A DNA stretch of 64,000 nucleotides, from assembly GCA_023244895.1 (NCBI GenBank), contig JAHFLL010000001.1, positions 178,476-242,475 of the forward strand. Reading direction: 5' to 3'. Origin of the DNA: Candidatus Liptonbacteria bacterium (lineage in GTDB: Bacteria > Patescibacteriota > Minisyncoccia > UBA6257 > 2-01-FULL-56-20). The notes beneath the pieces were generated by a model. It worked only from the letters and a program-made list of their open reading frames with translations, was not told where the DNA came from and searched no databases. Positions 1 through 64,000 of this stretch are shown piece after piece. Each line of letters opens with the position of its first letter. Position 1 is the stretch's first letter. The position numbers were made by a program, and so were the translations under genes.

Positions 1-1773
1 GGGAACGTGGGTATTTCCACCACCACCCCCTCCGGCAAGCTACATGTTGCCGGTGGCGGTGCGTATATGAGCAACCTGGATGGTTCATATCGTGTCCCGG
101 TCGCGAATACCGAGCTAGTGCCGAAGCAGTATGTAGACAGTGTTTTCCAGCCCATAGCCACGGATGCGCTCTGGACATTAACAGGGTCTGTTATTTATGC
201 ATCTTCCACATCCCGCCAGGTGGCAATAGGCAGTGCGAGCGCAAGTGCTTGGGCCAAGCTTGACGTCAGAGGCGGACAGATAGTTGCAGAACAGTCTGGC
301 GGGACTGGTTATGATAGTTTTGATGGTACGGGCGGCTCGGATGGTTCCAGGGGTTTGCGCGCATCCTGGACCTCTGGTTATGGCGCGAGTCTAGAGGCAT
401 GGGATGGAGGTGCTCCTAAATGGGGTATTTTCCGCTGGAACGCCACCACCTCTTATCCTGTTATGCAGGGACTTTACACTAGCAACAATGTTTACTTTAG
501 CGGGAATATGGGCATAGCTACAACCTCTGCCTCCAATACTCTAGATGTTCAGGGCACGGGCGGATTCACTGGTCAGCTCTACATCCCAGTCACTCCTTTA
601 TCTAGTTCCTCTGCGGCTAGTAAGCAGTATGTAGATACTACTTTTGCCCCTATCGGCACGGTTGGCTTACCGGCTGGCACTACTGGTCAAACTTTGCGCC
701 ACAATGGTTCTACTTGGGTAGCCAATAGCGTGATTTATAACAACGGTTCAACCATAGGGATAGGGACAACAAGTGGTTCTTCTATGTTGACGGTAGCGGG
801 TAGCTTGTCCGCAGTGGCGACCACTACTAGTGTATCTATCTATATGAGCGGAGCAGTAGGCGGTGTGGCGACCATCAGTCAGAATATGAATGGTAGCCCC
901 AACATAATGGGCATCACTACTTCTAATAATGGAGAGTTAATATTGAATGGTTCTGGCTCAACCGGCGTGGTCGCGATAGGCACCATGGCTACCACCTCCG
1001 CAAAACTTACTATTGGCGGCTCCCCAACTATTGCGATTGATGCGGGTGGAGGCAGAATACAAAACTTAGCGACTACTCCAGTTAACGGGAACGACGCCGC
1101 GACCAGGACCTATGTAGATGGCGTGGCTAGCAAGTGGAACTTGTCCAGCACGAACATATATAACAATAATGCGGGAAATATTGGCATAGGTAGCTCAACA
1201 GCGCCGTCGTATAAGTTGCATGTGTTCGGTAGTTTGGGTGCGTCTGGCTCCATAGTCGCCAACGGGGGAATAACTTTAGGCGCAGGTACGAATATCACCG
1301 GTGTCAATAAGATAACCGTGACTACCATTGACCCGGTCTATCGCATTGGAGGAGTAAACTACGCGACCTACGCCGGTTCTTTCGCGGGTGGAGTAAAGGA
1401 AGAGTACTCCGGCAAGGCTAAGCTCAAAGCTCAAATGTCAAAGAACAAAAAAATTGACATTGGAAATTCGGATTTGGACATTACCGGAACCGGTTATGAA
1501 TACGTCATTGACTTCAGTTCGGTTCCGGTCGGCTCCGACTTGTGGGTCTGGTACAAAGCAATTGACTTCTCTAGAGATAATATAGAAGCGGTAGCCACTC
1601 CCTACGGCCAGTCCGCAAGCATCTACTACGTGATAGAGGGCAAGAAGATAATATTCCGGGGAGACAAAGGTGCAGAATTCAGTTTCCGCTTAACCGGTAA
1701 GCGTCATGATTGGCGAGAGTGGCCCACCATGTCTAAGGACCAGGAAGAAAAGCCGAGCTTCATATTGGACTAA
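1..1773 (+). CDS. Gly-rich phage-tail-fibre-like surface protein, 5'-truncated by the window edge (frame is open to base 1)
   Basis: Repeated NIGIG(T/S)xxP...KL(D/H)V motifs and AxxK/RxYVD motifs typical of tail-fibre beta-helix repeats. C-terminal 120 aa (MSKNKKIDIGNSDLDITGT...VPVGSDLW) is paralogous to the C-terminus of the 8862-10169 protein. Confidence 0.7.
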   Translation, partial: GNVGISTTTPSGKLHVAGGGAYMSNLDGSYRVPVANTELVPKQYVDSVFQPIATDALWTLTGSVIYASSTSRQVAIGSASASAWAKLDVRGGQIVAEQSGGTGYDSFDGTGGSDGSRGLRASWTSGYGASLEAWDGGAPKWGIFRWNATTSYPVMQGLYTSNNVYFSGNMGIATTSASNTLDVQGTGGFTGQLYIPVTPLSSSSAASKQYVDTTFAPIGTVGLPAGTTGQTLRHNGSTWVANSVIYNNGSTIGIGTTSGSSMLTVAGSLSAVATTTSVSIYMSGAVGGVATISQNMNGSPNIMGITTSNNGELILNGSGSTGVVAIGTMATTSAKLTIGGSPTIAIDAGGGRIQNLATTPVNGNDAATRTYVDGVASKWNLSSTNIYNNNAGNIGIGSSTAPSYKLHVFGSLGASGSIVANGGITLGAGTNITGVNKITVTTIDPVYRIGGVNYATYAGSFAGGVKEEYSGKAKLKAQMSKNKKIDIGNSDLDITGTGYEYVIDFSSVPVGSDLWVWYKAIDFSRDNIEAVATPYGQSASIYYVIEGKKIIFRGDKGAEFSFRLTGKRHDWREWPTMSKDQEEKPSFILD

Positions 1774-2223
1774 GCGACCCGAATGACCCCAATTGCATCC
1801 GAATGACACTAATGGCGGAGAAGAGAATCGTAGAAAAGGAGTTGTCGTACGTGCTGACGGGTTTGATGTTTAGGGTACATAAAGAACTGGGCAGATATGC
1901 GAGAGAAAGGCAGTATGGGGATGCGCTGGAGAGAGAGTTTAGAACAGCTAAAATGAATTACGAGAGGGAAAAGGCAATTGAAGTCGCGGAGCGCAAGTCT
2001 AATCTTATAGATTTTGTCATAGAAGAAAGGGTCGCAATAGAATTAAAAGCTAAACCGTTTATAACCAAGGAAGATTATTATCAGATTCAGCGTTACCTGC
2101 AGTCAGCTAATCTGGAATTGGGTATGCTGGTCAACTTCTCTCAGGAATATTTAAAGCCTAAAAGAGTGTTGAATGCTAATCTCTATTCGGGTAATTCGGA
2201 TGAATTCGTGGATTAGGGTCGCT
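1773..2223. mobile_element. Small cassette bounded by 8-bp perfect terminal inverted repeats (AGCGACCC / GGGTCGCT) with subterminal CCGAATG/CATTCGG repeats, carrying a GxxExxY ORF
   Basis: TIRs at 1773-1780 and 2216-2223. Direct repeats of ccgaatgac at 1778-1806. Inverted attcggat copies at 2193-2208. ORF-less related copies at 3888-4019, 37660-37751 and 18425-18450. Confidence 0.55.
1803..2216 (+). CDS. GxxExxY family protein (PD-(D/E)XK nuclease superfamily 3-like)
   Basis: 137 aa. N-terminal LSYVLTGLMFRVHKELG...YGDALEREF and C-terminal IELKAK...QIQRYLQSANLELGMLVNF match the GxxExxY/PDDEXK_3 architecture. Both ORF ends lie within the element repeats. Confidence 0.6.
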   Translation: MTLMAEKRIVEKELSYVLTGLMFRVHKELGRYARERQYGDALEREFRTAKMNYEREKAIEVAERKSNLIDFVIEERVAIELKAKPFITKEDYYQIQRYLQSANLELGMLVNFSQEYLKPKRVLNANLYSGNSDEFVD

Positions 2224-2239
2224 ATAAATCTATGTAATT

Positions 2240-2248
2240 TGCTATAAT
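2240..2248 (+). promoter_or_regulatory. Extended -10 promoter element TGCTATAAT upstream of cupredoxin gene 1
   Basis: The tttgctataat motif recurs at 3086-3098 and 3146-3158 (gtaatttgctatac) upstream of the second cupredoxin gene. A-rich AAAGTCAAAAA repeats follow. Confidence 0.4.
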
Positions 2249-2313
2249 ATACAGGTAATATCAAAGAGTCGAAACAAAAAAATAAAAGTCAAAAACAAAA
2301 GTCAAAAACTAAT

Positions 2314-2892
2314 ATGGAAAATAAAAATAAAATAATAATCGCGGTTGTGGTCGTAGTAGTAGTGGCTATCGTTGGCTACTGGATTGCTACCAAGTCGGGT
2401 ACGAATACTGCCCAGAACGGTCCAGCGGGGGATGCTCCCGCCGCAGTAGAGACTCCGCAGGGCACCGCCGCCGCCCCAGGCGCGAGCGCGGTAACTGACG
2501 AGGGTAAGGTTGTGACTCAAAGCGGTCAGGTTGCGGACAACACCGCCATTCCTGGCTCTATGGCAGCTCCCCAGCAGTCCGCTCCAATAACTCAGTCTGA
2601 GGCCCCGGCTTCATCCGTAAAGCTCAGCGTGGGTAATTCGGTTTTCTCTCCCACGGACTTCTCGGTAAAGACTGGTTCGGCTACCACCCTGGTGTTAACC
2701 TCGGTGGATTCCATGACTCACGTCTTTAAGTTCCGCGATGCTTCCCTGCAGGCGGTAGCGGTAGGTATTGGCCCGGGCGAAACCCGCCTCATTACCTTCA
2801 ACGCTCCGACCAAGTCAGGAGAGTATGAGTTTTTCTGCGATGTTCCAGGCCACACTGCTCGCGGTGAGACAGGGAAGATGATAGTCAAGTAA
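2314..2892 (+). CDS. Membrane-anchored type-1 copper cupredoxin (plastocyanin/azurin-like)
   Basis: N-terminal poly-Val TM helix and Ala/Pro-rich linker. C-terminal domain has His (THVF), then FFCDVPGH...GKM providing the Cys/His/Met copper ligands. Confidence 0.75.
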   Translation: MENKNKIIIAVVVVVVVAIVGYWIATKSGTNTAQNGPAGDAPAAVETPQGTAAAPGASAVTDEGKVVTQSGQVADNTAIPGSMAAPQQSAPITQSEAPASSVKLSVGNSVFSPTDFSVKTGSATTLVLTSVDSMTHVFKFRDASLQAVAVGIGPGETRLITFNAPTKSGEYEFFCDVPGHTARGETGKMIVK

Positions 2893-2985
2893 TTTATCCT
2901 GATTGGATAAATTACTTGCAAGCACCAAATCCCAAGTATCAAGCACCAAGCAATGGAGGGACCGCTTGTGATCAAAAACAAAAAA

Positions 2986-3004
2986 CGGGCGCAGCCCGTT
3001 TTTT
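2986..3004 (+). terminator. Rho-independent terminator (cgggc-gca-gcccg stem-loop plus T6)
   Basis: GC stem followed by tttttt, 90 bp after the cupredoxin stop. Confidence 0.6.
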
Positions 3005-3162
3005 GGTATATTGTTTTCTGTTTTGGATTCTAGATTCGTTCGGAATTTGCCTGCCCGCCGGGTTGGCAGGCGGGGTGCTTGTAATTTGCTATACCCATCT
3101 TTAGGTTCCTAATTTGTTTGGAATTTGGTATTTGATGCTTGTAATTTGCTATACTTATAGCC

Positions 3163-3879
3163 ATGGAAGGCATGGGTCGGGCGATTGTGAGCGGTCTCTT
3201 TGTGGTTCTTGTTATGATGTCCATCGTGGTTTTGGGTTTAAGCTTTTTATCGCCCTTAGAAAATAAAAAAACAACACCTAAATATAGCGCCACTAAAGTG
3301 GGCACCTCAACCCCGGTCCAAGAGCCGGAGAAAATTTCTTTCAATCCCTTAAGCATCTTCGGTTTCGGCAACAACAAGCCGGAAGAAACTCCGCCGCCAG
3401 CTGTTGCTCCCGTAGAGACTCCGCTTCAGCAGAACATCCCTCCTTCTCCTCCCTCGCTCTCCCTAACCGCCATAGGGACGTCCCCGGTTGTGGATGGCAA
3501 GGTGGTGCAGTTGAGCTACGAGCCAGTGTCTCTTGCGGTTGATCCAGGCTCAAACCAAGCTCCTTTTTCTTCGCGCCCCATAACGCCGGGGGAGTATCTT
3601 CCCAATAGCCGCATTCTCAAATTCAGCGACCAGGGAGTAGATCCGATTAACTTTAGCGTGCAGACTGGATCCGTAATCAATCTGGTTATTCGTTCTGAGG
3701 GCGAGTCGTCTCACGTCTTTCGCTTTAAAGATAAGGGTCTTAAGGCCGTCGCGGTGGGAGTTGGTCCGGAGGAGTCCAGGGAGATAAGTTTTAACGCGCC
3801 TGGTTCTGGATCATATGAGTTCTTTTGCGACATACCCGGGCACAAGACTAGGGAGATAGGGACGATGATTGTCAATTGA
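3163..3879 (+). CDS. Membrane-anchored type-1 copper cupredoxin, tandem paralog
   Basis: Same C-terminal domain as the first copy (SSHVFRFKDKGLKAVAVGVGP...YEFFCDIPGHKTREIGTM). N-terminal TM and Pro-rich linker. Confidence 0.75.
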   Translation: MEGMGRAIVSGLFVVLVMMSIVVLGLSFLSPLENKKTTPKYSATKVGTSTPVQEPEKISFNPLSIFGFGNNKPEETPPPAVAPVETPLQQNIPPSPPSLSLTAIGTSPVVDGKVVQLSYEPVSLAVDPGSNQAPFSSRPITPGEYLPNSRILKFSDQGVDPINFSVQTGSVINLVIRSEGESSHVFRFKDKGLKAVAVGVGPEESREISFNAPGSGSYEFFCDIPGHKTREIGTMIVN

Positions 3880-3887
3880 TTAATAAT

Positions 3888-4019
3888 AGCGACACGAATG
3901 CTACGAATTGCACACGAATTATCCGAAAATGATTTGGGGCATTCGGATGCCATTCGGATCGTTCGGGTTGCTTCCTTTTATTCGGGTCATTCGGATGTAA
4001 TTAGGGTCGTTCGGGTTGC
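3888..4019. repeat. ORF-less MITE-like derivative(s) of the 1773-2223 element
   Basis: agcgacacgaatg at the left end and cattcggatgtaattagggtcgtt at the right end. Multiple attcggat/cgttcgggttgc copies. Confidence 0.5.
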
Positions 4020-4041
4020 TATATATTAGAATTTATTCCAA

Positions 4042-5793
4042 ATGGATTTTTTTAGAAGATTAAAAACCAACTTGAAGATAAGTCGTCATGGCTGGCGCCA
4101 CCTCTTGCCCCATCCGGTTTTTTTGATAGCTTTCCTCATTCTAGCCGTAGTCGTGATCTGGCAGGTAGGTGTTATAACCGAGTTCATATATACCGGGCTC
4201 CAGGTTAAGCCTGCGAGAACCACGCCCACTGAGCCATTAGGGGGCGGCAAGGGGCAATCCGCAACGGAACAACCTCCCGAAGAGCCGAAAACTTTTTGGC
4301 AAAAGATCGGTATTTTTTCTGCCCCAAAAGAAAGTAGCGTGCCAACCGTTTCGGAGGACAGTCCCGGTCCGAACAGATTGCAGTTTTCATTCACCGAACT
4401 TTTTTCCGGTAAGGGTTGGAAAAACGAGTCCCAGTCTAATGTTTATCAGGACTTTTTAACCACCTCCATTTCCGCTCCGCCTGCGTATAGTTGGCAGAAA
4501 ATATCGGTTGATCCGCCCAGCGACGGTTCCGAAATAGTGGCCGCGAAAAGTAATGGCAAAAGAGCCGTGCTTCTAACTTCCGCGGGCAATATTTATTCTT
4601 TTGACTTTGCCGAGAAACTCTCCGCGCAATTAGGCCTTATTACTCCGCCCGCGGGAACAAATCGGGGATTCTTGGATTTTGACGCGGAAGCTGGTAAATG
4701 GGTGGCTGTTCTTTTGGGCAATAATGCCGAATATTTCGCTATTTTGGAAGAAGGGGGTGGGCAATTTAAAAAGTTGGCTGAATTCACTCGTCCGCTTCCG
4801 GGCGGAACGGGCGTAGCCGATCCGGGTATTGCTTGTCGGAACGGAAACTGCCTTTGGCTTTATGGATCCGAATTTTTGACTTTTTCTGATAACTCTCGCC
4901 CTAACCCCAAAAAGGAAGATGTTCTATCAAATTGGTTTAAAGACAAGAGCGTGAAGTCCGTGTCTGTGGCTAAAGCCTTGGGCGGTTGGCTTGTTTCCAA
5001 GACTCATCCGGGCGAGGAGGTTAAGTATGAAACAGATATATATTTATGGGATGGAGAGCTATCGCTTGCGGGCGAGAAGGTTTTCTCTTCCAACTATCCT
5101 GGTTTAGTCAGGTTCGGATATGATCCAAACACAAAGAAACTTCTTGGCATATATGTGGCTTATATCGGGCAAGCGTTTGAATTCAACCTACCCGACAAAT
5201 TTACCTTAGTAAAACCCAAAAACTATTCCAGATTTTTCAACGCTCGCATCTTGGGCGGGGGAGCAGAGGGGAGTATTGAAAGCTTCCCGGATATATTTGG
5301 GCAAGATGGCGCTTGGTGGATAGGCTCAACGCCCGAATCTCCCTCTCCCCGTTTTGTGAAAATATCACCGAGCGGGGGAGCGATTAGTCTGACGCAAGAA
5401 CTTGCCCTGGGCGCCCGCCAGTTATTTTTACTGCCTGGATTTGAGGCGCGAGTAATGTACGCCATCTTAGTTAAAAACGGCATAGTGGAAACGTATCGCC
5501 TAAACGATCGTGGCTACGAACAGAAAGATAAATATATCTGGGAGTCCTCTCGCATTAATAGCGGCGCGTTACCTATAAAGTTCGGACGCATAACCAATGC
5601 GGTTGGCGGGGGAGATATCAGATATTATTTATCTAATAACGGGGGAATCTCTTGGCTGGAGGCCAAGTCAAACGAGTTTGTAAAATTTTCATCGGACACC
5701 AGCGACTTCCGCTGGAAGGCGGAGCTCTCACCCTCTCCCGACCAATATTCCTCGCCCTGGCTCAACATGATTGGGGTAGAGTACTACCAGTAG
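4042..5793 (+). CDS. Hypothetical membrane-anchored protein (N-terminal TM; BNR-like SxxGGxSW motif near the C-terminus)
   Basis: 583-aa ORF. TM helix at residues 25-45. No confident family assignment. Confidence 0.5.
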   Translation: MDFFRRLKTNLKISRHGWRHLLPHPVFLIAFLILAVVVIWQVGVITEFIYTGLQVKPARTTPTEPLGGGKGQSATEQPPEEPKTFWQKIGIFSAPKESSVPTVSEDSPGPNRLQFSFTELFSGKGWKNESQSNVYQDFLTTSISAPPAYSWQKISVDPPSDGSEIVAAKSNGKRAVLLTSAGNIYSFDFAEKLSAQLGLITPPAGTNRGFLDFDAEAGKWVAVLLGNNAEYFAILEEGGGQFKKLAEFTRPLPGGTGVADPGIACRNGNCLWLYGSEFLTFSDNSRPNPKKEDVLSNWFKDKSVKSVSVAKALGGWLVSKTHPGEEVKYETDIYLWDGELSLAGEKVFSSNYPGLVRFGYDPNTKKLLGIYVAYIGQAFEFNLPDKFTLVKPKNYSRFFNARILGGGAEGSIESFPDIFGQDGAWWIGSTPESPSPRFVKISPSGGAISLTQELALGARQLFLLPGFEARVMYAILVKNGIVETYRLNDRGYEQKDKYIWESSRINSGALPIKFGRITNAVGGGDIRYYLSNNGGISWLEAKSNEFVKFSSDTSDFRWKAELSPSPDQYSSPWLNMIGVEYYQ

Positions 5794-6045
5794 TTGCGTA
5801 ACAACTACTGGAAATCCCAATGTCCAATTCCAAATGAGGAATGTTGGCAAGAGTGGGCCATTTGGCACTGGATATTTGGACTTTGGATTTCGCCTGTTGT
5901 TCGTCATTTGATATTTGAGCTTTGACATTGCCCTAGCTGACTTGTGCACATCTTTCCAGCCATTGATTTGTTATAATTATACAACTGGATTACGTCAAAC
6001 AAACGGGTCGGTTTTGGGTGAGGGCAATATGAATAATTTATTAAG

Positions 6046-8106
6046 ATGACTAAAAAAATAATATTCTCGGTTTTCATCGTCGGGTCGGTTCTCGGTCTTG
6101 CTCTGATCGTTTCCGCCGCCACCCGAGATATTGTTTTTACGCCCCAAGCCGCGGATCCGTATACCTGCAATGCCTCTACGACCGGGGCAATCTATTTTAA
6201 AAATGACAACAAGATTTATTCTTGCAATGGTTCCGCCTGGGCGCAGGTAGGTGGTGCGGCAGGGGGCGGTTCCGTCTCTACCTCTTCTGCTCTCTCCGCT
6301 TATTATTTTCCGTATTGGTCTAACGCAACGGGCGGTCTTATGGGGACGTCTACTATTTTCTACTCGTCCTCCACGGGCAATATCGGTATTGGCGGGGTAG
6401 TCACTCCTCAGAATAAATTGGATGTAACTTTAGGTACCAACAGCTTCGTCACCTTTGGCAACACGGTTAATACTAATGGAAGTTTCAGCGGCATTCATTT
6501 TGGCTACAAAGAAGACGGCAATGCCAACTATCGCAAAGGGGCATTGGTTTTTGAAACTCTTGGAGACAGCTCTGCTAGGGGTAAAGTGCATATTCTAAAC
6601 GATGGGGGTGCGGATGCTTCTTCGGCGACTCTCGCAGATGCTCGTCTCACGGTTGACTACAACGGTAACGTGGGTATCGGCACCGTCTATCCCTCCTCAA
6701 CTTTACACGTGGTTGGTTCGGCTAAATTTTCCGGTACCGTAGGGGTGGCTACTCCAGTTTTGGCCGGTGACGCCGCAACTAGATCTTATGTGGACACGGT
6801 CTTAGGCGGAGGCACGCTTGTAATCGAAAATCCTACCGGTGGCGACCCGCGCACGGTGTGGTATGGAGACGCCGGTACTATTACCGCCGGTATAAGATTT
6901 AGTACTGGCCGAGCTGGCACTATAACTAAGCTACGCGTCTTGGGGGGCCCCGTAACTTATACTATGAAGCTTTGGGACTATAACACCCAGACAGTCTTGG
7001 CCAGTGGTACCGTTACTGGAATAAACAACACTACCTGGGCAGAAGTCGCAGTGAACGTGTCTACCACTGTAAGCGGGCAGTACGTTGTGACTTATACGGA
7101 ATCAGGCTATGGCATGTATTATGGCGACGCCTCTTGTCCTAATAACACCTTAAGGGGAAGCATCACTGTTATTGCTTGTGGATTCGTAGCGGCCGCCGGC
7201 TTCCCGACTACATGGAATTACAGCCTCTCCGCGGCAGATGTTACGTTTTCCTATAGCGCCGTTACTGCCAGTCAGTGGAACACAACCTCCACCTCCATCT
7301 ACTACAACGTCGGCAACGTTGGCATTGGAACGGCGAGTCCGGGCTCAACTCTGGATGTTTTAGGCACTGGCAATTTCTCCGGGACGGTTACGGTTGCTAC
7401 TCCCACCGTATCTAGTCATGCCGCCACTATGGGGTATGTTAATACTGCGGTATCGTCCACGATTCCAACAGGTATGATAGCTTTCTTTGCTTCTGCCTGT
7501 CCGGCCAATTGGACGGAATACACCGCGCTAAGGGGCAGGGTGATAGTAGGTACACCAAGCGGAGGCACCAATGCCGGCACGGTGGGGACGGCGCTTACTA
7601 ATCTTGCGACCAGAACCATAACTGACGTACCGGCTCATACTCACGCAGTGGATCCGCCCGCTACCGCATCCGGCAACCAGAGTGCAGACCATACCCACAC
7701 CTTTACTACCGGTGGTGTGAGTGTTGGTCATACTCATTCTGTAAACCCCCCCAGTACTTCCGTCAGTATCACAGATCCAGGTCATACGCACACAGTTCCG
7801 AACAGCTACGGTTATGGAGGTAGTAGCGCTTCGGTTAATAATGCTGGTGGGCAATATGATTTAATAAAGTTTTATGGTAGCTCTGTTGCTTCTGCAACTA
7901 CGGGCATAACTGCTTCTGTTGATATTGCAGCTGTTACCTCGGGCGCGCAGAGCGTGGACCACACCCACTCTGGTACTACCGCTGGGATGAGCGTTAGCCA
8001 CACCCACACAACGGATATAGGATCATTTACTTCCGGTTCGGCAGGCTCCGCTTCGGTGGATGTGACTATGCCCTACATTCAGCTTACTGCCTGCCAGAAG
8101 AGCTAG
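6046..8106 (+). CDS. Secreted/anchored tail-fibre-like protein with a phage tail-collar domain and a His-Thr-His repeat region
   Basis: Signal/TM at the N-terminus. NIGIGGV...KLDV and ATRSYVDTV fibre motifs. IPTGMIAFFASACPANWTEYTALRGRVIVGT...PAHTHAV matches the tail-collar (Collar) domain consensus. Six HTH-type motifs follow (HTHA, HTHT, GHTHS, GHTHT, DHTHS, SHTHT). Confidence 0.7.
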   Translation: MTKKIIFSVFIVGSVLGLALIVSAATRDIVFTPQAADPYTCNASTTGAIYFKNDNKIYSCNGSAWAQVGGAAGGGSVSTSSALSAYYFPYWSNATGGLMGTSTIFYSSSTGNIGIGGVVTPQNKLDVTLGTNSFVTFGNTVNTNGSFSGIHFGYKEDGNANYRKGALVFETLGDSSARGKVHILNDGGADASSATLADARLTVDYNGNVGIGTVYPSSTLHVVGSAKFSGTVGVATPVLAGDAATRSYVDTVLGGGTLVIENPTGGDPRTVWYGDAGTITAGIRFSTGRAGTITKLRVLGGPVTYTMKLWDYNTQTVLASGTVTGINNTTWAEVAVNVSTTVSGQYVVTYTESGYGMYYGDASCPNNTLRGSITVIACGFVAAAGFPTTWNYSLSAADVTFSYSAVTASQWNTTSTSIYYNVGNVGIGTASPGSTLDVLGTGNFSGTVTVATPTVSSHAATMGYVNTAVSSTIPTGMIAFFASACPANWTEYTALRGRVIVGTPSGGTNAGTVGTALTNLATRTITDVPAHTHAVDPPATASGNQSADHTHTFTTGGVSVGHTHSVNPPSTSVSITDPGHTHTVPNSYGYGGSSASVNNAGGQYDLIKFYGSSVASATTGITASVDIAAVTSGAQSVDHTHSGTTAGMSVSHTHTTDIGSFTSGSAGSASVDVTMPYIQLTACQKS

Positions 8107-8158
8107 TGCGCGTTTTGCTCTGACGGTTTTTATCACAAATCAATATGAGCGCAAATAT

Positions 8159-8854
8159 ATGCGAATAGGTTTTAGTGTAAAAAGATTAGGTACTAAGATT
8201 ACCGCTCGCAAGCGCATCATTAAGATAGGGCTTGCGTTTTTGGTTGTCGCGCTTCTTATTTCCGGCGCGGTATACTCTTATATCTTCGCGCGGAAAATGA
8301 TAAGTGATGTCTATTATCGTTTGGGACAGATATCTCAGGGACTTGGAAATAACCCAGACTCACTGTCTTTGATAGAAAAATCATACGAATATAATAGTTC
8401 TGATCCCAGAGTTGTGTCTGCTATGGTGATTGGTCATATGAACATAGGGGACTACTCTTCGGCGAAGGATTTATTAGAGAATAAACTGAAAAATTTAGAC
8501 GAAGAAGGCTATCTGTATCTAACCGCGCTTCTTAAGCACAGGGAAAGAAACTATCAAGAAGCGGAGATTATCTTAAGAGGTTTAGTAGACAAGTATCCCG
8601 CTAAAGTTTTCTATTACGACGCACTGGGCTCCATGTATCTGGATATAAAAGATTATGAATCCGCGAAATCAATTTTTGAGAGAGGCATTGCCATCAATCC
8701 CAACGTTTCTATTTTACACGATGGCTTAGGTGTGGCGTATAACGCGCTTGGCAAGGCAGACCTTGCGCGGGATGAATACGCGAAAGCTTTGGAACTTGAC
8801 CCTACTAATACCGGTGCCCGCCGCAATCTAGAATTATTAGACGCAAGAAGATAA
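8159..8854 (+). CDS. TPR-repeat protein with N-terminal TM anchor
   Basis: Tetratricopeptide-like repeats (YYDALGSMYLDIKDYESAKSIFERGIAINP...AYNALGKADLARDEYAKALELDP). Confidence 0.65.
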   Translation: MRIGFSVKRLGTKITARKRIIKIGLAFLVVALLISGAVYSYIFARKMISDVYYRLGQISQGLGNNPDSLSLIEKSYEYNSSDPRVVSAMVIGHMNIGDYSSAKDLLENKLKNLDEEGYLYLTALLKHRERNYQEAEIILRGLVDKYPAKVFYYDALGSMYLDIKDYESAKSIFERGIAINPNVSILHDGLGVAYNALGKADLARDEYAKALELDPTNTGARRNLELLDARR

Positions 8855-8861
8855 GTGCTCT

Positions 8862-10169
8862 ATGAAGAAAGCAGTAAAATCGATTAAGCGCAAAGACCTG
8901 AATTACCGCAGAATTTTCTTGGCGTCCTTGATTGCGCTCGCCGTAGTTATCATCTCGGTTGCGATACTCGCGAGTTACTACGCGAGGGCATTTATCGGTC
9001 CCGGCCAGCCCAGCGGGTCCGGAGCGGGGGCTATCGGAGTGGACTCCGCGGATAATATCAGTGTTGGTTCTTCTACCACGCGCGCCAATACTAAAATGCT
9101 CATTATCTCGTCTAGCACGGGCAGTTCCGCTTGGGCTTTGGGGGTGTATCAGCCGGATGGAACTACGCCCATCTTTCTCGTGAGAGATGACAAAAAAGTG
9201 GCGATTGGAACAAGTATCGGTTCCGCCGCGCTTACGGTGGCGGGAGACATCTCCGCTACAGGCAACATTTCCGGAACTTATACCGGAGCGGTCAGTTCTA
9301 CTAATATCCGAGCGGGAAGTTTCGGGACGGGCGTAGGAGGAGGCAACTTCAGTTTCCCGGCCAGCTTGGCAGTCAGCACGTCTTCCCCAGCCTATAACTT
9401 GGACGTATGGGGTACGGGTCGCTTTATTAACAACCTTGCCGTGGGAACGCCGATTGGCAATGGAGACGCCACGCCGAAATCTTATGTGGATGGGCTGGTC
9501 TACTGGTATGCGGGCAATGGATATCTGTATCCAGCTTCCACGACCATGAATATCGCCATCGGAACATCAACAACCCCATCTTATAAATTAGACGTGTCCG
9601 GCTCGGGGCGTTTTACAGGCAGTTTGATCGCGAGCGGGGGCATAAATCTAAACAATCAAAATATTACCGGGGTAAACAAACTTACCGTGACCACTATTGA
9701 TCCGATTTATTTGATTGATGGGCGCAAGTATGCCACTTATGTCTCGGACACAATTGGCTTAAAAATGGAGGTGTACGGAAAGGCTAAACTGCTGCGCAGT
9801 AGTGACAAAACTCAAATGTCAAAGAACAAAAAAATTGGGATTGGTAATTTAGATTTAGACATTACCGGAACCGACCACCAATATATAATCGATTTTAAAT
9901 CAGTCCCGGTTGGCTCCGACTTGTGGTTGTTTTGGCAGACCATTAAAGAAGGGAGAGATATGCAGGACATTGTAGTTTCTCTTGCGCCCGAAGGTGCTCC
10001 GGCGCGGGTTTGGTACGAGTTTCTTCCCGCCGATAGGCAATTAGTATTTCACTCCGACCGAGAAGTGACTATTTCTTATCATCTTGTAGCCCCGCGCCAC
10101 GACTCGGATAGCTGGCGGAATATTTACGAATCTGATGAACCGGGCGTACCGTTATTGATAAAAAGATAA
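8862..10169 (+). CDS. Type-II membrane-anchored tail-fibre-like protein, paralog of the 1-1773 protein
   Basis: N-terminal TM (FLASLIALAVVIISVAILA). NIAIGTSTTPSYKLDV and PKSYVDGL motifs. C-terminal MSKNKKIGIGNLDLDITGT...VPVGSDLW block shared with ORF1. Confidence 0.7.
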   Translation: MKKAVKSIKRKDLNYRRIFLASLIALAVVIISVAILASYYARAFIGPGQPSGSGAGAIGVDSADNISVGSSTTRANTKMLIISSSTGSSAWALGVYQPDGTTPIFLVRDDKKVAIGTSIGSAALTVAGDISATGNISGTYTGAVSSTNIRAGSFGTGVGGGNFSFPASLAVSTSSPAYNLDVWGTGRFINNLAVGTPIGNGDATPKSYVDGLVYWYAGNGYLYPASTTMNIAIGTSTTPSYKLDVSGSGRFTGSLIASGGINLNNQNITGVNKLTVTTIDPIYLIDGRKYATYVSDTIGLKMEVYGKAKLLRSSDKTQMSKNKKIGIGNLDLDITGTDHQYIIDFKSVPVGSDLWLFWQTIKEGRDMQDIVVSLAPEGAPARVWYEFLPADRQLVFHSDREVTISYHLVAPRHDSDSWRNIYESDEPGVPLLIKR

Positions 10170-10214
10170 GACTTAACTGTTGGGTGTCTAAAAATGCGAA
10201 GACCCCGATGCTTG

Positions 10215-10548
10215 TTTCGGAGTCTGGGCTATTTCGCCTGTTTAAAGAGCGTGGGGACGGGCTGGCGAAAGACCCGCCCCCACCAAACCCAGGAGGGACC
10301 CGGGATCACGTTTAGACGAAGGGCAAGGTGGTAATACGTACCTCCGGCAAGTTGCTGGTTGCTTGTCGGAAATATACCCCCGCGCCCCTCGTGCTGGATA
10401 GAGGATAGTACGAGAGTCCCAACGTGTCAAAAAGCAAAAACCGGACCATGGACGTTGTTCTATCCACAAGAAGAAGGCTCTTAGTGTAGATAGGTCGGCA
10501 AGTCCAAATCCGGTTTTGCTTGGCAAATATATGCTAGGAAGTTCTTCT
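10215..10548 (+). ncRNA. rnpB: Candidate RNase P RNA (bacterial type A, reduced)
   Basis: GGAGGGACCCGGGAUC resembles CR-I GGAAAGUCCGGGCUC. AAGGGCAAGGUGGUAAUACGUACC resembles the P5-P7 segment AGGGCAGGGUGCCAGGUAACGCC. UAGAUAGGUCGGCAAGUCCAAAUCCGGUUUUGC resembles CR-V UAGAUGAAUGACUGUCCACGACAGAACCCGGCUUA. A P4 pairing CCGGG/UCCGG is possible. Confidence 0.5.
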
Positions 10549-11071
10549 GGTCAAGCGTCCCAGGGGGTAGGAGGAGGTTCTGCCTGGGCTTCTGGAGGGG
10601 GGTTAGTAAATGTATTAGTCCACTAAAAAGCATTGACCAAACGGAGATTAGAGCTATTATCACCTCCGGCACATTGTTTACGCGCGGATATGGTGTTCGC
10701 GCGTTTGTGGCGGAGGATGCGTTGAATAAAACCCGCTCTGATTCTGGGACCTCACGGTCCAAGAGATCTTACGGTAAGACTCGGTCCCCCAAAGCCAAGG
10801 GAATGGTTTCTTTTCTGATCCCTCTACGCTGTCCCGGCGGCTGCGGCTCTTTCGTTAGGTGGGATGGCCGGAAGCCATACTGCATGGACAGGACCTGCAA
10901 GGGTAACGAGATCCTGACGCGCATGTCGCGTAAAGGGGGGATGTTTGAGGACATCTGCGCCGCCGCACGAGCGTTAGAGGCGTATCGCAGAAAGAGATCT
11001 TAGTGGGTGGAGGAGAAAGTCGTACGGGTACCCCAAGGTGCCCGTTACGTTTTTATGATAATCTTCTATAT

Positions 11072-11557
11072 ATGAAGGAAGTCGTTGCGATTTTACATAA
11101 TATCCGCAGTTTGCATAACGTTGGCTCTATCTTTCGCACCAGCGACGGGGCGGGAATAAAGAAGCTCTATCTATGCGGTTATACTCCCGCGCCGGAGGAC
11201 AAGCTGGGACGGACCCCATCCGACTTGGCCAAAACCGCCCTTGGGGCTGAAAAAAATATTTTATGGCAAAAGGCTACGCGGACTACAAGCCTTATTTCTC
11301 GCCTTAAAAGGCAGGGTTATAAAATTTGGGCGATAGAGCAAGATAAGAGATCCATGTCTTACACCAATGTGCGTTTGGGTAGGACAGATAAAATAGCGCT
11401 GATTTTGGGTCCAGAGGTGGACGGGCTACCAAAATCTATTTTGAGCAAGTGCGATAAGATATTAGAAATACCCATGCGGGGCGTTAAAGAATCGCTTAAT
11501 GTCAGCGTGGCGTATGGAGTAGTGGCCTATGATCTCATGGGTCAGAATCGTAAATAA
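11072..11557 (+). CDS. TrmH/SpoU-family RNA 2'-O-methyltransferase
   Basis: ALILGPEVDGL...LEIPMRGVKESLNVSVAYGVVAY SpoU motifs. ATG at 11072 preferred over the in-frame GTG at 11003. Confidence 0.7.
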   Translation: MKEVVAILHNIRSLHNVGSIFRTSDGAGIKKLYLCGYTPAPEDKLGRTPSDLAKTALGAEKNILWQKATRTTSLISRLKRQGYKIWAIEQDKRSMSYTNVRLGRTDKIALILGPEVDGLPKSILSKCDKILEIPMRGVKESLNVSVAYGVVAYDLMGQNRK

Positions 11558-11582
11558 GCTGAATGTTCTATAATTTACCCAT

Positions 11583-12056
11583 ATGCGCAAAAAGATGATA
11601 CTTATACTTCTGATCGTAGTCGTTGTGATGGGAATCCTAATCGCGAGCTATCTATCTATGAGCACGGAGTCGTCCGGCCTCAAAACCTCCCGCTTTTTAG
11701 TCGGCGAAAAGAAGATAGAGGTTGAGATAGCGGACAGTACATCTACGCGTGCCACGGGCTTGTCCTATCGTAATTCTCTGGATGAGGATAGGGGAATGTA
11801 TTTTATATTCAACTCTTTGAGCTCCCATTCTTTTTGGATGAAGGACATGAACTTCCCGATAGATATAATATGGATAAAGGACGATAAGATTGTGGGTGTA
11901 GCGGAGAATGTTCCTAATCAGCCCGGCGCGCAATTGTGGCAACTTAAAAGCTATTCTCCGCCCGAACCAGTCAATCGGGTGTTGGAAGTAAACGCGGGTT
12001 GGGCCGCAAAAAACGGCATAAAAATAGGGGATAGGGCCGAACTGACAGGGAGCTAA
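11583..12056 (+). CDS. DUF192 domain protein
   Basis: MKDMNFPIDIIWIKDDKIVGVAENVP core typical of DUF192/COG1430. Confidence 0.6.
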   Translation: MRKKMILILLIVVVVMGILIASYLSMSTESSGLKTSRFLVGEKKIEVEIADSTSTRATGLSYRNSLDEDRGMYFIFNSLSSHSFWMKDMNFPIDIIWIKDDKIVGVAENVPNQPGAQLWQLKSYSPPEPVNRVLEVNAGWAAKNGIKIGDRAELTGS

Positions 12057-12088
12057 AGAAAAGATATAATATACCCAAATAAAAACTT

Positions 12089-13117
12089 ATGAAAAAAGCG
12101 AGAATAGCCATCAATGGATTCGGCCGGATAGGGCGCCTTATATATCGTCAAGCTCTTGCTTCTAAAGACTTGGAAGTTGTGGCGATAAACGATTTGGGCG
12201 ATGTTGAGAATCTGGCGTACCTGCTTAAATATGACACGGTTTATGGGCGCTTCCCGCACGCGATCTCCGCGGATAGGGCTAAAAACGAGCTTCTAGTTGA
12301 TGGTAAAAGGGTCAAGGTTTTGCAGATTAAGGACCCGAACGAGTTGCCCTGGAAGGACATGAAAATAGATATTGCCATAGAAGTTACGGGGCTGTTTGAA
12401 TCCTTTGAGGCTGCGAAGGCGCACCTTAAGGCGGGCGCCAAAAGAGTGGTTATCGGTGCGCCGGCCAAAGATGAAGATGGCGAGGGCAGAACAATTCTAA
12501 TGGGCATAAATGATAAGTCGCTCAAGGAGGTGAAAATGTCTTCCAACGCGTCTTGCACTACCAACTCCGTAGCTCCGGTTATGGAAATATTATCCGAGAA
12601 TCCAGGCATAGAAAAAGCGATCTTAGGAACGGTTCATGCCCAGACTTCTACCCAAAATCTGGCGGATGGCCCGGTGCGAGGTGGAAAAGATTATCGTAGG
12701 GGTCGGGCGGCGGGACACAACATCGCACCCTCCACGACCGGGGCGGCGATAGCGGTTTCCCGGGTTTTGCCTAATTTGAGAAATAAATTTGATGGGTTGG
12801 CTTATCGGGTACCGGTTATAACTGGTTCAATGTCGGACATAACTTTTATTGCCAAGCGCAACGTGAGCGTGGAAGAAATAAATAATATATTAAGCAAGGC
12901 GGCCAAGCTGGCTAAGTGGCAGGGGATTTTTAAGGTGACCAGCGACCAGGTAGTTTCTTCGGACATCGTGGGCGAGCCCTACGGCGCTATCGTGGACTTA
13001 TCTCTCACCAAGGTGGTGGACGGTAATTTGGTAAAAATCATCTCTTGGTATGATAATGAATACGGTTATGTTTCCACGCTTATCCGTCACGTTCAAAAAG
13101 TTGCCCAACTAATATAA
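12089..13117 (+). CDS. gap: Glyceraldehyde-3-phosphate dehydrogenase, type I
   Basis: INGFGRIGR NAD-binding motif and SNASCTTN active-site Cys. Confidence 0.9.
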   Translation: MKKARIAINGFGRIGRLIYRQALASKDLEVVAINDLGDVENLAYLLKYDTVYGRFPHAISADRAKNELLVDGKRVKVLQIKDPNELPWKDMKIDIAIEVTGLFESFEAAKAHLKAGAKRVVIGAPAKDEDGEGRTILMGINDKSLKEVKMSSNASCTTNSVAPVMEILSENPGIEKAILGTVHAQTSTQNLADGPVRGGKDYRRGRAAGHNIAPSTTGAAIAVSRVLPNLRNKFDGLAYRVPVITGSMSDITFIAKRNVSVEEINNILSKAAKLAKWQGIFKVTSDQVVSSDIVGEPYGAIVDLSLTKVVDGNLVKIISWYDNEYGYVSTLIRHVQKVAQLI

Positions 13118-13123
13118 GACAAA

Positions 13124-13549
13124 ATGTCCAGCCACTTGAGGCTGATCGCGGTGGGTCTCATAATGTTAAGCTGGTTTTTAGTGTTTCGTGTCAGCGCGCA
13201 GGAGAATCAGTCGCCGGTCTTGCCCCAAAGGGTAACTGGCTTTTTCTCGTCGTGGAACGAGAAAGTTAATAATTTTTTCTCCCCAAAGAAGTTTCTAAAC
13301 GGAAAGAATGTGGATTGGGGCAATTGGCTTCGCGAGGCAGAGGACAGGGGTAAGACGATAAAAAATAGCACCACCACCGAGGAGGTAAAGCAATTGGGCC
13401 TTAAGGTCGCACGCGAGAACGAAGGAGTTTTCCGGGAGATTGGGCAAAAGAGTAAAGAATTCGGCGTCTGGCTTTGGAGTAAGGTTAAAATTGTGAGTAA
13501 GTCTGTTTTAAAAGAGGTGCTAGGGTTTCTGCTAGATAAAACGCTATAA
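13124..13549 (+). CDS. Hypothetical small secreted protein
   Basis: 141-aa ORF with N-terminal hydrophobic signal; no family assignment. Confidence 0.4.
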   Translation: MSSHLRLIAVGLIMLSWFLVFRVSAQENQSPVLPQRVTGFFSSWNEKVNNFFSPKKFLNGKNVDWGNWLREAEDRGKTIKNSTTTEEVKQLGLKVARENEGVFREIGQKSKEFGVWLWSKVKIVSKSVLKEVLGFLLDKTL

Positions 13550-13618
13550 TGTAAGTCTCAGGGATGTGATTCGTCGTATATCCCATAGGAGGTCAAAAAA
13601 CAACAAAAACACCAAAAA

Positions 13619-16360
13619 ATGAAAAAAACATTGATTGGATTATTGGTAGGATTGGCCTTAGTTTCTGGGCTTATCCCGTCCGGCGCAGTTCTAGCAGTGG
13701 AAGGAACGGCTTCGGTAGATAATAATTCTGCAATCAGTAAGATCACGGAGTTGATGAAACAGATCAGCGAGCTGCAGGAAAAGGTTACGAAACTAAAATC
13801 GGAGCAGGGAGTCTCTTCTCCCGGTTTCGGAGTCGGAGTGGCGGTAAAAGAGCAGTGGTCGGAAGATTCCGATTATAAGTTTGAGAAAAACCTTTCTTTT
13901 GGTGTTAGAAACGATAAGGACGTAGAGAGACTCCAGAATTTCCTCTTGGAAAAGGGTTATTATAGTGGACCCGTAACAGGCAACTATCTTTCCCTAACTC
14001 TAAAAGCGGTAAAGAAATTTCAGAAGGACAATGGTGTGGAAGATACCGGATATCTTGGTCCTAAGACTAGAGCAGTCATAAAGGACAAGGTGGTTTCTTG
14101 TACGGTTGGTCAAGATTGCGGTACGACCATCATTAAACCGGCGGAACATGTGCTCAAAATAACCACAGATTCTAGTTTAACAGCTTCGGTTGGCAAAGAC
14201 TTCTCCGCAATTTTCAAAGTTAATGGCTGGAATCCTTCCCATGGCGATTTAAACGTGGAAGGATCGGGGGTGATTCCGGGACTGTCTTGGTCTAAACCCA
14301 CAATCCAATGCATAATGGCTCCCTGCGGCGACGCGCCGATGAAAAATAGCCAGACTATCTATTTGAACGGGACGCCCACCCAGGCGGGAGTGTATCAGGT
14401 GACAGTGACCGCATCTTCTTGGTCCAGTGGTTGCAACTCCACGAGCGGTATCTGTCCGGAAATGGCTAAGCAGACCGGTTATGGTAAGGCGGAATTCACC
14501 ATAGTGGTAAATAACTCTTCTGGGACCAATTTACCCCCGGTAATAACCGGCCTAAAGGGTCCAACTTCCTTGAAGGTAGGCGAAGAGGGTCAGTGGGAAA
14601 TTAAGGCTCACGATCCGGATAGCAGTATCTTAAGCTACAGTGTAGTTTGGGGAGATGAAGTTGAAAATTCAGCCCAGAGCGCCGCTAAAACTGCCACGGA
14701 CTCTACTAGTCAAAAAGCCTCTTTTAGTCATGTCTATTCCCGTGCCGGGGAATATAAAGCTGTTTTTACGGTAACGGACGAGACGGGTCTTAAGGCTGCC
14801 GCTTCTCTCACTACGGTGGTTGGCGGCGGAGTAGTTCAGGCCGGAACTCTCATGATAGACCCATCTTCCGCTAATTTTAACGTAGGCGACGGCGGAAAAT
14901 TTGTTGCCAGTTTCACACCCATGGGCAACTGCGATGGTATCCATTGCCCCAAGCCAGCCTCTAGACTGGTTGAGGCTTCTTGGTCTGTTTCCGTTCCCGG
15001 GATAGTTACCCTCCGTCCGAATCCTTGCCCCCTCAATCAGAACTGCGAACCTTATGTTTATGTTTCTGCCTCCGTTCCCGGGAAAGTTTATCTGATTGCC
15101 AGTTATACCGAATCAGGCAATACCTACCTAACCAAGGTGCCCATAGTAGTCCAAGCGATACCGCCTACCATAGAGGCTTCTCTCAAGATAGATCCTTCTT
15201 CTGCTAGTCTTAAGGTGGGGGAGGGCAAGCAATTTGTCGCCTGGTTTGACCCTGCCGCGAACTGCGATGGGAAAAAGTGCCCCAAGCTTCCTGTTCGGCA
15301 GGTAGAGGCCTCCTGGTCTGTGTCGGCTCCAGGCGTGGCGGTAATAAAGCCAAATGTCTGTCCCAATCTACCGAATACGGGCGCATGCCTCCCCCAGGTA
15401 ACAGTTGAGGGCGTGGCTGCTGGTAGGGTGAATCTTATTGCTACCTACGAAAATGCTGGTAGGGTATATACTGCTAATGCGGTCATATCGGTCTCGTCTG
15501 TGCCAACCCCACGCGGGACGCTTCTGATTGAGCCATCTTCTCTCAGCTTGCAAAAGGGCCAATCAGGAACTTTAAGTTCGTTCTTTGTGCCCTATGTTCC
15601 ACCTTGCTCTAGCAATACTGAATCACCTTGTCTTGCGGCAGTAAAATCTCCAGTAGATGTTCTTTGGTCTAATAGCACTCCCGGCAGGATAAGCCTATCT
15701 TGTTTCTATGCCACTACGAATATGAGCCAGGATAAGCTGTGGCAGCAATGCTCTGGTAGTCAGGTTAGCGTCGGTGCTTTAGCAGGTGGTGGATCGCAGG
15801 TGCTGGCCAGCTACAAGGATGCAAACGGACAAGCCTATACAGTTGCTACGCCTATAACAGTTACAGATCCAAATCCGGTTATGGGCAAGTTGGTGATAGT
15901 TCCAAGCTCTTTGTCTCTAGAAGTTGGGAGCTCTAAGATAATGTCGCTATTTATGCAAGATCCAATGCCACCCTGTCCGGCTCCTAGGGTTTGCACACAG
16001 TCTTTACCCGCCCCCCGCCCCGTAAATGGCACTTGGTCCAGCTCTAATAATTCAATTGTAAAATTATCTTGTCCTGCGATGCCACCCTGTCCCGCCGGAA
16101 TGGCTTGCATTCAGGTTATGCCGCCTTGCACGGGTACCACTATGAATGCTACCGGAGCGAGTCAAGGCACGGCAAAGGTTAGCGCGAACTATGTGGATGG
16201 AACTGGCCAATATTACCTTGCGGAATCTTTAGTCACGGTGTCTGGGGTTGGAACGAGCTCGTCCACTGCGGCTAGCTTTAGCGCTAGTCAACAAACAGCC
16301 AATGTCTTGCAGTATCTTTACGAAACACTTTTAGGGATGCAGTCTGGTTTATCACGTTAA
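13619..16360 (+). CDS. Secreted multidomain protein: peptidoglycan-binding domain, PKD domain, about 5 Cys-containing Big_2-like Ig repeats
   Basis: Signal peptide. PG_binding_1-like YYSGPVTGNYLSLTLKAVKKFQKDNGVEDTGYLGPKT. PKD-like WGDEV...FSHVYSRAGEYKAVFTVTDETG. Repeated about 110-aa units with ASWSVS.PG and NCDG.(H/K)CPK motifs. Confidence 0.7.
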   Translation: MKKTLIGLLVGLALVSGLIPSGAVLAVEGTASVDNNSAISKITELMKQISELQEKVTKLKSEQGVSSPGFGVGVAVKEQWSEDSDYKFEKNLSFGVRNDKDVERLQNFLLEKGYYSGPVTGNYLSLTLKAVKKFQKDNGVEDTGYLGPKTRAVIKDKVVSCTVGQDCGTTIIKPAEHVLKITTDSSLTASVGKDFSAIFKVNGWNPSHGDLNVEGSGVIPGLSWSKPTIQCIMAPCGDAPMKNSQTIYLNGTPTQAGVYQVTVTASSWSSGCNSTSGICPEMAKQTGYGKAEFTIVVNNSSGTNLPPVITGLKGPTSLKVGEEGQWEIKAHDPDSSILSYSVVWGDEVENSAQSAAKTATDSTSQKASFSHVYSRAGEYKAVFTVTDETGLKAAASLTTVVGGGVVQAGTLMIDPSSANFNVGDGGKFVASFTPMGNCDGIHCPKPASRLVEASWSVSVPGIVTLRPNPCPLNQNCEPYVYVSASVPGKVYLIASYTESGNTYLTKVPIVVQAIPPTIEASLKIDPSSASLKVGEGKQFVAWFDPAANCDGKKCPKLPVRQVEASWSVSAPGVAVIKPNVCPNLPNTGACLPQVTVEGVAAGRVNLIATYENAGRVYTANAVISVSSVPTPRGTLLIEPSSLSLQKGQSGTLSSFFVPYVPPCSSNTESPCLAAVKSPVDVLWSNSTPGRISLSCFYATTNMSQDKLWQQCSGSQVSVGALAGGGSQVLASYKDANGQAYTVATPITVTDPNPVMGKLVIVPSSLSLEVGSSKIMSLFMQDPMPPCPAPRVCTQSLPAPRPVNGTWSSSNNSIVKLSCPAMPPCPAGMACIQVMPPCTGTTMNATGASQGTAKVSANYVDGTGQYYLAESLVTVSGVGTSSSTAASFSASQQTANVLQYLYETLLGMQSGLSR

Positions 16361-16442
16361 CATTCTAGAGACATAGTGTTGCAGATTTGCCCTAGCCAAA
16401 AGCTGGGGCAAACTGTTTTAGAATCTGTTATAATTACCGGGT

Positions 16443-16892
16443 ATGACAATACATATCGGCGCGGATCATCGCGGTTTTGAGTTGAAAGAAAGAATAAAAA
16501 AATCTCTAGAAGCCGAAGGCTATGAGGTTTCGGATGCGGGCAATGTTGTTAAAGACGAGAACGACGACTATACCGATTTTGCCGCGACTGTTGCGGAACG
16601 GGTAGGGCGCAACGAGCAGACTAGCCGGGGGATATTGATTTGCGGATCGGGAGCAGGCATGGTCGTGATGGCTAACAAGTTTCACAGAGTGCGTGCCGCC
16701 ATCGGTTTTTCAAATGATCAGGTTTTTGACGCGCGCCATGACGACGATGTGAATATTTTAGTATTGGCCGCAAATTTTACGGAGTACGAGCCGGCTTTGG
16801 CGATGATTAAGATATTTTTGCAAACCCCTTTTTCCAATGAAGATAGATATCAACGTCGACTAGACAAGATAGCTCGCATGGAAGATGCCTGA
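16443..16892 (+). CDS. rpiB: Ribose-5-phosphate isomerase B
   Basis: RpiB/LacAB family; ILICGSGAGMVVMANK active-site region. Confidence 0.85.
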   Translation: MTIHIGADHRGFELKERIKKSLEAEGYEVSDAGNVVKDENDDYTDFAATVAERVGRNEQTSRGILICGSGAGMVVMANKFHRVRAAIGFSNDQVFDARHDDDVNILVLAANFTEYEPALAMIKIFLQTPFSNEDRYQRRLDKIARMEDA

Positions 16893-17571
16893 GATAGCGG
16901 TAGCTATAAATTGTATGGATGCTGATTGCGCCGAAAACAAAATTCGGCACATTCTATCCTTCTTGCCTAAAGATGGTTGGCTTCATTTGGACGCCGCGGA
17001 CGGTCGCTTTACCTTTAATAAGAGCTGGCAAGACCCGAGCTTAATGCAGCGTTTAATCGGCGACTCCAATCTGGAGGTGCATATTATGGCAGAGGAGCCA
17101 GAGCTCTCTATGGAAATGTGGCTGGCTGCCGGGGCGAAGAGGATAGTTTTACATCTAGAATCGTTCTTTAAAACCACCCGCCGAGAATGTCCCACAGATC
17201 CATTCCATGCTCTAAATCAACTAAGATTGCATTGCGAGGAGAGGAGGGCGAAATTGGTATTGGCGATCAATGCCGAAACTCCGGTACGTGACCTTGAGCC
17301 ATATCTCGCTAAATTCTCCGACTTCCAAATTTTTTCTCAAGCGCATCCCGGTCCAGCGGGTCAGCCTTTTCTTGCAACGGTTTTGCCTAAGATAAAATGG
17401 TTGCGCGAGAAGTCGCCGCGAGCGATAATTGAGGTGGATGGCGGAATGGTACCGGAAACAGTGCGGCAAGTTTGCGAGGCCGGCGCGAATTGGATAATTT
17501 CCGGTTCTTATATTTTAAACAGCTCTGACCCGCTTCGCTCTTATCTTGAATTAAAGAATATAAAAGTATGA
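16885..17571 (+). CDS. rpe: Ribulose-phosphate 3-epimerase
   Basis: HLDAADGRF, EVHIM, VDGGM motifs. Overlaps rpiB by 8 nt and tkt by 4 nt (operon). Confidence 0.75.
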   Translation: MPEIAVAINCMDADCAENKIRHILSFLPKDGWLHLDAADGRFTFNKSWQDPSLMQRLIGDSNLEVHIMAEEPELSMEMWLAAGAKRIVLHLESFFKTTRRECPTDPFHALNQLRLHCEERRAKLVLAINAETPVRDLEPYLAKFSDFQIFSQAHPGPAGQPFLATVLPKIKWLREKSPRAIIEVDGGMVPETVRQVCEAGANWIISGSYILNSSDPLRSYLELKNIKV

Positions 17572-18428
17572 AAGATTTACACGAAAAACAATTGAAGTTT
17601 TTGGAAGAAACAGCTAATTTTGTCCGACAAGATGTAATTAAGATGTTGCTTGCGGCCGGCTCGGGTCACTCCGCCGGCTCGCTCGGCATGGCGGACGTCA
17701 TGACCGCGCTTTACTTCCATATTTTAAATCACAAACCCAAGCAGCCTAATTTTAAAGATCGCGACCGGGTCGTCTTGTCCAACGGGCACATTTGCCCGGT
17801 GCTGTACGCGGTTTTGGCCCGCGCGGGATATTTCCCCCTGGAAGAGCTCAAGACCCTGCGCCAGCTCGGGTCTCGTCTACAAGGACACCCCCATCGTCTT
17901 GCTTTGCCTGGCATAGAAAATAGTTCCGGTCCGCTTGGTTCTGGACTTTCCCAGGCGATAGGCATGGCGCTTACTGCCAGAATGGATGGGAAAAAACATC
18001 GGATATATTGCCTAATGTCGGACGGAGAACACCAGGAGGGTAATACTTGGGAAGCTATTATGTCCGCGAGCAAGTACCGGCTTTCCAATATTACGGCCAT
18101 TATAGATCGCAACCATATTCAGATAGACGGCTTTACCGAAAACATAATGCCGCTTGAACCCCTTAAGGAGAAGTATGAGTCTTTCGGCTGGCAGGTGCTG
18201 GAAGTAAGCGGCCACAGCTTTGAGTCTATAATTTCCGCCGTCGCGGAAGCGCAAGCTATCCACGAGAGGCCAACCGCAATTATAGCTCACACCATTCCCG
18301 GCATGGGAGTCAGTTTTATGGAAAATGACTATATCTGGCACAGCAAGGCGCCCAAATCGGAAGAAGCCAGGTTGGCGCTTAAAGAGCTGAGAAGTCTGGG
18401 CGGGAAGATAAGGTCGGAACACGAGTAA
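17568..18428 (+). CDS. tkt: Transketolase, N-terminal (TPP pyrophosphate-binding) subunit
   Basis: GSGHSAGSLGMADVMTALYF...SDGEHQEGNTWEA. Split-type transketolase. Confidence 0.85.
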   Translation: MKDLHEKQLKFLEETANFVRQDVIKMLLAAGSGHSAGSLGMADVMTALYFHILNHKPKQPNFKDRDRVVLSNGHICPVLYAVLARAGYFPLEELKTLRQLGSRLQGHPHRLALPGIENSSGPLGSGLSQAIGMALTARMDGKKHRIYCLMSDGEHQEGNTWEAIMSASKYRLSNITAIIDRNHIQIDGFTENIMPLEPLKEKYESFGWQVLEVSGHSFESIISAVAEAQAIHERPTAIIAHTIPGMGVSFMENDYIWHSKAPKSEEARLALKELRSLGGKIRSEHE

Positions 18429-18461
18429 TTTGATCCGAATGCCACGAATTTAAACCATATT

Positions 18462-19454
18462 ATGTTGAACGAAAAATTAAAACTTAACCCCAGATTATTT
18501 GAAGCCGATGTGGAGATGCGCCCGACTCGGGATGGCTACGGAGAGGGACTGCTCTTAGCGGGAGAGAAAAACAAGAACGTAGTAGCTCTAACCGCGGATT
18601 TATCTGAGTCCACGCGGGCGGATGGATTTGCGAAAAAGTTTCCGGAAAGATTTGTGGAATTGGGCGTAGCGGAGCAAAATCTCGCGACGGTGGCAGCGGG
18701 CATGGGAGTTTCCGGCAAGATAGCGTTTATCTCTTCTTATGCCACATTCTCTCCCGGTCGTAACTGGGAGCAAATCCGAACCACTATCGCTTTTAATGAT
18801 TCCAACGTTAAAATCGCCGGCCATCATACCGGGTTTTCGGTTGGTCCAGACGGAGCTACTCATCAGGCATTGGAGGATATAGCCCTAATGAGGGTGCTCC
18901 CTAATATGAAAGTTTTTGTGCCTTGCGACGCTATTGAGGCGCGCAAAGCAACTCTGGCTGCGGCTCAGATCTGGGGTCCAATTTATCTACGCTTCGGCCG
19001 AGAGAAGACCCCGATTTTTACTACGGAGGCCACACCTTTTCTTCCTGGCAAGCTGGAGGTATTTTGGGGTTCGCCCAAGCCCGCGGTTGCCATTATCGCC
19101 AGCGGTCCCATTATTGGTGAAGCGCTCAAAGCCGCAATGGAACTAAAAAAGCGCAAGATAGAAGTTATTGTAGCTAACTGCCACACGATCTCTCCTATAG
19201 ATAAGGAGGGCATAGAGACCCTAGCCAAGAAGGCGGGCGCTATCGTTACCGTGGAAGAGCATCAGGTGAGAGGTGGGCTGGGCGGAGCGGTTGCGGAGAT
19301 AGTCTCCGGCGCTCATCCCGTGCCGATGGAGTTTGTCGGCGTGAAAAACACCTTCGGAGAATCTGGGGCTCCTGCGGAACTGTGGCAGAAATATGGCATG
19401 ACCGCGAAGGACATAGTTTCCGCCGCGCGCGCCGCGATCCGCCGTAAAAAATAA
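18462..19454 (+). CDS. tkt: Transketolase, C-terminal (pyrimidine-binding/C-terminal) subunit
   Basis: FVELGVAEQNLATVAAGM...ATHQALEDIALMRVLPNMKVFVPCD. Confidence 0.85.
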   Translation: MLNEKLKLNPRLFEADVEMRPTRDGYGEGLLLAGEKNKNVVALTADLSESTRADGFAKKFPERFVELGVAEQNLATVAAGMGVSGKIAFISSYATFSPGRNWEQIRTTIAFNDSNVKIAGHHTGFSVGPDGATHQALEDIALMRVLPNMKVFVPCDAIEARKATLAAAQIWGPIYLRFGREKTPIFTTEATPFLPGKLEVFWGSPKPAVAIIASGPIIGEALKAAMELKKRKIEVIVANCHTISPIDKEGIETLAKKAGAIVTVEEHQVRGGLGGAVAEIVSGAHPVPMEFVGVKNTFGESGAPAELWQKYGMTAKDIVSAARAAIRRKK

Positions 19455-19472
19455 ACTTATTTTGACGCCTGA

Positions 19473-21185
19473 ATGTTTTCAGTTGTCAATCTGAAGGATA
19501 AGTTGGTTAGCTTACGGACCTTTCTGTTCTCGTCCAAGTTTTGGTTGCCAGGATTATTCCTGGTTTTAATCTTCTGCTACGCGTACCGGCCTCTCGCGGA
19601 GTCGGATAGCTTTTATCATCTAAAAGTAGGTGAGCTTATCTGGCAGACTGGAGAGATGCCGCATAGCGATGTTTTCTCTTATACCGCCTCTGGCTCTTTT
19701 TGGGTACCGCACGAATGGTTGGCAGAGCTTATTTTCTATGGGGTGTGGTCTGTTTCTGGATTCTGGGGCCTAATCGGTTTCTGCTCTCTGCTCGCCTCCA
19801 TCGCTTTCTTCCTTATCTATCGCATGATGCTAGAGAGGGGAGTGAATCATTATTTGGGCTCTCTACTCCTATTTGCCTTAGGATATTTTGCCCTGGAGCT
19901 TTGGGTTCCGCGCCCGCAAACATTCGCGTATCTATCTTTTGTCTTCTTAATCTATTGCTTGGAGCGGTATCGCGCGAAACGGGAGCTTAAATATCTATGC
20001 TTGGTCGTGGGCACTATTTGGTTTTGGGCCAACACCAACGCCAGTTTTATTTTAGGCATAGTGGTTTTAGGCTGGTATTTTATTTCTTCTTTTGTCTCGC
20101 GTCGTTACTCTTTAGAAGATAATCTGGGTAGCACGCCCCGTTCGCGGAATATATTTCTGGCGCTTGTCGCCTCTGTGGCGTTAAGCCTTTTGAACCCAAG
20201 CGGATATCATATTTGGCTTTATAGCTGGTATATAGCGCCAACCGTGAAAGCGCTAGACGTTTTCGAATGGCGTCCAATCTGGCGATATTTTTATGAATTT
20301 GAAACAAAAGTTTTCTTGGTGGAACTCGCGGTCTCCGCGGTTTTGCTCTTGTGGTATATGGGTTGGCGGAGAGGGAGCCGGGATTGGACCTTGCTTGGCT
20401 TGGTCTTTGGTATTTCTATCTTGCCCTTTTTATCCATTCGTCACGTCGGATTTTGGCCACTCGCCGCTATCTTGCCGCTTTCTATATCTATCTCAGGTTT
20501 GTTGTCCGGGATCATGGAGAGTGCAAATCAAAAAAAGATTGTCTTGGTTGTGGGGATTGTCGGGCTAGCTATGCTTGCCGGGCGGATCTTGGCTTGGCCT
20601 AAGCTCTATTTTGATCCAAATTATGTGCCATCTTTCGCGGCCGATTTCATAGAGCAAAACAACGTTAAAGGACCATTCTTTAATTTGTATAATGAGGGCG
20701 GATATTTAATTTGGCGGTTTTGGCCCAAGGAAAAAGTTTTTATAGATGGTCGTTCCGAGGTTTACACTCTGCCGGTTCTGGAGGAGTTGTCCGCCATATA
20801 TCATTCCAAGCCTGGTTCGGAAAAATTAATAGATGAGAAATATAAGATTAATTATTTCATCTTGTCTTATCGGGGAGCGTCGGAGCGTGTCGTGGGGCTG
20901 GTGCGTACGCTTATAAATAGGAACTGGCCGATGGTTTATTGGGATGATGCCGTTCTGGTTTTTATAAGACCCAGTGAGGAAAATATGCCGGTTATAAACA
21001 AGTATGCTATTCGCCACCTAAATCCCTTCCGTATGCCCGGCGACATACCCCAAGAGGAGTCAAAAGAGGCGGCCTTGGAGGCAAATCTCCTTTTAGAAAG
21101 AATTCCGCACTCCAGGGTGATAGAGGCGTACATCTGGGAGCTGCTTGGGTCTCGCAAGCCCCAAGAAGTTAAGCCGGGGCAGTAG
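19473..21185 (+). CDS. Polytopic membrane protein, possible GT-C-fold glycosyltransferase
   Basis: About 11 TM segments then a soluble C-terminal domain. ESDSFYH acidic motif in the first loop. Family unassigned. Confidence 0.4.
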   Translation: MFSVVNLKDKLVSLRTFLFSSKFWLPGLFLVLIFCYAYRPLAESDSFYHLKVGELIWQTGEMPHSDVFSYTASGSFWVPHEWLAELIFYGVWSVSGFWGLIGFCSLLASIAFFLIYRMMLERGVNHYLGSLLLFALGYFALELWVPRPQTFAYLSFVFLIYCLERYRAKRELKYLCLVVGTIWFWANTNASFILGIVVLGWYFISSFVSRRYSLEDNLGSTPRSRNIFLALVASVALSLLNPSGYHIWLYSWYIAPTVKALDVFEWRPIWRYFYEFETKVFLVELAVSAVLLLWYMGWRRGSRDWTLLGLVFGISILPFLSIRHVGFWPLAAILPLSISISGLLSGIMESANQKKIVLVVGIVGLAMLAGRILAWPKLYFDPNYVPSFAADFIEQNNVKGPFFNLYNEGGYLIWRFWPKEKVFIDGRSEVYTLPVLEELSAIYHSKPGSEKLIDEKYKINYFILSYRGASERVVGLVRTLINRNWPMVYWDDAVLVFIRPSEENMPVINKYAIRHLNPFRMPGDIPQEESKEAALEANLLLERIPHSRVIEAYIWELLGSRKPQEVKPGQ

Positions 21186-21213
21186 CGGGAGCGTGTGGTA
21201 TAATAAAAAGAAA

Positions 21214-22206
21214 ATGGCGGAGAAGTACGACTTTATAGCTATCGGGGATATTGTGGTGGATGAGTTTATCCGGCTCAAGGAAGCGTCGGTTCATTGTAAT
21301 ATCAACCACGAATCTTGCGAGATATGCATGCGTTTTGCGGATAAGGTCCCTTTTGAAGAGGCATATTTTGTGCCGGCGGTAGGCAATAGTCCCAATGCCG
21401 CCGTTTCCGCCGCTCGCCTCGGGCTTAAAACCGCGCTCGTAACCAATCTAGGAGAAGATGATTATGGCCGCGACTGTCTAGCTGCTCTGCGGGCCGCGGG
21501 GGTGGCTCAGAAATTCGTTAAAATTCATCCCGGTTGTCGCACTAATCATCACTATGTGCTTTGGTACCACGACGAACGCACTATTCTAATTAAGCACGAG
21601 GTTTATGCTTATGCCTTGCCGGACATAGGTGAGCCAAGCTGGATATATCTTTCCTCCATGGGAGAAACCAGTTTGGAATTTCATTCTCAGATTGCCAAAT
21701 ATCTTAACGACCATCCCACAATAAAAATGGCCTTTCAGCCGGGCACTTATCAAATAAGATTTGGCGCGGACAAGCTAAAAGATATTTACGCGCGCACGGA
21801 AGTAGTTTTTTGCAACAAGGAGGAGTCTCAAAGAATCCTTAAGACAGAGGAGGAGGATGTAAAAAAATTGTTAGCGGGCATGCGCGGGCTTGGGCCTAAG
21901 ATAGCGGTCATTACCGACGGCAAAGCAGGCGCATATGTCTCGGATGGGAAATGGACCTGGTTTATGCCCGGCTACCCGGATCCCAAGCCGCCCTTGGAGC
22001 GGACCGGCGCGGGCGACGCGTTTTCTTCCGCCTTTACTGCCGCGCTGTGCCTGGGGCTGGACATAGAAACCGCTTTGCGTTGGGCACCGATCAACTCTAT
22101 GTCGGTGGTACAAGGCGTAGGAGCGCAAGCGGGTCTTCTCACCAGGGAGCAACTATTGGATTATCTCAAAAATGCGCCGGCAGACTACGCTCCTAAAAAT
22201 ATTTAA
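21214..22206 (+). CDS. PfkB-family carbohydrate kinase (ribokinase-like)
   Basis: C-terminal TGAGDAFSSAFTAAL anion-hole motif. Start set at ATG 21214 (MAEKYDFIAIGD). Confidence 0.75.
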   Translation: MAEKYDFIAIGDIVVDEFIRLKEASVHCNINHESCEICMRFADKVPFEEAYFVPAVGNSPNAAVSAARLGLKTALVTNLGEDDYGRDCLAALRAAGVAQKFVKIHPGCRTNHHYVLWYHDERTILIKHEVYAYALPDIGEPSWIYLSSMGETSLEFHSQIAKYLNDHPTIKMAFQPGTYQIRFGADKLKDIYARTEVVFCNKEESQRILKTEEEDVKKLLAGMRGLGPKIAVITDGKAGAYVSDGKWTWFMPGYPDPKPPLERTGAGDAFSSAFTAALCLGLDIETALRWAPINSMSVVQGVGAQAGLLTREQLLDYLKNAPADYAPKNI

Positions 22207-22212
22207 AACAAA

Positions 22213-23079
22213 ATGACCTCTTTACGCGACGCGATAAAAAATGCGACAGAGAAAAAGATTGCGATCGGTCATTTCAATATCTCCGATAGTGTTGCCCTGG
22301 AAGCCATCTTTGAATCGGCGCGAGAGCTAAATTTACCGGTCATAATCGGAGCGTCGGAAGGTGAGCGGAAGTTTTTGGGAGTAGAACAGATTGTGGCTAT
22401 GGTGCGGGGTTTAAGAGAAGAATACGACTACCCTATATTTTTGAATGCTGACCATACCCATTCTTTTGATTCCGCCGTCAAAGCGGCGCAAGCTGGATTT
22501 GACGCGGTACTGTTAGACGGCGGCAAGCTGTCTTGGGAGGAAAACCTTGCTACGACCCAAAAGGCAGTAGAAGCTATTAGAAAAATAAACCCCGAAATAA
22601 TAGTGGAAGGGGAGATTGGTTATATTGGCAGCTCGTCGGAGATGTTGGACAAGGTTCCGGCAGGAGCCGCGCTCACGGTGGAAGATTTGACCTCGCCCGA
22701 ACAGGCTCATGAGTTTGTTCTTAAGACGGGCGTAGACCTGCTTGCGCCCGCGGTAGGGAACTTGCATGGCATGTTCAAAAACGCGCCTAATCCCAGATTG
22801 GACATAGCAAGAATAAGCGCAATCGCGGGAGCGGCGGGCGTGCCTTTAGTTTTACATGGGGGGTCGGGCATAGTGGACGAAGATTTCAAGAGCGCCATCC
22901 GAGCCGGCATAAGAATCGTTCATATCAATACAGAAATAAGATTGGCTTGGCGTAAGGGCATGGAAGCCGGCTTAGCTAAAGACGAAAACGAGGTTGCTCC
23001 ATACAAAATAGAGGAAGTGGCCCTCTCTAACGTGAAAGAGGTGGTCTCTTATCGTTTGCGCCTTTTTAGCGGACTTTAG
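22213..23079 (+). CDS. fba: Class II fructose-bisphosphate aldolase
   Basis: IAIGHFN, ADHTHSFD, LVLHGGSG motifs. Confidence 0.85.
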   Translation: MTSLRDAIKNATEKKIAIGHFNISDSVALEAIFESARELNLPVIIGASEGERKFLGVEQIVAMVRGLREEYDYPIFLNADHTHSFDSAVKAAQAGFDAVLLDGGKLSWEENLATTQKAVEAIRKINPEIIVEGEIGYIGSSSEMLDKVPAGAALTVEDLTSPEQAHEFVLKTGVDLLAPAVGNLHGMFKNAPNPRLDIARISAIAGAAGVPLVLHGGSGIVDEDFKSAIRAGIRIVHINTEIRLAWRKGMEAGLAKDENEVAPYKIEEVALSNVKEVVSYRLRLFSGL

Positions 23080-23167
23080 CATGTCTGATTTTAAGATTAA
23101 TATTTGCCGCTTAGATTCTGTCTCCTGATCTTGCCAAGCCCCGTTTTATCTGCTATTCTAGGGAACC

Positions 23168-23830
23168 ATGACTATACAGTTGAAGGCGGACAAGAGAGAT
23201 AAGTTCGGAAAAGCTAACCGCGCCCTCCGCGAGCAAGGCCTGATTCCAGCCGAGCTTTACGGCCACGGCTTGGACAATCTACACATCTCCGTTTCAGTAA
23301 AGGATTTTGAGAAGGTTTTCCGCGAAGCGGGAGAGAACACTGTAGTGGAGCTTTCTTTGGATGGCAAAAAGCATCCCGCCATCATTCACGATGTTCAGAA
23401 AGATTTTTTGAGTGATTCCGTGGAGCACATTGATTTCTATGAAGTGCGCATGGATGAAGTCATCCGAGTGCATGTGCCGATTGAGTTGATAGGAGAGTCT
23501 CCGGCGGTTAAGGAGCAGGGCGGTATGCTTAACCAGTCCATGCAAGAAATTGAGGTAGAAGCTCTACCCGCCAAAGTACCCGCCAAATTTACCCTAGACG
23601 TCAGCGGACTTATTGAGCTTAACCAGAGCTTATACGTCAAAGATTTGGATATTCCCAAGGATGCCAAGATTATGGTAGAGCCGGAGGCAGTAATCGTTTC
23701 GGTCATGCCTCCTAGAAAAGAAGAAGAGGTAAAGCCGGTTGAAGCAGTGGATCTAAGCGCGGTTAAGGTTGAGTCTGAAGAGAAGAAGGCGGAGAGAGAT
23801 AAGGATAAAGAGGCTACTCAGGACAAGTAA
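23168..23830 (+). CDS. rplY: 50S ribosomal protein L25 / general stress protein Ctc
   Basis: MTIQLKADKRDKFGKANRALREQGLIPAELYG N-terminus. Acidic C-terminal extension of the Ctc type. Confidence 0.8.
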   Translation: MTIQLKADKRDKFGKANRALREQGLIPAELYGHGLDNLHISVSVKDFEKVFREAGENTVVELSLDGKKHPAIIHDVQKDFLSDSVEHIDFYEVRMDEVIRVHVPIELIGESPAVKEQGGMLNQSMQEIEVEALPAKVPAKFTLDVSGLIELNQSLYVKDLDIPKDAKIMVEPEAVIVSVMPPRKEEEVKPVEAVDLSAVKVESEEKKAERDKDKEATQDK

Positions 23831-23850
23831 TCCTGCCCATTTTATGGATA

Positions 23851-23887
23851 AATCAACCTCCGCCGAGCGGGGGTTGATTTGTTTTTC
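23851..23887 (+). terminator. Rho-independent terminator after rplY
   Basis: aatcaacctccg-ccga-gcgggggttgatt hairpin followed by tgttttt. Confidence 0.6.
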
Positions 23888-23975
23888 GCCGGCCTTGCTT
23901 ACTAATGATTTAGGTTCTGAAACGTCAATTAATATAGTATGCGACATTATCCACGCTACAGTGAGGTAAAGAAGA

Positions 23976-25439
23976 ATGGGAAATGGCTTATTTGTGTTAC
24001 AATTTATGAGAATGGCCAAGCTGCTTAAACCGCGAATATTGCAGGACGTTCGTCATACGGATGCGACTGTTTTTAATTTTATTGCGACCAGGATTAATCT
24101 GGGTTCAAAGCGTTCTTTACGGATACCCGCCACCATGCTCACTAAAGTGGCAGTGGTGCTTTTAGCTATCTGGTATATGGTTTTGGGATCGGTTTTTGCT
24201 CCTACCACTCAAATATTCGCGGCCAACGCCGGGACTTCCGCCGAACAAAGACAAGAATTGGAGAAACAATTAAAAGAGTTGGAAGACCAGATAGAGCAAT
24301 ACGAAAATCAGATAGTTGGCTACCAAAAGCAGGGTAGTTCTCTCAAAAATGAGGTGGCCAAGCTCACCAGCAAAATATCCAAACTGAGATTGCAAATTAA
24401 GGCGGTTAATCTCACGCTTGTTCAGCTGAGCTCTAAAATTTCCGAAGCTCAAGAAAAAATAAATAGCGCGGAGGTTAGTATAGATGAAAAGCAAGATATT
24501 TTAGGGGAACTATTACGCCGCATATATCAGTACGATAGCTCTAACTTGATGGAGATATTTTTAGCCAACCCGCGCCTCTCGGAGTTCTACAGCGATGTTA
24601 ATAACGTTACTCTTTTACAGGGAGATTTGCGTAAGACCATCAATGAGATCACCGACTTAAAGAACGAGCTGGAAGACCAGAAGGACCAATATGCTTTAGC
24701 TCAAGCGGACGCGAAAACCATTCAGGAATACCAGCTTTCCCAGCAGAAAGAGAGTGAACAACTAGCTCAGCAGAAAAACAGCTTGCTTTCCATAACCAAA
24801 AATCAAGAATCTCGCTATCAGCAATTATTGAAAGAAACCAAAAAAACCGCCGCCGAGATAAGAAGTCGTATCTTTGAACTCTTGGGCGGAGGGGAGATGA
24901 CTTTTGAGCAGGCTTACAATATGGCTAAGATGGCGGAAGGAGCTACCGGTGTTCGGGCAGCTATGATTCTGGCGGTTTTGGACAGAGAGTCGGCTCTTGG
25001 TAAGAACGTGGGCCGTTGCGACTATACGACTTCTATGAGCCCAAAGAACCAGGTTATATTTTTAGATATTCTAAAAGAGTTGAATCTAGCTACGGATGCG
25101 GTTAAAGTTTCTTGCGCGAACGCGGACGGAGTCTATGGCGGGGCCATGGGCCCGGCCCAGTTTATTCCTTCCACCTGGGTTCTCTACAAAGCGCGGATTG
25201 AAGCGATTACCAATCGGGCTCCGGCATCGCCCTGGAATAATGGAGACGCATTTTTGGCGACCGCCTTGTATCTTAAGGATGCCGGTGCGGCAGGCGGCGG
25301 TCTGTCGCAGGAACGTATCGCGGCGGCTAAATATTACGCAGGCGGAAACTATAAAAGATTCTTGTGGACCTATGGGGAGGCAGTCGTAAGTCGCGCGCAG
25401 AGGTTTGAGCAGGATATCGCTGCCATTACGGGATCATAA
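23976..25439 (+). CDS. Coiled-coil protein with C-terminal lytic-transglycosylase/lysozyme-like domain
   Basis: Long heptad-rich region. Then DRESALG...GAMGPAQFIPSTW...YYAGGNY resembling SLT-domain motifs (E-S, GLMQ.mPsTa, AYNAG). Start uncertain; an alternative is the signal-anchor Met at 24135. Confidence 0.6.
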   Translation: MGNGLFVLQFMRMAKLLKPRILQDVRHTDATVFNFIATRINLGSKRSLRIPATMLTKVAVVLLAIWYMVLGSVFAPTTQIFAANAGTSAEQRQELEKQLKELEDQIEQYENQIVGYQKQGSSLKNEVAKLTSKISKLRLQIKAVNLTLVQLSSKISEAQEKINSAEVSIDEKQDILGELLRRIYQYDSSNLMEIFLANPRLSEFYSDVNNVTLLQGDLRKTINEITDLKNELEDQKDQYALAQADAKTIQEYQLSQQKESEQLAQQKNSLLSITKNQESRYQQLLKETKKTAAEIRSRIFELLGGGEMTFEQAYNMAKMAEGATGVRAAMILAVLDRESALGKNVGRCDYTTSMSPKNQVIFLDILKELNLATDAVKVSCANADGVYGGAMGPAQFIPSTWVLYKARIEAITNRAPASPWNNGDAFLATALYLKDAGAAGGGLSQERIAAAKYYAGGNYKRFLWTYGEAVVSRAQRFEQDIAAITGS

Positions 25440-25440
25440 A

Positions 25441-26715
25441 ATGAGACCTCAAAAACATATTTTTAAAAACGGCTTGAGCCTGTTAATGATTCCGCAGGCT
25501 CAGAATTTAGCTGTCACGGTCCTCGTTATAGTTAAGGCCGGTTCAGAATACGAAGTTAAGGAAATAAGCGGCATCTCCCATTTCTTGGAGCATATGGTTT
25601 TTAAGGGTACTAAGCGCCGACCCAAACCAGGTGATATTTCCAGAGAGCTGGAGGCGATGGGAGCGGAGTACAATGCTTTTACCGGGCGGGAGTGGACCAT
25701 GTATTACGCTAAATCGGAGAAGGGAAATACGCACCATATCTTAGACATGGTAATGGACATGTATCAAGACCCCTTATTAGATAGCGCAGAGATAGAAAAG
25801 GAAAAGGGAGTCATTATAGAAGAAATAAACCTTTATGAAGATACCCCCTCCCGCAAGGTGCACGACGTTTTCGCGCGACTACTTTATGGCGATCAGCCAG
25901 CTGGATGGGATATAGCGGGAAGTAAAAAAGTAGTTCACTCCCTCAAAAAAGAGGATTTCTTAGCTTATCGCAAGAAGCACTACGTACCAGCCGGAACAAT
26001 AGTCGTTGTCGCGGGAGCGTTTTCTCCAATAAAGATTAAGCAGGAGGTAGGTAAAGCTATGGGGAGTTTACCGTCGGGCAAGTCTATTTCTAAACCCAAA
26101 ACAGTTCAGGACCAGAAACAGCCTCGTTTATCGGTTGTGTTTAAGGATTCTCAGCAGAGTCATTTAGTTCTGGGCTTTCCGGCTTGCGATGTTTTTGATA
26201 GGCGTCGCCACGCCCTGCATGTTCTGGCAGAAGTTTTGGGTGGGGGCATGAGCTCTCGTTTGTTTTCCAGGATCAGGGAGGAAATGGGCGCTGCTTATTA
26301 CGTGCGGGCGGAAGAAGAATTTCTGATGGATCATGGTTATTTCGCAATCTCGGCCGGGGTGGAGGTTAGCAAGATAGAGCTGGTCATTAAGGAAATAATT
26401 AAGGAGCTCCGTGTACTGAAAGAGGAGTTAGTCCCCAGGCATGAGCTCCAGAAGGCCAAGGGGCATCTTTTGGGGGGACTAATGCTAGGGCTTGAAACAT
26501 CAGATGACCTAGCGAGTTTTTATGGAGGGCAGGAGACTTTGACCGGCAAGCTTCTGTCTCCACAGGAGATAACCCGCGCGATAAAGAAGGTGACTCCGGA
26601 AGAGATAAGAGAAGCGGCCAGGGACTTTTTCCTGTCTCCCAAATTGAATTTGGCTGTTATTGGACCATATCCAAAGGAAGCGCCCTTCCGTAAGCTGATT
26701 AAGTTGCCGCTCTGA
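25441..26715 (+). CDS. M16-family zinc peptidase (pitrilysin-like)
   Basis: HFLEHMVFKGT inverted zinc-binding motif HxxEH. Confidence 0.8.
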   Translation: MRPQKHIFKNGLSLLMIPQAQNLAVTVLVIVKAGSEYEVKEISGISHFLEHMVFKGTKRRPKPGDISRELEAMGAEYNAFTGREWTMYYAKSEKGNTHHILDMVMDMYQDPLLDSAEIEKEKGVIIEEINLYEDTPSRKVHDVFARLLYGDQPAGWDIAGSKKVVHSLKKEDFLAYRKKHYVPAGTIVVVAGAFSPIKIKQEVGKAMGSLPSGKSISKPKTVQDQKQPRLSVVFKDSQQSHLVLGFPACDVFDRRRHALHVLAEVLGGGMSSRLFSRIREEMGAAYYVRAEEEFLMDHGYFAISAGVEVSKIELVIKEIIKELRVLKEELVPRHELQKAKGHLLGGLMLGLETSDDLASFYGGQETLTGKLLSPQEITRAIKKVTPEEIREAARDFFLSPKLNLAVIGPYPKEAPFRKLIKLPL

Positions 26716-26828
26716 CGTAACTTATCCAAATCTGCCACGTTCTAGCCCAGGATAAGCCCAGGCCCCATTGCGTATCGTTTCCCCTTGGGGCGGGTTTGGG
26801 TTTATAATGAAGCAACCCCAGTTCTCTC

Positions 26829-27854
26829 ATGGTTAAGAACCCCTATGATGTAAATTGGACGAGTTTGTGGCGAATACTTTTTTTCGTCGCTTTCGCGTTC
26901 TTGATGTATTCCTCCGTTAATATATTAATGGGCCTATTTCTGGCCCTAGTCATTTCCTCCGGCCTAGAATTCATAGTTAATTTTTTGGAGAGAAGAGGCT
27001 TGCCCAGAACCCTGGGCGTAGTTATGATTTTTCTAGTAAGTATTTTGGTCGTGATAATTTTAGTTTACACCGCAATACCTCTCTTGATAGTGGACATAAA
27101 TACCGCCCTTCTTAATTTTGGCAAACTCGCCAAAACTAGCTGGTGGGGGGGCGTGCTTAATATAAAAACAAGCCAATCCATAAACATCTTGGTTAACCAA
27201 CTTTCCTCCCGTCTCTTTTCGGGTGATGCCTCTCCCTTGGGCGCTATCACCGGCATATTCGGCAGCCTGGCCCTATCTTTCTCTGTGATTATTACATCCT
27301 TTTATCTAAGCCTAAGCCATGACGGAGTGGAGAGGTTTATCCGCGCCATTGTTCCGCATAGCCACGAGGATAGGGTCCTGCGCATATACGAAAACTCCAG
27401 AAAAAGGATAGGCTATTGGTTCAGATCCCAGATACTTTTAAGTTTAACTATGGGAGTTTTGGTTATGATAACCCTCTCTATCTTGGGTGTGCGCTATGCT
27501 ATCCTGCTCGGGTTGGTGGCGGCGGTTTTTGAGTTGGTGCCGTTTATCGGTCCGATTCTGGCCGGTTCCGCCGCAACCATTTCCGCCCTCACTTCTTCGC
27601 CTGGTTTAGCCATCGCCACTCTAATCGCCTTTGTCGTTTTACATCAGATAGAAAGCCATCTATTGGTGCCCCTTTTAATAGGGCGGAGCGTGGGTCTTCA
27701 TCCTGTTATTGTGATTATGGCCTTGCTTATTGGTGCCGAGGCGGGTGGTCTTTTGGGCATATTGATTTCTGTTCCAGCCGCGGTAGTATTGCAGGAAGTG
27801 GTTGAGAACTGGTCCGGAAAGAGTAATCGACCAGTCCAAGCCACTTTAATCTAA
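26829..27854 (+). CDS. AI-2E family transporter (UPF0118/PerM)
   Basis: 8-TM topology, about 340 aa, characteristic of AI-2E/YdiK. Confidence 0.65.
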   Translation: MVKNPYDVNWTSLWRILFFVAFAFLMYSSVNILMGLFLALVISSGLEFIVNFLERRGLPRTLGVVMIFLVSILVVIILVYTAIPLLIVDINTALLNFGKLAKTSWWGGVLNIKTSQSINILVNQLSSRLFSGDASPLGAITGIFGSLALSFSVIITSFYLSLSHDGVERFIRAIVPHSHEDRVLRIYENSRKRIGYWFRSQILLSLTMGVLVMITLSILGVRYAILLGLVAAVFELVPFIGPILAGSAATISALTSSPGLAIATLIAFVVLHQIESHLLVPLLIGRSVGLHPVIVIMALLIGAEAGGLLGILISVPAAVVLQEVVENWSGKSNRPVQATLI

Positions 27855-27954
27855 ACAGGGAACACGTATCATATGCCACGCAACACAGAGCGCACAACGC
27901 GTCCCCATGTTGCCAATCCCTATCTCGTGTTCCATGCTATGTGTGCCATGATTT

Positions 27955-29412
27955 ATGTCTAATAAGTTTTATATAACTACTACTTTGCCGTATGTGAATG
28001 CGGCGCCTCATATTGGATTTGCCTTGGAAATAGTCCAGGCGGATGTTTTGGCCCGTTATGCCAGTTTGCGTGGCAGGGAGGTGGTTTTTAACACCGGTAC
28101 GGATGAGCATGGGCTAAAGATTTATCGCAAGGCCATAGAAGAAGGCAAAGACCCGCAGGCTTACGTGGATGAGTACGCCGCCAAATTTGAGCGTTTAAAA
28201 AATGCGCTAAACGTTAGCTATACTAATTTTGTCCGTACCACCGACCCGCACCACATAAAAGCAGCTCAAGATTTTTGGACCAGGTGTGAGAAGGCGGGGG
28301 ATATATATAAGAAGTTCTATAGCGTTAAATATTGCGTCGGCTGCGAGTTGGAAAAGACCGATTCCGAACTAGTGGAAGGCAGGTGCCCAGTCCATCCTAA
28401 TCTGGAGCTGGAGGCGATTGAAGAGGAAAACTATTTCTTCAGGTTCTCTAAGTATCAACAACCGCTTCTCCATTTATATTCCGAACATCCCGATTTTGTG
28501 GTGCCGGATTATCGTTTAACCGAAATAAAGAATTTTGTTTCCGGCGGACTGCAGGATTTCAGCATTTCCCGACTCAAAGAGAAAATGCCTTGGGGTATAC
28601 CCGTGCCGGGAGACGATAAGCACGTTATGTACGTTTGGTTTGATGCGCTCATAAATTACATTTCCACTCTGGGTTGGCCGGAGAATCAGAAAAAATTTGA
28701 AGAATTCTGGGGAACCGCGGGGCATCCGAATGCGCTCCAGATAGCCGGTAAAGATAATCTGCGCCAGCAGTCCGCCATTTGGCAGGCGATGTTGCTTTCG
28801 GCCGGAGTTCCGACTTCCCGTCAAGTATTGATTCACGGATTTATCACAAGCGAGGGAGAGAAGATGTCAAAGAGCCTAGGCAACGTCGTGGATCCGTTTG
28901 TTATCGTTGACAAATACGGCACGGACGCGCTGCGTTATTGGCTGACCCGGGAGATGCCGACTTTTAATGATGGCGATTTTACGATTGAAAGATTTGAAGA
29001 AAGTTACAACGCCAGTTTAGCGAACGGCCTGGGTAATTTGGTCAGTAGGATAATGAAGATGGCGAGCGCGAATGGAGTTGGGTTGGATTGGGAAAAAGCG
29101 GACGAGGGATTAAATTGGGAGACGGAGGGCTATGCGGAGTATCTGGAAACGGCTCAGATTCAGCAGGCTGCGGAGATAATTTGGCGGGAGGCGCGCAAGG
29201 CAGATCAGTATATTCAGGAGAAGGAGCCATTTAAGGTCATAAAGACCGACCCAGAAAAGGCTAAAAAGGACATCCTTATCCTACTCGGAGAATTATGGAC
29301 TATTGGCCGACTACTCGAACCATTTTTGCCCGAAACGAGTGCGCGCATTATAAACGCCATAAAGGATAATCATGAAATCAGCCAGCCGCTATTTCCCAGG
29401 ATTAGTAGCTAG
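27955..29412 (+). CDS. metG: Methionine--tRNA ligase (short form)
   Basis: [15 protein letters not shown]-type motif, KMSKSLGN, zinc knuckle CVGCELEK...CPVH. Confidence 0.9.
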
Positions 29413-29447
29413 AAGTTAGAATGTAGAAAATAGAAGGTAAAAAATAA

Positions 29448-31214
29448 ATGGGACCGGAGACTCGAAACTGTCAGAATTGCAAAAAAACTTTCACTATCGA
29501 GCCGGACGATTTTGGTTTCTACGAAAAAATGAAGGTTCCTCCGCCGACTTTCTGTCCGGGGTGTCGTCGACAGAGGCGTTTAGCTTGGCGCAATGAGATG
29601 ACTCTCTATTCCAGGCCCTGCGATTTTTGCGGCAAGAGTACTGTTTCGATATATTCTCCTGATTCTGGGCTAACGGTGTATTGTATTAAATGTTGGTGGT
29701 CAGATAACTGGGATCCGATGCGATATGGCCAGGAGTACGATTTCTCAAGACCGTTTTTCGAACAATTTAGAGAGTTGCAACAAAAAGTTCCTATTATAGC
29801 TCTAGCAAATGATGACGGTATAGCCGGGGGAAGCGTAAACTGTGCGTACAATCAGGATTTCGCTCGCGCAAAAGATTGCTATATGGTTTTCTCCGCATGG
29901 AAACTGCAAGATTCTATGTATAGTAATTATGTTCTGGACGGTAGAGGTATGGTGGATTGCATGGGCGTATGGGACGAGTGCGATTCTGTCTACGATGCTG
30001 TATATGCAGAAAGGTGCTATAGCTGCAGAAATGTTTATTATTCTGTAGCATTAACTAATTGCTCTTTCTGCTTAGATTGCAGAGACTCTTCCGATTGTTT
30101 TATGTGCACCGGCTTGAGACACAAGCGTTATTGTTTTAAGAATAAACAATATTCTAAAGAAGAGTACGAGACAATACTGCAATCTTATAAATTAGATACC
30201 TATAGTGGAGCCGAGCGAGCGAGAGAAGAGTTTAAAGAATTACTGTACGTAAAACCTCGTCGCTTCGCGAACCATCGCAACTCCGTCAACTCCACGGGGG
30301 AGTATTTGTCTAACTGCAAAAATGTCCATAACTGTTTTGTAATCCAGCGCGGTGAAGATTGTCGCTACATCGAATCCAGCGATACCCCAAAGGATTCCTA
30401 CGACCTAACTAATAGCGGAGAATTATCTCTAGGTTACGAAGGCGTAACCATAGACAACACCTATAACGGAGCCTTTGGTATTTTTGCCTGGAAGAACCAT
30501 GATTTCTACTATCTGGATGGATGTCATTCCTGCGAAAATCTGTTTGGTTGCGCCGGGCTTAAAAAAGCACGTTATTGTATTTTAAACAAACAATACACCG
30601 AAGAAGAGTATGGAAAGCTAGCCCCAAGAATAATCGAGCATATGAACAAGATGCCTTATGTTGATAAAAATGGCGTGGAGTATCGCTTCGGTGAGTTTTT
30701 CCCATCGGAATTGTCTTATTTCGGCTACAACGAAAGCGTCGCCCAGGATCATTTTCAGCTATCCCGCGAGGATGCCAAAAATAGACATTTCAATTGGAGA
30801 GAAAATTTGCCATTTACCACCAATAGGGAAACTATGTCCCTGAGTGATATGCCGGATTCTATAAAGGACATAGATGATTCTGTACTGGAGCAGGTGTTTG
30901 CTTGTGGAGAGTGTAAGAGAAATTATCGTCTTACGCCTCAGGAATTACAGTTCTATAGAAAATTCAATATTCCATTGCCCCGCCGTTGTTTTTTCTGTCG
31001 CAGACTACTTCGTTTAGAGATAAGGAATCCTCTTAAGCTGTATCATCGTACTTGCCAATGCGCTGGCCATAAAAGTTCCAATGGAATCTATCAGAATACC
31101 GTAGAGCACCAGCATGGCGATAAACCGTGCCCGAACGAATTTGAGACCTCTTATGCTCCCGACCGGCCGGAGATTGTTTACTGTGAAAGTTGTTACAATA
31201 GTGAAATTGTATGA
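29448..31214 (+). CDS. Cys-rich zinc-ribbon repeat protein (uncharacterised family), copy 1
   Basis: Terminal CxxC...CxxCRxQRR zinc-ribbon modules at both ends (N: CQNCKK...CPGCRRQRR; C: CGECKR...CFFCRRLLR). Two internal Cys-ladder repeats each ending RYC(F/I)(K/L)NKQY(S/T)(K/E)EEY. Confidence 0.65.
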   Translation: MGPETRNCQNCKKTFTIEPDDFGFYEKMKVPPPTFCPGCRRQRRLAWRNEMTLYSRPCDFCGKSTVSIYSPDSGLTVYCIKCWWSDNWDPMRYGQEYDFSRPFFEQFRELQQKVPIIALANDDGIAGGSVNCAYNQDFARAKDCYMVFSAWKLQDSMYSNYVLDGRGMVDCMGVWDECDSVYDAVYAERCYSCRNVYYSVALTNCSFCLDCRDSSDCFMCTGLRHKRYCFKNKQYSKEEYETILQSYKLDTYSGAERAREEFKELLYVKPRRFANHRNSVNSTGEYLSNCKNVHNCFVIQRGEDCRYIESSDTPKDSYDLTNSGELSLGYEGVTIDNTYNGAFGIFAWKNHDFYYLDGCHSCENLFGCAGLKKARYCILNKQYTEEEYGKLAPRIIEHMNKMPYVDKNGVEYRFGEFFPSELSYFGYNESVAQDHFQLSREDAKNRHFNWRENLPFTTNRETMSLSDMPDSIKDIDDSVLEQVFACGECKRNYRLTPQELQFYRKFNIPLPRRCFFCRRLLRLEIRNPLKLYHRTCQCAGHKSSNGIYQNTVEHQHGDKPCPNEFETSYAPDRPEIVYCESCYNSEIV

Positions 31215-32941
31215 TAGAGGCTCAAACTAAAGTTTGTCAGAATTGTAAGTCAGAGTTTGTTATTGAACCGGATGATTTTGGTTTTTACAAAAAGATAAAA
31301 GTGCCACCGCCGACCTGGTGTCCGGATTGCCGTCAGCAGAGGCGAATGACTTGGCGGAACGATTACAACTTTTTTATACGTAAATGCGATCTATGCGGAC
31401 AGAGAATCCTTTCGGTTTACTCTTCCGACAAGCCGATGCCGGTATATTGTCCCAAGTGCTGGTGGTCGGATAAATGGGATGCAAAAGAATTTAAAAAAGA
31501 CGTGGACGTCAACAAGCCTTTCTTCCCTCAGCTTAAAACCCTGCTCAATTCCGTGCCGGCTCTAGCTATTTTGAACGACGATGGCATAGCGAGCGTGAAT
31601 TGCCAATACTCCAACTATTTCGCTCTGGGTAAGAATTGCTATATGGTAATAAACTCATGGAAAGTGGAAGAGTGCATGTATTCGGTTTGTCTGGTGGGCG
31701 CAAAAAACACAGTGGACAGCGCAGTCATATTGGCAGGCGGGGAGCATCTGTATCATGCTATAAACGTAGATGCTTCTTCGCGTTGCCGATACGCGTTCAA
31801 CTCTGCGGGACTTTTGGATTGTCTCTACTGCTACGACTGCCGGAACTGTTCTGATTGTTTTATGTCTATCGGGCTGCGAGGCAGAAAATATTATTTTAAA
31901 AATAAACAGTATAGTAAAGAAGAGTACGAAAATATCGTTAAATCTTACTCTTTACAGACTTGGACCGGATCGGAACGTGCCCGCAAAGAGTTTGAAGAAT
32001 TTATTCTTCAATATCCGCGCAAGTGCGCCAATATTATAAACAGCGTAAATTGCAGCGGGGACTACCTGGTTAATTCAAAAAATGCCAAACACTGCTATAT
32101 AACCGTTCGAGTAGAGAACTCTAAATATTTTGAGAGGGGAGATACTATTCGTGATAGTTACGATTGTTTAAGCGGAGGAGAACAAGAATTGTGCTACGAA
32201 TCAATTAATCCGGACAATTCCTACGGCGCGCTATTTACCAGCTATTGCCATAAAGATAATGAGGTTTTGTATAGCGATAGTTGCCAATCGTCAGAACACC
32301 TTTTGGGTTGCGTGGGACTGAAAAGCTCCAAATATTGCATTCTGAATAAACAATATACGAAAGAAGAATATGAAAAAATAACCGCGCAACTAATAGAAAA
32401 GATGAAAGAGCGGGGCGAGTATGGAGAATTCATGCCGGCAAGTCTTTCGCCTTTTTGCTATAACGAGTCAGTTGCGCAAGATGAATATCCGCTTACTAAA
32501 GAGATGGTTATGTTTCGGGGATTGAGCTGGCAGGAGAGTTTTACGAAAACCGAAGGCAGGGAAGACGTGTCCGAAATACCGGACGACATAAATGAAGTTT
32601 CCGCGGATATTATTGATAAAACTTTAGCTTGTTTTGTCTGTAAGCGTAATTATCGCATCATAGAGGGCGAATTGAGATTCTATAGGCAGAATCAGGTTCC
32701 GGTTCCCCGCGTTTGTTTTTTCTGTAGATTCGCCAAGCTATATAAAGAGCGCGGTCCGGTTCATTTATGGAACCGCGTCTGTCAATGCTCTGGCCAGACC
32801 AGCTCTAACGGCGCATACGAAAACACCACTTCCCATGCCCATGGCGAGAATCCCTGCCTCGCGGGATTCGAGACTTCCTACGCCCCCGACCGACCCGAAA
32901 TCGTCTATTGTGAGGCTTGCTACAATTCCGAAATCGTATAG
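31211..32941 (+). CDS. Cys-rich zinc-ribbon repeat protein, tandem paralog (copy 2)
   Basis: Same architecture as copy 1. Starts with an ATGA overlap to the upstream stop (translational coupling). C-terminal ...ETSYAPDRPEIVYCE(S/A)CYNSEIV is identical in both. Confidence 0.65.
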   Translation: MIEAQTKVCQNCKSEFVIEPDDFGFYKKIKVPPPTWCPDCRQQRRMTWRNDYNFFIRKCDLCGQRILSVYSSDKPMPVYCPKCWWSDKWDAKEFKKDVDVNKPFFPQLKTLLNSVPALAILNDDGIASVNCQYSNYFALGKNCYMVINSWKVEECMYSVCLVGAKNTVDSAVILAGGEHLYHAINVDASSRCRYAFNSAGLLDCLYCYDCRNCSDCFMSIGLRGRKYYFKNKQYSKEEYENIVKSYSLQTWTGSERARKEFEEFILQYPRKCANIINSVNCSGDYLVNSKNAKHCYITVRVENSKYFERGDTIRDSYDCLSGGEQELCYESINPDNSYGALFTSYCHKDNEVLYSDSCQSSEHLLGCVGLKSSKYCILNKQYTKEEYEKITAQLIEKMKERGEYGEFMPASLSPFCYNESVAQDEYPLTKEMVMFRGLSWQESFTKTEGREDVSEIPDDINEVSADIIDKTLACFVCKRNYRIIEGELRFYRQNQVPVPRVCFFCRFAKLYKERGPVHLWNRVCQCSGQTSSNGAYENTTSHAHGENPCLAGFETSYAPDRPEIVYCEACYNSEIV

Positions 32942-32984
32942 AATTTCCATTACTTACTACTTTCTACCTACTATTTACTAATCT

Positions 32985-33848
32985 ATGCCCTTCATCGACT
33001 GCCATACTCACGTCCAATTTGCCGCCTTTAAGGATGACCGCAAAGAGGTTGTTGCCCGCGCCCTGAGAGACGATATTTTTATGGTCAATGTGGGCACCCA
33101 ACAGGACACCTCTCAAAAGGCGGTAGAGCTGGCGCATGAATATGAAAGCGGACTTTATGCCGTAATCGGCTTACATCCCATACATACTGGTAAGTCCTAT
33201 CACGACGATCAGGAGTTGGGAGGAGGCGAGGCCGCGGTTGGGTTTACCAGCCGAGGAGAGGTTTTTGATTACGGATATTATAAAAAGTTAGCTCTGGATC
33301 CTAAAACCGTGGGCATTGGCGAGTGCGGTTTGGATTATTATCATGGAACAGGGAACATGGAGCATGGAACATTGGGGGTGGAAGAGAAAAATAAGCAAGA
33401 AGAAGTTTTCAGGCGTCAGATTGAGCTGGCAAACGAAACCGGCAGGGCCTTGATGGTCCACTCCAGAGATGCCTTTTCGGACACCTTACGGATACTTAAA
33501 TCTGCTGGAGCGCATGATGGAATTGCGCATTCTTTCGTGAGAACCATAGACGAAGCGAAAGAGCTTCTGGACTTGGGGTTCTATTTCACATTCGCGGGAA
33601 ATATCACCTTTAAGCCCAAGGCAGATAAGATTTCCGCGGACGAAGTTATTAAGTATATTCCAGCAGACAGATTGCTTAGCGAAACAGATGCCCCCTACCT
33701 TGCGCCGGTTCCATTCAGGGGCAGGCGGAATGAGCCGCTATATGTAGTCGAAGTGGTCAAAAAGCTGGCAGACCTGAAGGGTCTATCGGTAGGGGAGATG
33801 AAGGAGCAAATCTGGCAAAACGCGCAGAGAGTGTTTAAAATAAGCTAA
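32985..33848 (+). CDS. tatD: TatD-family metal-dependent hydrolase (DNase)
   Basis: FIDCHTHV N-terminal motif, GECGLDYY, HSRDA. Confidence 0.8.
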   Translation: MPFIDCHTHVQFAAFKDDRKEVVARALRDDIFMVNVGTQQDTSQKAVELAHEYESGLYAVIGLHPIHTGKSYHDDQELGGGEAAVGFTSRGEVFDYGYYKKLALDPKTVGIGECGLDYYHGTGNMEHGTLGVEEKNKQEEVFRRQIELANETGRALMVHSRDAFSDTLRILKSAGAHDGIAHSFVRTIDEAKELLDLGFYFTFAGNITFKPKADKISADEVIKYIPADRLLSETDAPYLAPVPFRGRRNEPLYVVEVVKKLADLKGLSVGEMKEQIWQNAQRVFKIS

Positions 33849-33850
33849 CT

Positions 33851-34519
33851 ATGAAAGCCGTCATTTTGGCCGCGGGGCTTGGAACTAGGATGGGTAAGCT
33901 TACGGAGGACACTCCCAAGCCGCTACTTAAGGTTGGCGGGAAAACTCTTCTGGAGCACAAATTTCATTATCTGCCGGACGAAGTAGATGAGGTAATTGTT
34001 GTGGTTGGATATTTGAAAGAAAAGATAAAGGAGCTTTTGGGTAATGAGCATGCCGGCCGCAAGATAACCTATGTAGAGCAAAAAGAACTACTTGGCACCG
34101 GACACGCATTGTCTTTATGTAAGGGTTTTTTGCAGGGAAAATTCTTAGTTCTAAACGGAGACGATTTATATGCTAAAGAAGATCTTTTAGAGATGTTGAA
34201 GCACGAATTGTCCCTGATGGTCTGGGAGATGCCCGCAGATGAGCCAGGACGCAAGGTGGCGGATGTAAAAATAGCGCCAAGCGGCGCGCTCTTAGATATT
34301 GTGGAAGGACAACCGGCTAAGAAGGGGACGCTTTTCAATACGGGCGCGTATGTGCTGGACGAAAGGTATTTCGATTACCCGCTCCAGCCGGCGGCCCCAG
34401 GCAGAAATGAATTCGGGCTCCCGCAGACCATGCTTCAAATGCTAAAAGACGGCCACGAGATAAGCATCGTGCGAGCCACCTGGTGGAAGCCGATTACCTG
34501 CCCAGAGGACCTCGCTTAA
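33851..34519 (+). CDS. Sugar-phosphate nucleotidyltransferase
   Basis: MKAVILAAGLGTRMG...PKPLL N-terminal NTP-transferase signature. Confidence 0.7.
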   Translation: MKAVILAAGLGTRMGKLTEDTPKPLLKVGGKTLLEHKFHYLPDEVDEVIVVVGYLKEKIKELLGNEHAGRKITYVEQKELLGTGHALSLCKGFLQGKFLVLNGDDLYAKEDLLEMLKHELSLMVWEMPADEPGRKVADVKIAPSGALLDIVEGQPAKKGTLFNTGAYVLDERYFDYPLQPAAPGRNEFGLPQTMLQMLKDGHEISIVRATWWKPITCPEDLA

Positions 34520-35072
34520 CCTTGGACAATTTGTAGTGTTTTATAATTTTCTCCGCTGTTTTCTTGGGGCTTAGCTTGGTGTTGTCTATGACCAGGCTTT
34601 CTCCAAATGGAATGACGCTGACAAAGTCCTTTTCTCTCATAATAGATTTAAGCGTGTTTATTTTTTTAAGTTTACGATACGCCTGCCGAGAAGGATTCTT
34701 AACGCGTTTATATAGCTCCGCATCTTTACAGTGGAGTTTAATAAAAAGCACTTCTGCGCCGTGTTTTCTGGCCCCACTAAGAAGCTTGCGAACAATTGGG
34801 TCGTCTTCTTTTGCGTAATACACAAATGTAAATATGCAATTAACTTTTTCTCTAGCCGCGATAGTTAGGAGTTCTTGTCTATATTTTCTGACTAAATGGT
34901 GAAAAATTTCCTGATCTCTATTAAAAAGAGAGTGAATCAAGTCTACTGTCAGATGGTTGTGAAACAGCTTAAATCCGGTCAGCTTAGCCAGCTCCTTTGC
35001 GACCGTAAGCTTGCCGACGCCGGGCGGGCCATATATGAAAACTAATTTAGGATTTGCCTTGGATGTTCGCAC
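34494..35072 (-). CDS. P-loop NTPase / AAA-type kinase-like ATP-binding protein
   Basis: Walker A FIYGPPGVGKLTVAKELA. 26-nt convergent overlap with the preceding gene. Confidence 0.55.
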   Translation of the reverse strand: MRTSKANPKLVFIYGPPGVGKLTVAKELAKLTGFKLFHNHLTVDLIHSLFNRDQEIFHHLVRKYRQELLTIAAREKVNCIFTFVYYAKEDDPIVRKLLSGARKHGAEVLFIKLHCKDAELYKRVKNPSRQAYRKLKKINTLKSIMREKDFVSVIPFGESLVIDNTKLSPKKTAEKIIKHYKLSKVKRGPLGR

Positions 35073-35109
35073 GATATAATATGGTTATTATACTCTTTAT
35101 AGCTTAGAG

Positions 35110-38100
35110 ATGAAAAAATACGACTTTAAAAAAATTGAAGCCAAGTGGCAGAAGGTCTGGCAGGAGAAGGGTGTTTACGAACCTGCCTTAAAGTCCTCCA
35201 AGGGCAAAAATCCTCCCTTCTATAACTTGATGATGTTTCCGTATCCTTCCGCGGAGGGTCTGCATGTAGGCAATATGTATGCCTTCACGGGTACGGATAT
35301 CTACGGACGTTATAAGCGTATGCAGGGCAACGATGTTTTTGAGCCGATTGGCCTAGACGGCTTCGGAATTCACTCCGAGAACTATGCCATGAAAATCGGG
35401 GCTCACCCCATGAAGCAGGCTAAAGTATCGGAGAAAAGGTTCTATAAGCAGCTGCAGGCAATAGGAAACGGGTTTGCCTGGAACGAGCGCCTGGAAACAT
35501 ATGATCCGGAATATTACCGCTGGACGCAGTGGATTTTCGCGCAGATGTTTAAGGCGGGGTTGGCTTATCGCAAGAAGCAGGCTGTGAACTGGTGTCCATC
35601 CTGCATGACGGTTTTGTCCGACGAGCAGGCCGAGGGCGGAAAGTGCGAACGTTGCAACTCGGTAGTTATTAAAAAAGATTTAGAGCAGTGGTTTTTTAAA
35701 ATTACGGAATACGCGGAAAGACTTTTGCAGAATCTGGACAAGTTGGATTGGTCCGAAAAGGTAAAAATAGCGCAGAAGAATTGGATAGGGAAGTCGGAGG
35801 GGGCGGAGCTGGAATTTGGAATTAAGAATTATGAATTAGGAATCAAAAATGCCCTGGTTATTCATGGTGTGAGTGGGCATAAGAGGGAAAATTGGTTTCC
35901 GTGGCTGAAAGATATTTTAGAGAAAGACGGTTGGCATGTTAGCGTGCCCACTCTACCGACCCCCGATCATCCCAAAATAGAAGAATGGAATATGGTCCTA
36001 AAGAAAGAGTCTACATCCGCCTCTGTTTTAATCGGCCACAGTTTGGGAGCTCCAGCCGCTTTAAACCTTATTCAGACCAGCAATAAAAAGATAGACAGAT
36101 TAATCTTGGTAGCTCCGGTCAATCCTAAACAGGATTGGAGATATTTAAAGTCGGTCTATCCTCAAGCTGATTGGGATGCGGTCAAAAACTTCGCGGATAT
36201 TAAGTTCGATTGGGAAAAAATTACAAAATTAGTCAGACAGGTTGTGGTCTATTATTCCGACAATGACCCATATGTTTCTGCTAAATCGGTGGAGTTCTAT
36301 AAGCAGCATCTACCGAACGCTATTTTTAGGTTCTTGCCCGGCAAGGGCCATTTTAATGAGCGTTATGGGATAACCGAATTTCCGGAAATCCTGGAAGCGG
36401 TTAACCCCAAGGTAAAAGTTTTTACAACCAGGCCGGATACGCTTTTTGGCGCGACTTATGTCGTCTTGGCGCCGGAACACCCATTGATACAGAATCTAGA
36501 AGGTGGAATTAAGAATGTAGTAGAAGTTAAGAACTATATTAAGAAATCTAAGGCTAAGACTGATGAGGAGAGAATAGAGAACAAAGAGAAAACTGGCGTA
36601 GAACTAAGGGGCGTTAAAGCTATAAATCCTGCGACCCAAGGAGAGATATCCATTTGGGTAGCAGATTATGTTTTGTCTTCCTACGGCACAGGTGCAATTA
36701 TGGCCGTCCCGGCACACGATGAGCGCGACCACGAGTTTGCTAGCAAGTACAAACTTCCAATCGTAGAGGTGGTTGATTCTCAAGATAACTCCGACGGCAC
36801 CCTTTGGCTTGGAGGAGGACGCTTAATAAATTCTGGAAGATTTAACGGAGTGGATTCAGAAGAGGCCAAGTGGAAAATAACGGCAGAGGTTGGTGGCAAG
36901 AAAAAGATACAATATCGTCTGCGAGACTGGCTGATTTCGCGTCAGCGCTATTGGGGTCCGCCCATCCCGATGATTCATTGCGAAGGTTGCGAAAAAGCCG
37001 GGAAGGGGGAGCGCAAAGAAATGCCGGGCTGGTACGCGGTGCCCGACAAAGACCTGCCGGTGAAGCTGCCGTTCGTAAAAGATTTTCGTCCGCAAGGCTC
37101 TGGCAGTTCGCCACTCGCGGCATCTAAGGCATTCCGCGATGTGCGCTGTCCGGTCTGTAAAAATAAAGCCAAGCGGGAGACAGACGTTTCGGACACTTTT
37201 TTGGACTCGGCCTGGTACTATTTGCGCTATCCATCCTTAAGCTCCAAGACTGCCAAGGCTAAAGCCTGGGACCCGGAGATAACCAAGAGCTGGTGTCCGG
37301 TTGATATGTATATCGGCGGGGCGGAGCACTCCGTGTTGCACCTGCTATACGTACGCTTTTTGGCCCTAGCCTTACACGACCTGAAACTAGTCAATTTTGG
37401 AGACTCTAAGGCCCCTAAAGGCGAGCCATTCCCCAAATTCCGCGCCCACGGCCTTCTTATTAAGGAGGGAGCTAAAATGTCCAAGTCTAAGGGGAATGTG
37501 GTCAATCCGGACGAATATATCAAGAATTTTGGAGCGGACACCCTGCGCATGTATTTGATGTTTTTAGCTCCCTTTGAACAGGGTGGAGACTTCCGGGACG
37601 CGGGCGTTATGGGTATCAGCCGCTTTTTGGAGAGGGTGTATAAATTTAGTCAAAGAATTAGCGACCCGAATACTACAAATTACATCCGAATTATCCGAAA
37701 AGAGAGAAAGAATTCGGAGCATTCGGATGTATTCGTGGATTTGGATCGCATACTGCATCAGACCATTAAGAAGGTTTCGGATGATCTGGAGAGTTTGAGC
37801 TACAACACGGCCATAAGCGCCATGATGATATTGCTAAATAAGTTCGAGGAAAAGGCAGAGTCAGTCTCGCTACCAAATTGGATAGACTTCTTGAAACTGC
37901 TTGCTCCATTTGCTCCACATCTTTCCGAGGAACTGTTCCAGTCAGCCAAAAAACATAATTCTCAATTCATAATTCGTAATTCAATCCATCTATCCGATTG
38001 GCCCCAATATAACCCAGAGCTTGCCCGGGAATCCAATTTTACTTTGATAGTTCAAATTAACGGCAAGGTGCGTGCGAGCATTGAGGCTCCGATTGGGATA

Positions 38101-38217
38101 TCAGAGAAGAACGCTCTGGCGCTTGCCCTCCGAAATGAGCGCGTGAAAGAACTTGTGTCCGGCGATCCGAAGAGGGTGATATTTATTCCTAATCGTCTGA
38201 TTAACCTGGTAATCTAA
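35110..38217 (+). CDS. leuS: Leucine--tRNA ligase carrying two insertions (alpha/beta-hydrolase domain; in-frame palindromic repeat)
   Basis: HVGNMYAFTGTDIY (HIGH-type), TTRPDTLFGATYVVLAPEHP and AVPAHDERD editing-domain motifs, KMSKSKGN. About 1035 aa versus about 800-860 typical. Confidence 0.9.
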   Translation: MKKYDFKKIEAKWQKVWQEKGVYEPALKSSKGKNPPFYNLMMFPYPSAEGLHVGNMYAFTGTDIYGRYKRMQGNDVFEPIGLDGFGIHSENYAMKIGAHPMKQAKVSEKRFYKQLQAIGNGFAWNERLETYDPEYYRWTQWIFAQMFKAGLAYRKKQAVNWCPSCMTVLSDEQAEGGKCERCNSVVIKKDLEQWFFKITEYAERLLQNLDKLDWSEKVKIAQKNWIGKSEGAELEFGIKNYELGIKNALVIHGVSGHKRENWFPWLKDILEKDGWHVSVPTLPTPDHPKIEEWNMVLKKESTSASVLIGHSLGAPAALNLIQTSNKKIDRLILVAPVNPKQDWRYLKSVYPQADWDAVKNFADIKFDWEKITKLVRQVVVYYSDNDPYVSAKSVEFYKQHLPNAIFRFLPGKGHFNERYGITEFPEILEAVNPKVKVFTTRPDTLFGATYVVLAPEHPLIQNLEGGIKNVVEVKNYIKKSKAKTDEERIENKEKTGVELRGVKAINPATQGEISIWVADYVLSSYGTGAIMAVPAHDERDHEFASKYKLPIVEVVDSQDNSDGTLWLGGGRLINSGRFNGVDSEEAKWKITAEVGGKKKIQYRLRDWLISRQRYWGPPIPMIHCEGCEKAGKGERKEMPGWYAVPDKDLPVKLPFVKDFRPQGSGSSPLAASKAFRDVRCPVCKNKAKRETDVSDTFLDSAWYYLRYPSLSSKTAKAKAWDPEITKSWCPVDMYIGGAEHSVLHLLYVRFLALALHDLKLVNFGDSKAPKGEPFPKFRAHGLLIKEGAKMSKSKGNVVNPDEYIKNFGADTLRMYLMFLAPFEQGGDFRDAGVMGISRFLERVYKFSQRISDPNTTNYIRIIRKERKNSEHSDVFVDLDRILHQTIKKVSDDLESLSYNTAISAMMILLNKFEEKAESVSLPNWIDFLKLLAPFAPHLSEELFQSAKKHNSQFIIRNSIHLSDWPQYNPELARESNFTLIVQINGKVRASIEAPIGISEKNALALALRNERVKELVSGDPKRVIFIPNRLINLVI
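35818..36414 (+). other. Inserted YdeN/RBBP9-type serine hydrolase domain within leuS (residues about 237-435)
   Basis: LVIHGVSGHKRENWFPW...LIGHSLGAPAAL (GxSxG nucleophile elbow)...YYSDNDPYV...GKGHFN (Asp/His). Inserted between the conserved ...SEGAELEF and VKVFTTRPDT LeuS blocks, which are normally only a few residues apart. Confidence 0.65.
37660..37751. repeat. MITE-like palindromic element (ORF-less derivative of the 1773-2223 element) inserted in-frame in leuS
   Basis: agcgacccgaat...catccgaat...attcggagcattcggatgtattcgtggatttggatcgc matches both ends of the 1773-2223 element. Translated as SDPNTTNYIRIIRKERKNSEHSDVFVD in the LeuS frame. Confidence 0.6.
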
Positions 38218-39251
38218 TCTCTTTCCGCGGGCACTATTCTTGCACCAACCTTTTTACCTGCCCTTAGGATGATCAGATTAAATCCTTTCTTGTCGGAAGA
38301 ATAGTTCAAATAATCTTCCAGAACATTTTCGGGAGTTATTTTTTTGCCGTCGCACTCCAGGATAATATCTTTTTCTTTTATACCCGCCTCCGCCGCGGGG
38401 CTCCCGGGCAAGACCGCCGGCACGCCCATATGCTCGCTAGTTACTAGCGCTCCATAGTCCACTGGAAGATCTAATTTATTTTTTAAGTATTCGTCCACAA
38501 CCAAATAACGCACTCCCAAATAGGGCCTGCGGATATGTCCGAACTTTCTGATATCAGCCAAATCGCGCCTAGCTGCATTAATAGGAATGGCAAAGCCTAT
38601 GCTCTGAGCGTTGGAAACAGTTGCCACATTTATGCCGATAGCTCTGCCCTTTAAATCCACCAGCGGCCCACCGGAGTTTCCGGTATTAATAGCCGCGTCA
38701 GTTTGTATTAGTCCTCGCATTTCATGTGACGGTCCTTTGGGATTTTCTTTGGCAGAAACAGAGCGGGAAAGGCCAGAAACTATTCCCAGAGAAACAGTGT
38801 TTTTAAAGGCTCCCAGAGCGTTGCCCACGGCAAGCACTATTTCGCCCAATTCTGCGCGGGCGGCGTCGCCCAATTCTATGACGGGTAATTTTCTGGCGTT
38901 AATTTTCAGAACGGCGACGTCGTTAAGCGGGTCGGTGCTTAGAATTCTAGCTTCAAATCTTCTGCCGTCGTTCAGTATCACGGTGTATTCTGTGTTCTTG
39001 TCCCCCAAAACATGCTTATTAGTAAGGACCAGGCCGTCTTTGTCTATAATAAAGCCGGAGCCGCTGCCGCCTACAACATTTTCTCCGCAATCCTTGCGGG
39101 TCTTTTGAGCGATTGCCTCGCTATGTCCCGGAACAAAGGAATAGAGAGTGTGTGGATTTTTTTCAAAGGCAGACAGATGTTTTTCGCTGACCACAGAGAC
39201 TACTGCCGGTAAAACTTTGCGCACGGTGGACAACACTTTTCTTTGGTACAT
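38214..39251 (-). CDS. htrA: HtrA/DegP-family serine protease with PDZ domain
   Basis: GSGSGFII...TNKHV, NTGNSGGPLV catalytic motifs, C-terminal PDZ. Confidence 0.85.
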   Translation of the reverse strand: MYQRKVLSTVRKVLPAVVSVVSEKHLSAFEKNPHTLYSFVPGHSEAIAQKTRKDCGENVVGGSGSGFIIDKDGLVLTNKHVLGDKNTEYTVILNDGRRFEARILSTDPLNDVAVLKINARKLPVIELGDAARAELGEIVLAVGNALGAFKNTVSLGIVSGLSRSVSAKENPKGPSHEMRGLIQTDAAINTGNSGGPLVDLKGRAIGINVATVSNAQSIGFAIPINAARRDLADIRKFGHIRRPYLGVRYLVVDEYLKNKLDLPVDYGALVTSEHMGVPAVLPGSPAAEAGIKEKDIILECDGKKITPENVLEDYLNYSSDKKGFNLIILRAGKKVGARIVPAERD

Positions 39252-39313
39252 ACGATAATTCTAACATATTAAAAAACCAAAAAGCCGGGGACTACGTTCG
39301 TCCGCGGCTTTGG

Positions 39314-39826
39314 CTACTTGATGCGCTCTGGCGTCGCGCACTGGGTCGAGAAGTACGCGATGGTGGCCTCGGAGTCGTACTCTAGGGCTCGTCGCCAAGA
39401 CTTCCATGTGTCTTCTCCGGACAGGAAGGTGCGAAGCTGGTTGTGCTGTAGCCACGCGCCCAGGAACGGTTCTGCCGAGGGGCAGTCTAGGCTCGTGCGT
39501 CGACCCAGAAACCCGTATCCGCCATTCTGGCGGATGACTACCACCAGATTTCTGTTCAGACCCGGGCTCTTGAGCAGGTCCAACATTTCCAGCCGCCCGT
39601 CCGCAATCCGAATGCGCAACGTTTCCACCCGGGGGTTCGGTATCCCGTCGAGCGGTCCAGCCAGCAAGATCTTGGCGTCGCGCAGGTTTGAAAACGGTTC
39701 AAGACCGTTCTCAAAGAAGGGAGCGTAGAAGACCCCTGGTCCCTCTCCCTTGCCGAAGACGTCCGTCTTCGGATGCGCTCCATCTCTCACGACGGAGCAG
39801 ATCACGAATCCCTTTACGATTCTCAC
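39314..39826 (-). CDS. Hypothetical protein in an anomalously GC-rich (about 58-60%) segment
   Basis: 170-aa ORF. Composition differs sharply from flanking genes. No family recognised. The antisense ORF is Arg-rich nonsense. Confidence 0.35.
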   Translation of the reverse strand: MRIVKGFVICSVVRDGAHPKTDVFGKGEGPGVFYAPFFENGLEPFSNLRDAKILLAGPLDGIPNPRVETLRIRIADGRLEMLDLLKSPGLNRNLVVVIRQNGGYGFLGRRTSLDCPSAEPFLGAWLQHNQLRTFLSGEDTWKSWRRALEYDSEATIAYFSTQCATPERIK

Positions 39827-39932
39827 GGTCTGCCTCCTTTCGTGAAGATTGGCTGGCTACAATATACTGTAAATTATCCTTTGGTCAAGCTAGCTACAGC
39901 AGACTTGTCCGCCGAGCTCCTAAAGAAGCGAA

Positions 39933-39954
39933 TGCGGAGGGTGCAGGATTTGCC
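39933..39954 (-). repeat. Partial duplicate of the tRNA-Ser 3' end (candidate att-site remnant)
   Basis: tgcggagggtgcaggatttgcc versus tggcggagggtacaggatttgaacc of the tRNA at 40029-40118, about 75 bp away in the same orientation. Confidence 0.5.
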
Positions 39955-40028
39955 TTTCGCTCCAGCTGGAGCTCAAAACCTTCGGTGCCTCTTCGGCACC
40001 TGCGGCCCGCGGTTCAAATCCTATAAAT

Positions 40029-40118
40029 TGGCGGAGGGTACAGGATTTGAACCTGTGAGGGGATCTCTCCCCAACCGCATTTCGAGTGCGGCGCACTAGA
40101 CCACTATGCGAACCCTCC
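40029..40118 (-). tRNA. tRNA-Ser (anticodon CGA)
   Basis: Cloverleaf with long variable arm. Anticodon loop cuCGAaa. CCA encoded. Confidence 0.85.
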
Positions 40119-40233
40119 TTCTGATAGTTCAAATATTAGCCCATAGATTAGGAGCGGGCAAGGCGTTTACAGGCTTAGGCCAGCATGTATAATAATCCCG
40201 ACGAAGCCCTGGCATTGGTCGGGGCGCAATAAA

Positions 40234-40305
40234 GCCCTCGTAGTTCAACGGATAGAACGGCTCACTCCTAACGAGTCGATCGAGGTTCAATTCCTCGCGA
40301 GGGCA
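40234..40305 (+). tRNA. tRNA-Arg (anticodon CCT)
   Basis: gccctcg/cgagggc acceptor, T-arm cgagg-ttcaatt-cctcg, anticodon loop cuCCUaa. Anticodon stem is weak. Confidence 0.6.
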
Positions 40306-40368
40306 CAACGCAAAACTTTGATTTTTCTGCGGAATAGGGTAGAATCGTAATCGTTATTTTGAATTTCG

Positions 40369-40439
40369 GGGCCTATAGTAAAATGGTATTACGCCTCCAT
40401 GGCATGGAGGAGGTCGGGGTCCGATTCCCCGTGGGTCCA
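40369..40439 (+). tRNA. tRNA-Ala (anticodon GGC)
   Basis: G3:U70 pair, anticodon stem cctcc/ggagg, loop auGGCau. Confidence 0.7.
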
Positions 40440-40463
40440 CAAAACTAAGCCGGGATTCAAGAC

Positions 40464-41108
40464 ATGTTTCAATTAAACGACAACTCTTTTAAAAAGATAA
40501 TCCTAGCGCTTACGTTATATATAACGTCGCTTTTTGCTGCCAATACTCTGGGGCTTAAAATTATGCCCTTTCTGTTCGGTTCGCACCTATCGGTTGCAGT
40601 CTTTTCCTTCCCGATTGTTTTTCTGATGACGGATGTAATAGGAGAAGTTTATGGCAAAAGAATGGCCAGATTCTTCGTCCTGGCCGGGTTTGTAAGCACG
40701 GCCCTTTTTATGATCTACTCCGTTTTGTCTCTTGCTATGCCATGGTCTGCGGAAGGCCTATGGGTTAAGGATAGCTATAACCAAGTCTTCGGAGTTTCTT
40801 TGCGGGTGGCAGTAGCGTCTCTTGTGGCCTATCTAATAGCGGAATATCAAGATGTTTTCTCTTTCTTCTTTTTGAAGAAAAAATTCGGCACCCGCCACTT
40901 CTGGCTGCGTTCTAATCTTTCTAATCTGTGGTCTCAATTGCTCGACTCAACCATCTTTATGATTATTGGTTTTGCCGGCATATATTCCACCCACACCCTT
41001 ATCAGCATTATTATTTCCTGGTGGCTTTATAAAGTAGCGATGGGCCTGCTCTACACCCCGCTCTCTTACGCGGGCATATGGCTCCTTAAAGACAAGCCGC
41101 AAGCATGA
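40464..41108 (+). CDS. YhhQ/VUT-family queuosine-precursor transporter-like membrane protein
   Basis: 6-TM protein with FPIVFLMTDVIGEVYGK motif typical of COG1738. Confidence 0.55.
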   Translation: MFQLNDNSFKKIILALTLYITSLFAANTLGLKIMPFLFGSHLSVAVFSFPIVFLMTDVIGEVYGKRMARFFVLAGFVSTALFMIYSVLSLAMPWSAEGLWVKDSYNQVFGVSLRVAVASLVAYLIAEYQDVFSFFFLKKKFGTRHFWLRSNLSNLWSQLLDSTIFMIIGFAGIYSTHTLISIIISWWLYKVAMGLLYTPLSYAGIWLLKDKPQA

Positions 41109-41815
41109 AGGTAATTCCGGTTAAGACCAGGATATTTAAAGAGGGCGAAAGCTTAGTCGATTTTGTGTTGGGCTACGTCCCGCGCCTCAAAGAAGGTTCC
41201 GTATTAGTGGTCACTTCTAAAATCGTGGCCCTAGCGGAAAAACGTACAGTAGAGATAAAAAGCGCTCGCGCTAAGGATGATATTATTCGGGCGGAAAGCG
41301 AGTTCGCGATTAAAACCAAGTATTGTTGGCTGACCATCAAGGACGGTATGGTTCTACCTTCCGCCGGCGTGGACGAGTCCAATGCCAACGGCAAATTAAT
41401 ACTCTTGCCCAGGGATAGCTTTAAAACGGCCCTTCTTCTGCGCAGGAAATTACAAAGAGAATATGGCGTGAAGAAACTGGGTATTATTATTACCGACAGT
41501 CGCACCATCCCATTGCGTGCAGGCATAACCGGGGTCGCTCTCGGATATGCTGGCTTTAGAGGAGTGAAAGACTATCGTGGCACGCCTGATATTTTTGGAA
41601 GGAAGTTTAAGTTTTCCCGCACGGATATGGCGGATAGCCTTGCCTCCGCTGCGGTTTTAGTCATGGGCGAGGGGAACGAGCGTAAGCCCTTGGCGATTAT
41701 TGAAGACGCGCCAATTGAATTTCGTGATAAGATTAACCGCGAGGAATTGCATATTGATATAGAGGATGATATGTATCGGCCGCTTTTTTCCAGGTTGCCC
41801 AAATCCAAATCTTAA
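41105..41815 (+). CDS. CofE-like (F420-0:gamma-glutamyl ligase family, COG1478) protein
   Basis: VLVVTSKIVALAEKR...SAGVDESNANGKLILLP motifs. Confidence 0.55.
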   Translation: MKVIPVKTRIFKEGESLVDFVLGYVPRLKEGSVLVVTSKIVALAEKRTVEIKSARAKDDIIRAESEFAIKTKYCWLTIKDGMVLPSAGVDESNANGKLILLPRDSFKTALLLRRKLQREYGVKKLGIIITDSRTIPLRAGITGVALGYAGFRGVKDYRGTPDIFGRKFKFSRTDMADSLASAAVLVMGEGNERKPLAIIEDAPIEFRDKINREELHIDIEDDMYRPLFSRLPKSKS

Positions 41816-41818
41816 GAA

Positions 41819-42163
41819 ATGTCTAAATATTCTCTGCGAGATTTCTGGGCGCCCCTTTTCCTCTTCGCGCTATTCTTTATTGTTCAAGTATTTTTGAAAC
41901 CTAGCGAGATGGCGTTAACCCTAGTCGCTCTTTCTATTTGTGGACTGATATTCGCGCTACGGCTCCATAAAAATGAACCTAAGGTTTTTTTGCTGGGGTT
42001 GATTTTGGGATTATTTATTGAGGTATTCTTGGGCTTATTCGCGCGCCAGCAACACTGGGAGGGCGCGTCTTTGATGGGCGTGCCTGTCTGGCTGCCTATT
42101 GTTTGGGGAATTGGTTTTGTGGTTATCACCCGGATTGGCGCGAGGATAGAAGGATTAAAATGA
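41819..42163 (+). CDS. Small hypothetical membrane protein
   Basis: 114 aa, 3-4 TM segments. Confidence 0.4.
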   Translation: MSKYSLRDFWAPLFLFALFFIVQVFLKPSEMALTLVALSICGLIFALRLHKNEPKVFLLGLILGLFIEVFLGLFARQQHWEGASLMGVPVWLPIVWGIGFVVITRIGARIEGLK

Positions 42164-42244
42164 GATGAAAAAATAACCACCAGGACCCTCCTTTGAATCC
42201 TGGGCCATAACTCTAACTACTAACTTCTAGCTACTAGTCGCTAA

Positions 42245-42973
42245 TTAGATGCTTTCCGTGCTAACCAGTTGCGCTCTGACCACGTTGCGTTTGGATGCGC
42301 CGCCGATAGGGTAGCAGGTAATCAAAGTTACTTCCGGTGCCGCCGTGGGAGTAGCGAGCAGGGCATTAGTGTCGGTAGGCGTAAGAACCTGCTTGGAAAA
42401 AACTCGAAAGACCATTTTTTTGTTTTGGGCGGTAACGTAAACTTCATCGCCTTCGCTTAGCTTCGGCAGTAGCGAAAAAATATAAGCATAATCTCCGCGA
42501 TACCATGTGGCTTTAGAACTGTGCCCCAGAATTACCGCCCTACCATTTTGCCCGGGTTCCACCGAGCCGGGATACAGCCCCACACCCTCTTCTAAACTAG
42601 CCAAGACGCTAACCTTAGAGCTGTCTTTGGGTGTCACGATGGGAGTGTTTATTTGTATTTTAGGTATGGACAGATAGACTCCCTCGCCCGAAGAAGTATT
42701 GGGCGTATTTCTGGGACTCGCGGAAGTCGTGCCGGCGGTAGTGGTGTTGGGCGCCGATGCCCCGTCGGAAGAAGAGTCAGAAACATGTTGCCCCTCAACC
42801 TCTAAAATATTTCCTTCCCTGAGGTCCGCGCTCGCGAGGTGGGTTCCCAAAAATAAATCGTATCTCAAAATGCGCATATAAGCTCCTCCGTTTAAAAGCA
42901 GGTAGACGAAAATACTGGCTCCAAAGAAAAAGATCAGGAAAATTGTTATTCTCTCTAACCAAACAGTGCTCAT
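42245..42973 (-). CDS. Sortase-family transpeptidase
   Basis: N-terminal TM. ILGHS (His), TLITCYP (TLxTC catalytic Cys), downstream Arg. Confidence 0.8.
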   Translation of the reverse strand: MSTVWLERITIFLIFFFGASIFVYLLLNGGAYMRILRYDLFLGTHLASADLREGNILEVEGQHVSDSSSDGASAPNTTTAGTTSASPRNTPNTSSGEGVYLSIPKIQINTPIVTPKDSSKVSVLASLEEGVGLYPGSVEPGQNGRAVILGHSSKATWYRGDYAYIFSLLPKLSEGDEVYVTAQNKKMVFRVFSKQVLTPTDTNALLATPTAAPEVTLITCYPIGGASKRNVVRAQLVSTESI

Positions 42974-42974
42974 T

Positions 42975-44036
42975 TTAAAGTAGTTCTATAAGTGCCAGCG
43001 CGTCGCGGGTGGTGTGCGGGACTATGGCCGAGTCTATACCTAAGATGGAAACATATCCCAGTATAACGGCTAAGATCACGGAACGCACGCCCACTCCCAG
43101 CGGAATCTCCTTAACTTTAACAAACATCGCGACCAGAGAAAATAATAGAATAGCTATTATTATTCCAGCCACCGTACGCGTGCCAACACAGGACCACTCC
43201 ATGCCAAATGCTGTCTGGAGACAAGCCTGTTCCGGCTTGGGATTATCCGCGATTTGCGCGCCCAAAACCGCTTGAGTAGTGGTAACTATTGGCGTAGCGG
43301 TGATTAGAGTTGAGGTTATCGGTTCTTCTACGGTAGCAACTGGGCTTGGCTTAGTGGTTGTCGGATTTGTCGCAACAATGCTCGGGGTTGCGGGCTTAGT
43401 GGTTTTAGGCGTTCCGCTAGCAGTTGGTTTTGAGCTGGTGGTCTTGGGCGGGGTGGTCGCTTGCGCCACCTTAACTTTCGGCCGACCAAAATATTCCACC
43501 ACTAATATACTGGATTGACCGTTAAATGTTCCCTGTATAACCGCTACTCCTACTTCCGTGTAGAGAGGGTTTAAGATATTCGCACGGTGAGTGGGGGAGG
43601 CCATGAATCCGATGTGGGCCTCGTTCGCGGTGGGGTAGTCCATCGCCAAATTTTCTCCGGCCAAGGTGTATGTATAATTTTTGCCTCGCAGAAAGTCCCA
43701 AGGAGTTTTGTTCTCCGGGCTGACATGCGCGAAGTATTGTTTAGCGAATATATCCGAGCCCTTATCATTAGCCGCGTCAATAAGGGTGGGATTTATCTTA
43801 AGGGCGGGCAAGTTTAGGGCCGTACGAGAAGCGTTAACTAGACGCACCACTTCTTCTCCCGTGAAAGAGGGGGTGTTTTCAAGCGTGGCCAATTGTAATT
43901 GTCTTACGTAAGCGGGCGAGAGTATAAGCGCTATGGTCAGCACGAAATAGACCACGAACGTAGCCGGAGAAAGAGAGTGCGGCAAATACTGGTTACTTTC
44001 CGTGGGAACCAGGAAGTCCTTTATTATTTTGAACAT
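42975..44036 (-). CDS. CAP/SCP/PR-1 (YkwD-like) domain protein with Thr/Pro-rich linker and C-terminal TM anchors
   Basis: VVRLVNASRTALNLPALKIN...HVGFMASPTHRANILNPLYTEVGVAV. Confidence 0.7.
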   Translation of the reverse strand: MFKIIKDFLVPTESNQYLPHSLSPATFVVYFVLTIALILSPAYVRQLQLATLENTPSFTGEEVVRLVNASRTALNLPALKINPTLIDAANDKGSDIFAKQYFAHVSPENKTPWDFLRGKNYTYTLAGENLAMDYPTANEAHIGFMASPTHRANILNPLYTEVGVAVIQGTFNGQSSILVVEYFGRPKVKVAQATTPPKTTSSKPTASGTPKTTKPATPSIVATNPTTTKPSPVATVEEPITSTLITATPIVTTTQAVLGAQIADNPKPEQACLQTAFGMEWSCVGTRTVAGIIIAILLFSLVAMFVKVKEIPLGVGVRSVILAVILGYVSILGIDSAIVPHTTRDALALIELL

Positions 44037-44047
44037 GTTTGTGGTTG

Positions 44048-47000
44048 CTAGCGTACGAAGTTCCTACCCGGCTTAGCGCGGAGAGTGTCTGGTTCTTTCT
44101 CTTCCGAACGCAAGGCATAGATTATCTTCTCGTAGGGAGTAAGAATTGGTCCGGCCAGCTTAATCACATGGAACTTGAAGGCTGCGAAATAGAACGCTAC
44201 CGAAACCAAAAGTCCCAAACTTAGGACCCACGGGACCGGATTATCCGGACCAGTTACGATATCGGCCGCGCCTAAGACCTGCCCGCGATTCTTTATTTGA
44301 ATGGTCGCGTAAGCATTCTGTACGCCTGAGTTCATTGTAGCATTTACCTGATTGGTAATAAACTTCTGGGCGGAACCCGCGAATATTACCGCGCGGAAAC
44401 GGATAATCTTTTCTTCGTTAACATTTAGCATGCCCAAAGAAAGTCCGCCGCCGGTTATGCCATCCGTCACATTAATGCCGTTCACGCTGGTGCTCTGGGG
44501 CACATAGTAGAGTTCTTGGGGCAGAATATCTTGCACGTTAACCGAGCCGGAAGTGTTGTCTATGTTGCGCACCCTAATTTCAAACTCCAGAACATCTAAG
44601 CCTTGTCCTTCGATGGAGTTGGAGTAGGTGGATTGATTTAGATTGCGATTTAAGACGGACTTAGTAACTTGTAAGTTGCGCGCCGTGCCTCCGCCGTAGT
44701 TATTAACCGTGATGGTCTCGGTATCGGTTGCCTGTCCATATTGATTAGTACAGGTGATGGTGTAAGTAGTAGTGAAGGTCGGATAAACTATTGAAGATCC
44801 ATTCAAGTTTTGATTACCGCTCCAGTTATTTCCGCCAGCTGTGGCGTAACAGGTCGTCGCGTTCTGGGAGTTCCAATAGAGAGTGCTCTGTTGACCGCTG
44901 TTTACGTTAGTAGGGGAGGCGGTCAAGTTTACGGTTGGCAGATTGTAGTTATCATTTACGAAAACCGTGGTCTGCGCGCTAACATTCTGTCCGTTCTGCC
45001 CGGTGCAATTAATGTAGTAGGTTGTGGTCTGGTTGGGGTAGACGGTCTCGCCACCGGAAACATTTTTATTACCGGACCAATATCCGCCGCTCGCGTAACA
45101 AGAGGTGGTATTCTGGCTCGTCCAATTTAAAACGCTGGACTGTCCACGGCTGACTACGCTTGGGTTGGAAGTTAGTGTTACCGAAGGATAGTTACCGTTA
45201 TTACCCACCGTAACCGTGGTCTGCGCGACTGCGCTCTGCCCGGTGCCGTTGTAGCAAGTTATGGAATAAGTGGTGGTGCTGCCCGGGTAAACGACTTCAG
45301 AGCCGGATAGATTTTTATTACCGGACCAGCCGCTAGAGGCGATACAGTAAGTCGCGTTTTGAGAGCTCCAGGTTAAAACCGAAGATTGCCCCTGGTTGAT
45401 GTAGCTAGGGTTGGAATTTATGGTTACGGTAGGAGCTTGAACTTGCTGAACATTTATAACCACGCTGTCGCTCGCATAACCTGCCGCACCCGTACAGGAA
45501 ACAAAATAGGTAGCATTGTAGCTCAGATTCGGCGTAGTCTGACTGCCGCTCGTGCCCGTCCAACCGCCCGGGGACACATTACAAGAAGTGGCGCCAGCAG
45601 AGGTCCAAGAAATAACAGCAGTGGAATTATTGGGAATTGTTATCGGTCCATCCGAACCATTCGCCTTAATGTCGGCTGTAATCTGGGGAGGATTACCAAC
45701 CGTAACCGTGACGCTATCCTGAGCGCTACCTCCGCTTTGCCCAATACAATATACAGAATAAGTTTGCTGGTAAGTTAAGTTTCCGCTGGACTGCGAACCG
45801 CTTGTGCCCGTCCAGCCGCTCGGGGATACGCTACAAGAAGCAGCGTTAGTAGAAGTCCAAGAAATAGTAGCAGAGGTGTTGTAGGGTATGTTTAGAGTAC
45901 TATCTTGTCCATTCGCCTTGATGTCTGCGGTAACAGTAGCTCCCGCTCCCACATTCACAGTTACCGAATCAGAAGCGGAACCACCCGCTCCGCTACAGTT
46001 AACAGTATAAGTTTGAGTAGCGGTTAAGTTTCCGCTGGACTGCGAACCGCTTGTGCCCGTCCAGCCGCCCGGAGTGACCGTGCAAGAGGTAGCATTAGAA
46101 GAAGTCCAAGAAATGGTAGCCGCAGTGTTATTGGGAATTGTGATCGGTCCATCCGAGCCATTCGCCTTAATGTCGGCGGAGATGGTCTGATTAATGCCGC
46201 AATTTTGCGCGTTGACTAATACGGTCACATCATTGGATGCGACTTGGGCATGATTCTTCTGACGATAAGTGTAGTAAGTGTCGCCCAAAGAAACATTAGT
46301 GTCGGTGTAGCTAAAAACATTAAAAGGTTCCGAATCCTGCATTATGACGCTAAAGTTACCCCCACCCACTTTTCTTAAGAGGGTGTTGGCTTGCTGGTTA
46401 GCTACCTGGTTCCAAGAGAGATTGACGCGGGGCGCTCCGTTTATGTTGGAGCAGTATCCGGTCAGGTTGCTGGGCGGGGGTAGCGTAACCGCCCCCACAT
46501 TCACAGTTACCGAATCAGATGCGGAACCGCCTGCTCCGCTACAGTTAACAGTATAAGTTTGGGTAGCGGTTAAGTTTCCGCTGGACTGCGAACCACTTGT
46601 GCCCGTCCAGCCGCCCGGAGTGACCGTGCAAGAGGTAGCGTTAGAAGAAGTCCAAGAAATGGTAGCCGCAGTGTTATTGGGAATTGTGATCGGTCCATCC
46701 GAACCATTCGCCTTGATGTCAGCGGAGATGGTGGGAGGGGGGATGATTACGTTGTCGCCATATATTTTAAGAACAGCCAAGCCGTGGACCGGGCCGATTG
46801 GATTGCCAGTTTCATCCACCGCATTTTCGGCAGTTACCACCAAATAGAATCCGTTACCGGCCGAGAAGTTGCTAACGTTTATATTTCTCGTGTCATTCTT
46901 AATACTGGGAGGATTAACACCTACAAAATAAACCTGGTTATTATTGATAGTTACCTGCCCGCCATCGTCCAGTTCGCTTTCTAAAACCGCGCGGGTAATA

Positions 47001-47221
47001 GTGGTATTGCTTGGCACGGTACAATATGCCTGAGCGGTTACAGTTAGGCCACCCCCGACAGACTGAGTTTCGGCCGTGCAGGTTACGAGCAGGCTCTCCG
47101 CGCTAGCTTGATTTGTAATAGAAAATGCCGAAACCAGCGCCAAAGAAAAAATAGCGCCGAAGATTAAGGTTTTGTTGATAAAGTTAGTATTCATTAGTTT
47201 TGTTAATAGATTAAGGCACAT
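44048..47221 (-). CDS. Giant cell-surface protein: about 5 Ig-like repeats (NATSC...PGGWTGTSGSQ), DUF11-like domain, C-terminal TM anchor
   Basis: 1057 aa. Signal/TM at the N-terminus. Three nearly identical about 85-aa repeats. DUF11-like LEFEIRVRNIDNTSGSVNVQDILP. C-terminal IVTGPDNPVPW plus TM plus charged tail. First gene of the adhesin-CAP-sortase operon. Confidence 0.75.
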   Translation of the reverse strand: MCLNLLTKLMNTNFINKTLIFGAIFSLALVSAFSITNQASAESLLVTCTAETQSVGGGLTVTAQAYCTVPSNTTITRAVLESELDDGGQVTINNNQVYFVGVNPPSIKNDTRNINVSNFSAGNGFYLVVTAENAVDETGNPIGPVHGLAVLKIYGDNVIIPPPTISADIKANGSDGPITIPNNTAATISWTSSNATSCTVTPGGWTGTSGSQSSGNLTATQTYTVNCSGAGGSASDSVTVNVGAVTLPPPSNLTGYCSNINGAPRVNLSWNQVANQQANTLLRKVGGGNFSVIMQDSEPFNVFSYTDTNVSLGDTYYTYRQKNHAQVASNDVTVLVNAQNCGINQTISADIKANGSDGPITIPNNTAATISWTSSNATSCTVTPGGWTGTSGSQSSGNLTATQTYTVNCSGAGGSASDSVTVNVGAGATVTADIKANGQDSTLNIPYNTSATISWTSTNAASCSVSPSGWTGTSGSQSSGNLTYQQTYSVYCIGQSGGSAQDSVTVTVGNPPQITADIKANGSDGPITIPNNSTAVISWTSAGATSCNVSPGGWTGTSGSQTTPNLSYNATYFVSCTGAAGYASDSVVINVQQVQAPTVTINSNPSYINQGQSSVLTWSSQNATYCIASSGWSGNKNLSGSEVVYPGSTTTYSITCYNGTGQSAVAQTTVTVGNNGNYPSVTLTSNPSVVSRGQSSVLNWTSQNTTSCYASGGYWSGNKNVSGGETVYPNQTTTYYINCTGQNGQNVSAQTTVFVNDNYNLPTVNLTASPTNVNSGQQSTLYWNSQNATTCYATAGGNNWSGNQNLNGSSIVYPTFTTTYTITCTNQYGQATDTETITVNNYGGGTARNLQVTKSVLNRNLNQSTYSNSIEGQGLDVLEFEIRVRNIDNTSGSVNVQDILPQELYYVPQSTSVNGINVTDGITGGGLSLGMLNVNEEKIIRFRAVIFAGSAQKFITNQVNATMNSGVQNAYATIQIKNRGQVLGAADIVTGPDNPVPWVLSLGLLVSVAFYFAAFKFHVIKLAGPILTPYEKIIYALRSEEKEPDTLRAKPGRNFVR

Positions 47222-47394
47222 ATAAGCCGGTGGCTCTTACGCACCATTACGACACATTGTATCATATTAGTAAAATTATGTCAAATACAAGCTTGGAGCG
47301 CATCTTTCCTATATATAAACACGTGTAAGAATTGAAATCCAGGGGTCATAAAACGAGTTCGAGGCCATCACATGCGGATGGCCTCGAGGGGGCT

Positions 47395-48150
47395 CTACTT
47401 CTTCTGAGTTGTGAGCGCCATCGTTTGATAGAGGAGCGTCACATTGTTCCCGGGACACGTTTCCCGGAAGCTCGCCACGACTTGTGCCGAGCCGTCGCTT
47501 GCGGCATTGAAGACCACTTCCACTGCGAGAGGACTGGTCGCCAGCCCTTCATTCGCCACGTTCAGCTGACCCGCCGGACCGAAGGTCCAGGTGGTCGGGA
47601 GTGTGGTCGCACTCACGGAGATCGCCCCCGTGATACTGCAGCCCGGCTGTCTGTGATGAGTGATTTCCGCCCAGGCCTTGTATGGTCCGGTCGGTATGTT
47701 CCCGCCACCACTGCCGCTGGAGCAGATGTTGCCCTGTCCGCCAGGGCAAGCGACGAGTCTCATGGTCGCCGGCACGTAGGTCGACACGGAAATGCCTACC
47801 TTCACGGTGTCGATGGCCGTGCCTCCGATTCCGGTGCACGTCGCCGTGTATGTGGTCGCGGCGGTGATCGGACCCGTTTGCCACGAGCCGTTCACGCCGG
47901 TCCATCCGCCTGGGCTGATGGTGCAGGATGTGGCGTTTTGCGACGCCAACGTCACTGTCGCCGACGTTCCCGACGGTACGGTGTGCGGTCCATCTGAGCC
48001 GTCCACCTTGAGGTCGACCGTCGGCGTGCTCGGCGATGGTCCCACCGGCGAACAGAAGGGGGCGCAGGCCTCTTTCTTGTCCCCGCCAGTGCAGCCGACA
48101 AGCGACACGGCGACGAGGGCGACGACGAACAGATTGATGATGCTCTTCAC
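47395..48150 (-). CDS. Lipoprotein (LVGC lipobox) with Ig-like domain homologous to the giant-adhesin repeats, in a high-GC island
   Basis: DLKVDGSDGPHTVP...NATSCTISPGGWTG...TYTATCTGIGG aligns with ADIKANGSDGPITIP...NATSCTVTPGGWTG...TYTVNCSGAGG. Gene is about 60% GC. Confidence 0.55.
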   Translation of the reverse strand: MKSIINLFVVALVAVSLVGCTGGDKKEACAPFCSPVGPSPSTPTVDLKVDGSDGPHTVPSGTSATVTLASQNATSCTISPGGWTGVNGSWQTGPITAATTYTATCTGIGGTAIDTVKVGISVSTYVPATMRLVACPGGQGNICSSGSGGGNIPTGPYKAWAEITHHRQPGCSITGAISVSATTLPTTWTFGPAGQLNVANEGLATSPLAVEVVFNAASDGSAQVVASFRETCPGNNVTLLYQTMALTTQKK

Positions 48151-48518
48151 GGTAGCCTCCAGTTGCAGAACTTGCTGATTATTCAGCCGTTCTGCTCTTG
48201 TTCTTGTTTCAAGTCACGATCCCTCGACCGCTTGCGCAGAGAACACCTCTGCACGGTCTACTTATGATGATATCATATTATTCATAAAAAGTCAAGTAGG
48301 TATATATTTTGGAATAATTGGCCATTTTCTGTTTTTTCCCGCAATTTCTCCACGGGAAAAGACGATCGTTTGTTTCTGTGGAGGAAGCTGAAATGAATTT
48401 TCTAACGGGCTAACGGATTATTAAAAAGTTTTGAGGCCGCCATGCATGTGCACAGCGGCCTCGGGTTTGCGACGGATAGCCATCGTCATGGGACGATTAG
48501 CCACCCATCGCACTACTT

Positions 48519-49709
48519 CTAGAACCAGCGGGTCAGCGTGAACCGCCCGCCAAGACCAGTGGGGGATTCAATCACCCCCGCGCCGGTTACGGTCCAGTGG
48601 TCGTTCCCTCCGACCAAGCCGACTCCGACACCGCCGAAGACGTTGATGCCGAGCAAATGACCCGGCTCGGCCTCAAGCCCAGTCGCGGTCGTGCCGCGAA
48701 TTACGGTGCTGGTAGTCTTGCCGGACCATCCGCCAAATCCGCCATGGGCGGAAACCATCGGTTGAACCGGCCAGGCTCTGCCGATAGGTAAGCGCAGAAT
48801 CGCTTCGCCCACGAGTCCGTACTGACGCACGGTGCCGTAGGCCATGACGATCTCCTGCGCGTTGCATTCCGGGCAGGCGAGCCGGGTCATGGACCCATCC
48901 GATATGGAGCGGTACGAAAACCCGACGCGCAGGAATGAGCCCCTTGGCCTGCCCCAGGCGAGACCGGCATCCAGCGCGTAGCCGTCCACGCAGACGGCAT
49001 CTTTGTTGAGCATTCCGCTCACGAGTCCATTCACGGGACTGGTGGAGAACCTCGGCGTGACTGAAGTCGTGATGCCGAACCTTGCCCCGTTTTCTTCCGG
49101 TTCCGGCATGGGCGCCGGTGGAGGCGGGGGAGGTGCTGAGGCTGGTGGCGCGACGCGAACCGGTTCCGGTGTTGGCGCTGGTGGTTCGGGCTTCGTGACC
49201 ACGATGCGTATCTCTACCGTCCGGGGTGGCTCGGGTGACCGGATCTCGACAACGATGGGCGCATAGTTCCCGCACTTAGCATCGAAGAGTGGTCGCCCGG
49301 CGGCATCGTAATCAGTGGATGCTCCGGGGTCTCTTTTCGTCCATCTTGCTCCAGTGCTCGTCGCTTCCCAGGAGCAGGTAACATGCTTGTGGGTGACCGT
49401 ACCAGCCACCGGGACCAGGGAGGAATACTTCTTGTGGTCCGTGTTGTATGCCACATATCCCCGCTGGTTCAAGCACTCCTCCAGGTCCGGTAGTGATGTG
49501 GGCCAGATGACTTTCACGGGGTACCTGCTCCCGTAGCGGTCGTCCGCACCGAGGATGCCGGGAGCGAGGGGCTGGAGAGGCAGAACTCCACCGGGTCCGA
49601 GCTGGACCACAGCGGATACGCCCGGGTTCGCGAGTTCCTGTGTGAAGGCGGGCAAGGCGATGCCGATGAGAACGAGAGCGACCATGGCGAGTTTCACGAG
49701 ATGACGCAT
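48519..49709 (-). CDS. Secreted Pro-rich protein with C-terminal beta-barrel-like (OMP-like) domain, high-GC island
   Basis: Signal peptide, PEPPAPTPEP...PPPPPPAP linker, Gly/aromatic-rich C-terminus ending ...FTLTRWF. About 62% GC. Confidence 0.45.
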   Translation of the reverse strand: MRHLVKLAMVALVLIGIALPAFTQELANPGVSAVVQLGPGGVLPLQPLAPGILGADDRYGSRYPVKVIWPTSLPDLEECLNQRGYVAYNTDHKKYSSLVPVAGTVTHKHVTCSWEATSTGARWTKRDPGASTDYDAAGRPLFDAKCGNYAPIVVEIRSPEPPRTVEIRIVVTKPEPPAPTPEPVRVAPPASAPPPPPPAPMPEPEENGARFGITTSVTPRFSTSPVNGLVSGMLNKDAVCVDGYALDAGLAWGRPRGSFLRVGFSYRSISDGSMTRLACPECNAQEIVMAYGTVRQYGLVGEAILRLPIGRAWPVQPMVSAHGGFGGWSGKTTSTVIRGTTATGLEAEPGHLLGINVFGGVGVGLVGGNDHWTVTGAGVIESPTGLGGRFTLTRWF

Positions 49710-49993
49710 TGGCGTCTCCTTTTCTGATGGGAGCGTGGGTTGGTATTCGGTTCTAGAATATATGTTGACAATCCTCCCAAGGAGAATTGATTTTCAAAGT
49801 TGCTTCTTTCGAAGCCGGGCCATATTAAACATTATTAACAACATTAGGTCAATATTATTTATAGTTTATCGCTATTTAAATCGTGCCGAGTATTTGTGCT
49901 TGCTTTTCTGCCCCGAATATCCCATATTCTCTGAATAGAGGTTTTGGGCGCCTGGGGTTGACTAAAATATAAAAATAGTGTATCATTAAGAGA

Positions 49994-51427
49994 ATGTTTA
50001 GAGTTTCTTCCCGCTTCATCTCCATAGTATTTTTACTCATCTCCGCGTTGTTTTACGCGGGTCCCGCTAACGCGCAATATTACGCGAACATCAATACCGG
50101 TACAGCTACTAATATTTCAGGTAATTACGCGCTTCTAAGTGGCAGTATTAATCCCAATGGAGCTCAAACTACCGTCTGGTTTGAATACGGACTGAATAAC
50201 TCTTTCGGTTATTCCACCGAGCATAAAAGTATTGGCGATGGAACCACGCCGGTAAACGTTGCCGCTCAACTATCTAATCTTTCGCCAAACACGATTTACT
50301 ATTTTCGCATCGTTTCCCAATCCAACTGTTCCAGCTATCAGTATCAGAATTATAACAACTACAACTATTACAATTATCAGAATCAGAACTATAACTATTG
50401 CAACAATAACTACAACTACTACAACCAGGGAAATTCCCAATACGGACAGACCCAAACCTTTACCACGACCAGCAACTATTCAGGCGGAACGGGCGTAGCC
50501 TCATTGCCTGGAGTGGAAACCACTGTTGCGACCCAAACCGCGCAACGCTCCGCGACTATGCACGGCATAGTCCGGCCGAATAATTCCGACACCACGGTTT
50601 GGTTCGAATACGGTAAGACTAATTCTCTTGGCCAAATTTCGCCCAGCAAAATTATTTCTGCCATTAATAATTCCACGAATGTAAACTTTTACGCTTCCGG
50701 CCTGGAGTCTGGCACAACCTACTATTATCGTATGGTTGGTCAAAACACGGTGGGCAAGATAAATGGAGCTACCTTGGCTTTTACGACTATTGCTGGGCCC
50801 GCGCCCGCTCCGGCGCCTGCGCCAACTCCAGTTCCAGCGCCCATACCGGGGCCCATCTCTACGTCTACTCCAACAAGCACAAACAATGTGGATCTGAATC
50901 AACCACTTCTCACGCTTAACGTTAAAATAGAATCCTCCGAGCCTTCCGCGGGCGACGAGCTAAACTATACCGCCACAATTACGAACAAGAGCGACAAGGC
51001 GGTTCGGAATGTGAGTCTTGCCGTAAATTTGCCCACCGAGATTAAATTTATAGATGGAGGACAATCTCCGGTACTAGACGGCAGTACGGTTAAGGTTGCT
51101 TTCGCGGAGATTGAGAAAGATGGCAAGAGAATCATTCCGTTGCGCTTCAAGGTGCAGGACTCCGCGGAAAAGGGCGCCAACTTGCCTATCGGTTCTTTTC
51201 TCGCCTATACCAGCGCTCAAAATAGACAATTAGGCGCTAATGCTAATGCGACCATATTGGTTAAGAACGGCCTAGATTCTTCCGCCGGCACTACCGCGGT
51301 CTTGTCGGAAAACCTGCCCGCCTTTTTCTGGCTGAAGTGGGTTCTGTGGGTTTTGGTGATACTTTTAGTGGCCCTGCTAATCTATATCGCGTACCGCTTC
51401 TTAAGAAGTTGGTTGGCGATGCATTAA
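49994..51427 (+). CDS. Cell-surface protein: 2x WFEYG FN3-like domains, Asn/Tyr-rich low-complexity segment, DUF11-like domain, C-terminal TM
   Basis: NPNGAQTTVWFEYG..., NYNNYNYYNYQNQNYNYCNNNYNYYNQ, LTLNVKIESSEPSAGDELNYTATITNKSD (DUF11-like), C-terminal FFWLKWVLWVLVILLVALLIYIAY. Confidence 0.7.
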   Translation: MFRVSSRFISIVFLLISALFYAGPANAQYYANINTGTATNISGNYALLSGSINPNGAQTTVWFEYGLNNSFGYSTEHKSIGDGTTPVNVAAQLSNLSPNTIYYFRIVSQSNCSSYQYQNYNNYNYYNYQNQNYNYCNNNYNYYNQGNSQYGQTQTFTTTSNYSGGTGVASLPGVETTVATQTAQRSATMHGIVRPNNSDTTVWFEYGKTNSLGQISPSKIISAINNSTNVNFYASGLESGTTYYYRMVGQNTVGKINGATLAFTTIAGPAPAPAPAPTPVPAPIPGPISTSTPTSTNNVDLNQPLLTLNVKIESSEPSAGDELNYTATITNKSDKAVRNVSLAVNLPTEIKFIDGGQSPVLDGSTVKVAFAEIEKDGKRIIPLRFKVQDSAEKGANLPIGSFLAYTSAQNRQLGANANATILVKNGLDSSAGTTAVLSENLPAFFWLKWVLWVLVILLVALLIYIAYRFLRSWLAMH

Positions 51428-51588
51428 GGGTAGCAGTTATAAGTTAGAATGTAGAAGGCGGAAAACGAAAGAGAGGATTAGGAAGATACAATTTATTTTG
51501 CTGTTTGTTGTGAGTGAGCGTTCGCTCGTTTCGCCCAGGGCATCCCCCTGGGCGAAATTATTTATTATGTGTTAATATTTTTCTCATA

Positions 51589-52287
51589 ATGTCACTACCC
51601 AAACATGTGGTTTTAATTCCAGACGGTAATCGTCGCTGGGCAAAAGAAAGAGGCAGACCTGGTTATTATGGCCATAAAGTCGGAGCAGATTCTGCAGAAG
51701 AGATATTCAAGTTCGCTTATGATAAAAAGCTAAACAATCTTACTTTTTGGGGTTGCTCTTATAACAACATAACCGAACGTGACAGAATTGAGGTTAAGTT
51801 CTTGTTGGCTCTTTTCGAAAGGATGTTTTTGAAGCTGTCTAAGCGTAAAGAGATAGGGAAAGACGGAATAAGGATAAGAGTTCTGGGCCGCTGGGAAGAA
51901 ATATTTCCTACCAGACTGAAGAAGGTGATAAATAATATGGTTAAATCTACGGAAAACCACTCCAGTCTTAATCTGACTTTTCTTATGGCCTATGACGGCA
52001 GGGACGAGATGCAGGCAGCGATAAAGAATATCGCCGAATCCGGTATTTCGCCCGACAAGATAACCAGAGAAGTGATAAAGCAGAACCTCTGGACTAAGGA
52101 TTTGCCTCCGGTGGATCTAGTAATACGTACTGGCGGAGAACCACACTGGTCCGCGGGGCTTTTGATGTGGGACGTGGCAGAGGCTCAGCTTTATTTCACT
52201 AAGACCTTTTGGCCGGATTTCTCTCCGAAAGAGTTTGAAAAGGCATTGAGCTTATATGCCAAGACCGAGCGCCGGCACGGTAAATAA
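51589..52287 (+). CDS. uppS: Isoprenyl transferase (undecaprenyl-diphosphate synthase)
   Basis: HVVLIPDGNRRWAKERG signature; start set at ATG 51589. Confidence 0.8.
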   Translation: MSLPKHVVLIPDGNRRWAKERGRPGYYGHKVGADSAEEIFKFAYDKKLNNLTFWGCSYNNITERDRIEVKFLLALFERMFLKLSKRKEIGKDGIRIRVLGRWEEIFPTRLKKVINNMVKSTENHSSLNLTFLMAYDGRDEMQAAIKNIAESGISPDKITREVIKQNLWTKDLPPVDLVIRTGGEPHWSAGLLMWDVAEAQLYFTKTFWPDFSPKEFEKALSLYAKTERRHGK

Positions 52288-52290
52288 TCC

Positions 52291-52902
52291 CTAGCGAATA
52301 GAGGATTTTCGTTTCGCGCTTATCTTTTTAGCTTCATAACGTACTAGGTGTTGTATCGCTAAAAGTAGGATGATTCCGGCGGCGATTCCTATCTCAACAT
52401 ACTTCAGATAGCTTTTCAGGTGGGGTAGCATAGTTCCGGTCCCGTGCCCCAGCCCCCATACCAGAATAAACCAGGGCAAGGATGCCATAAAATCCTTTTT
52501 TAGGAATTCTTTAAGAGAAGTTCCGTCAATTGTCCCAGCTCGCATAATCGCTAGGTGTCCCATGCCGTAGGCAAACTTAGAAATAAAAAGAGTACGAATC
52601 GGATTCTCTGTCAGGTGTCCATCCGCGCCTTCCGATAATCTGTCTAAATATTTGCGCAGAAAAAATGTTTGAGGCACGCGCCGGCCTATTTCAAACCAAA
52701 GCATATCTCCCAAAAACATTCCCAAGATCGCCAAGGGCAGGGACCACTCTATTTTGAGAAATTCTTGCTGGGTCAGAAGGGCGGTAGTATAGAGCACGAC
52801 GTCGCCCTCAAACATCATTCCTATAACAATCAAAAAGTGCGCGAAGATTGGCGCGATTAGGAGGTAGTGTAATAAAAGAGTCTTGGGTCCGCGAATGCGC
52901 AT
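52291..52902 (-). CDS. Membrane protein, possibly DedA/VTT family
   Basis: Multi-TM, 203 aa. Weak resemblance only. Confidence 0.35.
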   Translation of the reverse strand: MRIRGPKTLLLHYLLIAPIFAHFLIVIGMMFEGDVVLYTTALLTQQEFLKIEWSLPLAILGMFLGDMLWFEIGRRVPQTFFLRKYLDRLSEGADGHLTENPIRTLFISKFAYGMGHLAIMRAGTIDGTSLKEFLKKDFMASLPWFILVWGLGHGTGTMLPHLKSYLKYVEIGIAAGIILLLAIQHLVRYEAKKISAKRKSSIR

Positions 52903-52970
52903 AGGGATAATTATATCAAATCGGTATCAGGATTGATTATTTCCCGAGATTAATTAAGATTTAAGCCAAT

Positions 52971-53046
52971 GGGCCGTTAGCTCAATTGGTAGAGCGCGTC
53001 ATTTGCAATGACGAGGCAACCGGTTCGAATCCGGTACGGTCCACCA
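52971..53046 (+). tRNA. tRNA-Ala (anticodon TGC), CCA encoded
   Basis: gggccgt/acggtcc acceptor with G3:U70. Anticodon stem cgtca/tgacg, loop uuUGCaa. T-loop ttcgaat. Confidence 0.75.
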
Positions 53047-53074
53047 TTTCAGATTTGTGCTAAAATATAAGCAC

Positions 53075-54895
53075 ATGCACAAGAAGTTGTGGTTTTGGGG
53101 TTTTTGCGGATCTCTGACCGCGCTGGTTCTTGCAACTGCGATTTCTTTTATGCCAACCAGGGCAATCGCGCCATCGGTTCTTTCGGGTAACTGCGTGTCG
53201 GGCTCCAGTCCCGCGGTCAGCTTGGACTGGACCCCAGTTTCCGACCAAAATTCCAATTCTGTTCAGCGCAGGGTAGACACGGGAGGTTGGGGATGGTTAT
53301 TTCAAAACCCGCCCCCATTTTCAGTTTTCAGTTATACGGATACAGATGTAAGTAACGGGCATTCCTACATTTATCGGGTCAAGACGGATCCTCAGGTCTC
53401 GTCTAATGAATTCACTTGCGACTTTACTTCTAAAGTCTCATTGCCAGTAGTGGTTACGGGGGGCGCTAGCAGTATAACGACCAGCGCAGCGTCCTTGTCC
53501 GGCTCGGTTAATCCGGGTGGGGCCATGACGGACGCATGGTTTGAATATGGTTTAAGTGGTTCCAATTTAGATAAGAGCACGACCAGACAATCAATGGGCT
53601 CTGGTACCTCCGCTCTGAACATAAATGCATCTTTAGGCGGACTGTCTTCGGACACGCGGTATTTCTTCCGCCTAGTTGCTCGAAATTCGGAGGGGGACGG
53701 TACGGGCGCGACAAACTCATTCACTACCACCAAAGAGGCTGTCGCACCTCCTCCACCCCCGCCTCCACCTCCTCCACCCCCGCCCACTCCCAATCCGACT
53801 TTGACGATAACGCCGGACAGGCAATCTGTGACGGTCGGTTTAGATGCGGCGTTTAGGGCATATTACGACCAAGATGGCTCGGGACCGATGGGCGGAAGCG
53901 AGGTAACCGGAAACGCATCTTGGAGCGTGTCCGATTCCGTAGTGGCGAATTCTTTGGGAAGCGGTAAGTATCGCGGTAAGGTGGTGGGCGAGACTGGCAT
54001 TGGGGCGAGATTTGGGAATATCAATGCGAGTGCGATTCTTGGTGTTCTATCACCTCCCGCGAGCACTACTCCGCCCGGACAGACCACTACCACGGTTCCG
54101 AAGGGTGGCAAGCCGATTGTTTATACCAAGTCAGTGCGGGATGTTTTTAAAAATTACGCTGTTCTAATTGGCCTAGTGAATCCCAATGGCGTTGCAACTA
54201 AGGTATGGTTTGAATATGGAAAGGACAAAACCTCTTTAAATCAGGCAACGGCCCTCGTCTCTCTGCCTGCCGGGAAAGTTATAAAGCAGGTTTCTTCGGA
54301 AACCGCTATCGCGCCGAACACAAACTATTATTTCCGAGTGGCGGCGAGCAATTCTTATGGCGTATCCCAGGGAGAGATTCTGGAATTCGCTTCAGCTGGT
54401 AACCCGGTTCTCGCGGTTGAGCCGGATACAGCGGAGATAGAAGTAGGGCAGAGATCTGCGTTTCGGGCATATTATGATTCGGACGGTTCCGGCTCTGCCA
54501 AGAGAGAAGACGTGACCAAGAAGGTTAACTGGGTTTCCTCGGACGCGATGGTTTTGGCTTACGAGAAAAATGGAGAATTCGTCGCGAAAAATGGCGGAGA
54601 TGCTAAGGTGACGGCGGTTTACAACAGTTCCGGGGTGGTAAAGAGTATCTATGATCTGGATAATATTAAGGCGCAAGCGGGCGTGACGGTCACGGGCGTG
54701 ATGGATAATTCCGGCCTGATGAACGGCGTTACGGATGTGACCTTGGGAGATGGCGACTCTAACGATACGGGAAATGAATCTAGTACGGTCACGGGCGGAG
54801 GCTCTTGGGGATGGGCTTGGCTTTTGCTTATTCTGATTCTTGTTATCGTGGGAGGAGTAGTGGCTTTCCTAATTTGGAAAAAGAGGCAGGAATAA
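53075..54895 (+). CDS. Cell-surface protein: WFEYG FN3-like domains, 13-Pro linker, Big_2-like domains, C-terminal TVTGGGS plus TM anchor
   Basis: VNPGGAMTDAWFEYG..., VNPNGVATKVWFEYG..., PPPPPPPPPPPPP, Big_2-like AFRAYYDQDGSG...SWSVSDSVVA. C-terminal WLLLILILVIVGGVVAFLIWKKRQE. Confidence 0.7.
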   Translation: MHKKLWFWGFCGSLTALVLATAISFMPTRAIAPSVLSGNCVSGSSPAVSLDWTPVSDQNSNSVQRRVDTGGWGWLFQNPPPFSVFSYTDTDVSNGHSYIYRVKTDPQVSSNEFTCDFTSKVSLPVVVTGGASSITTSAASLSGSVNPGGAMTDAWFEYGLSGSNLDKSTTRQSMGSGTSALNINASLGGLSSDTRYFFRLVARNSEGDGTGATNSFTTTKEAVAPPPPPPPPPPPPPTPNPTLTITPDRQSVTVGLDAAFRAYYDQDGSGPMGGSEVTGNASWSVSDSVVANSLGSGKYRGKVVGETGIGARFGNINASAILGVLSPPASTTPPGQTTTTVPKGGKPIVYTKSVRDVFKNYAVLIGLVNPNGVATKVWFEYGKDKTSLNQATALVSLPAGKVIKQVSSETAIAPNTNYYFRVAASNSYGVSQGEILEFASAGNPVLAVEPDTAEIEVGQRSAFRAYYDSDGSGSAKREDVTKKVNWVSSDAMVLAYEKNGEFVAKNGGDAKVTAVYNSSGVVKSIYDLDNIKAQAGVTVTGVMDNSGLMNGVTDVTLGDGDSNDTGNESSTVTGGGSWGWAWLLLILILVIVGGVVAFLIWKKRQE

Positions 54896-55085
54896 CTCCA
54901 TTACAGTTCGGCTTCAATAATCCATTCACTCGTGTTAAACTCGGGAACAATAAGGGAAGCGTGCCCGACCACCGCCATCGGCGGGGCCCCGCTCCAAGCG
55001 GTGGGTGGTTGAAGGGTAGACGGTCTTGTTCCCGATTTCCTTAGGGAATTATATGAGCTTAGGAAATCGCAATCCCGCATATGGC

Positions 55086-55175
55086 GGAGGGTTGGCAGAG
55101 TGGTCTAACGCGCCGCACTTGAAATGCGGTTGAGGGGAAACCCTCTCGCAGGTTCGAATCCTGCACCCTCCGCCA
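55086..55175 (+). tRNA. tRNA-Ser (anticodon TGA), CCA encoded
   Basis: Long variable arm. Anticodon loop cuUGAaa. T-loop ttcgaat. Confidence 0.85.
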
Positions 55176-55324
55176 TATGCGGGAAAAACCGTTATGTCAG
55201 AAAGCCGGTTCGAATTTTATCCCGACTCTTACGTCGGGACCTACCGCTTCCGCTTTGGATGAGAAAAGAATCAAGTCGATTATAATTTTATCCCGAATTT
55301 TGTGTCGAAACATTCCACCTCCGT

Positions 55325-56536
55325 ATGAATAAATTTATGTCTCCTAAAAATATAGTTCTCTTCACGGTCTTCATAGACGTTCTGGGCATTGGGGTGGTTA
55401 TTCCGTCTCTGCCGTATTACGTTCAGTCTTTTGGCGCGACGCCTTCTACGGTTACTCTTCTCTTCTCGGTTTTTTCTCTATTCGCATTTTTTAGCGCCCC
55501 ACTCTTGGGCGCCTGGTCGGATAAGATTGGCCGCCGCCCGATATTGATTTTAAGTATCGTAAGTTCTGCGGTAGGTTGGTTCACTTTCGCCGCCGCCCGC
55601 AGTATATACGTACTCTTTCTGGGACGCGTAATAGACGGTCTCGCCGCCGGTAATTTCTCCACCGCCCAGAGCTATTTAGCGGACCTTTCTAAAGACGAGA
55701 AAGAACGTACTCACAATTTAGGATTGAGCGGAGCGATCTTTGGCATAGGCTTCATTATCGGGCCGATGATTGGAGGACTTTTGGCTCACTACTCCAACGA
55801 ACTGCCGTTTTGGTTCGTGGGTGCCCTAGCTTCTCTAAACGCCGTCTTGGCTTACTTCAACCTGCCGGAGACGCACCACAAGCGAGAGGCCTTCCAGAAT
55901 TCCAAATCGGAATTGAATCCTTTTGTGCCGATCTGGCGTTCTTTTAAGAACAAAGTTATAGCAGGCGGCTTGTCGGCCTGGTTCTTGCTGATGTTGGCTG
56001 TTGCTTTCCAGCAATCTGTTTTCGCGCTCTATATTTACCACGCTTTCGGTTTCGGCGCGGCAGTCTCGGGACTTTTCTTGACCGGCATCGGCGTAATACT
56101 GTCTATCAACCAGGGATTTTTACTCAAACGTTTCTGGATTAAGAGATTTAAAGTGCCGGAGCTGGAACTGGGAATGCTTTTGGTTCTGGCCTGCGGTTTT
56201 TTTCTAATGAGCTATCAAGCCCTGGGAGTATTCATCGCCGGAATAATAACAATCGCTTTCTCGCAATCCGTCTTGCGGGTAGTCATGACCAGCCAAATTG
56301 TGGGCGGGGCGGGCGAGAGAAGAGGAGAAGTAATGGGGGTGACAAGCTCGCTCATGTCCCTCGCGATGATTATTGGACCGATTTTATCCGGCTATGCTTT
56401 TGAATATGAGATAAGCCTGCCATTTATAATTTCCGGTTTAATTGCTCTGGCGGCTTGGCTTATGATCTATTCCGCTCGCAAGCGTTTAGCGAAAATAAAG
56501 TTGGCGGAACAGGCCCCGGCAGAATACATAGCCTAA
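55325..56536 (+). CDS. MFS transporter
   Basis: 12-TM. GRVIDGLAAGN and WSDKIGRRP MFS motifs. Confidence 0.75.
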   Translation: MNKFMSPKNIVLFTVFIDVLGIGVVIPSLPYYVQSFGATPSTVTLLFSVFSLFAFFSAPLLGAWSDKIGRRPILILSIVSSAVGWFTFAAARSIYVLFLGRVIDGLAAGNFSTAQSYLADLSKDEKERTHNLGLSGAIFGIGFIIGPMIGGLLAHYSNELPFWFVGALASLNAVLAYFNLPETHHKREAFQNSKSELNPFVPIWRSFKNKVIAGGLSAWFLLMLAVAFQQSVFALYIYHAFGFGAAVSGLFLTGIGVILSINQGFLLKRFWIKRFKVPELELGMLLVLACGFFLMSYQALGVFIAGIITIAFSQSVLRVVMTSQIVGGAGERRGEVMGVTSSLMSLAMIIGPILSGYAFEYEISLPFIISGLIALAAWLMIYSARKRLAKIKLAEQAPAEYIA

Positions 56537-56563
56537 TTTCCTGGGAGAGGTTAGAATTCTTCT

Positions 56564-57886
56564 ATGCGTAAGTATTCGGTATATCTCGCGTTTGTTCTGA
56601 ACCTAGCGATTGTCTTTGGTTTCTGGTGGGTGCGTTCGGGCAGTCTTTTGCTATCCGGCGAAGCAGTGGCAACGCTTTTGTCTTTGGGCAGAATATCCGG
56701 CTTGCTCCTGGTATTTTTCGTGTTGCTGCAGGTGCTCCTGATAGGTCGCACTGGTTGGATAGAGAGATTGTTCGGTTTCGACAAGCTGGCCCGCGTACAT
56801 CGCCTATCGGGCTATTCCCTGAGCGCCTTTTTGGTTTTACACCCACTCTTAACCGTTTGGAGCTATGCCCTAGAGAGCGAGGTTAGCTATTGGAATAAGT
56901 TTCTAAGCTTATTTAATTTTGGTGAGGACATCCAGGGCGCGGTAATAGCATTTATGCTTTTCGCTATTGTGATAGTTTCTTCCATAACTATAGCCCGAAG
57001 AAAGCTTAAATATGAATCTTGGTACTTCGTACACTTATTGGTCTATGTCGCGATTCTGACTAGTTTTGGGCATCAGCTAAGCCTGGGAGGGGATTTTCGG
57101 GGCCAGACGACATTCTCTGCTTACTGGATGGCCCTATATCTATTTGTTTTCACTAACTTACTCTTCTTCCGATTATTGCGTCCGATTTATAGTTTCTGGC
57201 GGTACCGTTTTAGGGTTCTAAAAATAGTGCCGGAGACGTCGGACACCTATTCCATCTACCTCTCCGGTCGGAATCTGGAGAAATTTAACTTTCGCTCAGG
57301 TCAGTTTGCCCTGTTCCGATTTTTGGCCAAAGGACATTTTTTGCAAGAGCATCCTTTCTCTTTTTCGGACGTGAGCGGCAAAGAGCTATTGCGCATAACG
57401 GTAAAAAACTTAGGGGACTATACCAAAGATCTTGTGGCGGTAACTCCAGGAACGCTTGTGATGGTGGATGGTCCGCACGGCATATTTACTCCGAAGCGGG
57501 CAACAGGAAATAAGATACTGGTTATTGCCGGGGGAGTCGGAATCACTCCGATTCGCTCTCTGATAGGAGCTTTTTCCGCGGAGAACAAGGACGTTGTTTT
57601 GCTCTATGGCAATAAGACGCAGGCGGATATAGTGTTCGGCCAAGAGCTGGACAAATTCATCTCTACCAATAAATTGAAGCTGCATAATGTTCTCTCCGGT
57701 GATCCTGCCTGGCAGGGAGAGAAAGGTTTTATAGACGAGGAAAAGATAAGAAGGTTGGTCCCGGATGTTTCGGCGAGGGACGTGTACTTATGTGGGCCCG
57801 ACCCGATGATGAAAGCCGTTCTGGGAGCGCTCCAGAAATTGGGCGTGAGTAGAAATAAAATATATTTTGAAGAGTTCGCGCTATAA
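56564..57886 (+). CDS. NOX/ferric-reductase-type oxidoreductase: ferric-reductase TM domain plus FAD/NAD(P)-binding domain
   Basis: His pairs 13 apart in TM helices (HRLSGYSLSAFLVLH; HLLVYVAILTSFGH). HPFSFS FAD motif. GGVGITP NAD(P)H motif. Confidence 0.7.
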   Translation: MRKYSVYLAFVLNLAIVFGFWWVRSGSLLLSGEAVATLLSLGRISGLLLVFFVLLQVLLIGRTGWIERLFGFDKLARVHRLSGYSLSAFLVLHPLLTVWSYALESEVSYWNKFLSLFNFGEDIQGAVIAFMLFAIVIVSSITIARRKLKYESWYFVHLLVYVAILTSFGHQLSLGGDFRGQTTFSAYWMALYLFVFTNLLFFRLLRPIYSFWRYRFRVLKIVPETSDTYSIYLSGRNLEKFNFRSGQFALFRFLAKGHFLQEHPFSFSDVSGKELLRITVKNLGDYTKDLVAVTPGTLVMVDGPHGIFTPKRATGNKILVIAGGVGITPIRSLIGAFSAENKDVVLLYGNKTQADIVFGQELDKFISTNKLKLHNVLSGDPAWQGEKGFIDEEKIRRLVPDVSARDVYLCGPDPMMKAVLGALQKLGVSRNKIYFEEFAL

Positions 57887-57893
57887 TATAAAT

Positions 57894-58475
57894 ATGGATA
57901 AAAAATGGAGCGGACTTAAGAAACTACCCCCTGGCGCCAAAATGGTTTTTAGGGGCAAGATATTTGAGACTTGGCAGTGGAAGCAAAAGATGTTCGACGG
58001 CTCATTTGAAATTTTTGAACGCGTCAAGAGGCCAGACACCGCGACCGTGATACCGATTGTGGGAGACAAGATTATGATGATAGAAGAGGAGCAGCCCGGG
58101 AAGCATAGATATTTTGGATTCCCGGGTGGCAGAATTGATCCGGGGGAAAATGAGTTGGCGGCCGCCAAAAGAGAATTATTGGAAGAAACCGGCATGGTCG
58201 CGAGGAGTTGGAAGTTGCTATTTGAGGAAGAGCCCATAAACAAGATGGTTTGGACTATTTATACCTACGTGGCGCGGGGTTGCGTAAAAATCCAAGAACC
58301 ACATCTGGATCCTGGCGAGAGAATACGAGCCAGATTGATATCCTTCGAGCAATTTTTGAATTTATACAGAAACAGAAGATTTACAGAGGGAGAGATGGGC
58401 AGGCTGATATTGCAGGCCCGTTATGATAAAAAAATTCGTGCCAAGCTAGAACGATTGCTCTTTGGCAAAAAATAA
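57894..58475 (+). CDS. NUDIX hydrolase
   Basis: Nudix box GFPGGRIDPGENELAAAKRELLEETG. Confidence 0.8.
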   Translation: MDKKWSGLKKLPPGAKMVFRGKIFETWQWKQKMFDGSFEIFERVKRPDTATVIPIVGDKIMMIEEEQPGKHRYFGFPGGRIDPGENELAAAKRELLEETGMVARSWKLLFEEEPINKMVWTIYTYVARGCVKIQEPHLDPGERIRARLISFEQFLNLYRNRRFTEGEMGRLILQARYDKKIRAKLERLLFGKK

Positions 58476-58495
58476 GTAAGATAATCTGGTCGTAA

Positions 58496-58568
58496 GCCAC
58501 CTTAGCTCAGTTGGTAGAGCAATGCTTTCGTAAAGCAGAGGTCCGGGGTTCGACTCCCCGAGGTGGCT
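58496..58568 (+). tRNA. tRNA-Thr (anticodon CGT)
   Basis: gccacct/aggtggc acceptor. Anticodon loop uuCGUaa. T-arm cgggg-ttcgact-ccccg. Confidence 0.8.
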
Positions 58569-58621
58569 CAAGTTGATTTTTCGTTCTGAATAAAAGAGAA
58601 TTTCAATCAGGGGGTTGCTCT

Positions 58622-58813
58622 ATGCCATGCGAGGCTCCGATGGTGTGCTCTGATTGTGAGGCGGAGTTCTCCTCCGTCCCGCGCGACGATTCCGGTCAGC
58701 CGTGTTGCACGACCTGCAATGGTACGACGCTGGTCCGGGAGACCGTCGCTCGCCGTATGTTCTTCGAGGCTCTGCTTCGTGATCTGGAGGAGATGCACCT
58801 CGCGAGAGCGTGA
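58622..58813 (+). CDS. Small zinc-ribbon protein in GC-rich island (hypothetical)
   Basis: 63 aa. CSDC...CCTTC paired Cys motifs. About 60% GC versus about 47% flanks. Confidence 0.35.
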   Translation: MPCEAPMVCSDCEAEFSSVPRDDSGQPCCTTCNGTTLVRETVARRMFFEALLRDLEEMHLARA

Positions 58814-58946
58814 GTCCGACGCGGGAGAGATGAGTATGAGTGCGCTGCCGGACGTTCGGCCGCGCACTCATCTTTTTGTTTGCGTGAATCATCTTTTGAT
58901 GTAGTATGCCGATAGCTCATGGGGAGCCTAAGATTGGAGGCGGAGA

Positions 58947-59153
58947 ATGGAAGATGTGTTCGTGTGCGACAATCCAGGGTGTCGCAGGAGGTACGAAGGC
59001 GCCCGTGGTGTTGGTGAGGCATGGGTGGACCTCAGGCAACACAAGGGGATAGAGTTCATGGTTTATTCCGGCGACGACTGTCCCGCCTGTTGCGCCCGCG
59101 GCGGGCGCGTCGGCAAGCTTCGACTGGAGGGTCCACCTACCGAACAGCAGTAG
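58947..59153 (+). CDS. Small zinc-ribbon protein in GC-rich island (hypothetical)
   Basis: 68 aa. CDNPGC...CPACC. Confidence 0.35.
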   Translation: MEDVFVCDNPGCRRRYEGARGVGEAWVDLRQHKGIEFMVYSGDDCPACCARGGRVGKLRLEGPPTEQQ

Positions 59154-59209
59154 TCCGAGGCCGTCTTTCCAGCGGGAAGGACGGCGCTCTGATATAATTA
59201 TTCGTATAC

Positions 59210-60242
59210 ATGAAAGACATTGTTGATTTGAAGGAGTTAGCGGAAGAAGCCCGCCGTTTGGGCGGGCGACTTTGAGGTAGAAAAAAATAATATTCGCATA
59301 AAAGAATTGACGGCCGAGATGTCGGACCAGGATTTTTGGCAGAATCGCGCGTTGGCAGACGATAAAATAAAAGAGCTGGGCGAGCTTCAAAACCTAGTGA
59401 CCCGCTATAATGAAGTAATCTCATCCATAGAAGAACTGGAAAAAAATTTTGAAAACGACTTGTTTTTTGAGGCTAAGCGCAAGTTCAGACAGCTAGAGCT
59501 AGAACAGCTGTTCAGCGGGAGGTACGACAAGCAGTCCGCGATTATATCTGTTTATCCCGGCGCGGGCGGAGATGATGCAACCGATTGGGCCAAGATGCTA
59601 TTCGAGATGTTCAATCGTTATGCTTCTCGTCGGAGTTGGAGGGTGGTTGTTTTGGACGACAACCCCAATCGTAGAACCTTGGAAATAAAAGGTGAGTACG
59701 CTTACGGCTATCTTAAAAGAGAGTCAGGCGTGCATCGCTTAGTGCGCATCTCTCCGTTTTCCGCGCAGAAGCTGCGTCACACCTCTTTCGCGCTGGTAGA
59801 GGTGGTGCCGGATTTGCCGGAGATAGATGAAAACAGATTGGATATCCCGGAGAAGGATTTGAAGTTTGAATTTTACCGGGCTGGCGGCCCGGGTGGGCAA
59901 AATGTAAATAAGGTAGAAACCGCGGCGCGGGTAATACACATTCCGACGGGGCTTTCGGCTGGCTCGCAGGTGGAGCGTTCTCAGGCTCAGAACCGGGAAA
60001 AGGCGGTACGCTTATTAAAAGCCAAGCTAATTCAGTTAATGGAAAAAAACCAAGTTCAAGAATTGGATGCTTTACGCACCAAATCTAAACCGGAGTGGGG
60101 TAGTCAGATCCGTTCTTACGTTATGAATCCTTACCAGCTGGTTAAAGACCATCGCAACGAAGTGGAAACGAGCCGCGTGGACGACGTATTGAATGGAGAT
60201 TTGGATATATTTATTGAGGCAGAGGTAGAAGGTGGCGATTAA
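59210..60242 (+). CDS. prfB: Peptide chain release factor 2 with programmed +1 frameshift at CTT-TGA-G (59270-59276)
   Basis: Exon-1 ORF MKDIVDLKELAEEARRLGGRL ends at CGA CTT TGA. The +1 frame continues ...EVEKNNIRIKELTAEMSDQDFW into the 59307-60242 ORF. SPF and GGQ motifs. gatataat -10 just upstream. Confidence 0.85.
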
Positions 60243-60390
60243 CGACGTGTTACTTATGACAAGAATCGTAATTGTGGATAAATTAGTGAATTTTTTGGAT
60301 TAGTGTTGTATAATATCGAAGTGTTTTAAGAATGCGCTTGGTTCGGTTTCTCGCTAACTGCTAAATTCTAGCTACTAACTTCTAATCGCA

Positions 60391-61071
60391 ATGATCGCCT
60401 TCCAAAACGTTTATAAACAATACGGCAAAATGTCCGTGTTGGAGGATGTAAATCTGCGCATTAATCCCGGAGAATTTGTCTCTCTAGTGGGGCGCTCTGG
60501 AGCAGGTAAGTCAACCTTAATCAAGCTGTTAATAGGAGAGGAGAAGCCTACCCGGGGCAGAGTGTTTTTCGGTCAGTACGAGGTGAATAAACTACGAGAC
60601 AAGGAGTTGCCAACCCTCCGCAGGCACATTGGTATTGTTTTTCAAGATTTCCGACTTTTACCCAATAAAACTGCCTACGAGAACGTGGCATTCGCTTTGG
60701 AGGTCGCAGGTCGTTTGCAGGGAGAGATAAACGAACTAGTGCCCCAGGTTCTGGACATGGTTGGTTTGGGCGATAGGGGCAAGAATTTTCCCCACGAGCT
60801 TTCGGGAGGGGAAAAACAAAGAGTAGCTATCGCGCGCTCCATGGTTCACCGTCCGGAAGTTATTATTGCGGACGAGCCGACCGGGAATCTAGACCCGATT
60901 CACACCTGGGAAATTATCGCCCTACTCCAAAAGATCAATCAGCTGGGCACGACCTTGATTCTGGCTACTCACGACAAGGATGTGGTTAATAGTTTGGATA
61001 AAAGAGTGGTAACCTTAGACCAGGGCAGAGTTATTCGGGACGAAGAAAAGGGGAAATACATCCTAGTCTAA
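60391..61071 (+). CDS. ftsE: Cell-division ABC ATPase FtsE
   Basis: Walker A GRSGAGKST, LSGGEKQRVAIARS signature, about 226 aa, followed by ftsX. Confidence 0.85.
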   Translation: MIAFQNVYKQYGKMSVLEDVNLRINPGEFVSLVGRSGAGKSTLIKLLIGEEKPTRGRVFFGQYEVNKLRDKELPTLRRHIGIVFQDFRLLPNKTAYENVAFALEVAGRLQGEINELVPQVLDMVGLGDRGKNFPHELSGGEKQRVAIARSMVHRPEVIIADEPTGNLDPIHTWEIIALLQKINQLGTTLILATHDKDVVNSLDKRVVTLDQGRVIRDEEKGKYILV

Positions 61072-61171
61072 ATCAAAAATTAAAAGTCAAAAATAAAAAT
61101 TATAAAAATCCGATTTCCCATCAAGCTCCTGTAATTTTTCATTTTGATTTTTAAATTTTAAATTAATACTA

Positions 61172-62080
61172 ATGTTCACTGTATTCTCGCGCATTATAAA
61201 TTACGGTTTGAATGGATTCTGGCGCAATGGTTGGCCGTCCGCCGCGACGGTCGCCATGATGGTGCTGTCCCTTATAGTCTCCATGGGTTTGATACTTTTT
61301 AACGTTTTTACCAGTAGCGCGGTTGACTCCATTCAAGACAAAATAGACATAGCGGTCTATTTCAAGACCAGCACGCCGGAAGACGAGATATTGCGGGTTA
61401 AGCAATCCCTGGAAAGCTTTCCGGAAGTAAAAGAGGTGGAGTACATCTCTTCCGCGCAAGCCTTGGAAATATTCCGCGAGAGGCATAAGGATGACGTTAC
61501 AATTCGCCAGGCGGTGGACGAGCTTAACTCCAACCCGCTTCAGGCGGCGCTTAACATTAAGGCTCACCGCGCGGACCAGTACGAAAAAATAGATGAATAT
61601 CTAAAGAACACTTCCATCAGCCAAAGTTTCGCGGGCACGACCTACTTCAGAAACAAGGACGTTATCAATCGCCTAATTACTATCATAACTAATGTGAATC
61701 GGGGCGGTTTTGTGTTGACTCTGATGCTGGCTCTCTTGGCGGGACTGGTAGTACTTAATACTGTTCGCCTCGCCATATATTCCAACCGCGAAGAAATATT
61801 CGTTATGCGTAGCGTAGGCGCGTCTAACGCCCTAGTGCGCGGTCCCTATGTGGTAGAAGGGGTAGTTTCCGGCATCTTGGCCGTGGTTTTGAGCGTACTT
61901 ATTTCCGCGCCGATGGTCTATATAGCGAATCCTTTCTTTAAGGTCCTGATACCGGAGCTAGATTTGTTCCGGTATTTCTACACGCACATAATACTACTCA
62001 TAGGATATCAGCTTATCTTCGGAGTGGTTATCGGTGGACTTTCCAGCTTTATCGCGGTGCGGCGCTACCTTAAGAATTAA
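61172..62080 (+). CDS. ftsX: Cell-division permease FtsX
   Basis: 4-TM with large first periplasmic loop, FtsX-like C-terminal TM bundle. Confidence 0.8.
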   Translation: MFTVFSRIINYGLNGFWRNGWPSAATVAMMVLSLIVSMGLILFNVFTSSAVDSIQDKIDIAVYFKTSTPEDEILRVKQSLESFPEVKEVEYISSAQALEIFRERHKDDVTIRQAVDELNSNPLQAALNIKAHRADQYEKIDEYLKNTSISQSFAGTTYFRNKDVINRLITIITNVNRGGFVLTLMLALLAGLVVLNTVRLAIYSNREEIFVMRSVGASNALVRGPYVVEGVVSGILAVVLSVLISAPMVYIANPFFKVLIPELDLFRYFYTHIILLIGYQLIFGVVIGGLSSFIAVRRYLKN

Positions 62081-62466
62081 CTTAGACTCATAAGCAGTAA
62101 AACGTAAACGAGTACGGCGGCGAGAAAGGCCACTATCCAAATCGCGCTCCAAAATATTATGGCGAGCGCTCTTTTCTGCCGCCCGGACCAGAATAAAACT
62201 GCGGGGTAGCCAAGCGTTAAAATCCCGGAAACAAGAACCGAAAGCACTAGGGTGAGTAACATAAAAGAAGTACTCATCACGGGTCCTAGCTTGCCGAGTT
62301 TGCCCACCCAGCTTTCCGCGTTAAGTCCGAGCCAGGCCAAACCCGTGACGTAAAACACCAAAAGGGCTATCTGGAACAGGGCGATTGTCGCCGGAGATAA
62401 TTTTTTAAGCATACATATATTATTAATCTTGCTGGTAAAATAGGCAAAGACGGGGTTTAATGTCAA
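62077..62466 (-). CDS. Small hypothetical membrane protein
   Basis: 129 aa, 4 TM. Confidence 0.4.
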   Translation of the reverse strand: MTLNPVFAYFTSKINNICMLKKLSPATIALFQIALLVFYVTGLAWLGLNAESWVGKLGKLGPVMSTSFMLLTLVLSVLVSGILTLGYPAVLFWSGRQKRALAIIFWSAIWIVAFLAAVLVYVLLLMSLS

Positions 62467-63437
62467 AAATACGAATTATGGTTCAAGGATTTTGGAAAAA
62501 ACTTAAGAAACCGGTCTTCGTCTTGGCGCCAATGCTGGACGTAACGGACGCAGCTTTTCGGCGCGTTATCGCAAAATACGGCAAGCCGGATGTTTTTTGG
62601 ACGGAATTTGTGTCGGTAGATGGACTGGTTTCCAGCGGCAAACAAAAGCTGGAGCATCTTTTGGAATATTCCGAACGTGAGCGTCCCATAGTGGCTCAGG
62701 TTTTCGGCGCTAATCCGGAAAACTTTGAGCGGGCCGCGCGCATAATAAAGGACATGGGTTTTGATGGCATAGACATCAATATGGGTTGCCCGGAGCGTAA
62801 GGTTGTAAAAATGGGGGCTGGAGCGGGTCTTATTAATAATCCCAAACTTGCCCAGAAAATAATCATGGCCACTCAAAAAGGAGCGGGCCGCTTACCGGTT
62901 TCGGTCAAAATCAGAGTGGGCGACACGCAGGAAGCGCTCGCAAAATGGTTGCCTAAAATATTAGAACCCCGCCCCGCCGCGATCACAATCCATTTTCGTA
63001 CCCGCAAAGAGATGTCTTTGGTACCGGCCCATTGGGAGCTGGCACGTTTGGCGATGAAGCTTTCCCGGAAATATGCGAGAGGGGGAGTAAGGACTCTTAT
63101 TATAGGTAACGGCGACGTAAAAAATTTAGAAGAAGCGAGACATAAAATCGCGGAATATGATTTAGATGGAGTGATGATCGGACGGGGGATATTCGGCAAC
63201 CCTTGGCTTTTTAACAAACGTAAAAAGAGCGTGAGCAAAGACGAAAAGCTCAAGGTTTTGCTGGAACACGCCAAGCTCTATGAAAAAATGTTTAAAGGGC
63301 GAAAGCCGTTTGATATTATGAAGCGTCATTTCAAGGCGTACGTGAACGGTTTTCCTGGAGCGAAAGAACTACGGACTAAGTTGATGGCCGCTCGTAGCGC
63401 TCAAGAAGTGGAGAAGATTATTAGGTCGGGGAGGTAG
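62460..63437 (+). CDS. dus: tRNA-dihydrouridine synthase
   Basis: FVLAPMLDVTDAAFR...IDINMGCP FMN-binding TIM-barrel motifs. Confidence 0.8.
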   Translation: MSKIRIMVQGFWKKLKKPVFVLAPMLDVTDAAFRRVIAKYGKPDVFWTEFVSVDGLVSSGKQKLEHLLEYSERERPIVAQVFGANPENFERAARIIKDMGFDGIDINMGCPERKVVKMGAGAGLINNPKLAQKIIMATQKGAGRLPVSVKIRVGDTQEALAKWLPKILEPRPAAITIHFRTRKEMSLVPAHWELARLAMKLSRKYARGGVRTLIIGNGDVKNLEEARHKIAEYDLDGVMIGRGIFGNPWLFNKRKKSVSKDEKLKVLLEHAKLYEKMFKGRKPFDIMKRHFKAYVNGFPGAKELRTKLMAARSAQEVEKIIRSGR

Positions 63438-63493
63438 GGGCAGTCGCGGAAATATATAAATCTTTGCATTGAGGCTTGTTTTGGGGTATACTA

Positions 63494-63517
63494 TTAACCT
63501 ATTAATTAATAGGTTAA
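63494..63517. promoter_or_regulatory. Perfect 24-bp palindrome TTAACCTATTAATTAATAGGTTAA (candidate repressor operator) abutting a TATACT -10
   Basis: 12+12 perfect inverted repeat immediately after gggtatact, 30 bp upstream of the quinone-reductase-like gene. Confidence 0.5.
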
Positions 63518-63547
63518 ACAAGGTCAGGTAATTCAAATAATAAAAAA

Positions 63548-64000
63548 ATGAAATATTTAATCGTTTACGCCCACCCTAATCCTAAGAGCTTCTGCGCGGG
63601 CATAAAGGAGCGGGTGGAAAGCACTATAAAGTCTAAGGGAGATGAGGCGGTGGTGCGGGACCTCTATGCTATGAACTTCAACCCCGTTCTTTCCGGGGCG
63701 GATTTGTTGAGCTTCAAGAACGGTGGTTTGGCAGAAGACATAAAAACGGAACAGGATAATATCAAGGCGGCAGACATCATTGTTTTTATTTATCCAGTCT
63801 GGTGGACAGGCCTACCGGCCATTATGAAGGGCTATGTGGATCGGGTCATTTCCTACGGGTTTGCCTACAGGTATAATGAAAGCGGGGTGGAGGGCTTGCT
63901 GGCGGACAAGAAGGTTGTTCTGTTTAGCACGAACGGTACGCCTCAAGATGTCTACGAGAAAAGCGGTATGTTTGATTCCCTAAATCAAACTTCGGACGAC
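63548..64000 (+). CDS. Flavodoxin-like NAD(P)H:quinone oxidoreductase (NQO/MdaB/YwrO-like), 3'-truncated by the window edge
   Basis: MKYLIVYAHPNPKSF...IIVFIYPVWWTGLPAIMKGYVDRV. Confidence 0.7.
   Translation, partial: MKYLIVYAHPNPKSFCAGIKERVESTIKSKGDEAVVRDLYAMNFNPVLSGADLLSFKNGGLAEDIKTEQDNIKAADIIVFIYPVWWTGLPAIMKGYVDRVISYGFAYRYNESGVEGLLADKKVVLFSTNGTPQDVYEKSGMFDSLNQTSDD

What the first reader, a model, noticed from the sequence alone, without database searches (positions are those of the whole stretch)
29448..32941. Tandem pair of internally duplicated Cys-rich zinc-ribbon proteins occupying the conserved metG-tatD junction
Two adjacent paralogs (588 and 576 aa, start overlapping stop by ATGA) each contain four parts. 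(a) An N-terminal double CxxC ribbon with a CxxCRxQRRxxWRN signature. (b) Two internal repeats with Cys ladders and NCxxCxxCxxSSDCFMC-type motifs, each ending RYCxxNKQY(S/T)(K/E)EEY. (c) A second CxxC...CFFCR ribbon. (d) A conserved C-terminal ...ETSYAPDRPEIVYCExCYNSEIV. In many bacteria metG is directly followed by tatD; here this gene pair is wedged between them, marking it as an accessory insertion. The family is not one I can assign. It may be a metal-binding or nucleic-acid-binding module, or a structural Cys-knot protein.
Basis: partly seen in the sequence, partly recalled or inferred. Interest (0 to 1): 0.75.

Follow-up and report, generated by a model that had tools for sequence, protein, structure and literature searches.

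The report
Uncharacterised CPR zinc-finger/Cys-ladder protein arrays
The two genes are real members of a very large, unnamed protein family found only in tiny-genome CPR (Patescibacteria) bacteria: soluble proteins with zinc fingers at both ends and a duplicated cysteine-ladder repeat core, which elsewhere form tandem arrays of up to ten or more old paralogs, often beside 'orphan' VirD4/TraD-like ATPases whose role is an open question.

Summary
Two co-directional ORFs (29448-31214, 588 aa; 31211-32941, 576 aa) overlap by ATGA, are 49% identical and lie between metG and tatD. Profile comparison proves the internal duplication and extends it. The layout is ZnF-a/ZnF-b, module M1, module M2, conserved linker, ZnF-a'/ZnF-b'. 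The fingers match PF13451 and the CxxC-x17-CxxC finger PF23477; the ~380-aa core matches no Pfam, NCBIfam, PADLOC or PDB entry. Each module is about nine 12-residue repeats with Cys every third residue. AlphaFold models it at moderate confidence, and only weak beta-solenoid matches result. The family is huge (2,005 clusters at 50% identity, E<=1e-30), its named records are all from Patescibacteria, it is soluble and it is under strong purifying selection. It is not tied to metG-tatD. In 83 related loci it forms tightly packed same-strand arrays of 1 to 10 or more ancient paralogs. The only strongly recurrent neighbour is a soluble VirD4/TraD-like ATPase (23-25 loci, about 13-22x enriched), often carrying the same zinc finger. 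Function is unknown. My best guess (about 0.3) is specificity or adaptor subunits for those ATPases. The 'accessory insertion' reading holds only locally.

The parts
29448..31214 (+). p1, 588-aa family member (subfamily 'B'), 36 Cys
   Evidence: ORF. Identical to P0001, with more than 6,800 homologues. AF2 pTM 0.86.
29448..29603 (+). p1 ZnF-a (res 1-52): C8/C11/C36/C39 with a basic helix CRRQRRLAWRN; PF13451-type treble-clef finger; pI 9.2
   Evidence: These Cys are 98-99% conserved in 223 members. PF13451 hits 29 of 80 family members, best E 8.5e-8. pLDDT about 90.
29604..29747 (+). p1 ZnF-b (res 53-100): C58-x2-C61-x17-C79-x2-C82, followed by WWSDxWD
   Evidence: Exact CxxC-x17-CxxC spacing. 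PF23477 and TIGR04272 hits are sub-threshold. 35 of 80 members hit PF23477. The Cys are intact in about 63% of the family and in 44 of 45 of subfamily B.
29748..30197 (+). p1 module M1 (res 101-250): about nine 12-residue repeats x(K/E)(N/D)(C/S)x(Y/F), period-3 Cys ladder, ends YCFKNKQYSKEEY plus a helix
   Evidence: hhalign M1~M2 E 1e-20. Cys autocorrelation 0.63 at lag 3. 12-mer layout. pLDDT 55-70.
30198..30647 (+). p1 module M2 (res 251-400): homologous repeat module, ends YCILNKQYTEEEY plus a helix
   Evidence: AF2 strands are spaced about 12 residues apart; pLDDT 66-87.
30648..30887 (+). p1 conserved acidic linker (res 401-480), motif GEFFPxELSxFGYNESxAQ..F.L
   Evidence: pLDDT 92-95. 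Conservation and pI 4.7. No Pfam match.
30888..31037 (+). p1 ZnF-a' (res 481-530): C486/C489/C514/C517, basic (pI 10.2)
   Evidence: Homologous to ZnF-a, E 2e-13. Cys 88-96% conserved.
31038..31214 (+). p1 ZnF-b' (res 531-588): C536(/C538)/C561/C579/C582, with an inserted His-containing loop; C-terminal ...CYNSEIV and the stop codon
   Evidence: Homologous to ZnF-b, E 8e-9. Cys 91-97% conserved.
31211..32941 (+). p2, 576-aa paralog (49% identical to p1), same seven-part layout: fingers res 1-100, M1+M2 101-399, linker 400-468, fingers 469-576
   Evidence: AF2 pTM 0.84. Orthologues at 72-77% identity in L035, L019, L022 and L053.
27955..29412 (+). metG (upstream flank, 35-nt gap)
   Evidence: PF09334 E 9e-101.
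32985..33848 (+). tatD-family hydrolase (downstream flank, 43-nt gap)
   Evidence: PF01026 E 3.5e-72.

Best explanation
p1 and p2 are two members of an uncharacterised family restricted to CPR/Patescibacteria. Members are soluble, roughly 580-aa zinc proteins. Shown here: (1) a pair of Cys4 fingers at each end (a basic PF13451-type finger plus a CxxC-x17-CxxC finger); (2) a duplicated core of 12-residue repeats lined with Cys every third residue, modelled at moderate confidence as a tight beta-solenoid-like coil; (3) ancient paralogs under purifying selection, encoded in tightly packed same-strand arrays; (4) frequent flanking of those arrays by soluble VirD4/TraD-like P-loop ATPases, many with the same CxxC-x17-CxxC finger, and sometimes also by a TM-anchored partner protein and by CutA1. 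Inferred mechanism: the proteins act as interchangeable specificity or adaptor subunits for that ATPase. The conserved basic fingers at both ends would dock onto a common partner (nucleic acid and/or the ATPase), and the paralog-specific repeat core would recognise a different ligand or cargo in each paralog. In this window only a two-gene version is present, probably co-transcribed with metG and tatD, and no ATPase lies within the 64 kb.
For: Architecture and duplication. Zinc: Cys4 sites are 88-99% conserved, and the CxxC-x17-CxxC domain binds Zn experimentally in M. mazei small proteins (PMC12704099). Soluble. Real genes under constraint: pooled pN 0.107 vs pS 0.724. Arrays: 252 family ORFs in 84 sources, all on one strand, 1 to 10 or more per locus; median intergenic gap 4 nt, 58 of 131 junctions overlap. 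Ancient subfunctionalised paralogs: median 39% identity within a locus, 191 of 192 have their nearest relative in another genome; the core is the slowest part between orthologues but the most divergent between paralogs. ATPase link: it is the top neighbour cluster, 41 genes in 25 of 82 loci, 40 co-directional; the HMM finds 33 in 23 loci, mostly within 300 nt, and 17 carry the finger (PF23477 3e-12; TIGR04272 1.4e-16). Enrichment is 13-22x over the published ~2 T4CP per Patescibacteria genome. Arrays are larger when the ATPase is present (Fisher p 0.005). Published work notes that most Patescibacteria T4CPs are far from virB4 and may be exapted (PMC12102498).
Confidence: 0.3

Rival explanations
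1. The proteins are cargo, not adaptors. They would be a repertoire of substrates recruited by the VirD4/TraD-like coupling ATPases and exported, for example through the Patescibacteria T4SS, to the host cell.
For: Coupling proteins are often encoded next to their substrates. The family has no Sec signal. The C-terminal ~190 aa is conserved. The Patescibacteria T4SS lacks relaxases and has no known substrates. A TM-anchored partner lies next to the ATPase in 7 loci and is fused to it in L040.
Against: No VirB4 or other T4SS parts were found near the arrays. There is no toxin or enzyme domain. There are four structural Zn sites and a structured C-terminus, not a flexible charged signal. Purifying selection is strong and there is no diversifying signal. 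The adjacent ATPases themselves lack a membrane anchor.
Confidence: 0.15
2. The proteins are stand-alone nucleic-acid-binding regulators (transcription, RNA or translation factors). Each paralog would have its own target, independent of the ATPase.
For: The treble-clef fingers are basic (pI 9.2 and 10.2) with Arg-rich helices. The window pair is embedded among translation genes (metG, leuS). Paralog-specific cores are conserved. Most loci lack the ATPase.
Against: The most conserved parts are the fingers and the most paralog-specific part is the acidic core, which is the reverse of typical sequence-specific zinc-finger factors. The neighbourhood of housekeeping genes is non-specific in such small genomes.
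Confidence: 0.2
3. The proteins are structural or cytoskeletal. The solenoid-like proteins would polymerise head to tail through the homologous N- and C-terminal finger pairs, with paralogs co-assembling (analogous to bactofilins).
For: Length and architecture are uniform. The two ends are homologous. Co-expressed arrays suggest balanced stoichiometry. The arrays are a large genomic investment, 35% of the fetched locus DNA. MreB, FtsW and ScpAB are neighbours in some loci.
Against: There is no similarity to bactofilin or any other polymer-forming family. Many loci have a single copy. The neighbours look like clade-specific synteny.
Confidence: 0.1
4. The proteins handle metal or redox chemistry. 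The period-3 Cys ladder of the core would bind additional metal ions or Fe-S clusters beyond the four Zn sites, for storage, buffering or electron transfer.
For: The median is 34 Cys per protein, 18 of them in the core. CxxCxxCxxC (C211/214/217/220) is 74-96% conserved. The strict period-3 pattern places up to four Cys per 12-residue repeat. CutA1 genes are embedded in arrays in about 9 loci. The modest AF2 confidence in the core could reflect a missing cofactor.
Against: Apart from one segment, the core Cys positions are individually poorly conserved (20-60%) and are often replaced by Ser, as expected for small residues packing a narrow coil. p1 and p2 themselves differ in which positions are Cys. 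There is no ferredoxin or Fe-S Pfam hit.
Confidence: 0.1
5. The arrays are an anti-phage or conflict system, with a HerA/VirD4-like ATPase and diversified sensor proteins.
For: The partner ATPase gives weak PADLOC hits to mad8 (1e-14) and HerA models. Multi-paralog arrays are common in conflict systems.
Against: The family has no PADLOC hit. There is no nuclease or other effector domain. The paralogs are ancient and under purifying selection, with no rapid turnover. The arrays sit among core housekeeping genes. The family is absent from 50,697 phage genomes.
Confidence: 0.05

Closest known systems
Pfam PF13451 (zf_Tbcl, 'probable treble clef domain')
   Same: ZnF-a and ZnF-a' have two CxxC pairs about 24 residues apart, with F-Y-x-K...P-x-P-x-x-C-P-x-C-R and a basic helix. 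29 of 80 family members hit the model, best E 8.5e-8; p2 hits at E 4.6e-4. A phage 'zinc-ribbon domain protein' is the best BFVD match.
   Different: PF13451 is itself a domain of unknown function and covers only about 45 of 588 residues. p1 and p2 score below the gathering threshold.
CxxC-x17-CxxC domain (Pfam PF23477 zf_Tbcl_2 / NCBIfam TIGR04272)
   Same: The spacing is exact in ZnF-b (C58-C61-x17-C79-C82). 35 of 80 members hit the model. The same domain occurs in the neighbouring ATPases at E 1e-12 to 1e-16. Zn binding was shown by ICP-MS for M. mazei small proteins (PMC12704099).
   Different: The characterised examples are stand-alone small archaeal proteins. Here the domain is one of seven parts, it has lost its Cys in about 37% of paralogs, and ZnF-b' carries a ~22-residue insertion.
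Cys-containing beta-solenoid antifreeze proteins (Tenebrio TmAFP 1ezg, 12-residue coils; spruce budworm CfAFP 1m8n) and left-handed beta-helix (hexapeptide) proteins
   Different: The matches are weak and non-significant (Foldseek E >= 0.29; profile vs TmAFP E = 2). There is no Thr ice-binding ladder, no hexapeptide motif and no signal peptide, so the protein is cytoplasmic and disulfides are unlikely. The Cys period is 3, not 6.
Type IV coupling proteins (VirD4/TraD/TrwB) and their substrate or adaptor partners
   Same: The recurrent neighbour has TrwB_AAD_bind, TraG-D_C, T4SS-DNA_transf and DUF87 domains. T4CPs are typically encoded beside what they recruit. Orphan T4CPs are abundant in Patescibacteria (PMC12102498).
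   Different: The neighbouring ATPases lack the N-terminal membrane anchor, fall below all curated TraD/VirD4 cut-offs and are not near virB4. The family resembles no known relaxase, effector or adaptor. The window itself has no such ATPase.

Membership tests
PF13451 zf_Tbcl | Two CxxC pairs forming a Cys4 site | tested here: met
   C8/C11/C36/C39 and C486/C489/C514/C517 are present in p1, with equivalents in p2. They are 88-99% conserved in 223 members.
PF13451 zf_Tbcl | Score at or above the Pfam gathering threshold (24 bits) | tested here: inconclusive
   p2 scores 20.5 bits (E 4.6e-4). p1 gives no hit at E <= 1. 29 of 80 diverse family members hit at E <= 0.1, best 8.5e-8.
PF23477 / TIGR04272 CxxC-x17-CxxC | CxxC, 17 residues, CxxC | tested here: met
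   p1 has C58, C61, C79, C82; p2 has C59, C62, C80, C83.
PF23477 / TIGR04272 CxxC-x17-CxxC | Score at or above the curated cut-off (27 / 36 bits) | tested here: not met
   p1 scores 14.2 bits (PF23477) and 12.5 bits (TIGR04272). At family level, 35 of 80 members hit at E <= 0.1, best 5.5e-6.
PF23477 / TIGR04272 CxxC-x17-CxxC | Binds zinc | not testable with these tools
   Shown only for M. mazei small proteins by ICP-MS (PMC12704099).
Left-handed beta-helix / hexapeptide-repeat proteins | Hexapeptide motif [LIV]-[GAED]-x2-[STAV]-x with 18-residue coils, and a Pfam Hexapep hit | tested here: not met
Insect antifreeze beta-helix (TmAFP type) | 12-residue TCTxSxxCxxAx coils, disulfide-bonded and secreted | tested here: not met
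   A 12-residue period is present, but the motif is x(K/E)(N/D)(C/S)x(Y/F). The profile scores E = 2 vs 1ezg. There is no signal peptide.
Ferredoxin-type 4Fe-4S proteins | CxxCxxCxxxCP motif and a Fer4 Pfam hit | tested here: not met
   The family consensus is CxxCxxCxxC (positions 211-220), and p1 has Ser at 214. No Fer4 hit.
Bactofilin (PF04519) | Sequence or structure match to the bactofilin beta-helix | tested here: not met
Known anti-phage defence proteins (PADLOC-DB) | Match to a defence-system model | tested here: not met
   0 families for p1 and p2 at E <= 1.
T4CP-associated substrate or adaptor (functional class, not a sequence family) | Encoded adjacent to a VirD4/TraD-like ATPase | tested here: inconclusive
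   Met for the family in 23-25 of 82 loci. Not met in this window, which has no ATPase hit in 64 kb.
T4CP-associated substrate or adaptor (functional class, not a sequence family) | Physical interaction with, or translocation by, the ATPase | not testable with these tools
   This needs AF-Multimer or biochemistry.

The most novel reading that the evidence does not exclude
The family and the orphan VirD4/TraD-like ATPases (with a TM-anchored partner and CutA1 in some loci) would together form a previously unrecognised CPR-specific machine. A hexameric translocase would use a panel of interchangeable zinc-finger/Cys-ladder solenoid subunits, each recognising a different macromolecular cargo (DNA, RNA or protein). 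This would explain what most Patescibacteria T4CPs do away from the T4SS. A bolder sub-reading is that the 12-residue coils, with up to four inward-facing Cys each, coordinate a stack of metal ions, which would be a new metalloprotein fold.
Probability: 0.2. Interest if true: 0.85.

Novelty: categorically new. Interest (0 to 1): 0.66.

Why it matters
CPR/Patescibacteria have genomes under 1 Mb and little room for redundancy. Even so, many carry 2 to 10 or more diverged copies of this 1.75-kb gene side by side, and the family makes up 35% of the DNA in the 83 loci fetched. The copies are all under purifying selection. A family this abundant and this conserved, yet absent from every curated library, probably supports something central to the biology of these organisms. 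Its link to VirD4/TraD-like ATPases gives a concrete, testable handle on a published puzzle: about 5,700 such ATPases occur in Patescibacteria, almost all are away from virB4, no relaxases or substrates are known, and the authors suspect exaptation. The duplicated core, with its strict period-3 cysteine pattern in 12-residue repeats, has no significant counterpart in the PDB. It may be a new fold or a new metal site.

Tried and rejected
- **BLASTP self-comparison of p1 and p2** found no internal repeats. A profile comparison was needed.
- **Curated libraries:** Pfam, NCBIfam, PADLOC and PHROGs on p1 and p2 gave only sub-threshold finger hits and a marginal unannotated PHROG 15341 (E 1.4e-3).
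- **PDB by sequence and by profile:** nothing significant.
- **afdb50 fold library** was unavailable, so AlphaFold-DB neighbours were not examined.
- **Phage genomes:** tblastn found no match.
- **Promoter and terminator scan:** counts were at shuffle level, so it was uninformative.
- **Rfam:** only tRNAs in the window.
- **Conserved subfamily order along arrays:** only loose patterns, so a fixed multi-subunit operon is rejected.
- **Diversifying selection in the core:** rejected, because the core evolves slowest between orthologues.
- **'Always between metG and tatD':** rejected.
- **Other recurrent neighbours** (FtsW, MreB, ScpA/B, MurG, GltX, peptidases, ComEC, MFS, kinases) were judged to be housekeeping synteny.
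- **Literature:** seven searches found no description of the family.
- **Pfam tally on 126 sequences** exceeded the residue limit and was repeated on 80.


Full report
**1. Observation**

The window holds two same-strand ORFs at exactly the stated coordinates: 29448..31214 (588 aa) and 31211..32941 (576 aa). The stop of the first and the start of the second share ATGA. The proteins are 49% identical over their full length (285/585, E 0.0). They contain 36 and 37 cysteines.

Upstream is metG (27955..29412, PF09334, E 9e-101). Downstream is a TatD-family hydrolase (32985..33848, PF01026, E 3.5e-72).

BLASTP self-comparison does not detect the internal repeats. hhalign on sub-alignments of 55 homologues (alignment A1) proves them. 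Residues 105-246 align with 260-394 at probability 99.3, E 1e-20. The same test shows that the N-terminal finger pair is duplicated at the C-terminus: 3-49 vs 481-527 at E 2e-13, and 53-83 vs 531-583 at E 8e-9.

The layout is therefore ZnF-a, ZnF-b, module M1, module M2, a conserved linker, ZnF-a', ZnF-b'.

**2. What the parts are**

*Fingers.* ZnF-a and ZnF-a' are PF13451-type (zf_Tbcl) fingers, and ZnF-b is a CxxC-x17-CxxC finger (PF23477/TIGR04272). The window proteins score below the curated thresholds. Among 80 diverse relatives, 29 hit PF13451 (best E 8.5e-8) and 35 hit PF23477 (best 5.5e-6). No family recurs on the core or the linker.

Across 223 full-length relatives the finger cysteines are conserved as follows:

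| Finger | Cys conservation |
|---|---|
| ZnF-a | 98-99% |
| ZnF-a' | 88-96% |
| ZnF-b' | 91-97% |
| ZnF-b | intact in about 63% |

ZnF-b is intact in 44 of 45 members of the subfamily containing p1 and p2. The two 'a' fingers are basic (pI 9.2 and 10.2), and everything else is acidic. The CxxC-x17-CxxC domain has been shown by ICP-MS to bind zinc in Methanosarcina mazei small proteins (PMC12704099).

*Core.* Each module is about nine repeats of a 12-residue unit, x-(K/E)-(N/D)-(C/S)-x-(Y/F). Cysteine frequency has a strict period of 3. Autocorrelation is 0.63 at lag 3, positive at every multiple of 3 and negative elsewhere. The best conserved stretch is CxxCxxCxxC at positions 211-220 (74-96%).

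*Models.* AlphaFold2 gives compact models: p1 pTM 0.86 and pLDDT 82.7; p2 pTM 0.84 and pLDDT 82.8. Fingers and linker are at 90 or above. The modules are only at 55-87, with strands or beta-bridges spaced about 12 (or 6) residues apart.

*Fold searches.*
- Foldseek against PDB finds nothing significant (best E 0.29).
- BFVD matches only zinc ribbons.
- Sequence and profile searches of PDB find nothing.
- The afdb50 library was unavailable.

The core is best described as a tight, Cys-lined, solenoid-like repeat with no significant known relative. That fold assignment is tentative.

**3. The family**

The word-indexed search returned at least 6,816 homologues. All those that carry a name are 'hypothetical protein' from Patescibacteria. 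An exhaustive HMM search of 1.84 billion cluster representatives found 4,708 at E <= 1e-3, 3,470 at E <= 1e-10 and 2,005 at E <= 1e-30. The top 150 all have the same single architecture, and all but a few (430-530 aa, some lacking the N-terminal part of the profile) are 540-612 aa.

A scan of one genome per species confirmed at least 582 loci. Their record titles name Nomura-, Sungii-, Lipton-, Giovannoni-, Jorgensen-, Staskawicz- and Uhrbacteria, Paceibacterota/Minisyncoccia and generic Patescibacteria labels.

The proteins have no TM or signal-like segment. Nine orthologue pairs give pooled pN 0.107 against saturated pS 0.724, so dN/dS is about 0.05.

**4. Context**

The family is not tied to metG-tatD. 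Of 83 other loci, only L055 has both genes. There they overlap directly, and the family gene lies 5.4 kb away. So the junction really is split in this genome, but the placement is local.

Elsewhere the family forms arrays:
- 252 family ORFs in 84 sources, every one on the same strand as the seed, with 1 to 10 or more copies per roughly 17-kb locus.
- Median gap of 4 nt between adjacent copies; 58 of 131 junctions overlap.
- Paralogs within a locus are old (median 39% identity, maximum 58%). For 191 of 192 the closest relative is in another genome.
- Subfamily order is only loosely conserved.
- The core modules are the most divergent part between paralogs but the slowest-evolving part between orthologues.

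That pattern indicates long-standing specialisation. It does not fit an arms race.

**5. Partners**

I clustered all 721 non-family genes in the loci. The top cluster, by a wide margin, is a VirD4/TraD/TrwB/HerA-like P-loop ATPase group: 41 genes in 25 of 82 loci, 40 of them co-directional. An HMM finds 33 ATPases in 23 loci, mostly within 300 nt of a family gene, and 17 carry a CxxC-x17-CxxC finger. Domain support comes from PF10412/PF12696/PF02534/PF01935 and PF23477 at 3e-12, and from TIGR04272 at 1.4e-16.

These ATPases lack a membrane anchor. They fall below every curated TraD/VirD4 cut-off.

Arrays are often bracketed by a short form (about 490 aa) and a long form that has the finger and a low-complexity tail. 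In 7 loci a protein of 417-496 aa with an N-terminal TM segment precedes the short ATPase, and in L040 it is fused to the ATPase. CutA1 sits inside arrays in about 9 loci. All other recurrent neighbours are housekeeping genes, and no VirB4 or other T4SS parts were seen.

A 2025 survey found 5,713 VirD4-like T4CPs in 2,918 Patescibacteria genomes, only 148 of them near virB4, and suggested exaptation (PMC12102498). Against that background, 33 ATPases in 768 kb of flanking DNA is a 13-22-fold excess. That figure is rough, because the loci are not independent and the detection criteria differ. Arrays are larger where the ATPase is present (16 of 22 vs 21 of 59 with three or more copies, p 0.005).

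The 64-kb window contains neither the ATPase nor CutA1. Its pair lies among housekeeping genes: peptidase M16, an AI-2E transporter, metG, tatD, a nucleotidyltransferase and leuS. No terminator separates the pair from its neighbours, but promoter and terminator counts are at chance level.

**6. Mechanism**

What is shown: zinc-finger ends, a duplicated Cys-ladder repeat core, solubility, purifying selection, arrays of ancient paralogs, and enrichment next to finger-bearing VirD4/TraD-like ATPases.

What is inferred (confidence about 0.3): the proteins are interchangeable specificity or adaptor subunits for that ATPase. Their conserved basic ends would dock on a common partner (nucleic acid and/or the ATPase), and their paralog-specific cores would bind distinct ligands.

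Rivals:

| Rival | Confidence |
|---|---|
| Independent nucleic-acid-binding regulators | 0.2 |
| Exported cargo of the coupling ATPases | 0.15 |
| A heteropolymeric scaffold | 0.1 |
| Metal or Fe-S handling through the Cys ladder | 0.1 |
| Defence system | 0.05 |

None can be excluded with the present data.

**7. Comparison and novelty**

Only the fingers belong to known domain families, and those families have no known function. The core and the linker, about 65% of the protein, match nothing curated. No paper describes the family. The resemblance to beta-solenoid antifreeze and left-handed beta-helix proteins is weak, and the defining features of those families are not met.

I rate it as not assignable to any known kind (categorically new as a family and gene arrangement), with the function unknown. 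Interest is 0.66. The finding is not exotic at the level of this one window. It does expose a very abundant, conserved and unstudied CPR family, and it offers a testable link to the orphan coupling ATPases.

Noticed in passing
window 35110-38217 (+): The leucyl-tRNA synthetase (1035 aa) carries an inserted PF06821 Ser_hydrolase (RBBP9/YdeN-type alpha/beta hydrolase, E 8e-20) at residues 249-429, immediately before the CP1 editing domain (PF13603, residues 432-593). This is an unusual domain insertion in an aminoacyl-tRNA synthetase.
   Followed up: no
L059:3067-4380, L054:4257-5678, L066:4466-5812, L051:4439-5929; fusion at L040:10439-13168: A protein of 417-496 aa with an N-terminal TM-like segment and no Pfam match sits just upstream of the short VirD4/TraD-like ATPase in 7 loci. 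In L040 it is fused to the ATPase (Walker A at residue 515). This suggests a split coupling-protein-like unit.
   Followed up: partly
L059:9661-9969, L051:15348-15656, L056:2318-2623, L062:2175-2480, L065:9758-10183, L066:11285-11593, L008 (CutA101): CutA1 (PF03091, E 6e-30) genes are embedded inside or beside the arrays in about 9 loci. A possible link to metal handling is unexplained.
   Followed up: partly
L035:1644-3404 vs L053:9731-11422; L050:5211-6953 vs L083:1180-2949: Synonymous divergence is mosaic. pS is 0.12-0.23 over residues 1-400 but 0.81-0.83 over residues 401-588 (0.47-0.58 vs 0.77-0.83 in the second pair). This points to a recombination or gene-conversion breakpoint at the M2/linker boundary.
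   Followed up: no
family-wide (subfamilies D, G, K): Whole subfamilies have lost the ZnF-b cysteines. Subfamily G, which often comes first in arrays next to the short ATPase, retains only ZnF-a. 53 of 223 members lack only ZnF-b.
   Followed up: partly
window 7-1773, 4042-5793, 6046-8106, 19473-21185 (+) and 44048-47221 (-): Five large ORFs (570-1057 aa) have no Pfam match at E <= 1e-3 to 1e-4. Despite its identical length (588 aa), the ORF at 7-1773 is not a family member.
   Followed up: no
window 29835-30416 (p1 res 130-323 region); PHROG 15341: Both p1 and p2 give marginal hits (E 5e-3 and 1.4e-3) to phage family phrog_15341, which has no known function, over the M1/M2 region. No phage genome in INPHARED encodes a detectable homologue.
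   Followed up: partly
window 40032-40439, 52971-53043, 55086-55172, 58496-58568: Six tRNA genes, three of them clustered at 40.0-40.4 kb. This looks ordinary.
   Followed up: no

What the first reader, a model, noticed from the sequence alone, without database searches (positions are those of the whole stretch)
37660..37751. MITE-like palindromic element inserted in-frame and translated within the essential leuS gene
A roughly 90-bp element with the same ends as the 1773-2223 cassette sits inside leuS in frame, adding about 30 aa (SDPNTTNYIRIIRKERKNSEHSDVFVDLDR) just before the conserved ...ILHQTIKKVSDDLESLSYNTAISAMM block of the anticodon-binding region. This is analogous to Rickettsia palindromic elements that colonise ORFs without disrupting them. 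It is rare and informative about the element's insertion bias toward multiples of three.
Basis: seen in the sequence. Interest (0 to 1): 0.7.

Follow-up and report, generated by a model that had tools for sequence, protein, structure and literature searches.

The report
Palindromic mobile repeat translated within leuS
An 89-base hairpin-forming repeat, one of a family found across the ultra-small "candidate phyla radiation" bacteria, sits in frame inside the leucyl-tRNA synthetase gene and appears to be read through as a 30-residue surface extension, much as the palindromic elements of Rickettsia are.

Summary
Window 37661-37749 (89 nt) is a full-length copy of a palindromic repeat. Two more copies lie in the window: an ORF-less one at 3889-3971, and a split one at 1774-2222 whose arms flank a GxxExxY (PD-(D/E)XK) nuclease gene. 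It lies in frame in an intact 1035-aa leuS and encodes residues 851-880. The site is the variable linker just before the anticodon-binding domain. The closest ortholog (77% identity) keeps the native linker and has no element. The element replaced about 14 native residues, so the net gain is 15 aa, not 30.

A scan of species-representative genomes found 102 stretches with the element core, nearly all in Patescibacteria. Termini are conserved (GCGAYCC...GGRTCGC) and each arm holds four ATCCGAAT units. No target-site duplication was detected. Other copies lie in frame inside ValS (same linker), TsaD, MurG and UvrC. Three further LeuS lineages carry a full or half copy at this linker.

The Rickettsia-palindromic-element analogy holds. 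The proposed bias toward multiples of three does not: lengths are spread evenly modulo 3, so frame preservation reflects selection. Translation and the mobilising enzyme are inferred, not shown. I found no description of this family in the searchable literature.

The parts
37661..37749 (+). Full-length 89-nt palindromic element inside leuS. It is read in frame as LeuS residues 851-880 (SDPNTTNYIRIIRKERKNSEHSDVFVDLDR). Termini are GCGACCC...GGATCGC.
   Evidence: nhmmer model 1-90, E=1.1e-18. Hairpin -39.6 kcal/mol, z=-8.1. Shared arms with the other window copies. Absent from the closest ortholog.
37661..37699 (+). Left arm: degenerate ATCCGAAT units (GCG ACCCGAAT / ACAAATT / ATCCGAAT / ATCCGAAA). 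Read as (S)DPNTTNYIRIIRK.
37700..37712 (+). Unpaired 13-nt loop of the hairpin. This is the position where full-length cassettes carry the GxxExxY ORF.
   Evidence: Fold. The cassette halves meet here in the profile.
37713..37749 (+). Right arm (ATTCGGAG / ATTCGGAT / ATTCGTGG / ATTTGGAT CGC). Read as NSEHSDVFVDLDR, the same frame in which the cassette ORF reads its own right arm (NSDEFVD*). The cassette's TAG is TTG here.
35110..38217 (+). leuS, intact 1035-aa ORF that hosts the element.
   Evidence: TIGR00396 E=1.9e-258. Pfam domains. AlphaFold mean pLDDT 86.
1774..2222 (+). ORF-carrying copy of the same element. Left half 1774-1815 (model 1-42), right half 2172-2222 (model 38-90). They flank a 137-aa GxxExxY / PDDEXK_3 nuclease ORF at 1803..2216. 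The element starts directly at the stop codon of the upstream gene (7..1773).
3889..3971 (+). Intergenic ORF-less full-length copy. It lies between the gene ending at 3879 and the gene starting at 4042.
   Evidence: nhmmer E=7e-15. Sequence and ORFs. The -55.6 kcal/mol, z=-5.7 fold is of 3883-4028 and also takes in the extra right arm that follows.
3977..4022 (+). Extra tandem right arm following the 3889 copy.
   Evidence: I2, I3; model 48-87, E=2e-5.
18427..18453 (+). Possible solo arm remnant (GATCCGAATGCCACGAAT), intergenic. Weak evidence.
   Evidence: nhmmer E=0.04; sequence.

Best explanation
**What it is.** The segment is a non-autonomous copy of a roughly 90-nt palindromic, probably mobile, repeat family of Patescibacteria (CPR). 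The family has:
- conserved termini, GCGAYCC...GGRTCGC;
- arms made of four ATCCGAAT units on the left and four ATTCGGAT units on the right;
- a variable loop, which in some copies holds a GxxExxY PD-(D/E)XK nuclease gene.

**What happened here.** After this lineage split from its closest sampled relative, a copy replaced about 44 nt of the native leuS linker. That linker lies between the catalytic/stem-contact part and the anticodon-binding domain. The reading frame was kept.

**How it behaves now.** The element is transcribed and translated with leuS. The left arm gives a short helix and the right arm extends the following native helix. The result is a hydrophilic 30-residue helical-hairpin protrusion at a length-variable, solvent-exposed linker that tolerates it. 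Only frame-preserving, stop-free events in such tolerant loops survive in essential genes.

**Shown.** Family membership, in-frame position, intact leuS, absence in the ortholog, recurrence in other genes and lineages.

**Inferred.**
- Translation and retained LeuS function.
- Timing of the event.
- Mobility. The mechanism is unknown. I favour mobilisation in trans by the loop-encoded GxxExxY nuclease, on association alone, at perhaps 0.3-0.4.
For: **The element and its family.**
- The ends are shared with two other window copies, and the motif is enriched.
- The hairpin is far more stable than shuffles (z=-8.1).
- The family profile matches end to end.
- The element core was found in 102 stretches of GTDB representative genomes. 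My own arithmetic gives about 0.5 expected by chance (596 Gb x 2 strands x 31 gap lengths / 4^23). Nearly all are Patescibacteria.
- Termini and unit architecture are conserved.

**Host gene and empty site.**
- leuS is intact.
- P0002 (77% identity) has no element. Its linker has the same length and pattern (S..RP[KR].S..EILR.LN.TIKKV) as at least seven more distant LeuS, so it represents the ancestral state.

**Recurrence at this linker.**
- Full copy in P0045 LeuS (L104:3815-3889, E=1.5e-5).
- Right half only in P0081 LeuS.
- Left half only in P0054 LeuS.
- Three of the lineages share the same right junction...CG(C/G) | (I/L)(L/F)HQ.

**In-frame copies in other genes.** ValS at the equivalent linker, TsaD, MurG and UvrC all have Pfam domains on both sides of the element.

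**Structure prediction.** AlphaFold gives helix 853-865, a loop, then a helix from 872 that continues into the native helix to 894. pLDDT is 68/57/73 across the insert against 94-96 on either side.

**No disrupted genes seen.** Among 24 copies with long ORFs on both sides that were not continuous, all looked like ordinary gene boundaries. That judgement is by eye, without a homology check.

**Link to the nuclease.**
- The cassette halves meet at the loop.
- 5 of 10 GxxExxY hits in the loci are flanked by element arms.
- N- and C-terminal tails of about 120 GxxExxY homologs read like translated arms: MHTNDTNK......YSDHSDA...FVDSDKFVVSNR.
Against: - No target-site duplication of 2 nt or more above chance, so it is not a textbook MITE.
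- The event is a replacement of 44 nt by 89 nt, not a clean insertion. The exact junctions cannot be fixed with an ortholog at only 77% identity.
- Mobility is inferred from distribution, not observed. No closely related filled/empty pair was available.
- Translation is not demonstrated.
- The paired blocks are invariant and the spacers are not complementary. There is therefore no covariation evidence for a selected structure.
- The profile E-value for the leuS copy is partly circular because of how the training copies were chosen.
- The typical element has only 1.6 of 6 frames open, so it is not intrinsically built to be coding.
Confidence: 0.85

Rival explanations
1. The segment is simply a lineage-specific native LeuS linker, or a low-complexity expansion. 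Its likeness to the repeats would then be coincidental, or the repeats would derive from it.
For: The linker is intrinsically variable in length (51-76 aa between markers) and low in complexity in many lineages. The end of the segment (DLDR ILHQ) resembles the native consensus (E/D)LER-LLHQ.
Against: - The DNA matches two other non-coding or differently coding copies in the window, and a family profile, over its whole length.
- The arms are mutually complementary (z=-8.1), which a native linker has no reason to be. The native linker of the ortholog gives z=+1.3.
- The closest ortholog keeps a different linker that is conserved across lineages.
Confidence: 0.02
2. The element is not part of the mature product. 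It would be removed from the mRNA (hairpin-triggered excision and religation, or an intron), skipped by translational bypassing, or spliced from the protein like a mini-intein.
For: It forms a very stable terminal-inverted-repeat hairpin in the mRNA. Hairpin-triggered excision of transposons from mRNAs has recently been described in animals (PMC12779559, seen).
Against: - There is no intron or other RNA family match.
- 30 aa is far too small for an intein, and intein junction residues are absent.
- All ten in-gene copies in recognisable genes that I found are stop-free and frame-preserving, although the average element has stops in most frames. That is what is expected if they must be translated.
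- No frame-breaking copies inside genes were seen. The search for them was by eye only, and the in-frame set is ascertained by being stop-free.
Confidence: 0.04
3. The copy has been exapted. The mRNA hairpin (RNase III site, ribosome pause, stability element) or the extra helical hairpin in LeuS (a new interaction surface) would now serve a function and be maintained by selection.
For: The hairpin is still nearly intact. The same linker carries element-derived sequence in several LeuS lineages and in a ValS. Intergenic copies sit precisely between operon genes with A-rich 5' and T-rich 3' flanks, compatible with a role in RNA processing or termination.
Against: - The closest relative does without it.
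- Other lineages keep only decayed halves with no hairpin (z about 0), which looks like neutral decay.
- The insert has the lowest model confidence in that region.
- There is no covariation.
Confidence: 0.08
4. The insertion is ancient. It would have been inherited from a common ancestor of the LeuS lineages that carry element sequence at this linker, and lost precisely in the closest relative, rather than being recent and independent.
For: Three lineages share the same right junction immediately before (I/L)(L/F)HQTIKKV.
Against: - The closest relative has a linker homologous in length and pattern to that of many deeper-branching LeuS. A precise loss would not recreate that.
- The carriers are only 52-57% identical to the query, and most intermediate lineages lack the element.
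- The window copy is full length with an intact hairpin, whereas the others are halves or diverged.
Confidence: 0.07

Closest known systems
Rickettsia palindromic elements (RPE; Ogata et al. 2000, 2002, as summarised in PMC10969869 and PMC3184786)
   Same: Short palindromic repeats, about 105-150 bp there and about 80-105 bp here. They occur in small, host-dependent bacterial genomes and are found both between genes and in frame inside unrelated housekeeping genes. They are translated with the host protein, apparently at positions compatible with the fold. No transposase is assigned.
   Different: - Host phyla are unrelated, and the sequence architecture here is distinct (GCGAYCC termini, 4+4 ATCCGAAT units). 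Sequence similarity to RPEs was not tested here.
- This family spans many candidate phyla rather than one genus.
- A fraction of copies carry a PD-(D/E)XK (GxxExxY) gene in the loop, which RPEs are not reported to do.
- About 9-14% of sampled copies are in frame inside ORFs, against a much larger share reported for RPE-1.
Bacterial MITEs (e.g. Correia/CREE of Neisseria, ERIC, RUP, Nezha), as defined in PMC3184786
   Same: Small size, no transposase, inverted-repeat ends, multiple copies. They fold into long hairpins when transcribed. They are mostly intergenic, with occasional in-frame fusions to ORFs.
   Different: - No target-site duplication was detected.
- The whole element is a palindrome of arrayed 8-nt units rather than two TIRs around a unique core.
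- The related ORF-bearing form encodes a small nuclease of unknown function, not a recognised IS transposase.
REP/BIME elements and their RAYT (Y1/HUH) transposases
   Same: Palindromic intergenic repeats without target-site duplications. They are wedged between genes of operons and are often clustered or tandem (compare the duplicated arms at 3977-4022).
   Different: REPs are 20-40 nt with a conserved GTAG-type head and are tied to a RAYT gene. Here the unit is about 90 nt with GCGAYCC heads. The associated gene is a PD-(D/E)XK protein. No RAYT was looked for or seen.
Inteins and homing-endonuclease genes in essential genes
   Same: Selfish insertions tolerated inside essential genes because the reading frame is kept. 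A nuclease gene is associated with the element. In one related locus (L101) the whole nuclease ORF lies in frame within a host ORF.
   Different: There is no Hint/splicing domain and no splicing junction residues. The leuS copy has no ORF of its own. The insert is presumably retained in the mature protein.

Membership tests
MITE (miniature inverted-repeat transposable element) | Small size (under about 400 bp) and no transposase gene | tested here: met
   89 nt with no ORF of its own.
MITE (miniature inverted-repeat transposable element) | Terminal inverted repeats; folds into a long hairpin | tested here: met
   GCGACCC...GGATCGC termini. Hairpin -39.6 kcal/mol, z=-8.1.
MITE (miniature inverted-repeat transposable element) | Flanking target-site duplication (direct repeats) | tested here: not met
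   In 68 anchored copies, matching flanks were 5 observed vs 4.5 expected for k=2, 3 vs 1.4 for k=3, and 0 for k=4. The leuS copy has TA / AT flanks and replaced native sequence.
MITE (miniature inverted-repeat transposable element) | Multiple dispersed copies, with presence/absence at orthologous sites | tested here: met
   3 copies plus extra arms in 64 kb. 109 full-length copies in 815 kb of loci, a set that includes the window and the LeuS loci. The ortholog L001 is empty. No closely related filled/empty pair was available.
MITE (miniature inverted-repeat transposable element) | A parent autonomous element with the same ends that encodes the transposase | tested here: inconclusive
   Copies with the same ends carry a GxxExxY PD-(D/E)XK gene. 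The predicted fold is only generically Cas4/RecB-nuclease-like (best Foldseek E=2.5e-3, TM 0.45-0.50). No transposase activity is known for this family.
RPE-like protein-coding palindromes | Palindromic repeat lying in frame inside an otherwise intact protein-coding gene | tested here: met
   The same holds for ValS, TsaD, MurG and UvrC elsewhere.
RPE-like protein-coding palindromes | Insert placed where it is compatible with the protein fold (surface) | tested here: met
   Prediction only. AlphaFold shows a helical-hairpin extension between confident helices, with pLDDT 57-73 against 94-96. The site is a length-variable linker in 120 homologs.
RPE-like protein-coding palindromes | Sequence homology to the Rickettsia RPE families | not tested
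   No RPE consensus was available in the tools. The host phylum and motif architecture differ, so I claim analogy, not membership.
REP/RAYT | 20-40-nt palindrome with a conserved GTAG/CTAC head and a linked RAYT (Y1 transposase) gene | tested here: not met
   The unit is about 90 nt with GCGAYCC heads. The associated gene is PDDEXK_3. A RAYT gene in the rest of the genome was not searched for.
Intein / intron | Self-splicing domain or structured intron RNA with the appropriate junctions | tested here: not met
   Only 30 aa. No Pfam domain lies in the insert. No Rfam match at E up to 5 other than noise.
GxxExxY protein family (TIGR04256 / PF13366), for the cassette ORF at 1803..2216 | Match above the curated cut-offs | tested here: met
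   PF13366: 79.5 bits against a cut-off of 22. TIGR04256: 73.8 bits against 35. The leuS copy itself carries no such ORF.

The most novel reading that the evidence does not exclude
The ATCCGAAT-unit hairpin elements and the GxxExxY PD-(D/E)XK nuclease genes carried in their loops would together form a previously undescribed mobile-element system of CPR bacteria. It would leave no target-site duplication and would be driven by the nuclease. It would spread across candidate phyla and settle between operon genes. It would also repeatedly remodel surface loops of essential proteins, with the class Ia aminoacyl-tRNA synthetase linker as a hot spot. Occasionally it would place a whole nuclease ORF in frame inside a host protein (L101). 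This would give the large, uncharacterised GxxExxY family a function, and it would be a second, much broader case of protein-coding palindromes after Rickettsia.
Probability: 0.35. Interest if true: 0.8.

Novelty: new variant of a known kind. Interest (0 to 1): 0.65.

Why it matters
**Breadth of the phenomenon.** In-frame palindromic repeats inside essential genes have been treated as close to a Rickettsia peculiarity. Here the same behaviour appears in a different, very large radiation of reduced-genome bacteria, with one element family conserved across many candidate phyla.

**Annotation.** It explains many odd peptide stretches in CPR proteins, such as DPN/HPN, IRIIR, SEHSD and FVDSDR, and the length variation of their housekeeping enzymes.

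**Structure.** It marks which protein loops tolerate 15-30 extra residues.

**A testable candidate enzyme.** It ties an abundant uncharacterised nuclease family (GxxExxY) to a defined DNA element with conserved ends. That gives a concrete candidate for the long-open question of what moves such transposase-less palindromes.

**Practical consequences.** These repeats fragment CPR assemblies. Many GxxExxY genes sit on contigs of 1 kb or less. The repeats also inflate "hypothetical" ORF calls.

Tried and rejected
- **Peptide searches for other host proteins failed.** It found no candidate for a 60-aa concatenate of two insert peptides. An exhaustive phmmer search of the 30-aa peptide against 1.84 billion representatives gave no hit at E up to 0.001. 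The in-frame cases came from the DNA scan instead.
- **Rfam.** No family matched.
- **Viral contigs.** No copy of the core pattern was found.
- **Solved structures for the GxxExxY protein.** There were no sequence hits. The fold search gave only weak, generic Cas4/RecB-like nuclease matches, so no mechanism could be read from it.
- **Target-site duplications.** None were found.
- **Multiple-of-three length bias.** None was found.
- **"Built to be coding" hypothesis.** Elements have 1.6 of 6 frames open, against 0.92 for shuffles and 2.16 for random genomic 90-mers. This is only a weak effect.
- **Covariation.** Paired blocks are invariant and spacers are non-complementary, so the test is uninformative.
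- **The GIKNYELGIKN stretch at 35819-35843.** I considered it as a second element. Orthologs show IKN(S/Y) is native there, so I dropped it.
- **The P0010 and P0067 LeuS inserts.** They do not match the profile.
- **Literature.** Searches for GxxExxY, PDDEXK_3, and CPR or Patescibacteria with palindromic elements or MITEs found nothing relevant.
- **Metagenome scan not used.** No closer leuS relative exists in the 5.8-billion-protein index, so a filled/empty pair was unlikely to be found.
Full report
**1. What is in the sequence**

Window 35110..38217 (+) is one uninterrupted 1035-aa ORF. It is bacterial leucyl-tRNA synthetase: TIGR00396, E=1.9e-258. It has the editing domain (aa 432-593) and the anticodon-binding domain (aa 882-994). 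HVGN and KMSKS motifs are visible in the translation. Bases 37660-37749 encode SDPNTTNYIRIIRKERKNSEHSDVFVDLDR (residues 851-880). The conserved ILHQTIKKVSDDLESLSYNTAISAMM block follows directly.

**2. Is it a repeat?**

Yes.
- The left arm belongs to a three-copy family (1772-1814, 3887-3929, 37659-37701). The leuS arm is 86% identical to the 3887 copy.
- The leuS left arm is 91% complementary over 23 nt to the right arm of the 1773-2223 cassette (D6, I2, I3, I15; alignment).
- CATCCGAAT occurs 7 times in the window against 0.61 expected.
- The segment folds into a hairpin of -39.6 kcal/mol, z=-8.1, with GCGA pairing to TCGC at the extreme ends.
- The cassette's ORF (1803..2216) is a GxxExxY / PDDEXK_3 protein. 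It starts inside the left arm and ends inside the right arm.
- The cassette reads the right arm as ...NSDEFVD-stop. leuS reads its right arm in the same frame as ...HSDVFVDLDR. The cassette's TAG is TTG in leuS.

**3. The family outside this genome**

I scanned one genome per GTDB species for CATCCGAAT-N3-CCGAA-N5-35-ATTCGGATG. This gave 102 stretches. My arithmetic gives about 0.5 expected by chance.

Almost all are Patescibacteria: Saccharibacteria, and the Doudna-, Roizman-, Collier-, Staskawicz-, Portnoy-, Magasanik- and Komeilibacteria. There are a few MAGs labelled Gammaproteobacteria, Leptolinea or Omnitrophota; I did not verify those labels. The window's own genome was not among the representatives.

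Extending the arms shows strongly conserved termini, GCGAYCC(G/T)AAT ... ATT(C/A)GGATCGC, and lengths of 78-121 nt, mostly 83-99. The alignment shows each arm as four ATCCGAAT (or ATTCGGAT) units separated by short, non-complementary spacers, around a variable loop. The paired blocks never vary, so there is no covariation evidence either way. The architecture looks more like arrayed protein-binding sites than a selected RNA helix; that is my inference.

A profile of 59 such elements from other genomes gave these matches in the window:
- the leuS segment end to end (37661-37749, model 1-90, E=1.1e-18);
- 3889-3971 (E=7e-15);
- an extra right arm at 3977-4018;
- the two cassette halves, 1774-1815 (model 1-42) and 2172-2222 (model 38-90).

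The cassette is therefore the same element with the nuclease gene in its loop. Caveat: the training copies were selected with a pattern taken from the leuS copy, so part of its score is circular. The 3889 copy does not fit that pattern and still matches.

No Rfam family matches. No copy was found in viral contigs.

**4. Orthologs**

120 LeuS homologs were aligned. The segment lies in a linker whose length between two invariant markers ranges from 51 to 76 aa. It is 72 aa here and 57 aa in the closest relative, P0002 (77% identity).

P0002's DNA (L001) shows no element and no hairpin. Its linker, RQVAQSSKQPKEAEPEFLRTLNK, has the same length and pattern as those of at least seven more distant LeuS (P0004, P0009, P0016, P0017, P0058, P0071, P0084). 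It therefore represents the ancestral state.

Comparing the two genes codon by codon, about 14 native residues (about 44 nt) were replaced by the 89-nt element. The net change is +45 nt, or +15 aa. This is a replacement that happens to preserve the frame, not a 90-nt in-frame insertion.

**5. Recurrence**

The same linker carries element sequence in other LeuS lineages:
- a full copy in P0045 (L104:3815-3889, E=1.5e-5, still a strong hairpin);
- only the right half in P0081 (E=6e-6);
- only the left half in P0054 (E=7e-4).

The window, P0081 and P0045 share the same right junction, ...CG(C/G) | (I/L)(L/F)HQ. These carriers are only 52-57% identical to the query and most intervening lineages lack the element. 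I therefore favour repeated independent hits, perhaps helped by microhomology at the conserved Arg codon, followed by decay.

Elsewhere, full-length copies lie in frame with Pfam domains on both sides:
- ValS, between tRNA-synt_1 and Anticodon_1, which is the equivalent linker;
- TsaD, whose peptide SNPKNPNYIRIIRKAGINSEHSDGFVVSNR is very like the leuS one;
- MurG;
- UvrC.

Copies also lie in a membrane glycosyltransferase-like protein. At one site in that protein, L101 has a whole GxxExxY cassette in frame, L040 has a short element and L049 has nothing.

Of 109 full-length copies in 815 kb of loci, 15 have a stop-free frame with at least 60 codons on each side. That set includes the window and the LeuS loci fetched on purpose. 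About 10 of the 15 are inside recognisable genes. Different reading frames are used in different genes.

The 24 copies with long but discontinuous ORFs on both sides look like ordinary gene boundaries. Examples are secD/secF, rpsL/rpsG and nusG/rplK. The upstream stop lies 2-5 nt before GCGA or about 10 nt inside the element, and the next start codon follows directly. That judgement is by eye, with no homology check. Flanks are A-rich on the 5' side and T-rich on the 3' side.

**6.

- Lengths modulo 3 are 16/26/17 and 19/30/19, and the leuS copy is 89 nt. There is no bias toward multiples of three.
- No target-site duplication was seen.
- The average element has 1.6 of 6 frames open, against 0.92 for shuffles and 2.16 for random genomic 90-mers. 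The leuS copy has 4 of 6 open.

Frame preservation and openness in genes are thus best explained by selection on survivors.

**7. Protein consequence**

An AlphaFold model of the whole LeuS has mean pLDDT 86. It predicts helix 830-850, then insert helix 853-865, a loop, and a helix from 872 that runs into the native helix to 894. pLDDT is 68/57/73 across the insert against 94-96 on either side.

This is a helical-hairpin protrusion at the junction to the anticodon-binding domain. From established knowledge of bacterial LeuRS, the anticodon is not an identity element, which fits tolerance of changes here. I could not check tRNA contacts.

The identical protein is on record on four contigs of different lengths. 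The leuS DNA of the one other contig I read, from an ENA metagenome assembly, is identical to the window. It is therefore not an assembly artefact.

**8. The nuclease link**

About 120 GxxExxY homologs, mostly from Patescibacteria and often on very short contigs, begin and end with arm-like peptides: MHTNDTNK......YSDHSDA...FVDSDKFVVSNR. In the fetched loci, 5 of 10 GxxExxY hits are flanked by element arms. The predicted fold (pLDDT 89) is a compact PD-(D/E)XK nuclease, with only weak Cas4/RecB-like matches and no solved relative by sequence. That this protein mobilises the elements is an inference from association only.

**9. Comparison and novelty**

The behaviour matches Rickettsia palindromic elements and intragenic MITEs as reviewed in PMC10969869 and PMC3184786. 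It fails the MITE criterion of target-site duplications. It differs from REP/RAYT in size, head sequence and associated gene.

I found no description of this family, or of GxxExxY mobility, in the searchable literature. That library is incomplete.

My verdict is that this is a real, correctly spotted feature. It is a new variant of a known kind.

Noticed in passing
window 35854-36396 (LeuS aa 249-429): A serine-hydrolase domain is inserted in LeuS between the catalytic-core strand (GAELEF) and the CP1 editing domain. It matches PF06821 at E=8e-20, shows GHSLG, SDNDP and GKGH motifs, and has AlphaFold pLDDT around 90. About half of the 120 best LeuS homologs have it, and about 33 also carry a NUDIX domain. 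A hydrolase embedded in an aminoacyl-tRNA synthetase may deserve its own study.
   Followed up: partly
window 37948-37985 (LeuS KKHNSQFIIRNS) and 35819-35843: This is a second variable LeuS loop, with an AT-rich AATTC-type repeat. It is 88% complementary over 25 nt to 35819-35843. Other lineages carry different low-complexity inserts at the same loop. The 35819 stretch itself is mostly native (IKNS/IKNY in orthologs).
   Followed up: partly
L101:3245-5335 (also L040, L049): In a GTDB locus, an entire GxxExxY ORF with its arms lies in frame inside a membrane glycosyltransferase-like ORF. A homolog has a short element at that site, and another homolog has nothing there.
   Followed up: partly
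L002-L103, many loci (e.g. L039, L065, L080, L087, L100): Intergenic copies are wedged exactly between adjacent operon genes (rpsL/rpsG, nusG/rplK, secD/secF and others). The upstream stop lies 2-5 nt before GCGA or about 10 nt inside the element. Flanks are A-rich on the 5' side and T-rich on the 3' side, which is terminator-like or reflects an AT-rich target.
   Followed up: partly
window 29400-29442, 32950-32982, 42212-42245, 51431-51456, 60354-60386: This is another dispersed short repeat family (TAGNAGCTAGAAGTTAGAATGTAGAA and its reverse complement), mostly just outside genes.
   Followed up: no
window 2254-2334 and 61065-61106: A-rich repeats with a 13-nt period (AAAAGTCAAAAAC) lie directly downstream of the cassette and at a second site.
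   Followed up: no
window 40029-40118 (-) and 55086-55175 (+): Two 90-nt tRNA-Ser genes (anticodons CGA and TGA) form a 90-nt, 86%-complementary inverted pair 15 kb apart.
   Followed up: no
window 45442-46732: Four copies of a roughly 244-nt repeat at about 250-nt spacing (65-96% identity). Presumably these are repeated protein domains (D1).
   Followed up: no
L048:1488-2111, L103:1464-2146, L045:3768-4301: Arms are often tandemly multiplied next to GxxExxY genes: 2-3 left arms or 2 right arms. In L048 and L103 the right end of an element runs into the GFTLIE prepilin-type N-terminus of the next gene.
   Followed up: no

What the first reader, a model, noticed from the sequence alone, without database searches (positions are those of the whole stretch)
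35818..36414. Serine alpha/beta-hydrolase (YdeN/RBBP9-like) domain inserted into LeuS immediately before the CP1 editing domain
About 200 aa containing a GHSLG nucleophile elbow, a downstream Asp (YYSDNDPYV) and His (GKGHFN) are inserted between the LeuS blocks ...[11 protein letters not shown] and [13 protein letters not shown]. These blocks are contiguous in canonical LeuS. The canonical editing domain motifs (TTRPDT, AVPAHDERD) are still present. So this enzyme would carry two hydrolytic modules. The reading frame is continuous, so it is not an assembly break, and intein hallmarks are absent. A short GIKN peptide (ggaattaagaat) recurs at both insertion junctions and again 90 bp downstream. 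A fused esterase could provide extra proofreading or moonlighting activity; such an architecture is not a described LeuS feature.
Basis: partly seen in the sequence, partly recalled or inferred. Interest (0 to 1): 0.75.

Follow-up and report, generated by a model that had tools for sequence, protein, structure and literature searches.

The report
Serine hydrolase nested inside leucyl-tRNA synthetase
The leucyl-tRNA synthetase of this small-genome (Patescibacteria) bacterium carries a complete, apparently active serine hydrolase inserted at the base of its proofreading domain; the same kind of hydrolase has joined this enzyme several separate times in related bacteria, and no paper I could find describes it.

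Summary

It is not a one-off or an assembly error. 62 of the 120 closest LeuRS homologues, all Patescibacteria/Paceibacteria where named, carry such a domain. The Ser-Asp-His triad is kept (Ser in 63/63) and the CP1 editing motifs are invariant. The domain is as conserved as CP1 itself.

At least two hydrolase clades occupy the same site. Others lie in a CP1 loop, at the CP1 exit or in the ZN-2 module. The five closest free-standing homologues are all encoded directly upstream of leuS. Many relatives also carry a NUDIX domain in CP1.

The "GIKN" repeats are the ancestral hairpin plus a background-level 12-mer, not an insertion scar.

Function is inferred. The most likely role is an auxiliary hydrolase of aminoacyl esters (or aminoacyl-adenylates), working alongside CP1. 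I found no paper or curated family model for this architecture.

The parts
35110..38217 (+). leuS: complete 1035-aa bacterial-type leucyl-tRNA synthetase with a nested hydrolase domain
   Evidence: ORF. TIGR00396 860 bits, cutoff 548. AF2 model pLDDT 87.9; Foldseek TM 0.80-0.84 to T. thermophilus and E. coli LeuRS.
35263..35274 (+). HIGH-motif position, here HVGN (aa 52-55)
   Evidence: The second His is N, G or A in all 120 homologues.
35803..35856 (+). Retained ancestral CP1-entry beta-hairpin ([14 protein letters not shown]) followed by the upstream junction
   Evidence: Insert-free relatives read EF(G/R)[17 protein letters not shown]. In the model, strand 228-240 is followed by the first hydrolase strand, 247-251.
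35845..36405 (+). RBBP9/YdeN-family alpha/beta serine hydrolase domain (aa 246-432), insertion site A
35890..35904 (+). NWFPW motif after strand beta1. W, F and W are invariant in the family; I infer that this is the oxyanion-hole region.
   Evidence: Invariant W26/F27/W29 of alignment A2; position.
36040..36042 (+). Catalytic nucleophile Ser311 (GHSLG)
   Evidence: Ser in 63/63 LeuRS-embedded and 120/120 free homologues. It aligns to the GHS nucleophile motif of RBBP9 and YdeN; Ser75 is the catalytic serine of RBBP9 (PMC8866121).
36169..36183 (+). Lid motif DWDAV specific to the query's hydrolase clade (clade I). The second Asp of the motif aligns with RBBP9 Glu108, which anchors the substrate alpha-amine.
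   Evidence: D-W invariant in 9/9 clade-I sequences. Alignment to RBBP9; role of Glu108 from PMC8866121.
36265..36267 (+). Catalytic Asp386 (SDNDP, second D)
   Evidence: D in 120/120 free homologues; D in 55 and E in 5 of 63 embedded domains.
36349..36351 (+). Catalytic His414 (GKGHF)
   Evidence: H in 120/120 free homologues and 58/63 embedded domains; the other 5 were not aligned at this column.
36403..36888 (+). CP1 editing domain (aa 432-593), with TTRPDT (36424-36441) and AHDERD (36712-36729) intact
   Evidence: PF13603 199 bits. T439, T440, R441, D443, T444, H536, D537, R539 and D540 are invariant in 120 homologues.
36775..36804 (+). CP1 surface loop (aa 556-565). Empty in the query; this is insertion site B in relatives, which carry NUDIX or a second hydrolase here.
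   Evidence: Insert mapping. Pfam on P0126, P0183 and P0193. pLDDT below 50 at 562-565.
36979..37158 (+). ZN-2 module (CEGC 624-627 ... CPVC 680-683). The loop at aa 629-636 is insertion site C in relatives.
37474..37488 (+). KMSKS motif (aa 789-793)

Best explanation
Shown: the gene encodes a complete LeuRS. An RBBP9/YdeN-type Ser-Asp-His hydrolase is nested in the beta-hairpin at the N-terminal crossover into the CP1 editing domain. The domain is under purifying selection as strong as that on CP1. It belongs to a hydrolase lineage that in Patescibacteria is tied to LeuRS: it is either encoded directly upstream of leuS or inserted into LeuRS. The known insertion sites are the CP1 entry, a CP1 loop, the CP1 exit and the ZN-2 module. 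At least two distinct hydrolase clades occupy the CP1-entry site.

Inferred: the domain is a second, cis-acting hydrolytic module that works next to CP1 on the aminoacyl group handled by LeuRS. Ser311 would attack the carbonyl of an alpha-aminoacyl ester (mischarged aminoacyl-tRNA-Leu) or of an aminoacyl-adenylate. This would form an aminoacyl-enzyme that water then resolves. That would widen or back up the proofreading done by CP1. The free-standing copies would do the same in trans.
For: Identity and fold.

Triad conserved in 63 LeuRS-embedded domains.

Purifying selection. Against the 77%-identical orthologue, dN is 0.097 for the hydrolase, 0.207 for CP1 and 0.06 for the N-terminal catalytic part, with dS saturated. 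Regional identities tell the same story.

Not an artefact. 62 of the 120 nearest LeuRS homologues from independent data sets carry the domain. L010 and L012 encode colinear full-length ORFs.

Repeated recruitment. Clade II is monophyletic in 97/100 bootstraps, while 'all site-A inserts' is monophyletic in 0/100. The LeuRS core is 63-81% identical between the two clades, but their hydrolases are only about 30% identical. Other sites: B, C and D.

Gene neighbourhood. All five closest free homologues lie 1-600 nt upstream of leuS.

Position. Every insertion is internal and lies in or beside CP1 or ZN-2. No terminal fusion to a complete LeuRS was seen, although the free gene lies directly upstream, where loss of a stop codon would give one. 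This argues for a geometric requirement near the tRNA acceptor end (inference).

Chemistry. RBBP9, the one characterised family member, forms acyl-enzymes with single hydrophobic amino acids (Leu/Ile, Phe, Tyr, Trp). [quoted passage not shown]

Pattern. Having both nested and free-standing forms is what is known for editing modules: ProRS INS with YbaK/ProXp, and AlaRS with AlaX (established knowledge).
Against: No activity or substrate was tested. I could not read model coordinates, so I do not know whether Ser311 can reach the tRNA 3' end or faces CP1.

CP1 looks fully competent, so a second deacylase is not obviously needed.

No Ser-His-Asp alpha/beta-hydrolase is known as an aaRS editing domain.

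The same hydrolase family is also fused to peptidases (S9, S33, S51), a penicillin-binding protein, NUDIX and HD domains outside LeuRS. That fits a more general peptide or nucleotide scavenging role.

The residue aligned with the RBBP9 alpha-amine anchor is not strictly conserved.
Confidence: 0.45

Rival explanations
1. Amino-acid supply. The domain is an RBBP9-like aminopeptidase that clips N-terminal Leu or other hydrophobic residues from scavenged peptides and so feeds leucine to the synthetase. This would suit an organism that cannot make amino acids.
For: RBBP9 is an aminopeptidase for hydrophobic or aromatic N-termini. Members of the same hydrolase family are fused to S51, S9 and S33 peptidases. 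Patescibacteria are generally amino-acid auxotrophs (general knowledge).
Against: Free leucine diffuses, so fusion gives little benefit. The domain is always nested around CP1 or ZN-2, never simply fused to a terminus, although the free gene sits directly upstream. Among the top 150 representatives, LeuRS was the only aaRS with a nested copy.
Confidence: 0.15
2. Adenylate clearance or self-protection. The hydrolase, together with the NUDIX module found in relatives, destroys non-cognate aminoacyl-adenylates or natural leucyl-adenylate mimics that poison LeuRS (agrocin-84/TM84-like or sulfamoyl-adenosine-like compounds).
For: NUDIX and the hydrolase occur together in many LeuRS homologues and also outside LeuRS, as in the NUDIX-Ser_hydrolase-abhydrolase protein P0362. 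An HD phosphohydrolase lies next to the hydrolase-leuS pair in L003, and P0388 is a hydrolase-HD fusion. LeuRS is a known target of adenylate mimics, as in solved structures 3ZGZ and 5AH5.
Against: The query itself has no NUDIX domain. Aminoacyl-AMP is not a typical NUDIX substrate. No toxin or biosynthetic genes were noticed near leuS. This is entirely indirect.
Confidence: 0.15
3. Non-catalytic role. The domain serves as a structural spacer, tRNA-binding surface or protein-interaction module, and the hydrolase chemistry is irrelevant.
For: Clade-II inserts have diverged strongly in the lid and around the Asp. Some have Glu or other residues at the Asp position.
Against: The nucleophile Ser is invariant in 63/63 embedded domains. 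His is present wherever that column is aligned, and the GxSxG elbow is kept. dN is low.
Confidence: 0.05
4. Artefact or selfish element. The insert is an assembly chimera, a frameshifted pseudogene or an intein-like mobile insertion.
For: A 12-13 nt direct repeat lies at 35817 and 36504.
Against: The ORF is continuous. The same colinear architecture is found in dozens of independent assemblies. No Hint or intein Pfam hit. The junctions are K248-N249 and P435-K436, with no Cys/Ser/Thr +1 residue and no His-Asn. The repeat is at background frequency and does not bracket the domain.
Confidence: 0.01

Closest known systems
Canonical bacterial LeuRS with CP1 editing domain (T. thermophilus 2BTE/1OBC, E. 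coli 4AQ7/4ARC)
   Same: Same overall fold (TM 0.80-0.84). KMSKS, the Zn knuckles, and the CP1 T-rich and HDxRD editing motifs are all present.
   Different: None of the 50 best-matching solved LeuRS chains is longer than 876 residues, against 1035 here. The query has a 190-aa catalytic domain in the CP1-entry hairpin. Its HIGH motif reads HVGN.
YdeN (B. subtilis, 1UXO) and RBBP9 (human, 2QS9/9FCR), Pfam PF06821 Ser_hydrolase
   Different: Those are free-standing proteins. This one is nested in an aaRS and has a clade-specific lid motif (Q[DN]W..LK..DWxAVKxF). No substrate is known for any bacterial member.
Cis/trans aaRS editing module pairs (ProRS INS with YbaK/ProXp-ala; AlaRS editing domain with AlaX; archaeal ThrRS-ed)
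   Same: The same evolutionary pattern: a hydrolytic module is found either built into the synthetase or as a separate gene that works with it. Here the separate gene lies directly upstream of leuS.
   Different: The fold and chemistry are unrelated to any known editing domain. Deacylase activity is not demonstrated here.
IleRS with a fused N-acetyltransferase domain (NCBIfam NF040702 ileS_w_GNAT)
   Same: Another bacterial class Ia synthetase that has acquired a whole extra enzyme domain (the model is listed).
   Different: The added enzyme is different. That architecture has a curated family model; the LeuRS-hydrolase one has none.
Alpha/beta-hydrolases that cleave alpha-aminoacyl esters, for example human valacyclovir hydrolase BPHL (2OCG)

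Membership tests
Bacterial-type leucyl-tRNA synthetase (TIGR00396 leuS_bact) | Whole-protein score above the curated cutoff | tested here: met
   860 bits against a cutoff of 548, in two stretches around the insert.
Bacterial-type leucyl-tRNA synthetase (TIGR00396 leuS_bact) | Class I signature motifs HIGH and KMSKS | tested here: inconclusive
   KMSKS is present (aa 789-793). HIGH reads HVGN; the second His is absent in all 120 homologues, so this is a clade trait and not decay.
Bacterial-type leucyl-tRNA synthetase (TIGR00396 leuS_bact) | CP1 editing domain with the T-rich motif and catalytic Asp residues | tested here: met
   PF13603 199 bits. TTRPDT and HDERD are invariant across 120 homologues.
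Bacterial-type leucyl-tRNA synthetase (TIGR00396 leuS_bact) | LeuRS three-dimensional architecture | tested here: met
   The AF2 model (pLDDT 87.9) matches 2BTE, 4AQ7 and 5OMW with target-normalised TM 0.80-0.83.
RBBP9/YdeN serine hydrolases (Pfam PF06821) | Profile score above the gathering threshold over nearly the full model | tested here: met
   72-77 bits against 22; model positions 2-168 of 172.
RBBP9/YdeN serine hydrolases (Pfam PF06821) | Minimal alpha/beta-hydrolase fold closest to YdeN and RBBP9 | tested here: met
RBBP9/YdeN serine hydrolases (Pfam PF06821) | Ser-Asp-His triad with the GxSxG nucleophile elbow | tested here: met
   S311, D386 and H414. These positions are invariant in free homologues and conserved in embedded ones.
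RBBP9/YdeN serine hydrolases (Pfam PF06821) | Hydrolytic activity on aminoacyl amide or ester substrates | not testable with these tools
   Needs enzyme assays.
aaRS cis-editing domains (a functional class) | Hydrolyses mischarged aminoacyl-tRNA or non-cognate adenylate | not testable with these tools
   Needs deacylation and AMP-formation assays with wild type, S311A and D540A.
aaRS cis-editing domains (a functional class) | Active site within reach of the tRNA 3' end | tested here: inconclusive
   All insertion sites flank or lie within CP1 or ZN-2. Model coordinates could not be read, so no distance was measured.
aaRS cis-editing domains (a functional class) | Homologous free-standing (trans) forms genetically linked to the synthetase | tested here: met
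   The five closest free homologues are all directly upstream of leuS.
Inteins | Hint domain; Cys/Ser at the N-terminal junction; His-Asn plus Cys/Ser/Thr at the C-terminal junction | tested here: not met
   No Hint or intein Pfam hit. The junctions read ...LGIK|NALV... and ...EAVNP|KVKV....

The most novel reading that the evidence does not exclude
A Ser-His-Asp alpha/beta-hydrolase is a previously unrecognised kind of aaRS proofreading or deacylase module. It would be structurally unrelated to CP1, INS/YbaK, AlaX or DTD. Patescibacteria have recruited it to LeuRS several times independently, either as an operon partner or nested at four sites. It is often combined with a nested NUDIX domain, giving a synthetase with three or four hydrolytic sites. 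A variant of this reading is that it removes aminoacyl groups that reactive Leu-AMP has placed on lysines or other nucleophiles (a self-repair de-aminoacylase).
Probability: 0.3. Interest if true: 0.85.

Novelty: new variant of a known kind. Interest (0 to 1): 0.7.

Why it matters
LeuRS is one of the best-studied editing synthetases and a drug target. No known LeuRS carries a second, unrelated hydrolytic domain.

The evidence for a real functional coupling between an RBBP9/YdeN hydrolase and leucyl-tRNA synthesis is strong for comparative data:
- the domain has been inserted repeatedly and independently, always around CP1 or ZN-2;
- its free-standing relatives lie directly upstream of leuS;
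- its catalytic triad is conserved.

If the domain acts on aminoacyl-tRNA or adenylates, it would add a new fold to the small set of translational proofreading modules. It would also give the poorly understood bacterial YdeN family its first physiological context. And it would show how organisms with very small genomes add to, rather than strip down, a core translation enzyme. The proposal is directly testable with one recombinant protein and three point mutants.

Tried and rejected
1. GIKN repeats as an insertion scar or target-site duplication: rejected. Two copies are the two strands of the ancestral hairpin, which is present in insert-free LeuRS. The exact 12-mer pair is at background frequency and does not bracket the domain.

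2. Intein or assembly chimera: rejected.

3. Singleton fusion: this was suggested at first, because the search with the insert alone returned only free ~185-aa proteins and did not even return the query's own protein. The full-length search overturned it.

4. Single ancestral insertion: not supported by the hydrolase tree or by the mismatch between core and insert identity. The LeuRS core NJ tree is star-like and could not settle gains against losses.

5. dN/dS: dS is saturated against the closest available orthologue, so only dN could be compared between domains.

6. Geometry of Ser311 relative to the CP1 pocket and the tRNA path: not possible, because model coordinates are not exposed.

7. 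CP1 decay compensated by the hydrolase: rejected. The CP1 motifs are invariant with or without the insert.

8. Second leuS copy or free hydrolase in the window: none found. The rest of the genome could not be examined.

9. Eight literature searches found no description (one search failed on syntax; searches ran).
Full report
**What is there**

The window carries one uninterrupted ORF, 35110..38217 on the + strand, of 1035 codons. It is a bacterial-type leucyl-tRNA synthetase. TIGR00396 scores 860 bits against a cutoff of 548, with the match broken into two stretches around the insert, the larger covering residues 432-1035. Pfam finds the class I catalytic domain, the LeuRS editing domain (PF13603, residues 432-593) and the anticodon-binding domain. 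Between the first two it finds PF06821 Ser_hydrolase at 72-77 bits (gathering score 22), over residues 249-429.

GC content shows no discontinuity at the junctions.

**What the insert is**

In an alignment with 75 free-standing homologues, the invariant residues include the catalytic His-Ser pair of the nucleophile elbow, one Asp and one His. In the LeuRS these are S311, D386 and H414. The full-length model is also confident (pLDDT 87.9, pTM 0.79). It shows the long strand 228-240 followed by the first hydrolase strand (247-251), the last hydrolase helix (426-431), and then strand 434-439 running into TTRPDT. That model superposes on T. thermophilus and E. coli LeuRS with target-normalised TM 0.80-0.84. 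None of the 50 best-matching solved LeuRS chains is longer than 876 residues.

**The junctions and the GIKN repeats**

Insert-free relatives read, for example, '[31 protein letters not shown]' (P0226) or '...[20 protein letters not shown]' (P0212). The query reads '[13 protein letters not shown][hydrolase][13 protein letters not shown]'. So the two upstream GIKN peptides are simply the two strands of the ancestral CP1-entry hairpin, kept intact ahead of the insertion. The downstream junction supplies a new copy of the second strand.

The third GIKN (aa 466-469) lies 30 residues inside CP1. The exact 12-mer is found only at 35818 and 36505. Direct 12-mer repeats within 1 kb occur about 40 times in this window and three times within leuS. 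The repeat therefore says nothing about how the domain arrived. There is no Hint or intein match, and the junction residues are not intein-like.

**It is not a one-off**

A search with the insert alone returned only free ~185-aa hydrolases. It missed every LeuRS-embedded copy, including the query's own protein, which at first suggested a singleton.

The full-length search showed otherwise. The query protein itself is in public data on an 840-kb contig, and a 77%-identical orthologue exists. Of the 120 best LeuRS homologues, 62 contain the hydrolase. Those that carry names are Paceibacterota, Liptonbacteria, Wildermuthbacteria, Nealsonbacteria and Adlerbacteria.

Of the 63 hydrolase domains in those 62 proteins (one protein carries two), 59 lie at the query's site, site A. 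There the WIGKS-to-TTRPDT spacing is about 205-226 residues instead of about 30. A scan of one genome per species gave the same picture. The seven hits at 47% identity or more were all inside leuS, while all hits at 36% or less (Firmicutes and others) were free genes with no leuS within 5 kb. The orthologue's locus has the same gene order as the window: TatD, nucleotidyltransferase, leuS, then an HtrA-like protease on the opposite strand.

**Other insertion sites and other inserted domains**

Mapped onto the query numbering, relatives carry the same hydrolase family at three further places:
- Site B: the CP1 surface loop 556-564 (P0175, P0183, and a second copy in P0158).
- Site D: just before YRLRDW at the CP1 exit, at about residues 597-600 (L013-L016, where the domain order is N-terminal part, CP1, hydrolase, C-terminal part).
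- Site C: the ZN-2 module, right after the first CxxC, at about 629-636 (P0201, the second copy in L015, and many cluster representatives).

Some proteins have two copies (P0158, L015, P0253). A NUDIX domain (PF00293) occupies site B in about 35 of the 120 homologues, with or without the hydrolase; the query has none. In a full scan of 1.84 billion cluster representatives, 35 of the 150 best hydrolase matches were 300 aa or longer. About 19 of those were LeuRS or LeuRS fragments with an internal hydrolase. None was a simple N- or C-terminal fusion to a complete LeuRS.

**Conservation**

Across the 63 embedded domains:
- The nucleophile Ser is invariant, within a G/A/T-x-S-x-G elbow.
- The Asp position is D in 55 and E in 5.
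- The His is present in all 58 sequences that align at that column.

The CP1 residues T439, T440, R441, D443, T444, H536, D537, R539 and D540 are invariant in all 120 LeuRS, with or without inserts. The hydrolase therefore does not replace a decayed CP1.

Against its closest relatives, the hydrolase is as conserved as CP1: 82% against 71%, 58% against 66%, and 59% against 50% identity. Against the 77% orthologue, dN is 0.097 for the hydrolase, 0.207 for CP1 and 0.06 for the N-terminal catalytic part. Synonymous sites are saturated. This is strong purifying selection.

**More than one origin**

The embedded hydrolases fall into two groups. Clade II holds about 54 site-A inserts. Clade I holds the query, P0122, P0123, P0152 and P0170 (all site A), intermixed with free proteins P0001-P0004 and next to the site B and C inserts.

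In 100 bootstrap NJ trees, clade II was monophyletic 97 times and 'all site-A inserts' never. Mean identity of the query's group is 57% to the free P0001-4, 35% to generic free hydrolases and only 28% to clade II. Yet the LeuRS cores of clade-II proteins are 63-81% identical to the query. The same hairpin was therefore filled at least twice, or refilled by replacement. Caveats: these are distance trees only, rate acceleration in clade II cannot be excluded, and the LeuRS core tree is too star-like to count gains and losses.

**Gene neighbourhood of the free forms**

All four closest free homologues of the query's insert (54-56% identity) lie just upstream of leuS:
- L001: hydrolase 6001-6576, leuS 6578-9022.
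- L002: hydrolase 439-1029, leuS 1108-3525.
- L003: hydrolase 2671-3267, leuS from 3336.
- L004: hydrolase 851-1432, leuS from 2030.

The closest free homologue of a clade-II insert (P0400, 50% identity) is also 24 nt upstream of a leuS, one that carries NUDIX. More distant free members are not next to leuS. One Woesearchaeota member lies directly upstream of an archaeal-type ProRS in many contigs.

**How it most likely works**

The steps shown are these: a complete LeuRS; an intact, selected Ser-Asp-His hydrolase of the RBBP9/YdeN family at the CP1 crossover; repeated physical and genetic coupling of this hydrolase lineage to LeuRS; and placement always in or beside CP1 or ZN-2. From established LeuRS structures, that is the side of the enzyme that handles the tRNA acceptor end.

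The rest is inferred. RBBP9 is the one family member with a defined activity. [quoted passage not shown] An aminoacyl-tRNA is such an ester.

Two further points favour a proofreading-type role. First, the domain is always nested near CP1 and never fused to a terminus, although the free gene lies immediately upstream. That argues that position relative to the tRNA 3' end or the adenylate site matters. Second, the occurrence of both nested and free-standing forms mirrors known editing modules (INS with YbaK/ProXp, AlaRS with AlaX; established knowledge).

I therefore favour an auxiliary cis-acting hydrolase of aminoacyl esters or adenylates that extends or backs up CP1 proofreading, at about 0.45 confidence.

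**Rivals**

- An aminopeptidase that supplies leucine (about 0.15). This is supported by fusions of the same family to S51, S9 and S33 peptidases. The strictly internal, CP1-centred placement argues against it.
- Clearance of adenylates, or protection from leucyl-adenylate mimics, together with NUDIX or HD partners (about 0.15).
- A non-catalytic role (about 0.05), contradicted by triad conservation.
- An artefact or selfish element (about 0.01), refuted.

The remaining probability is for functions I have not thought of.

**Novelty**

Eight full-text searches combining LeuRS or aaRS with hydrolase, RBBP9/YdeN, NUDIX, Patescibacteria, CPR and domain architecture found no description. A 2024 survey of aaRS families and domains mentions no hydrolase or NUDIX module in LeuRS. 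NCBIfam has a dedicated model for IleRS with a GNAT domain but none for this architecture. Public records name these proteins 'class I tRNA ligase family protein', 'alpha/beta fold hydrolase' or 'leucyl-tRNA synthetase/predicted alpha/beta hydrolase family esterase'. So automatic annotation has seen the domain combination, but it appears to be uncharacterised. The literature library excludes most subscription journals, so a published description cannot be ruled out. I class it as a new variant of a known kind (an aaRS with an added catalytic module) and rate interest at 0.7.

Noticed in passing
Homologues P0126 (aa 562-666), P0193 (aa 376-500), L089 5533-8406; corresponds to window 36775-36804 (query aa 556-565): About 35 of the 120 closest LeuRS homologues carry a NUDIX domain (PF00293) inserted in a CP1 surface loop, with or without the hydrolase. 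The query has only a short, low-confidence loop at this position.
   Followed up: partly
L013-L016, L015 5700-6260, P0158, P0175, P0183, P0201, P0253: The same hydrolase family is inserted at three other LeuRS sites: a CP1 loop, the CP1 exit and the ZN-2 module after the first CxxC. It is sometimes present in two copies per protein.
   Followed up: partly
L007 4001-4555 / 4629-6173; L008 3300-3854 / 3928-5472: A free YdeN-like hydrolase of Woesearchaeota (P0006, 38% identical to the insert) lies directly upstream of an archaeal-type ProRS, in 14 or more similar contigs. This hints that the link between this hydrolase family and aaRS genes may extend beyond LeuRS.
   Followed up: no
window 35263-35274 (aa 52-55): The class I HIGH motif reads HVGN. 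The second histidine is replaced by N, G or A in all 120 closest LeuRS homologues, whereas the leuS genes next to free hydrolases in L003 and L004 read HVGH and HMGH.
   Followed up: no
P0287, P0362, P0276, P0296, P0314, P0388; L003 2076-2669: Outside LeuRS, the same hydrolase family is fused to a class A penicillin-binding protein, to NUDIX plus an S33-type hydrolase, to S9/S33 and S51 peptidases, and to an HD phosphohydrolase. An HD_3/YfbR-like gene also precedes the hydrolase-leuS pair in L003.
   Followed up: partly
window 44048-47221 (-): A 1057-aa ORF with many internal direct repeats spaced about 249 and 546 nt apart. It has no Pfam match, and Tandem Repeats Finder reported nothing.
   Followed up: partly
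window 34494-35072 (-): A 192-aa P-loop (AAA_18/AAA_33-like) ORF lies on the opposite strand between the nucleotidyltransferase gene and leuS. It is absent from the otherwise syntenic locus L088 of the 77% orthologue.
   Followed up: no
(tool behaviour): The word-indexed protein search with the 199-aa insert returned only free ~185-aa proteins. It missed every LeuRS-embedded copy, including the 100%-identical parent protein. A domain-only query can therefore wrongly suggest that a fusion is unique.
   Followed up: yes
window 27967-29001 (+): A second class I aaRS-like gene lies about 6 kb upstream, with weak tblastn similarity to the LeuRS catalytic core. It was not identified further.
   Followed up: no
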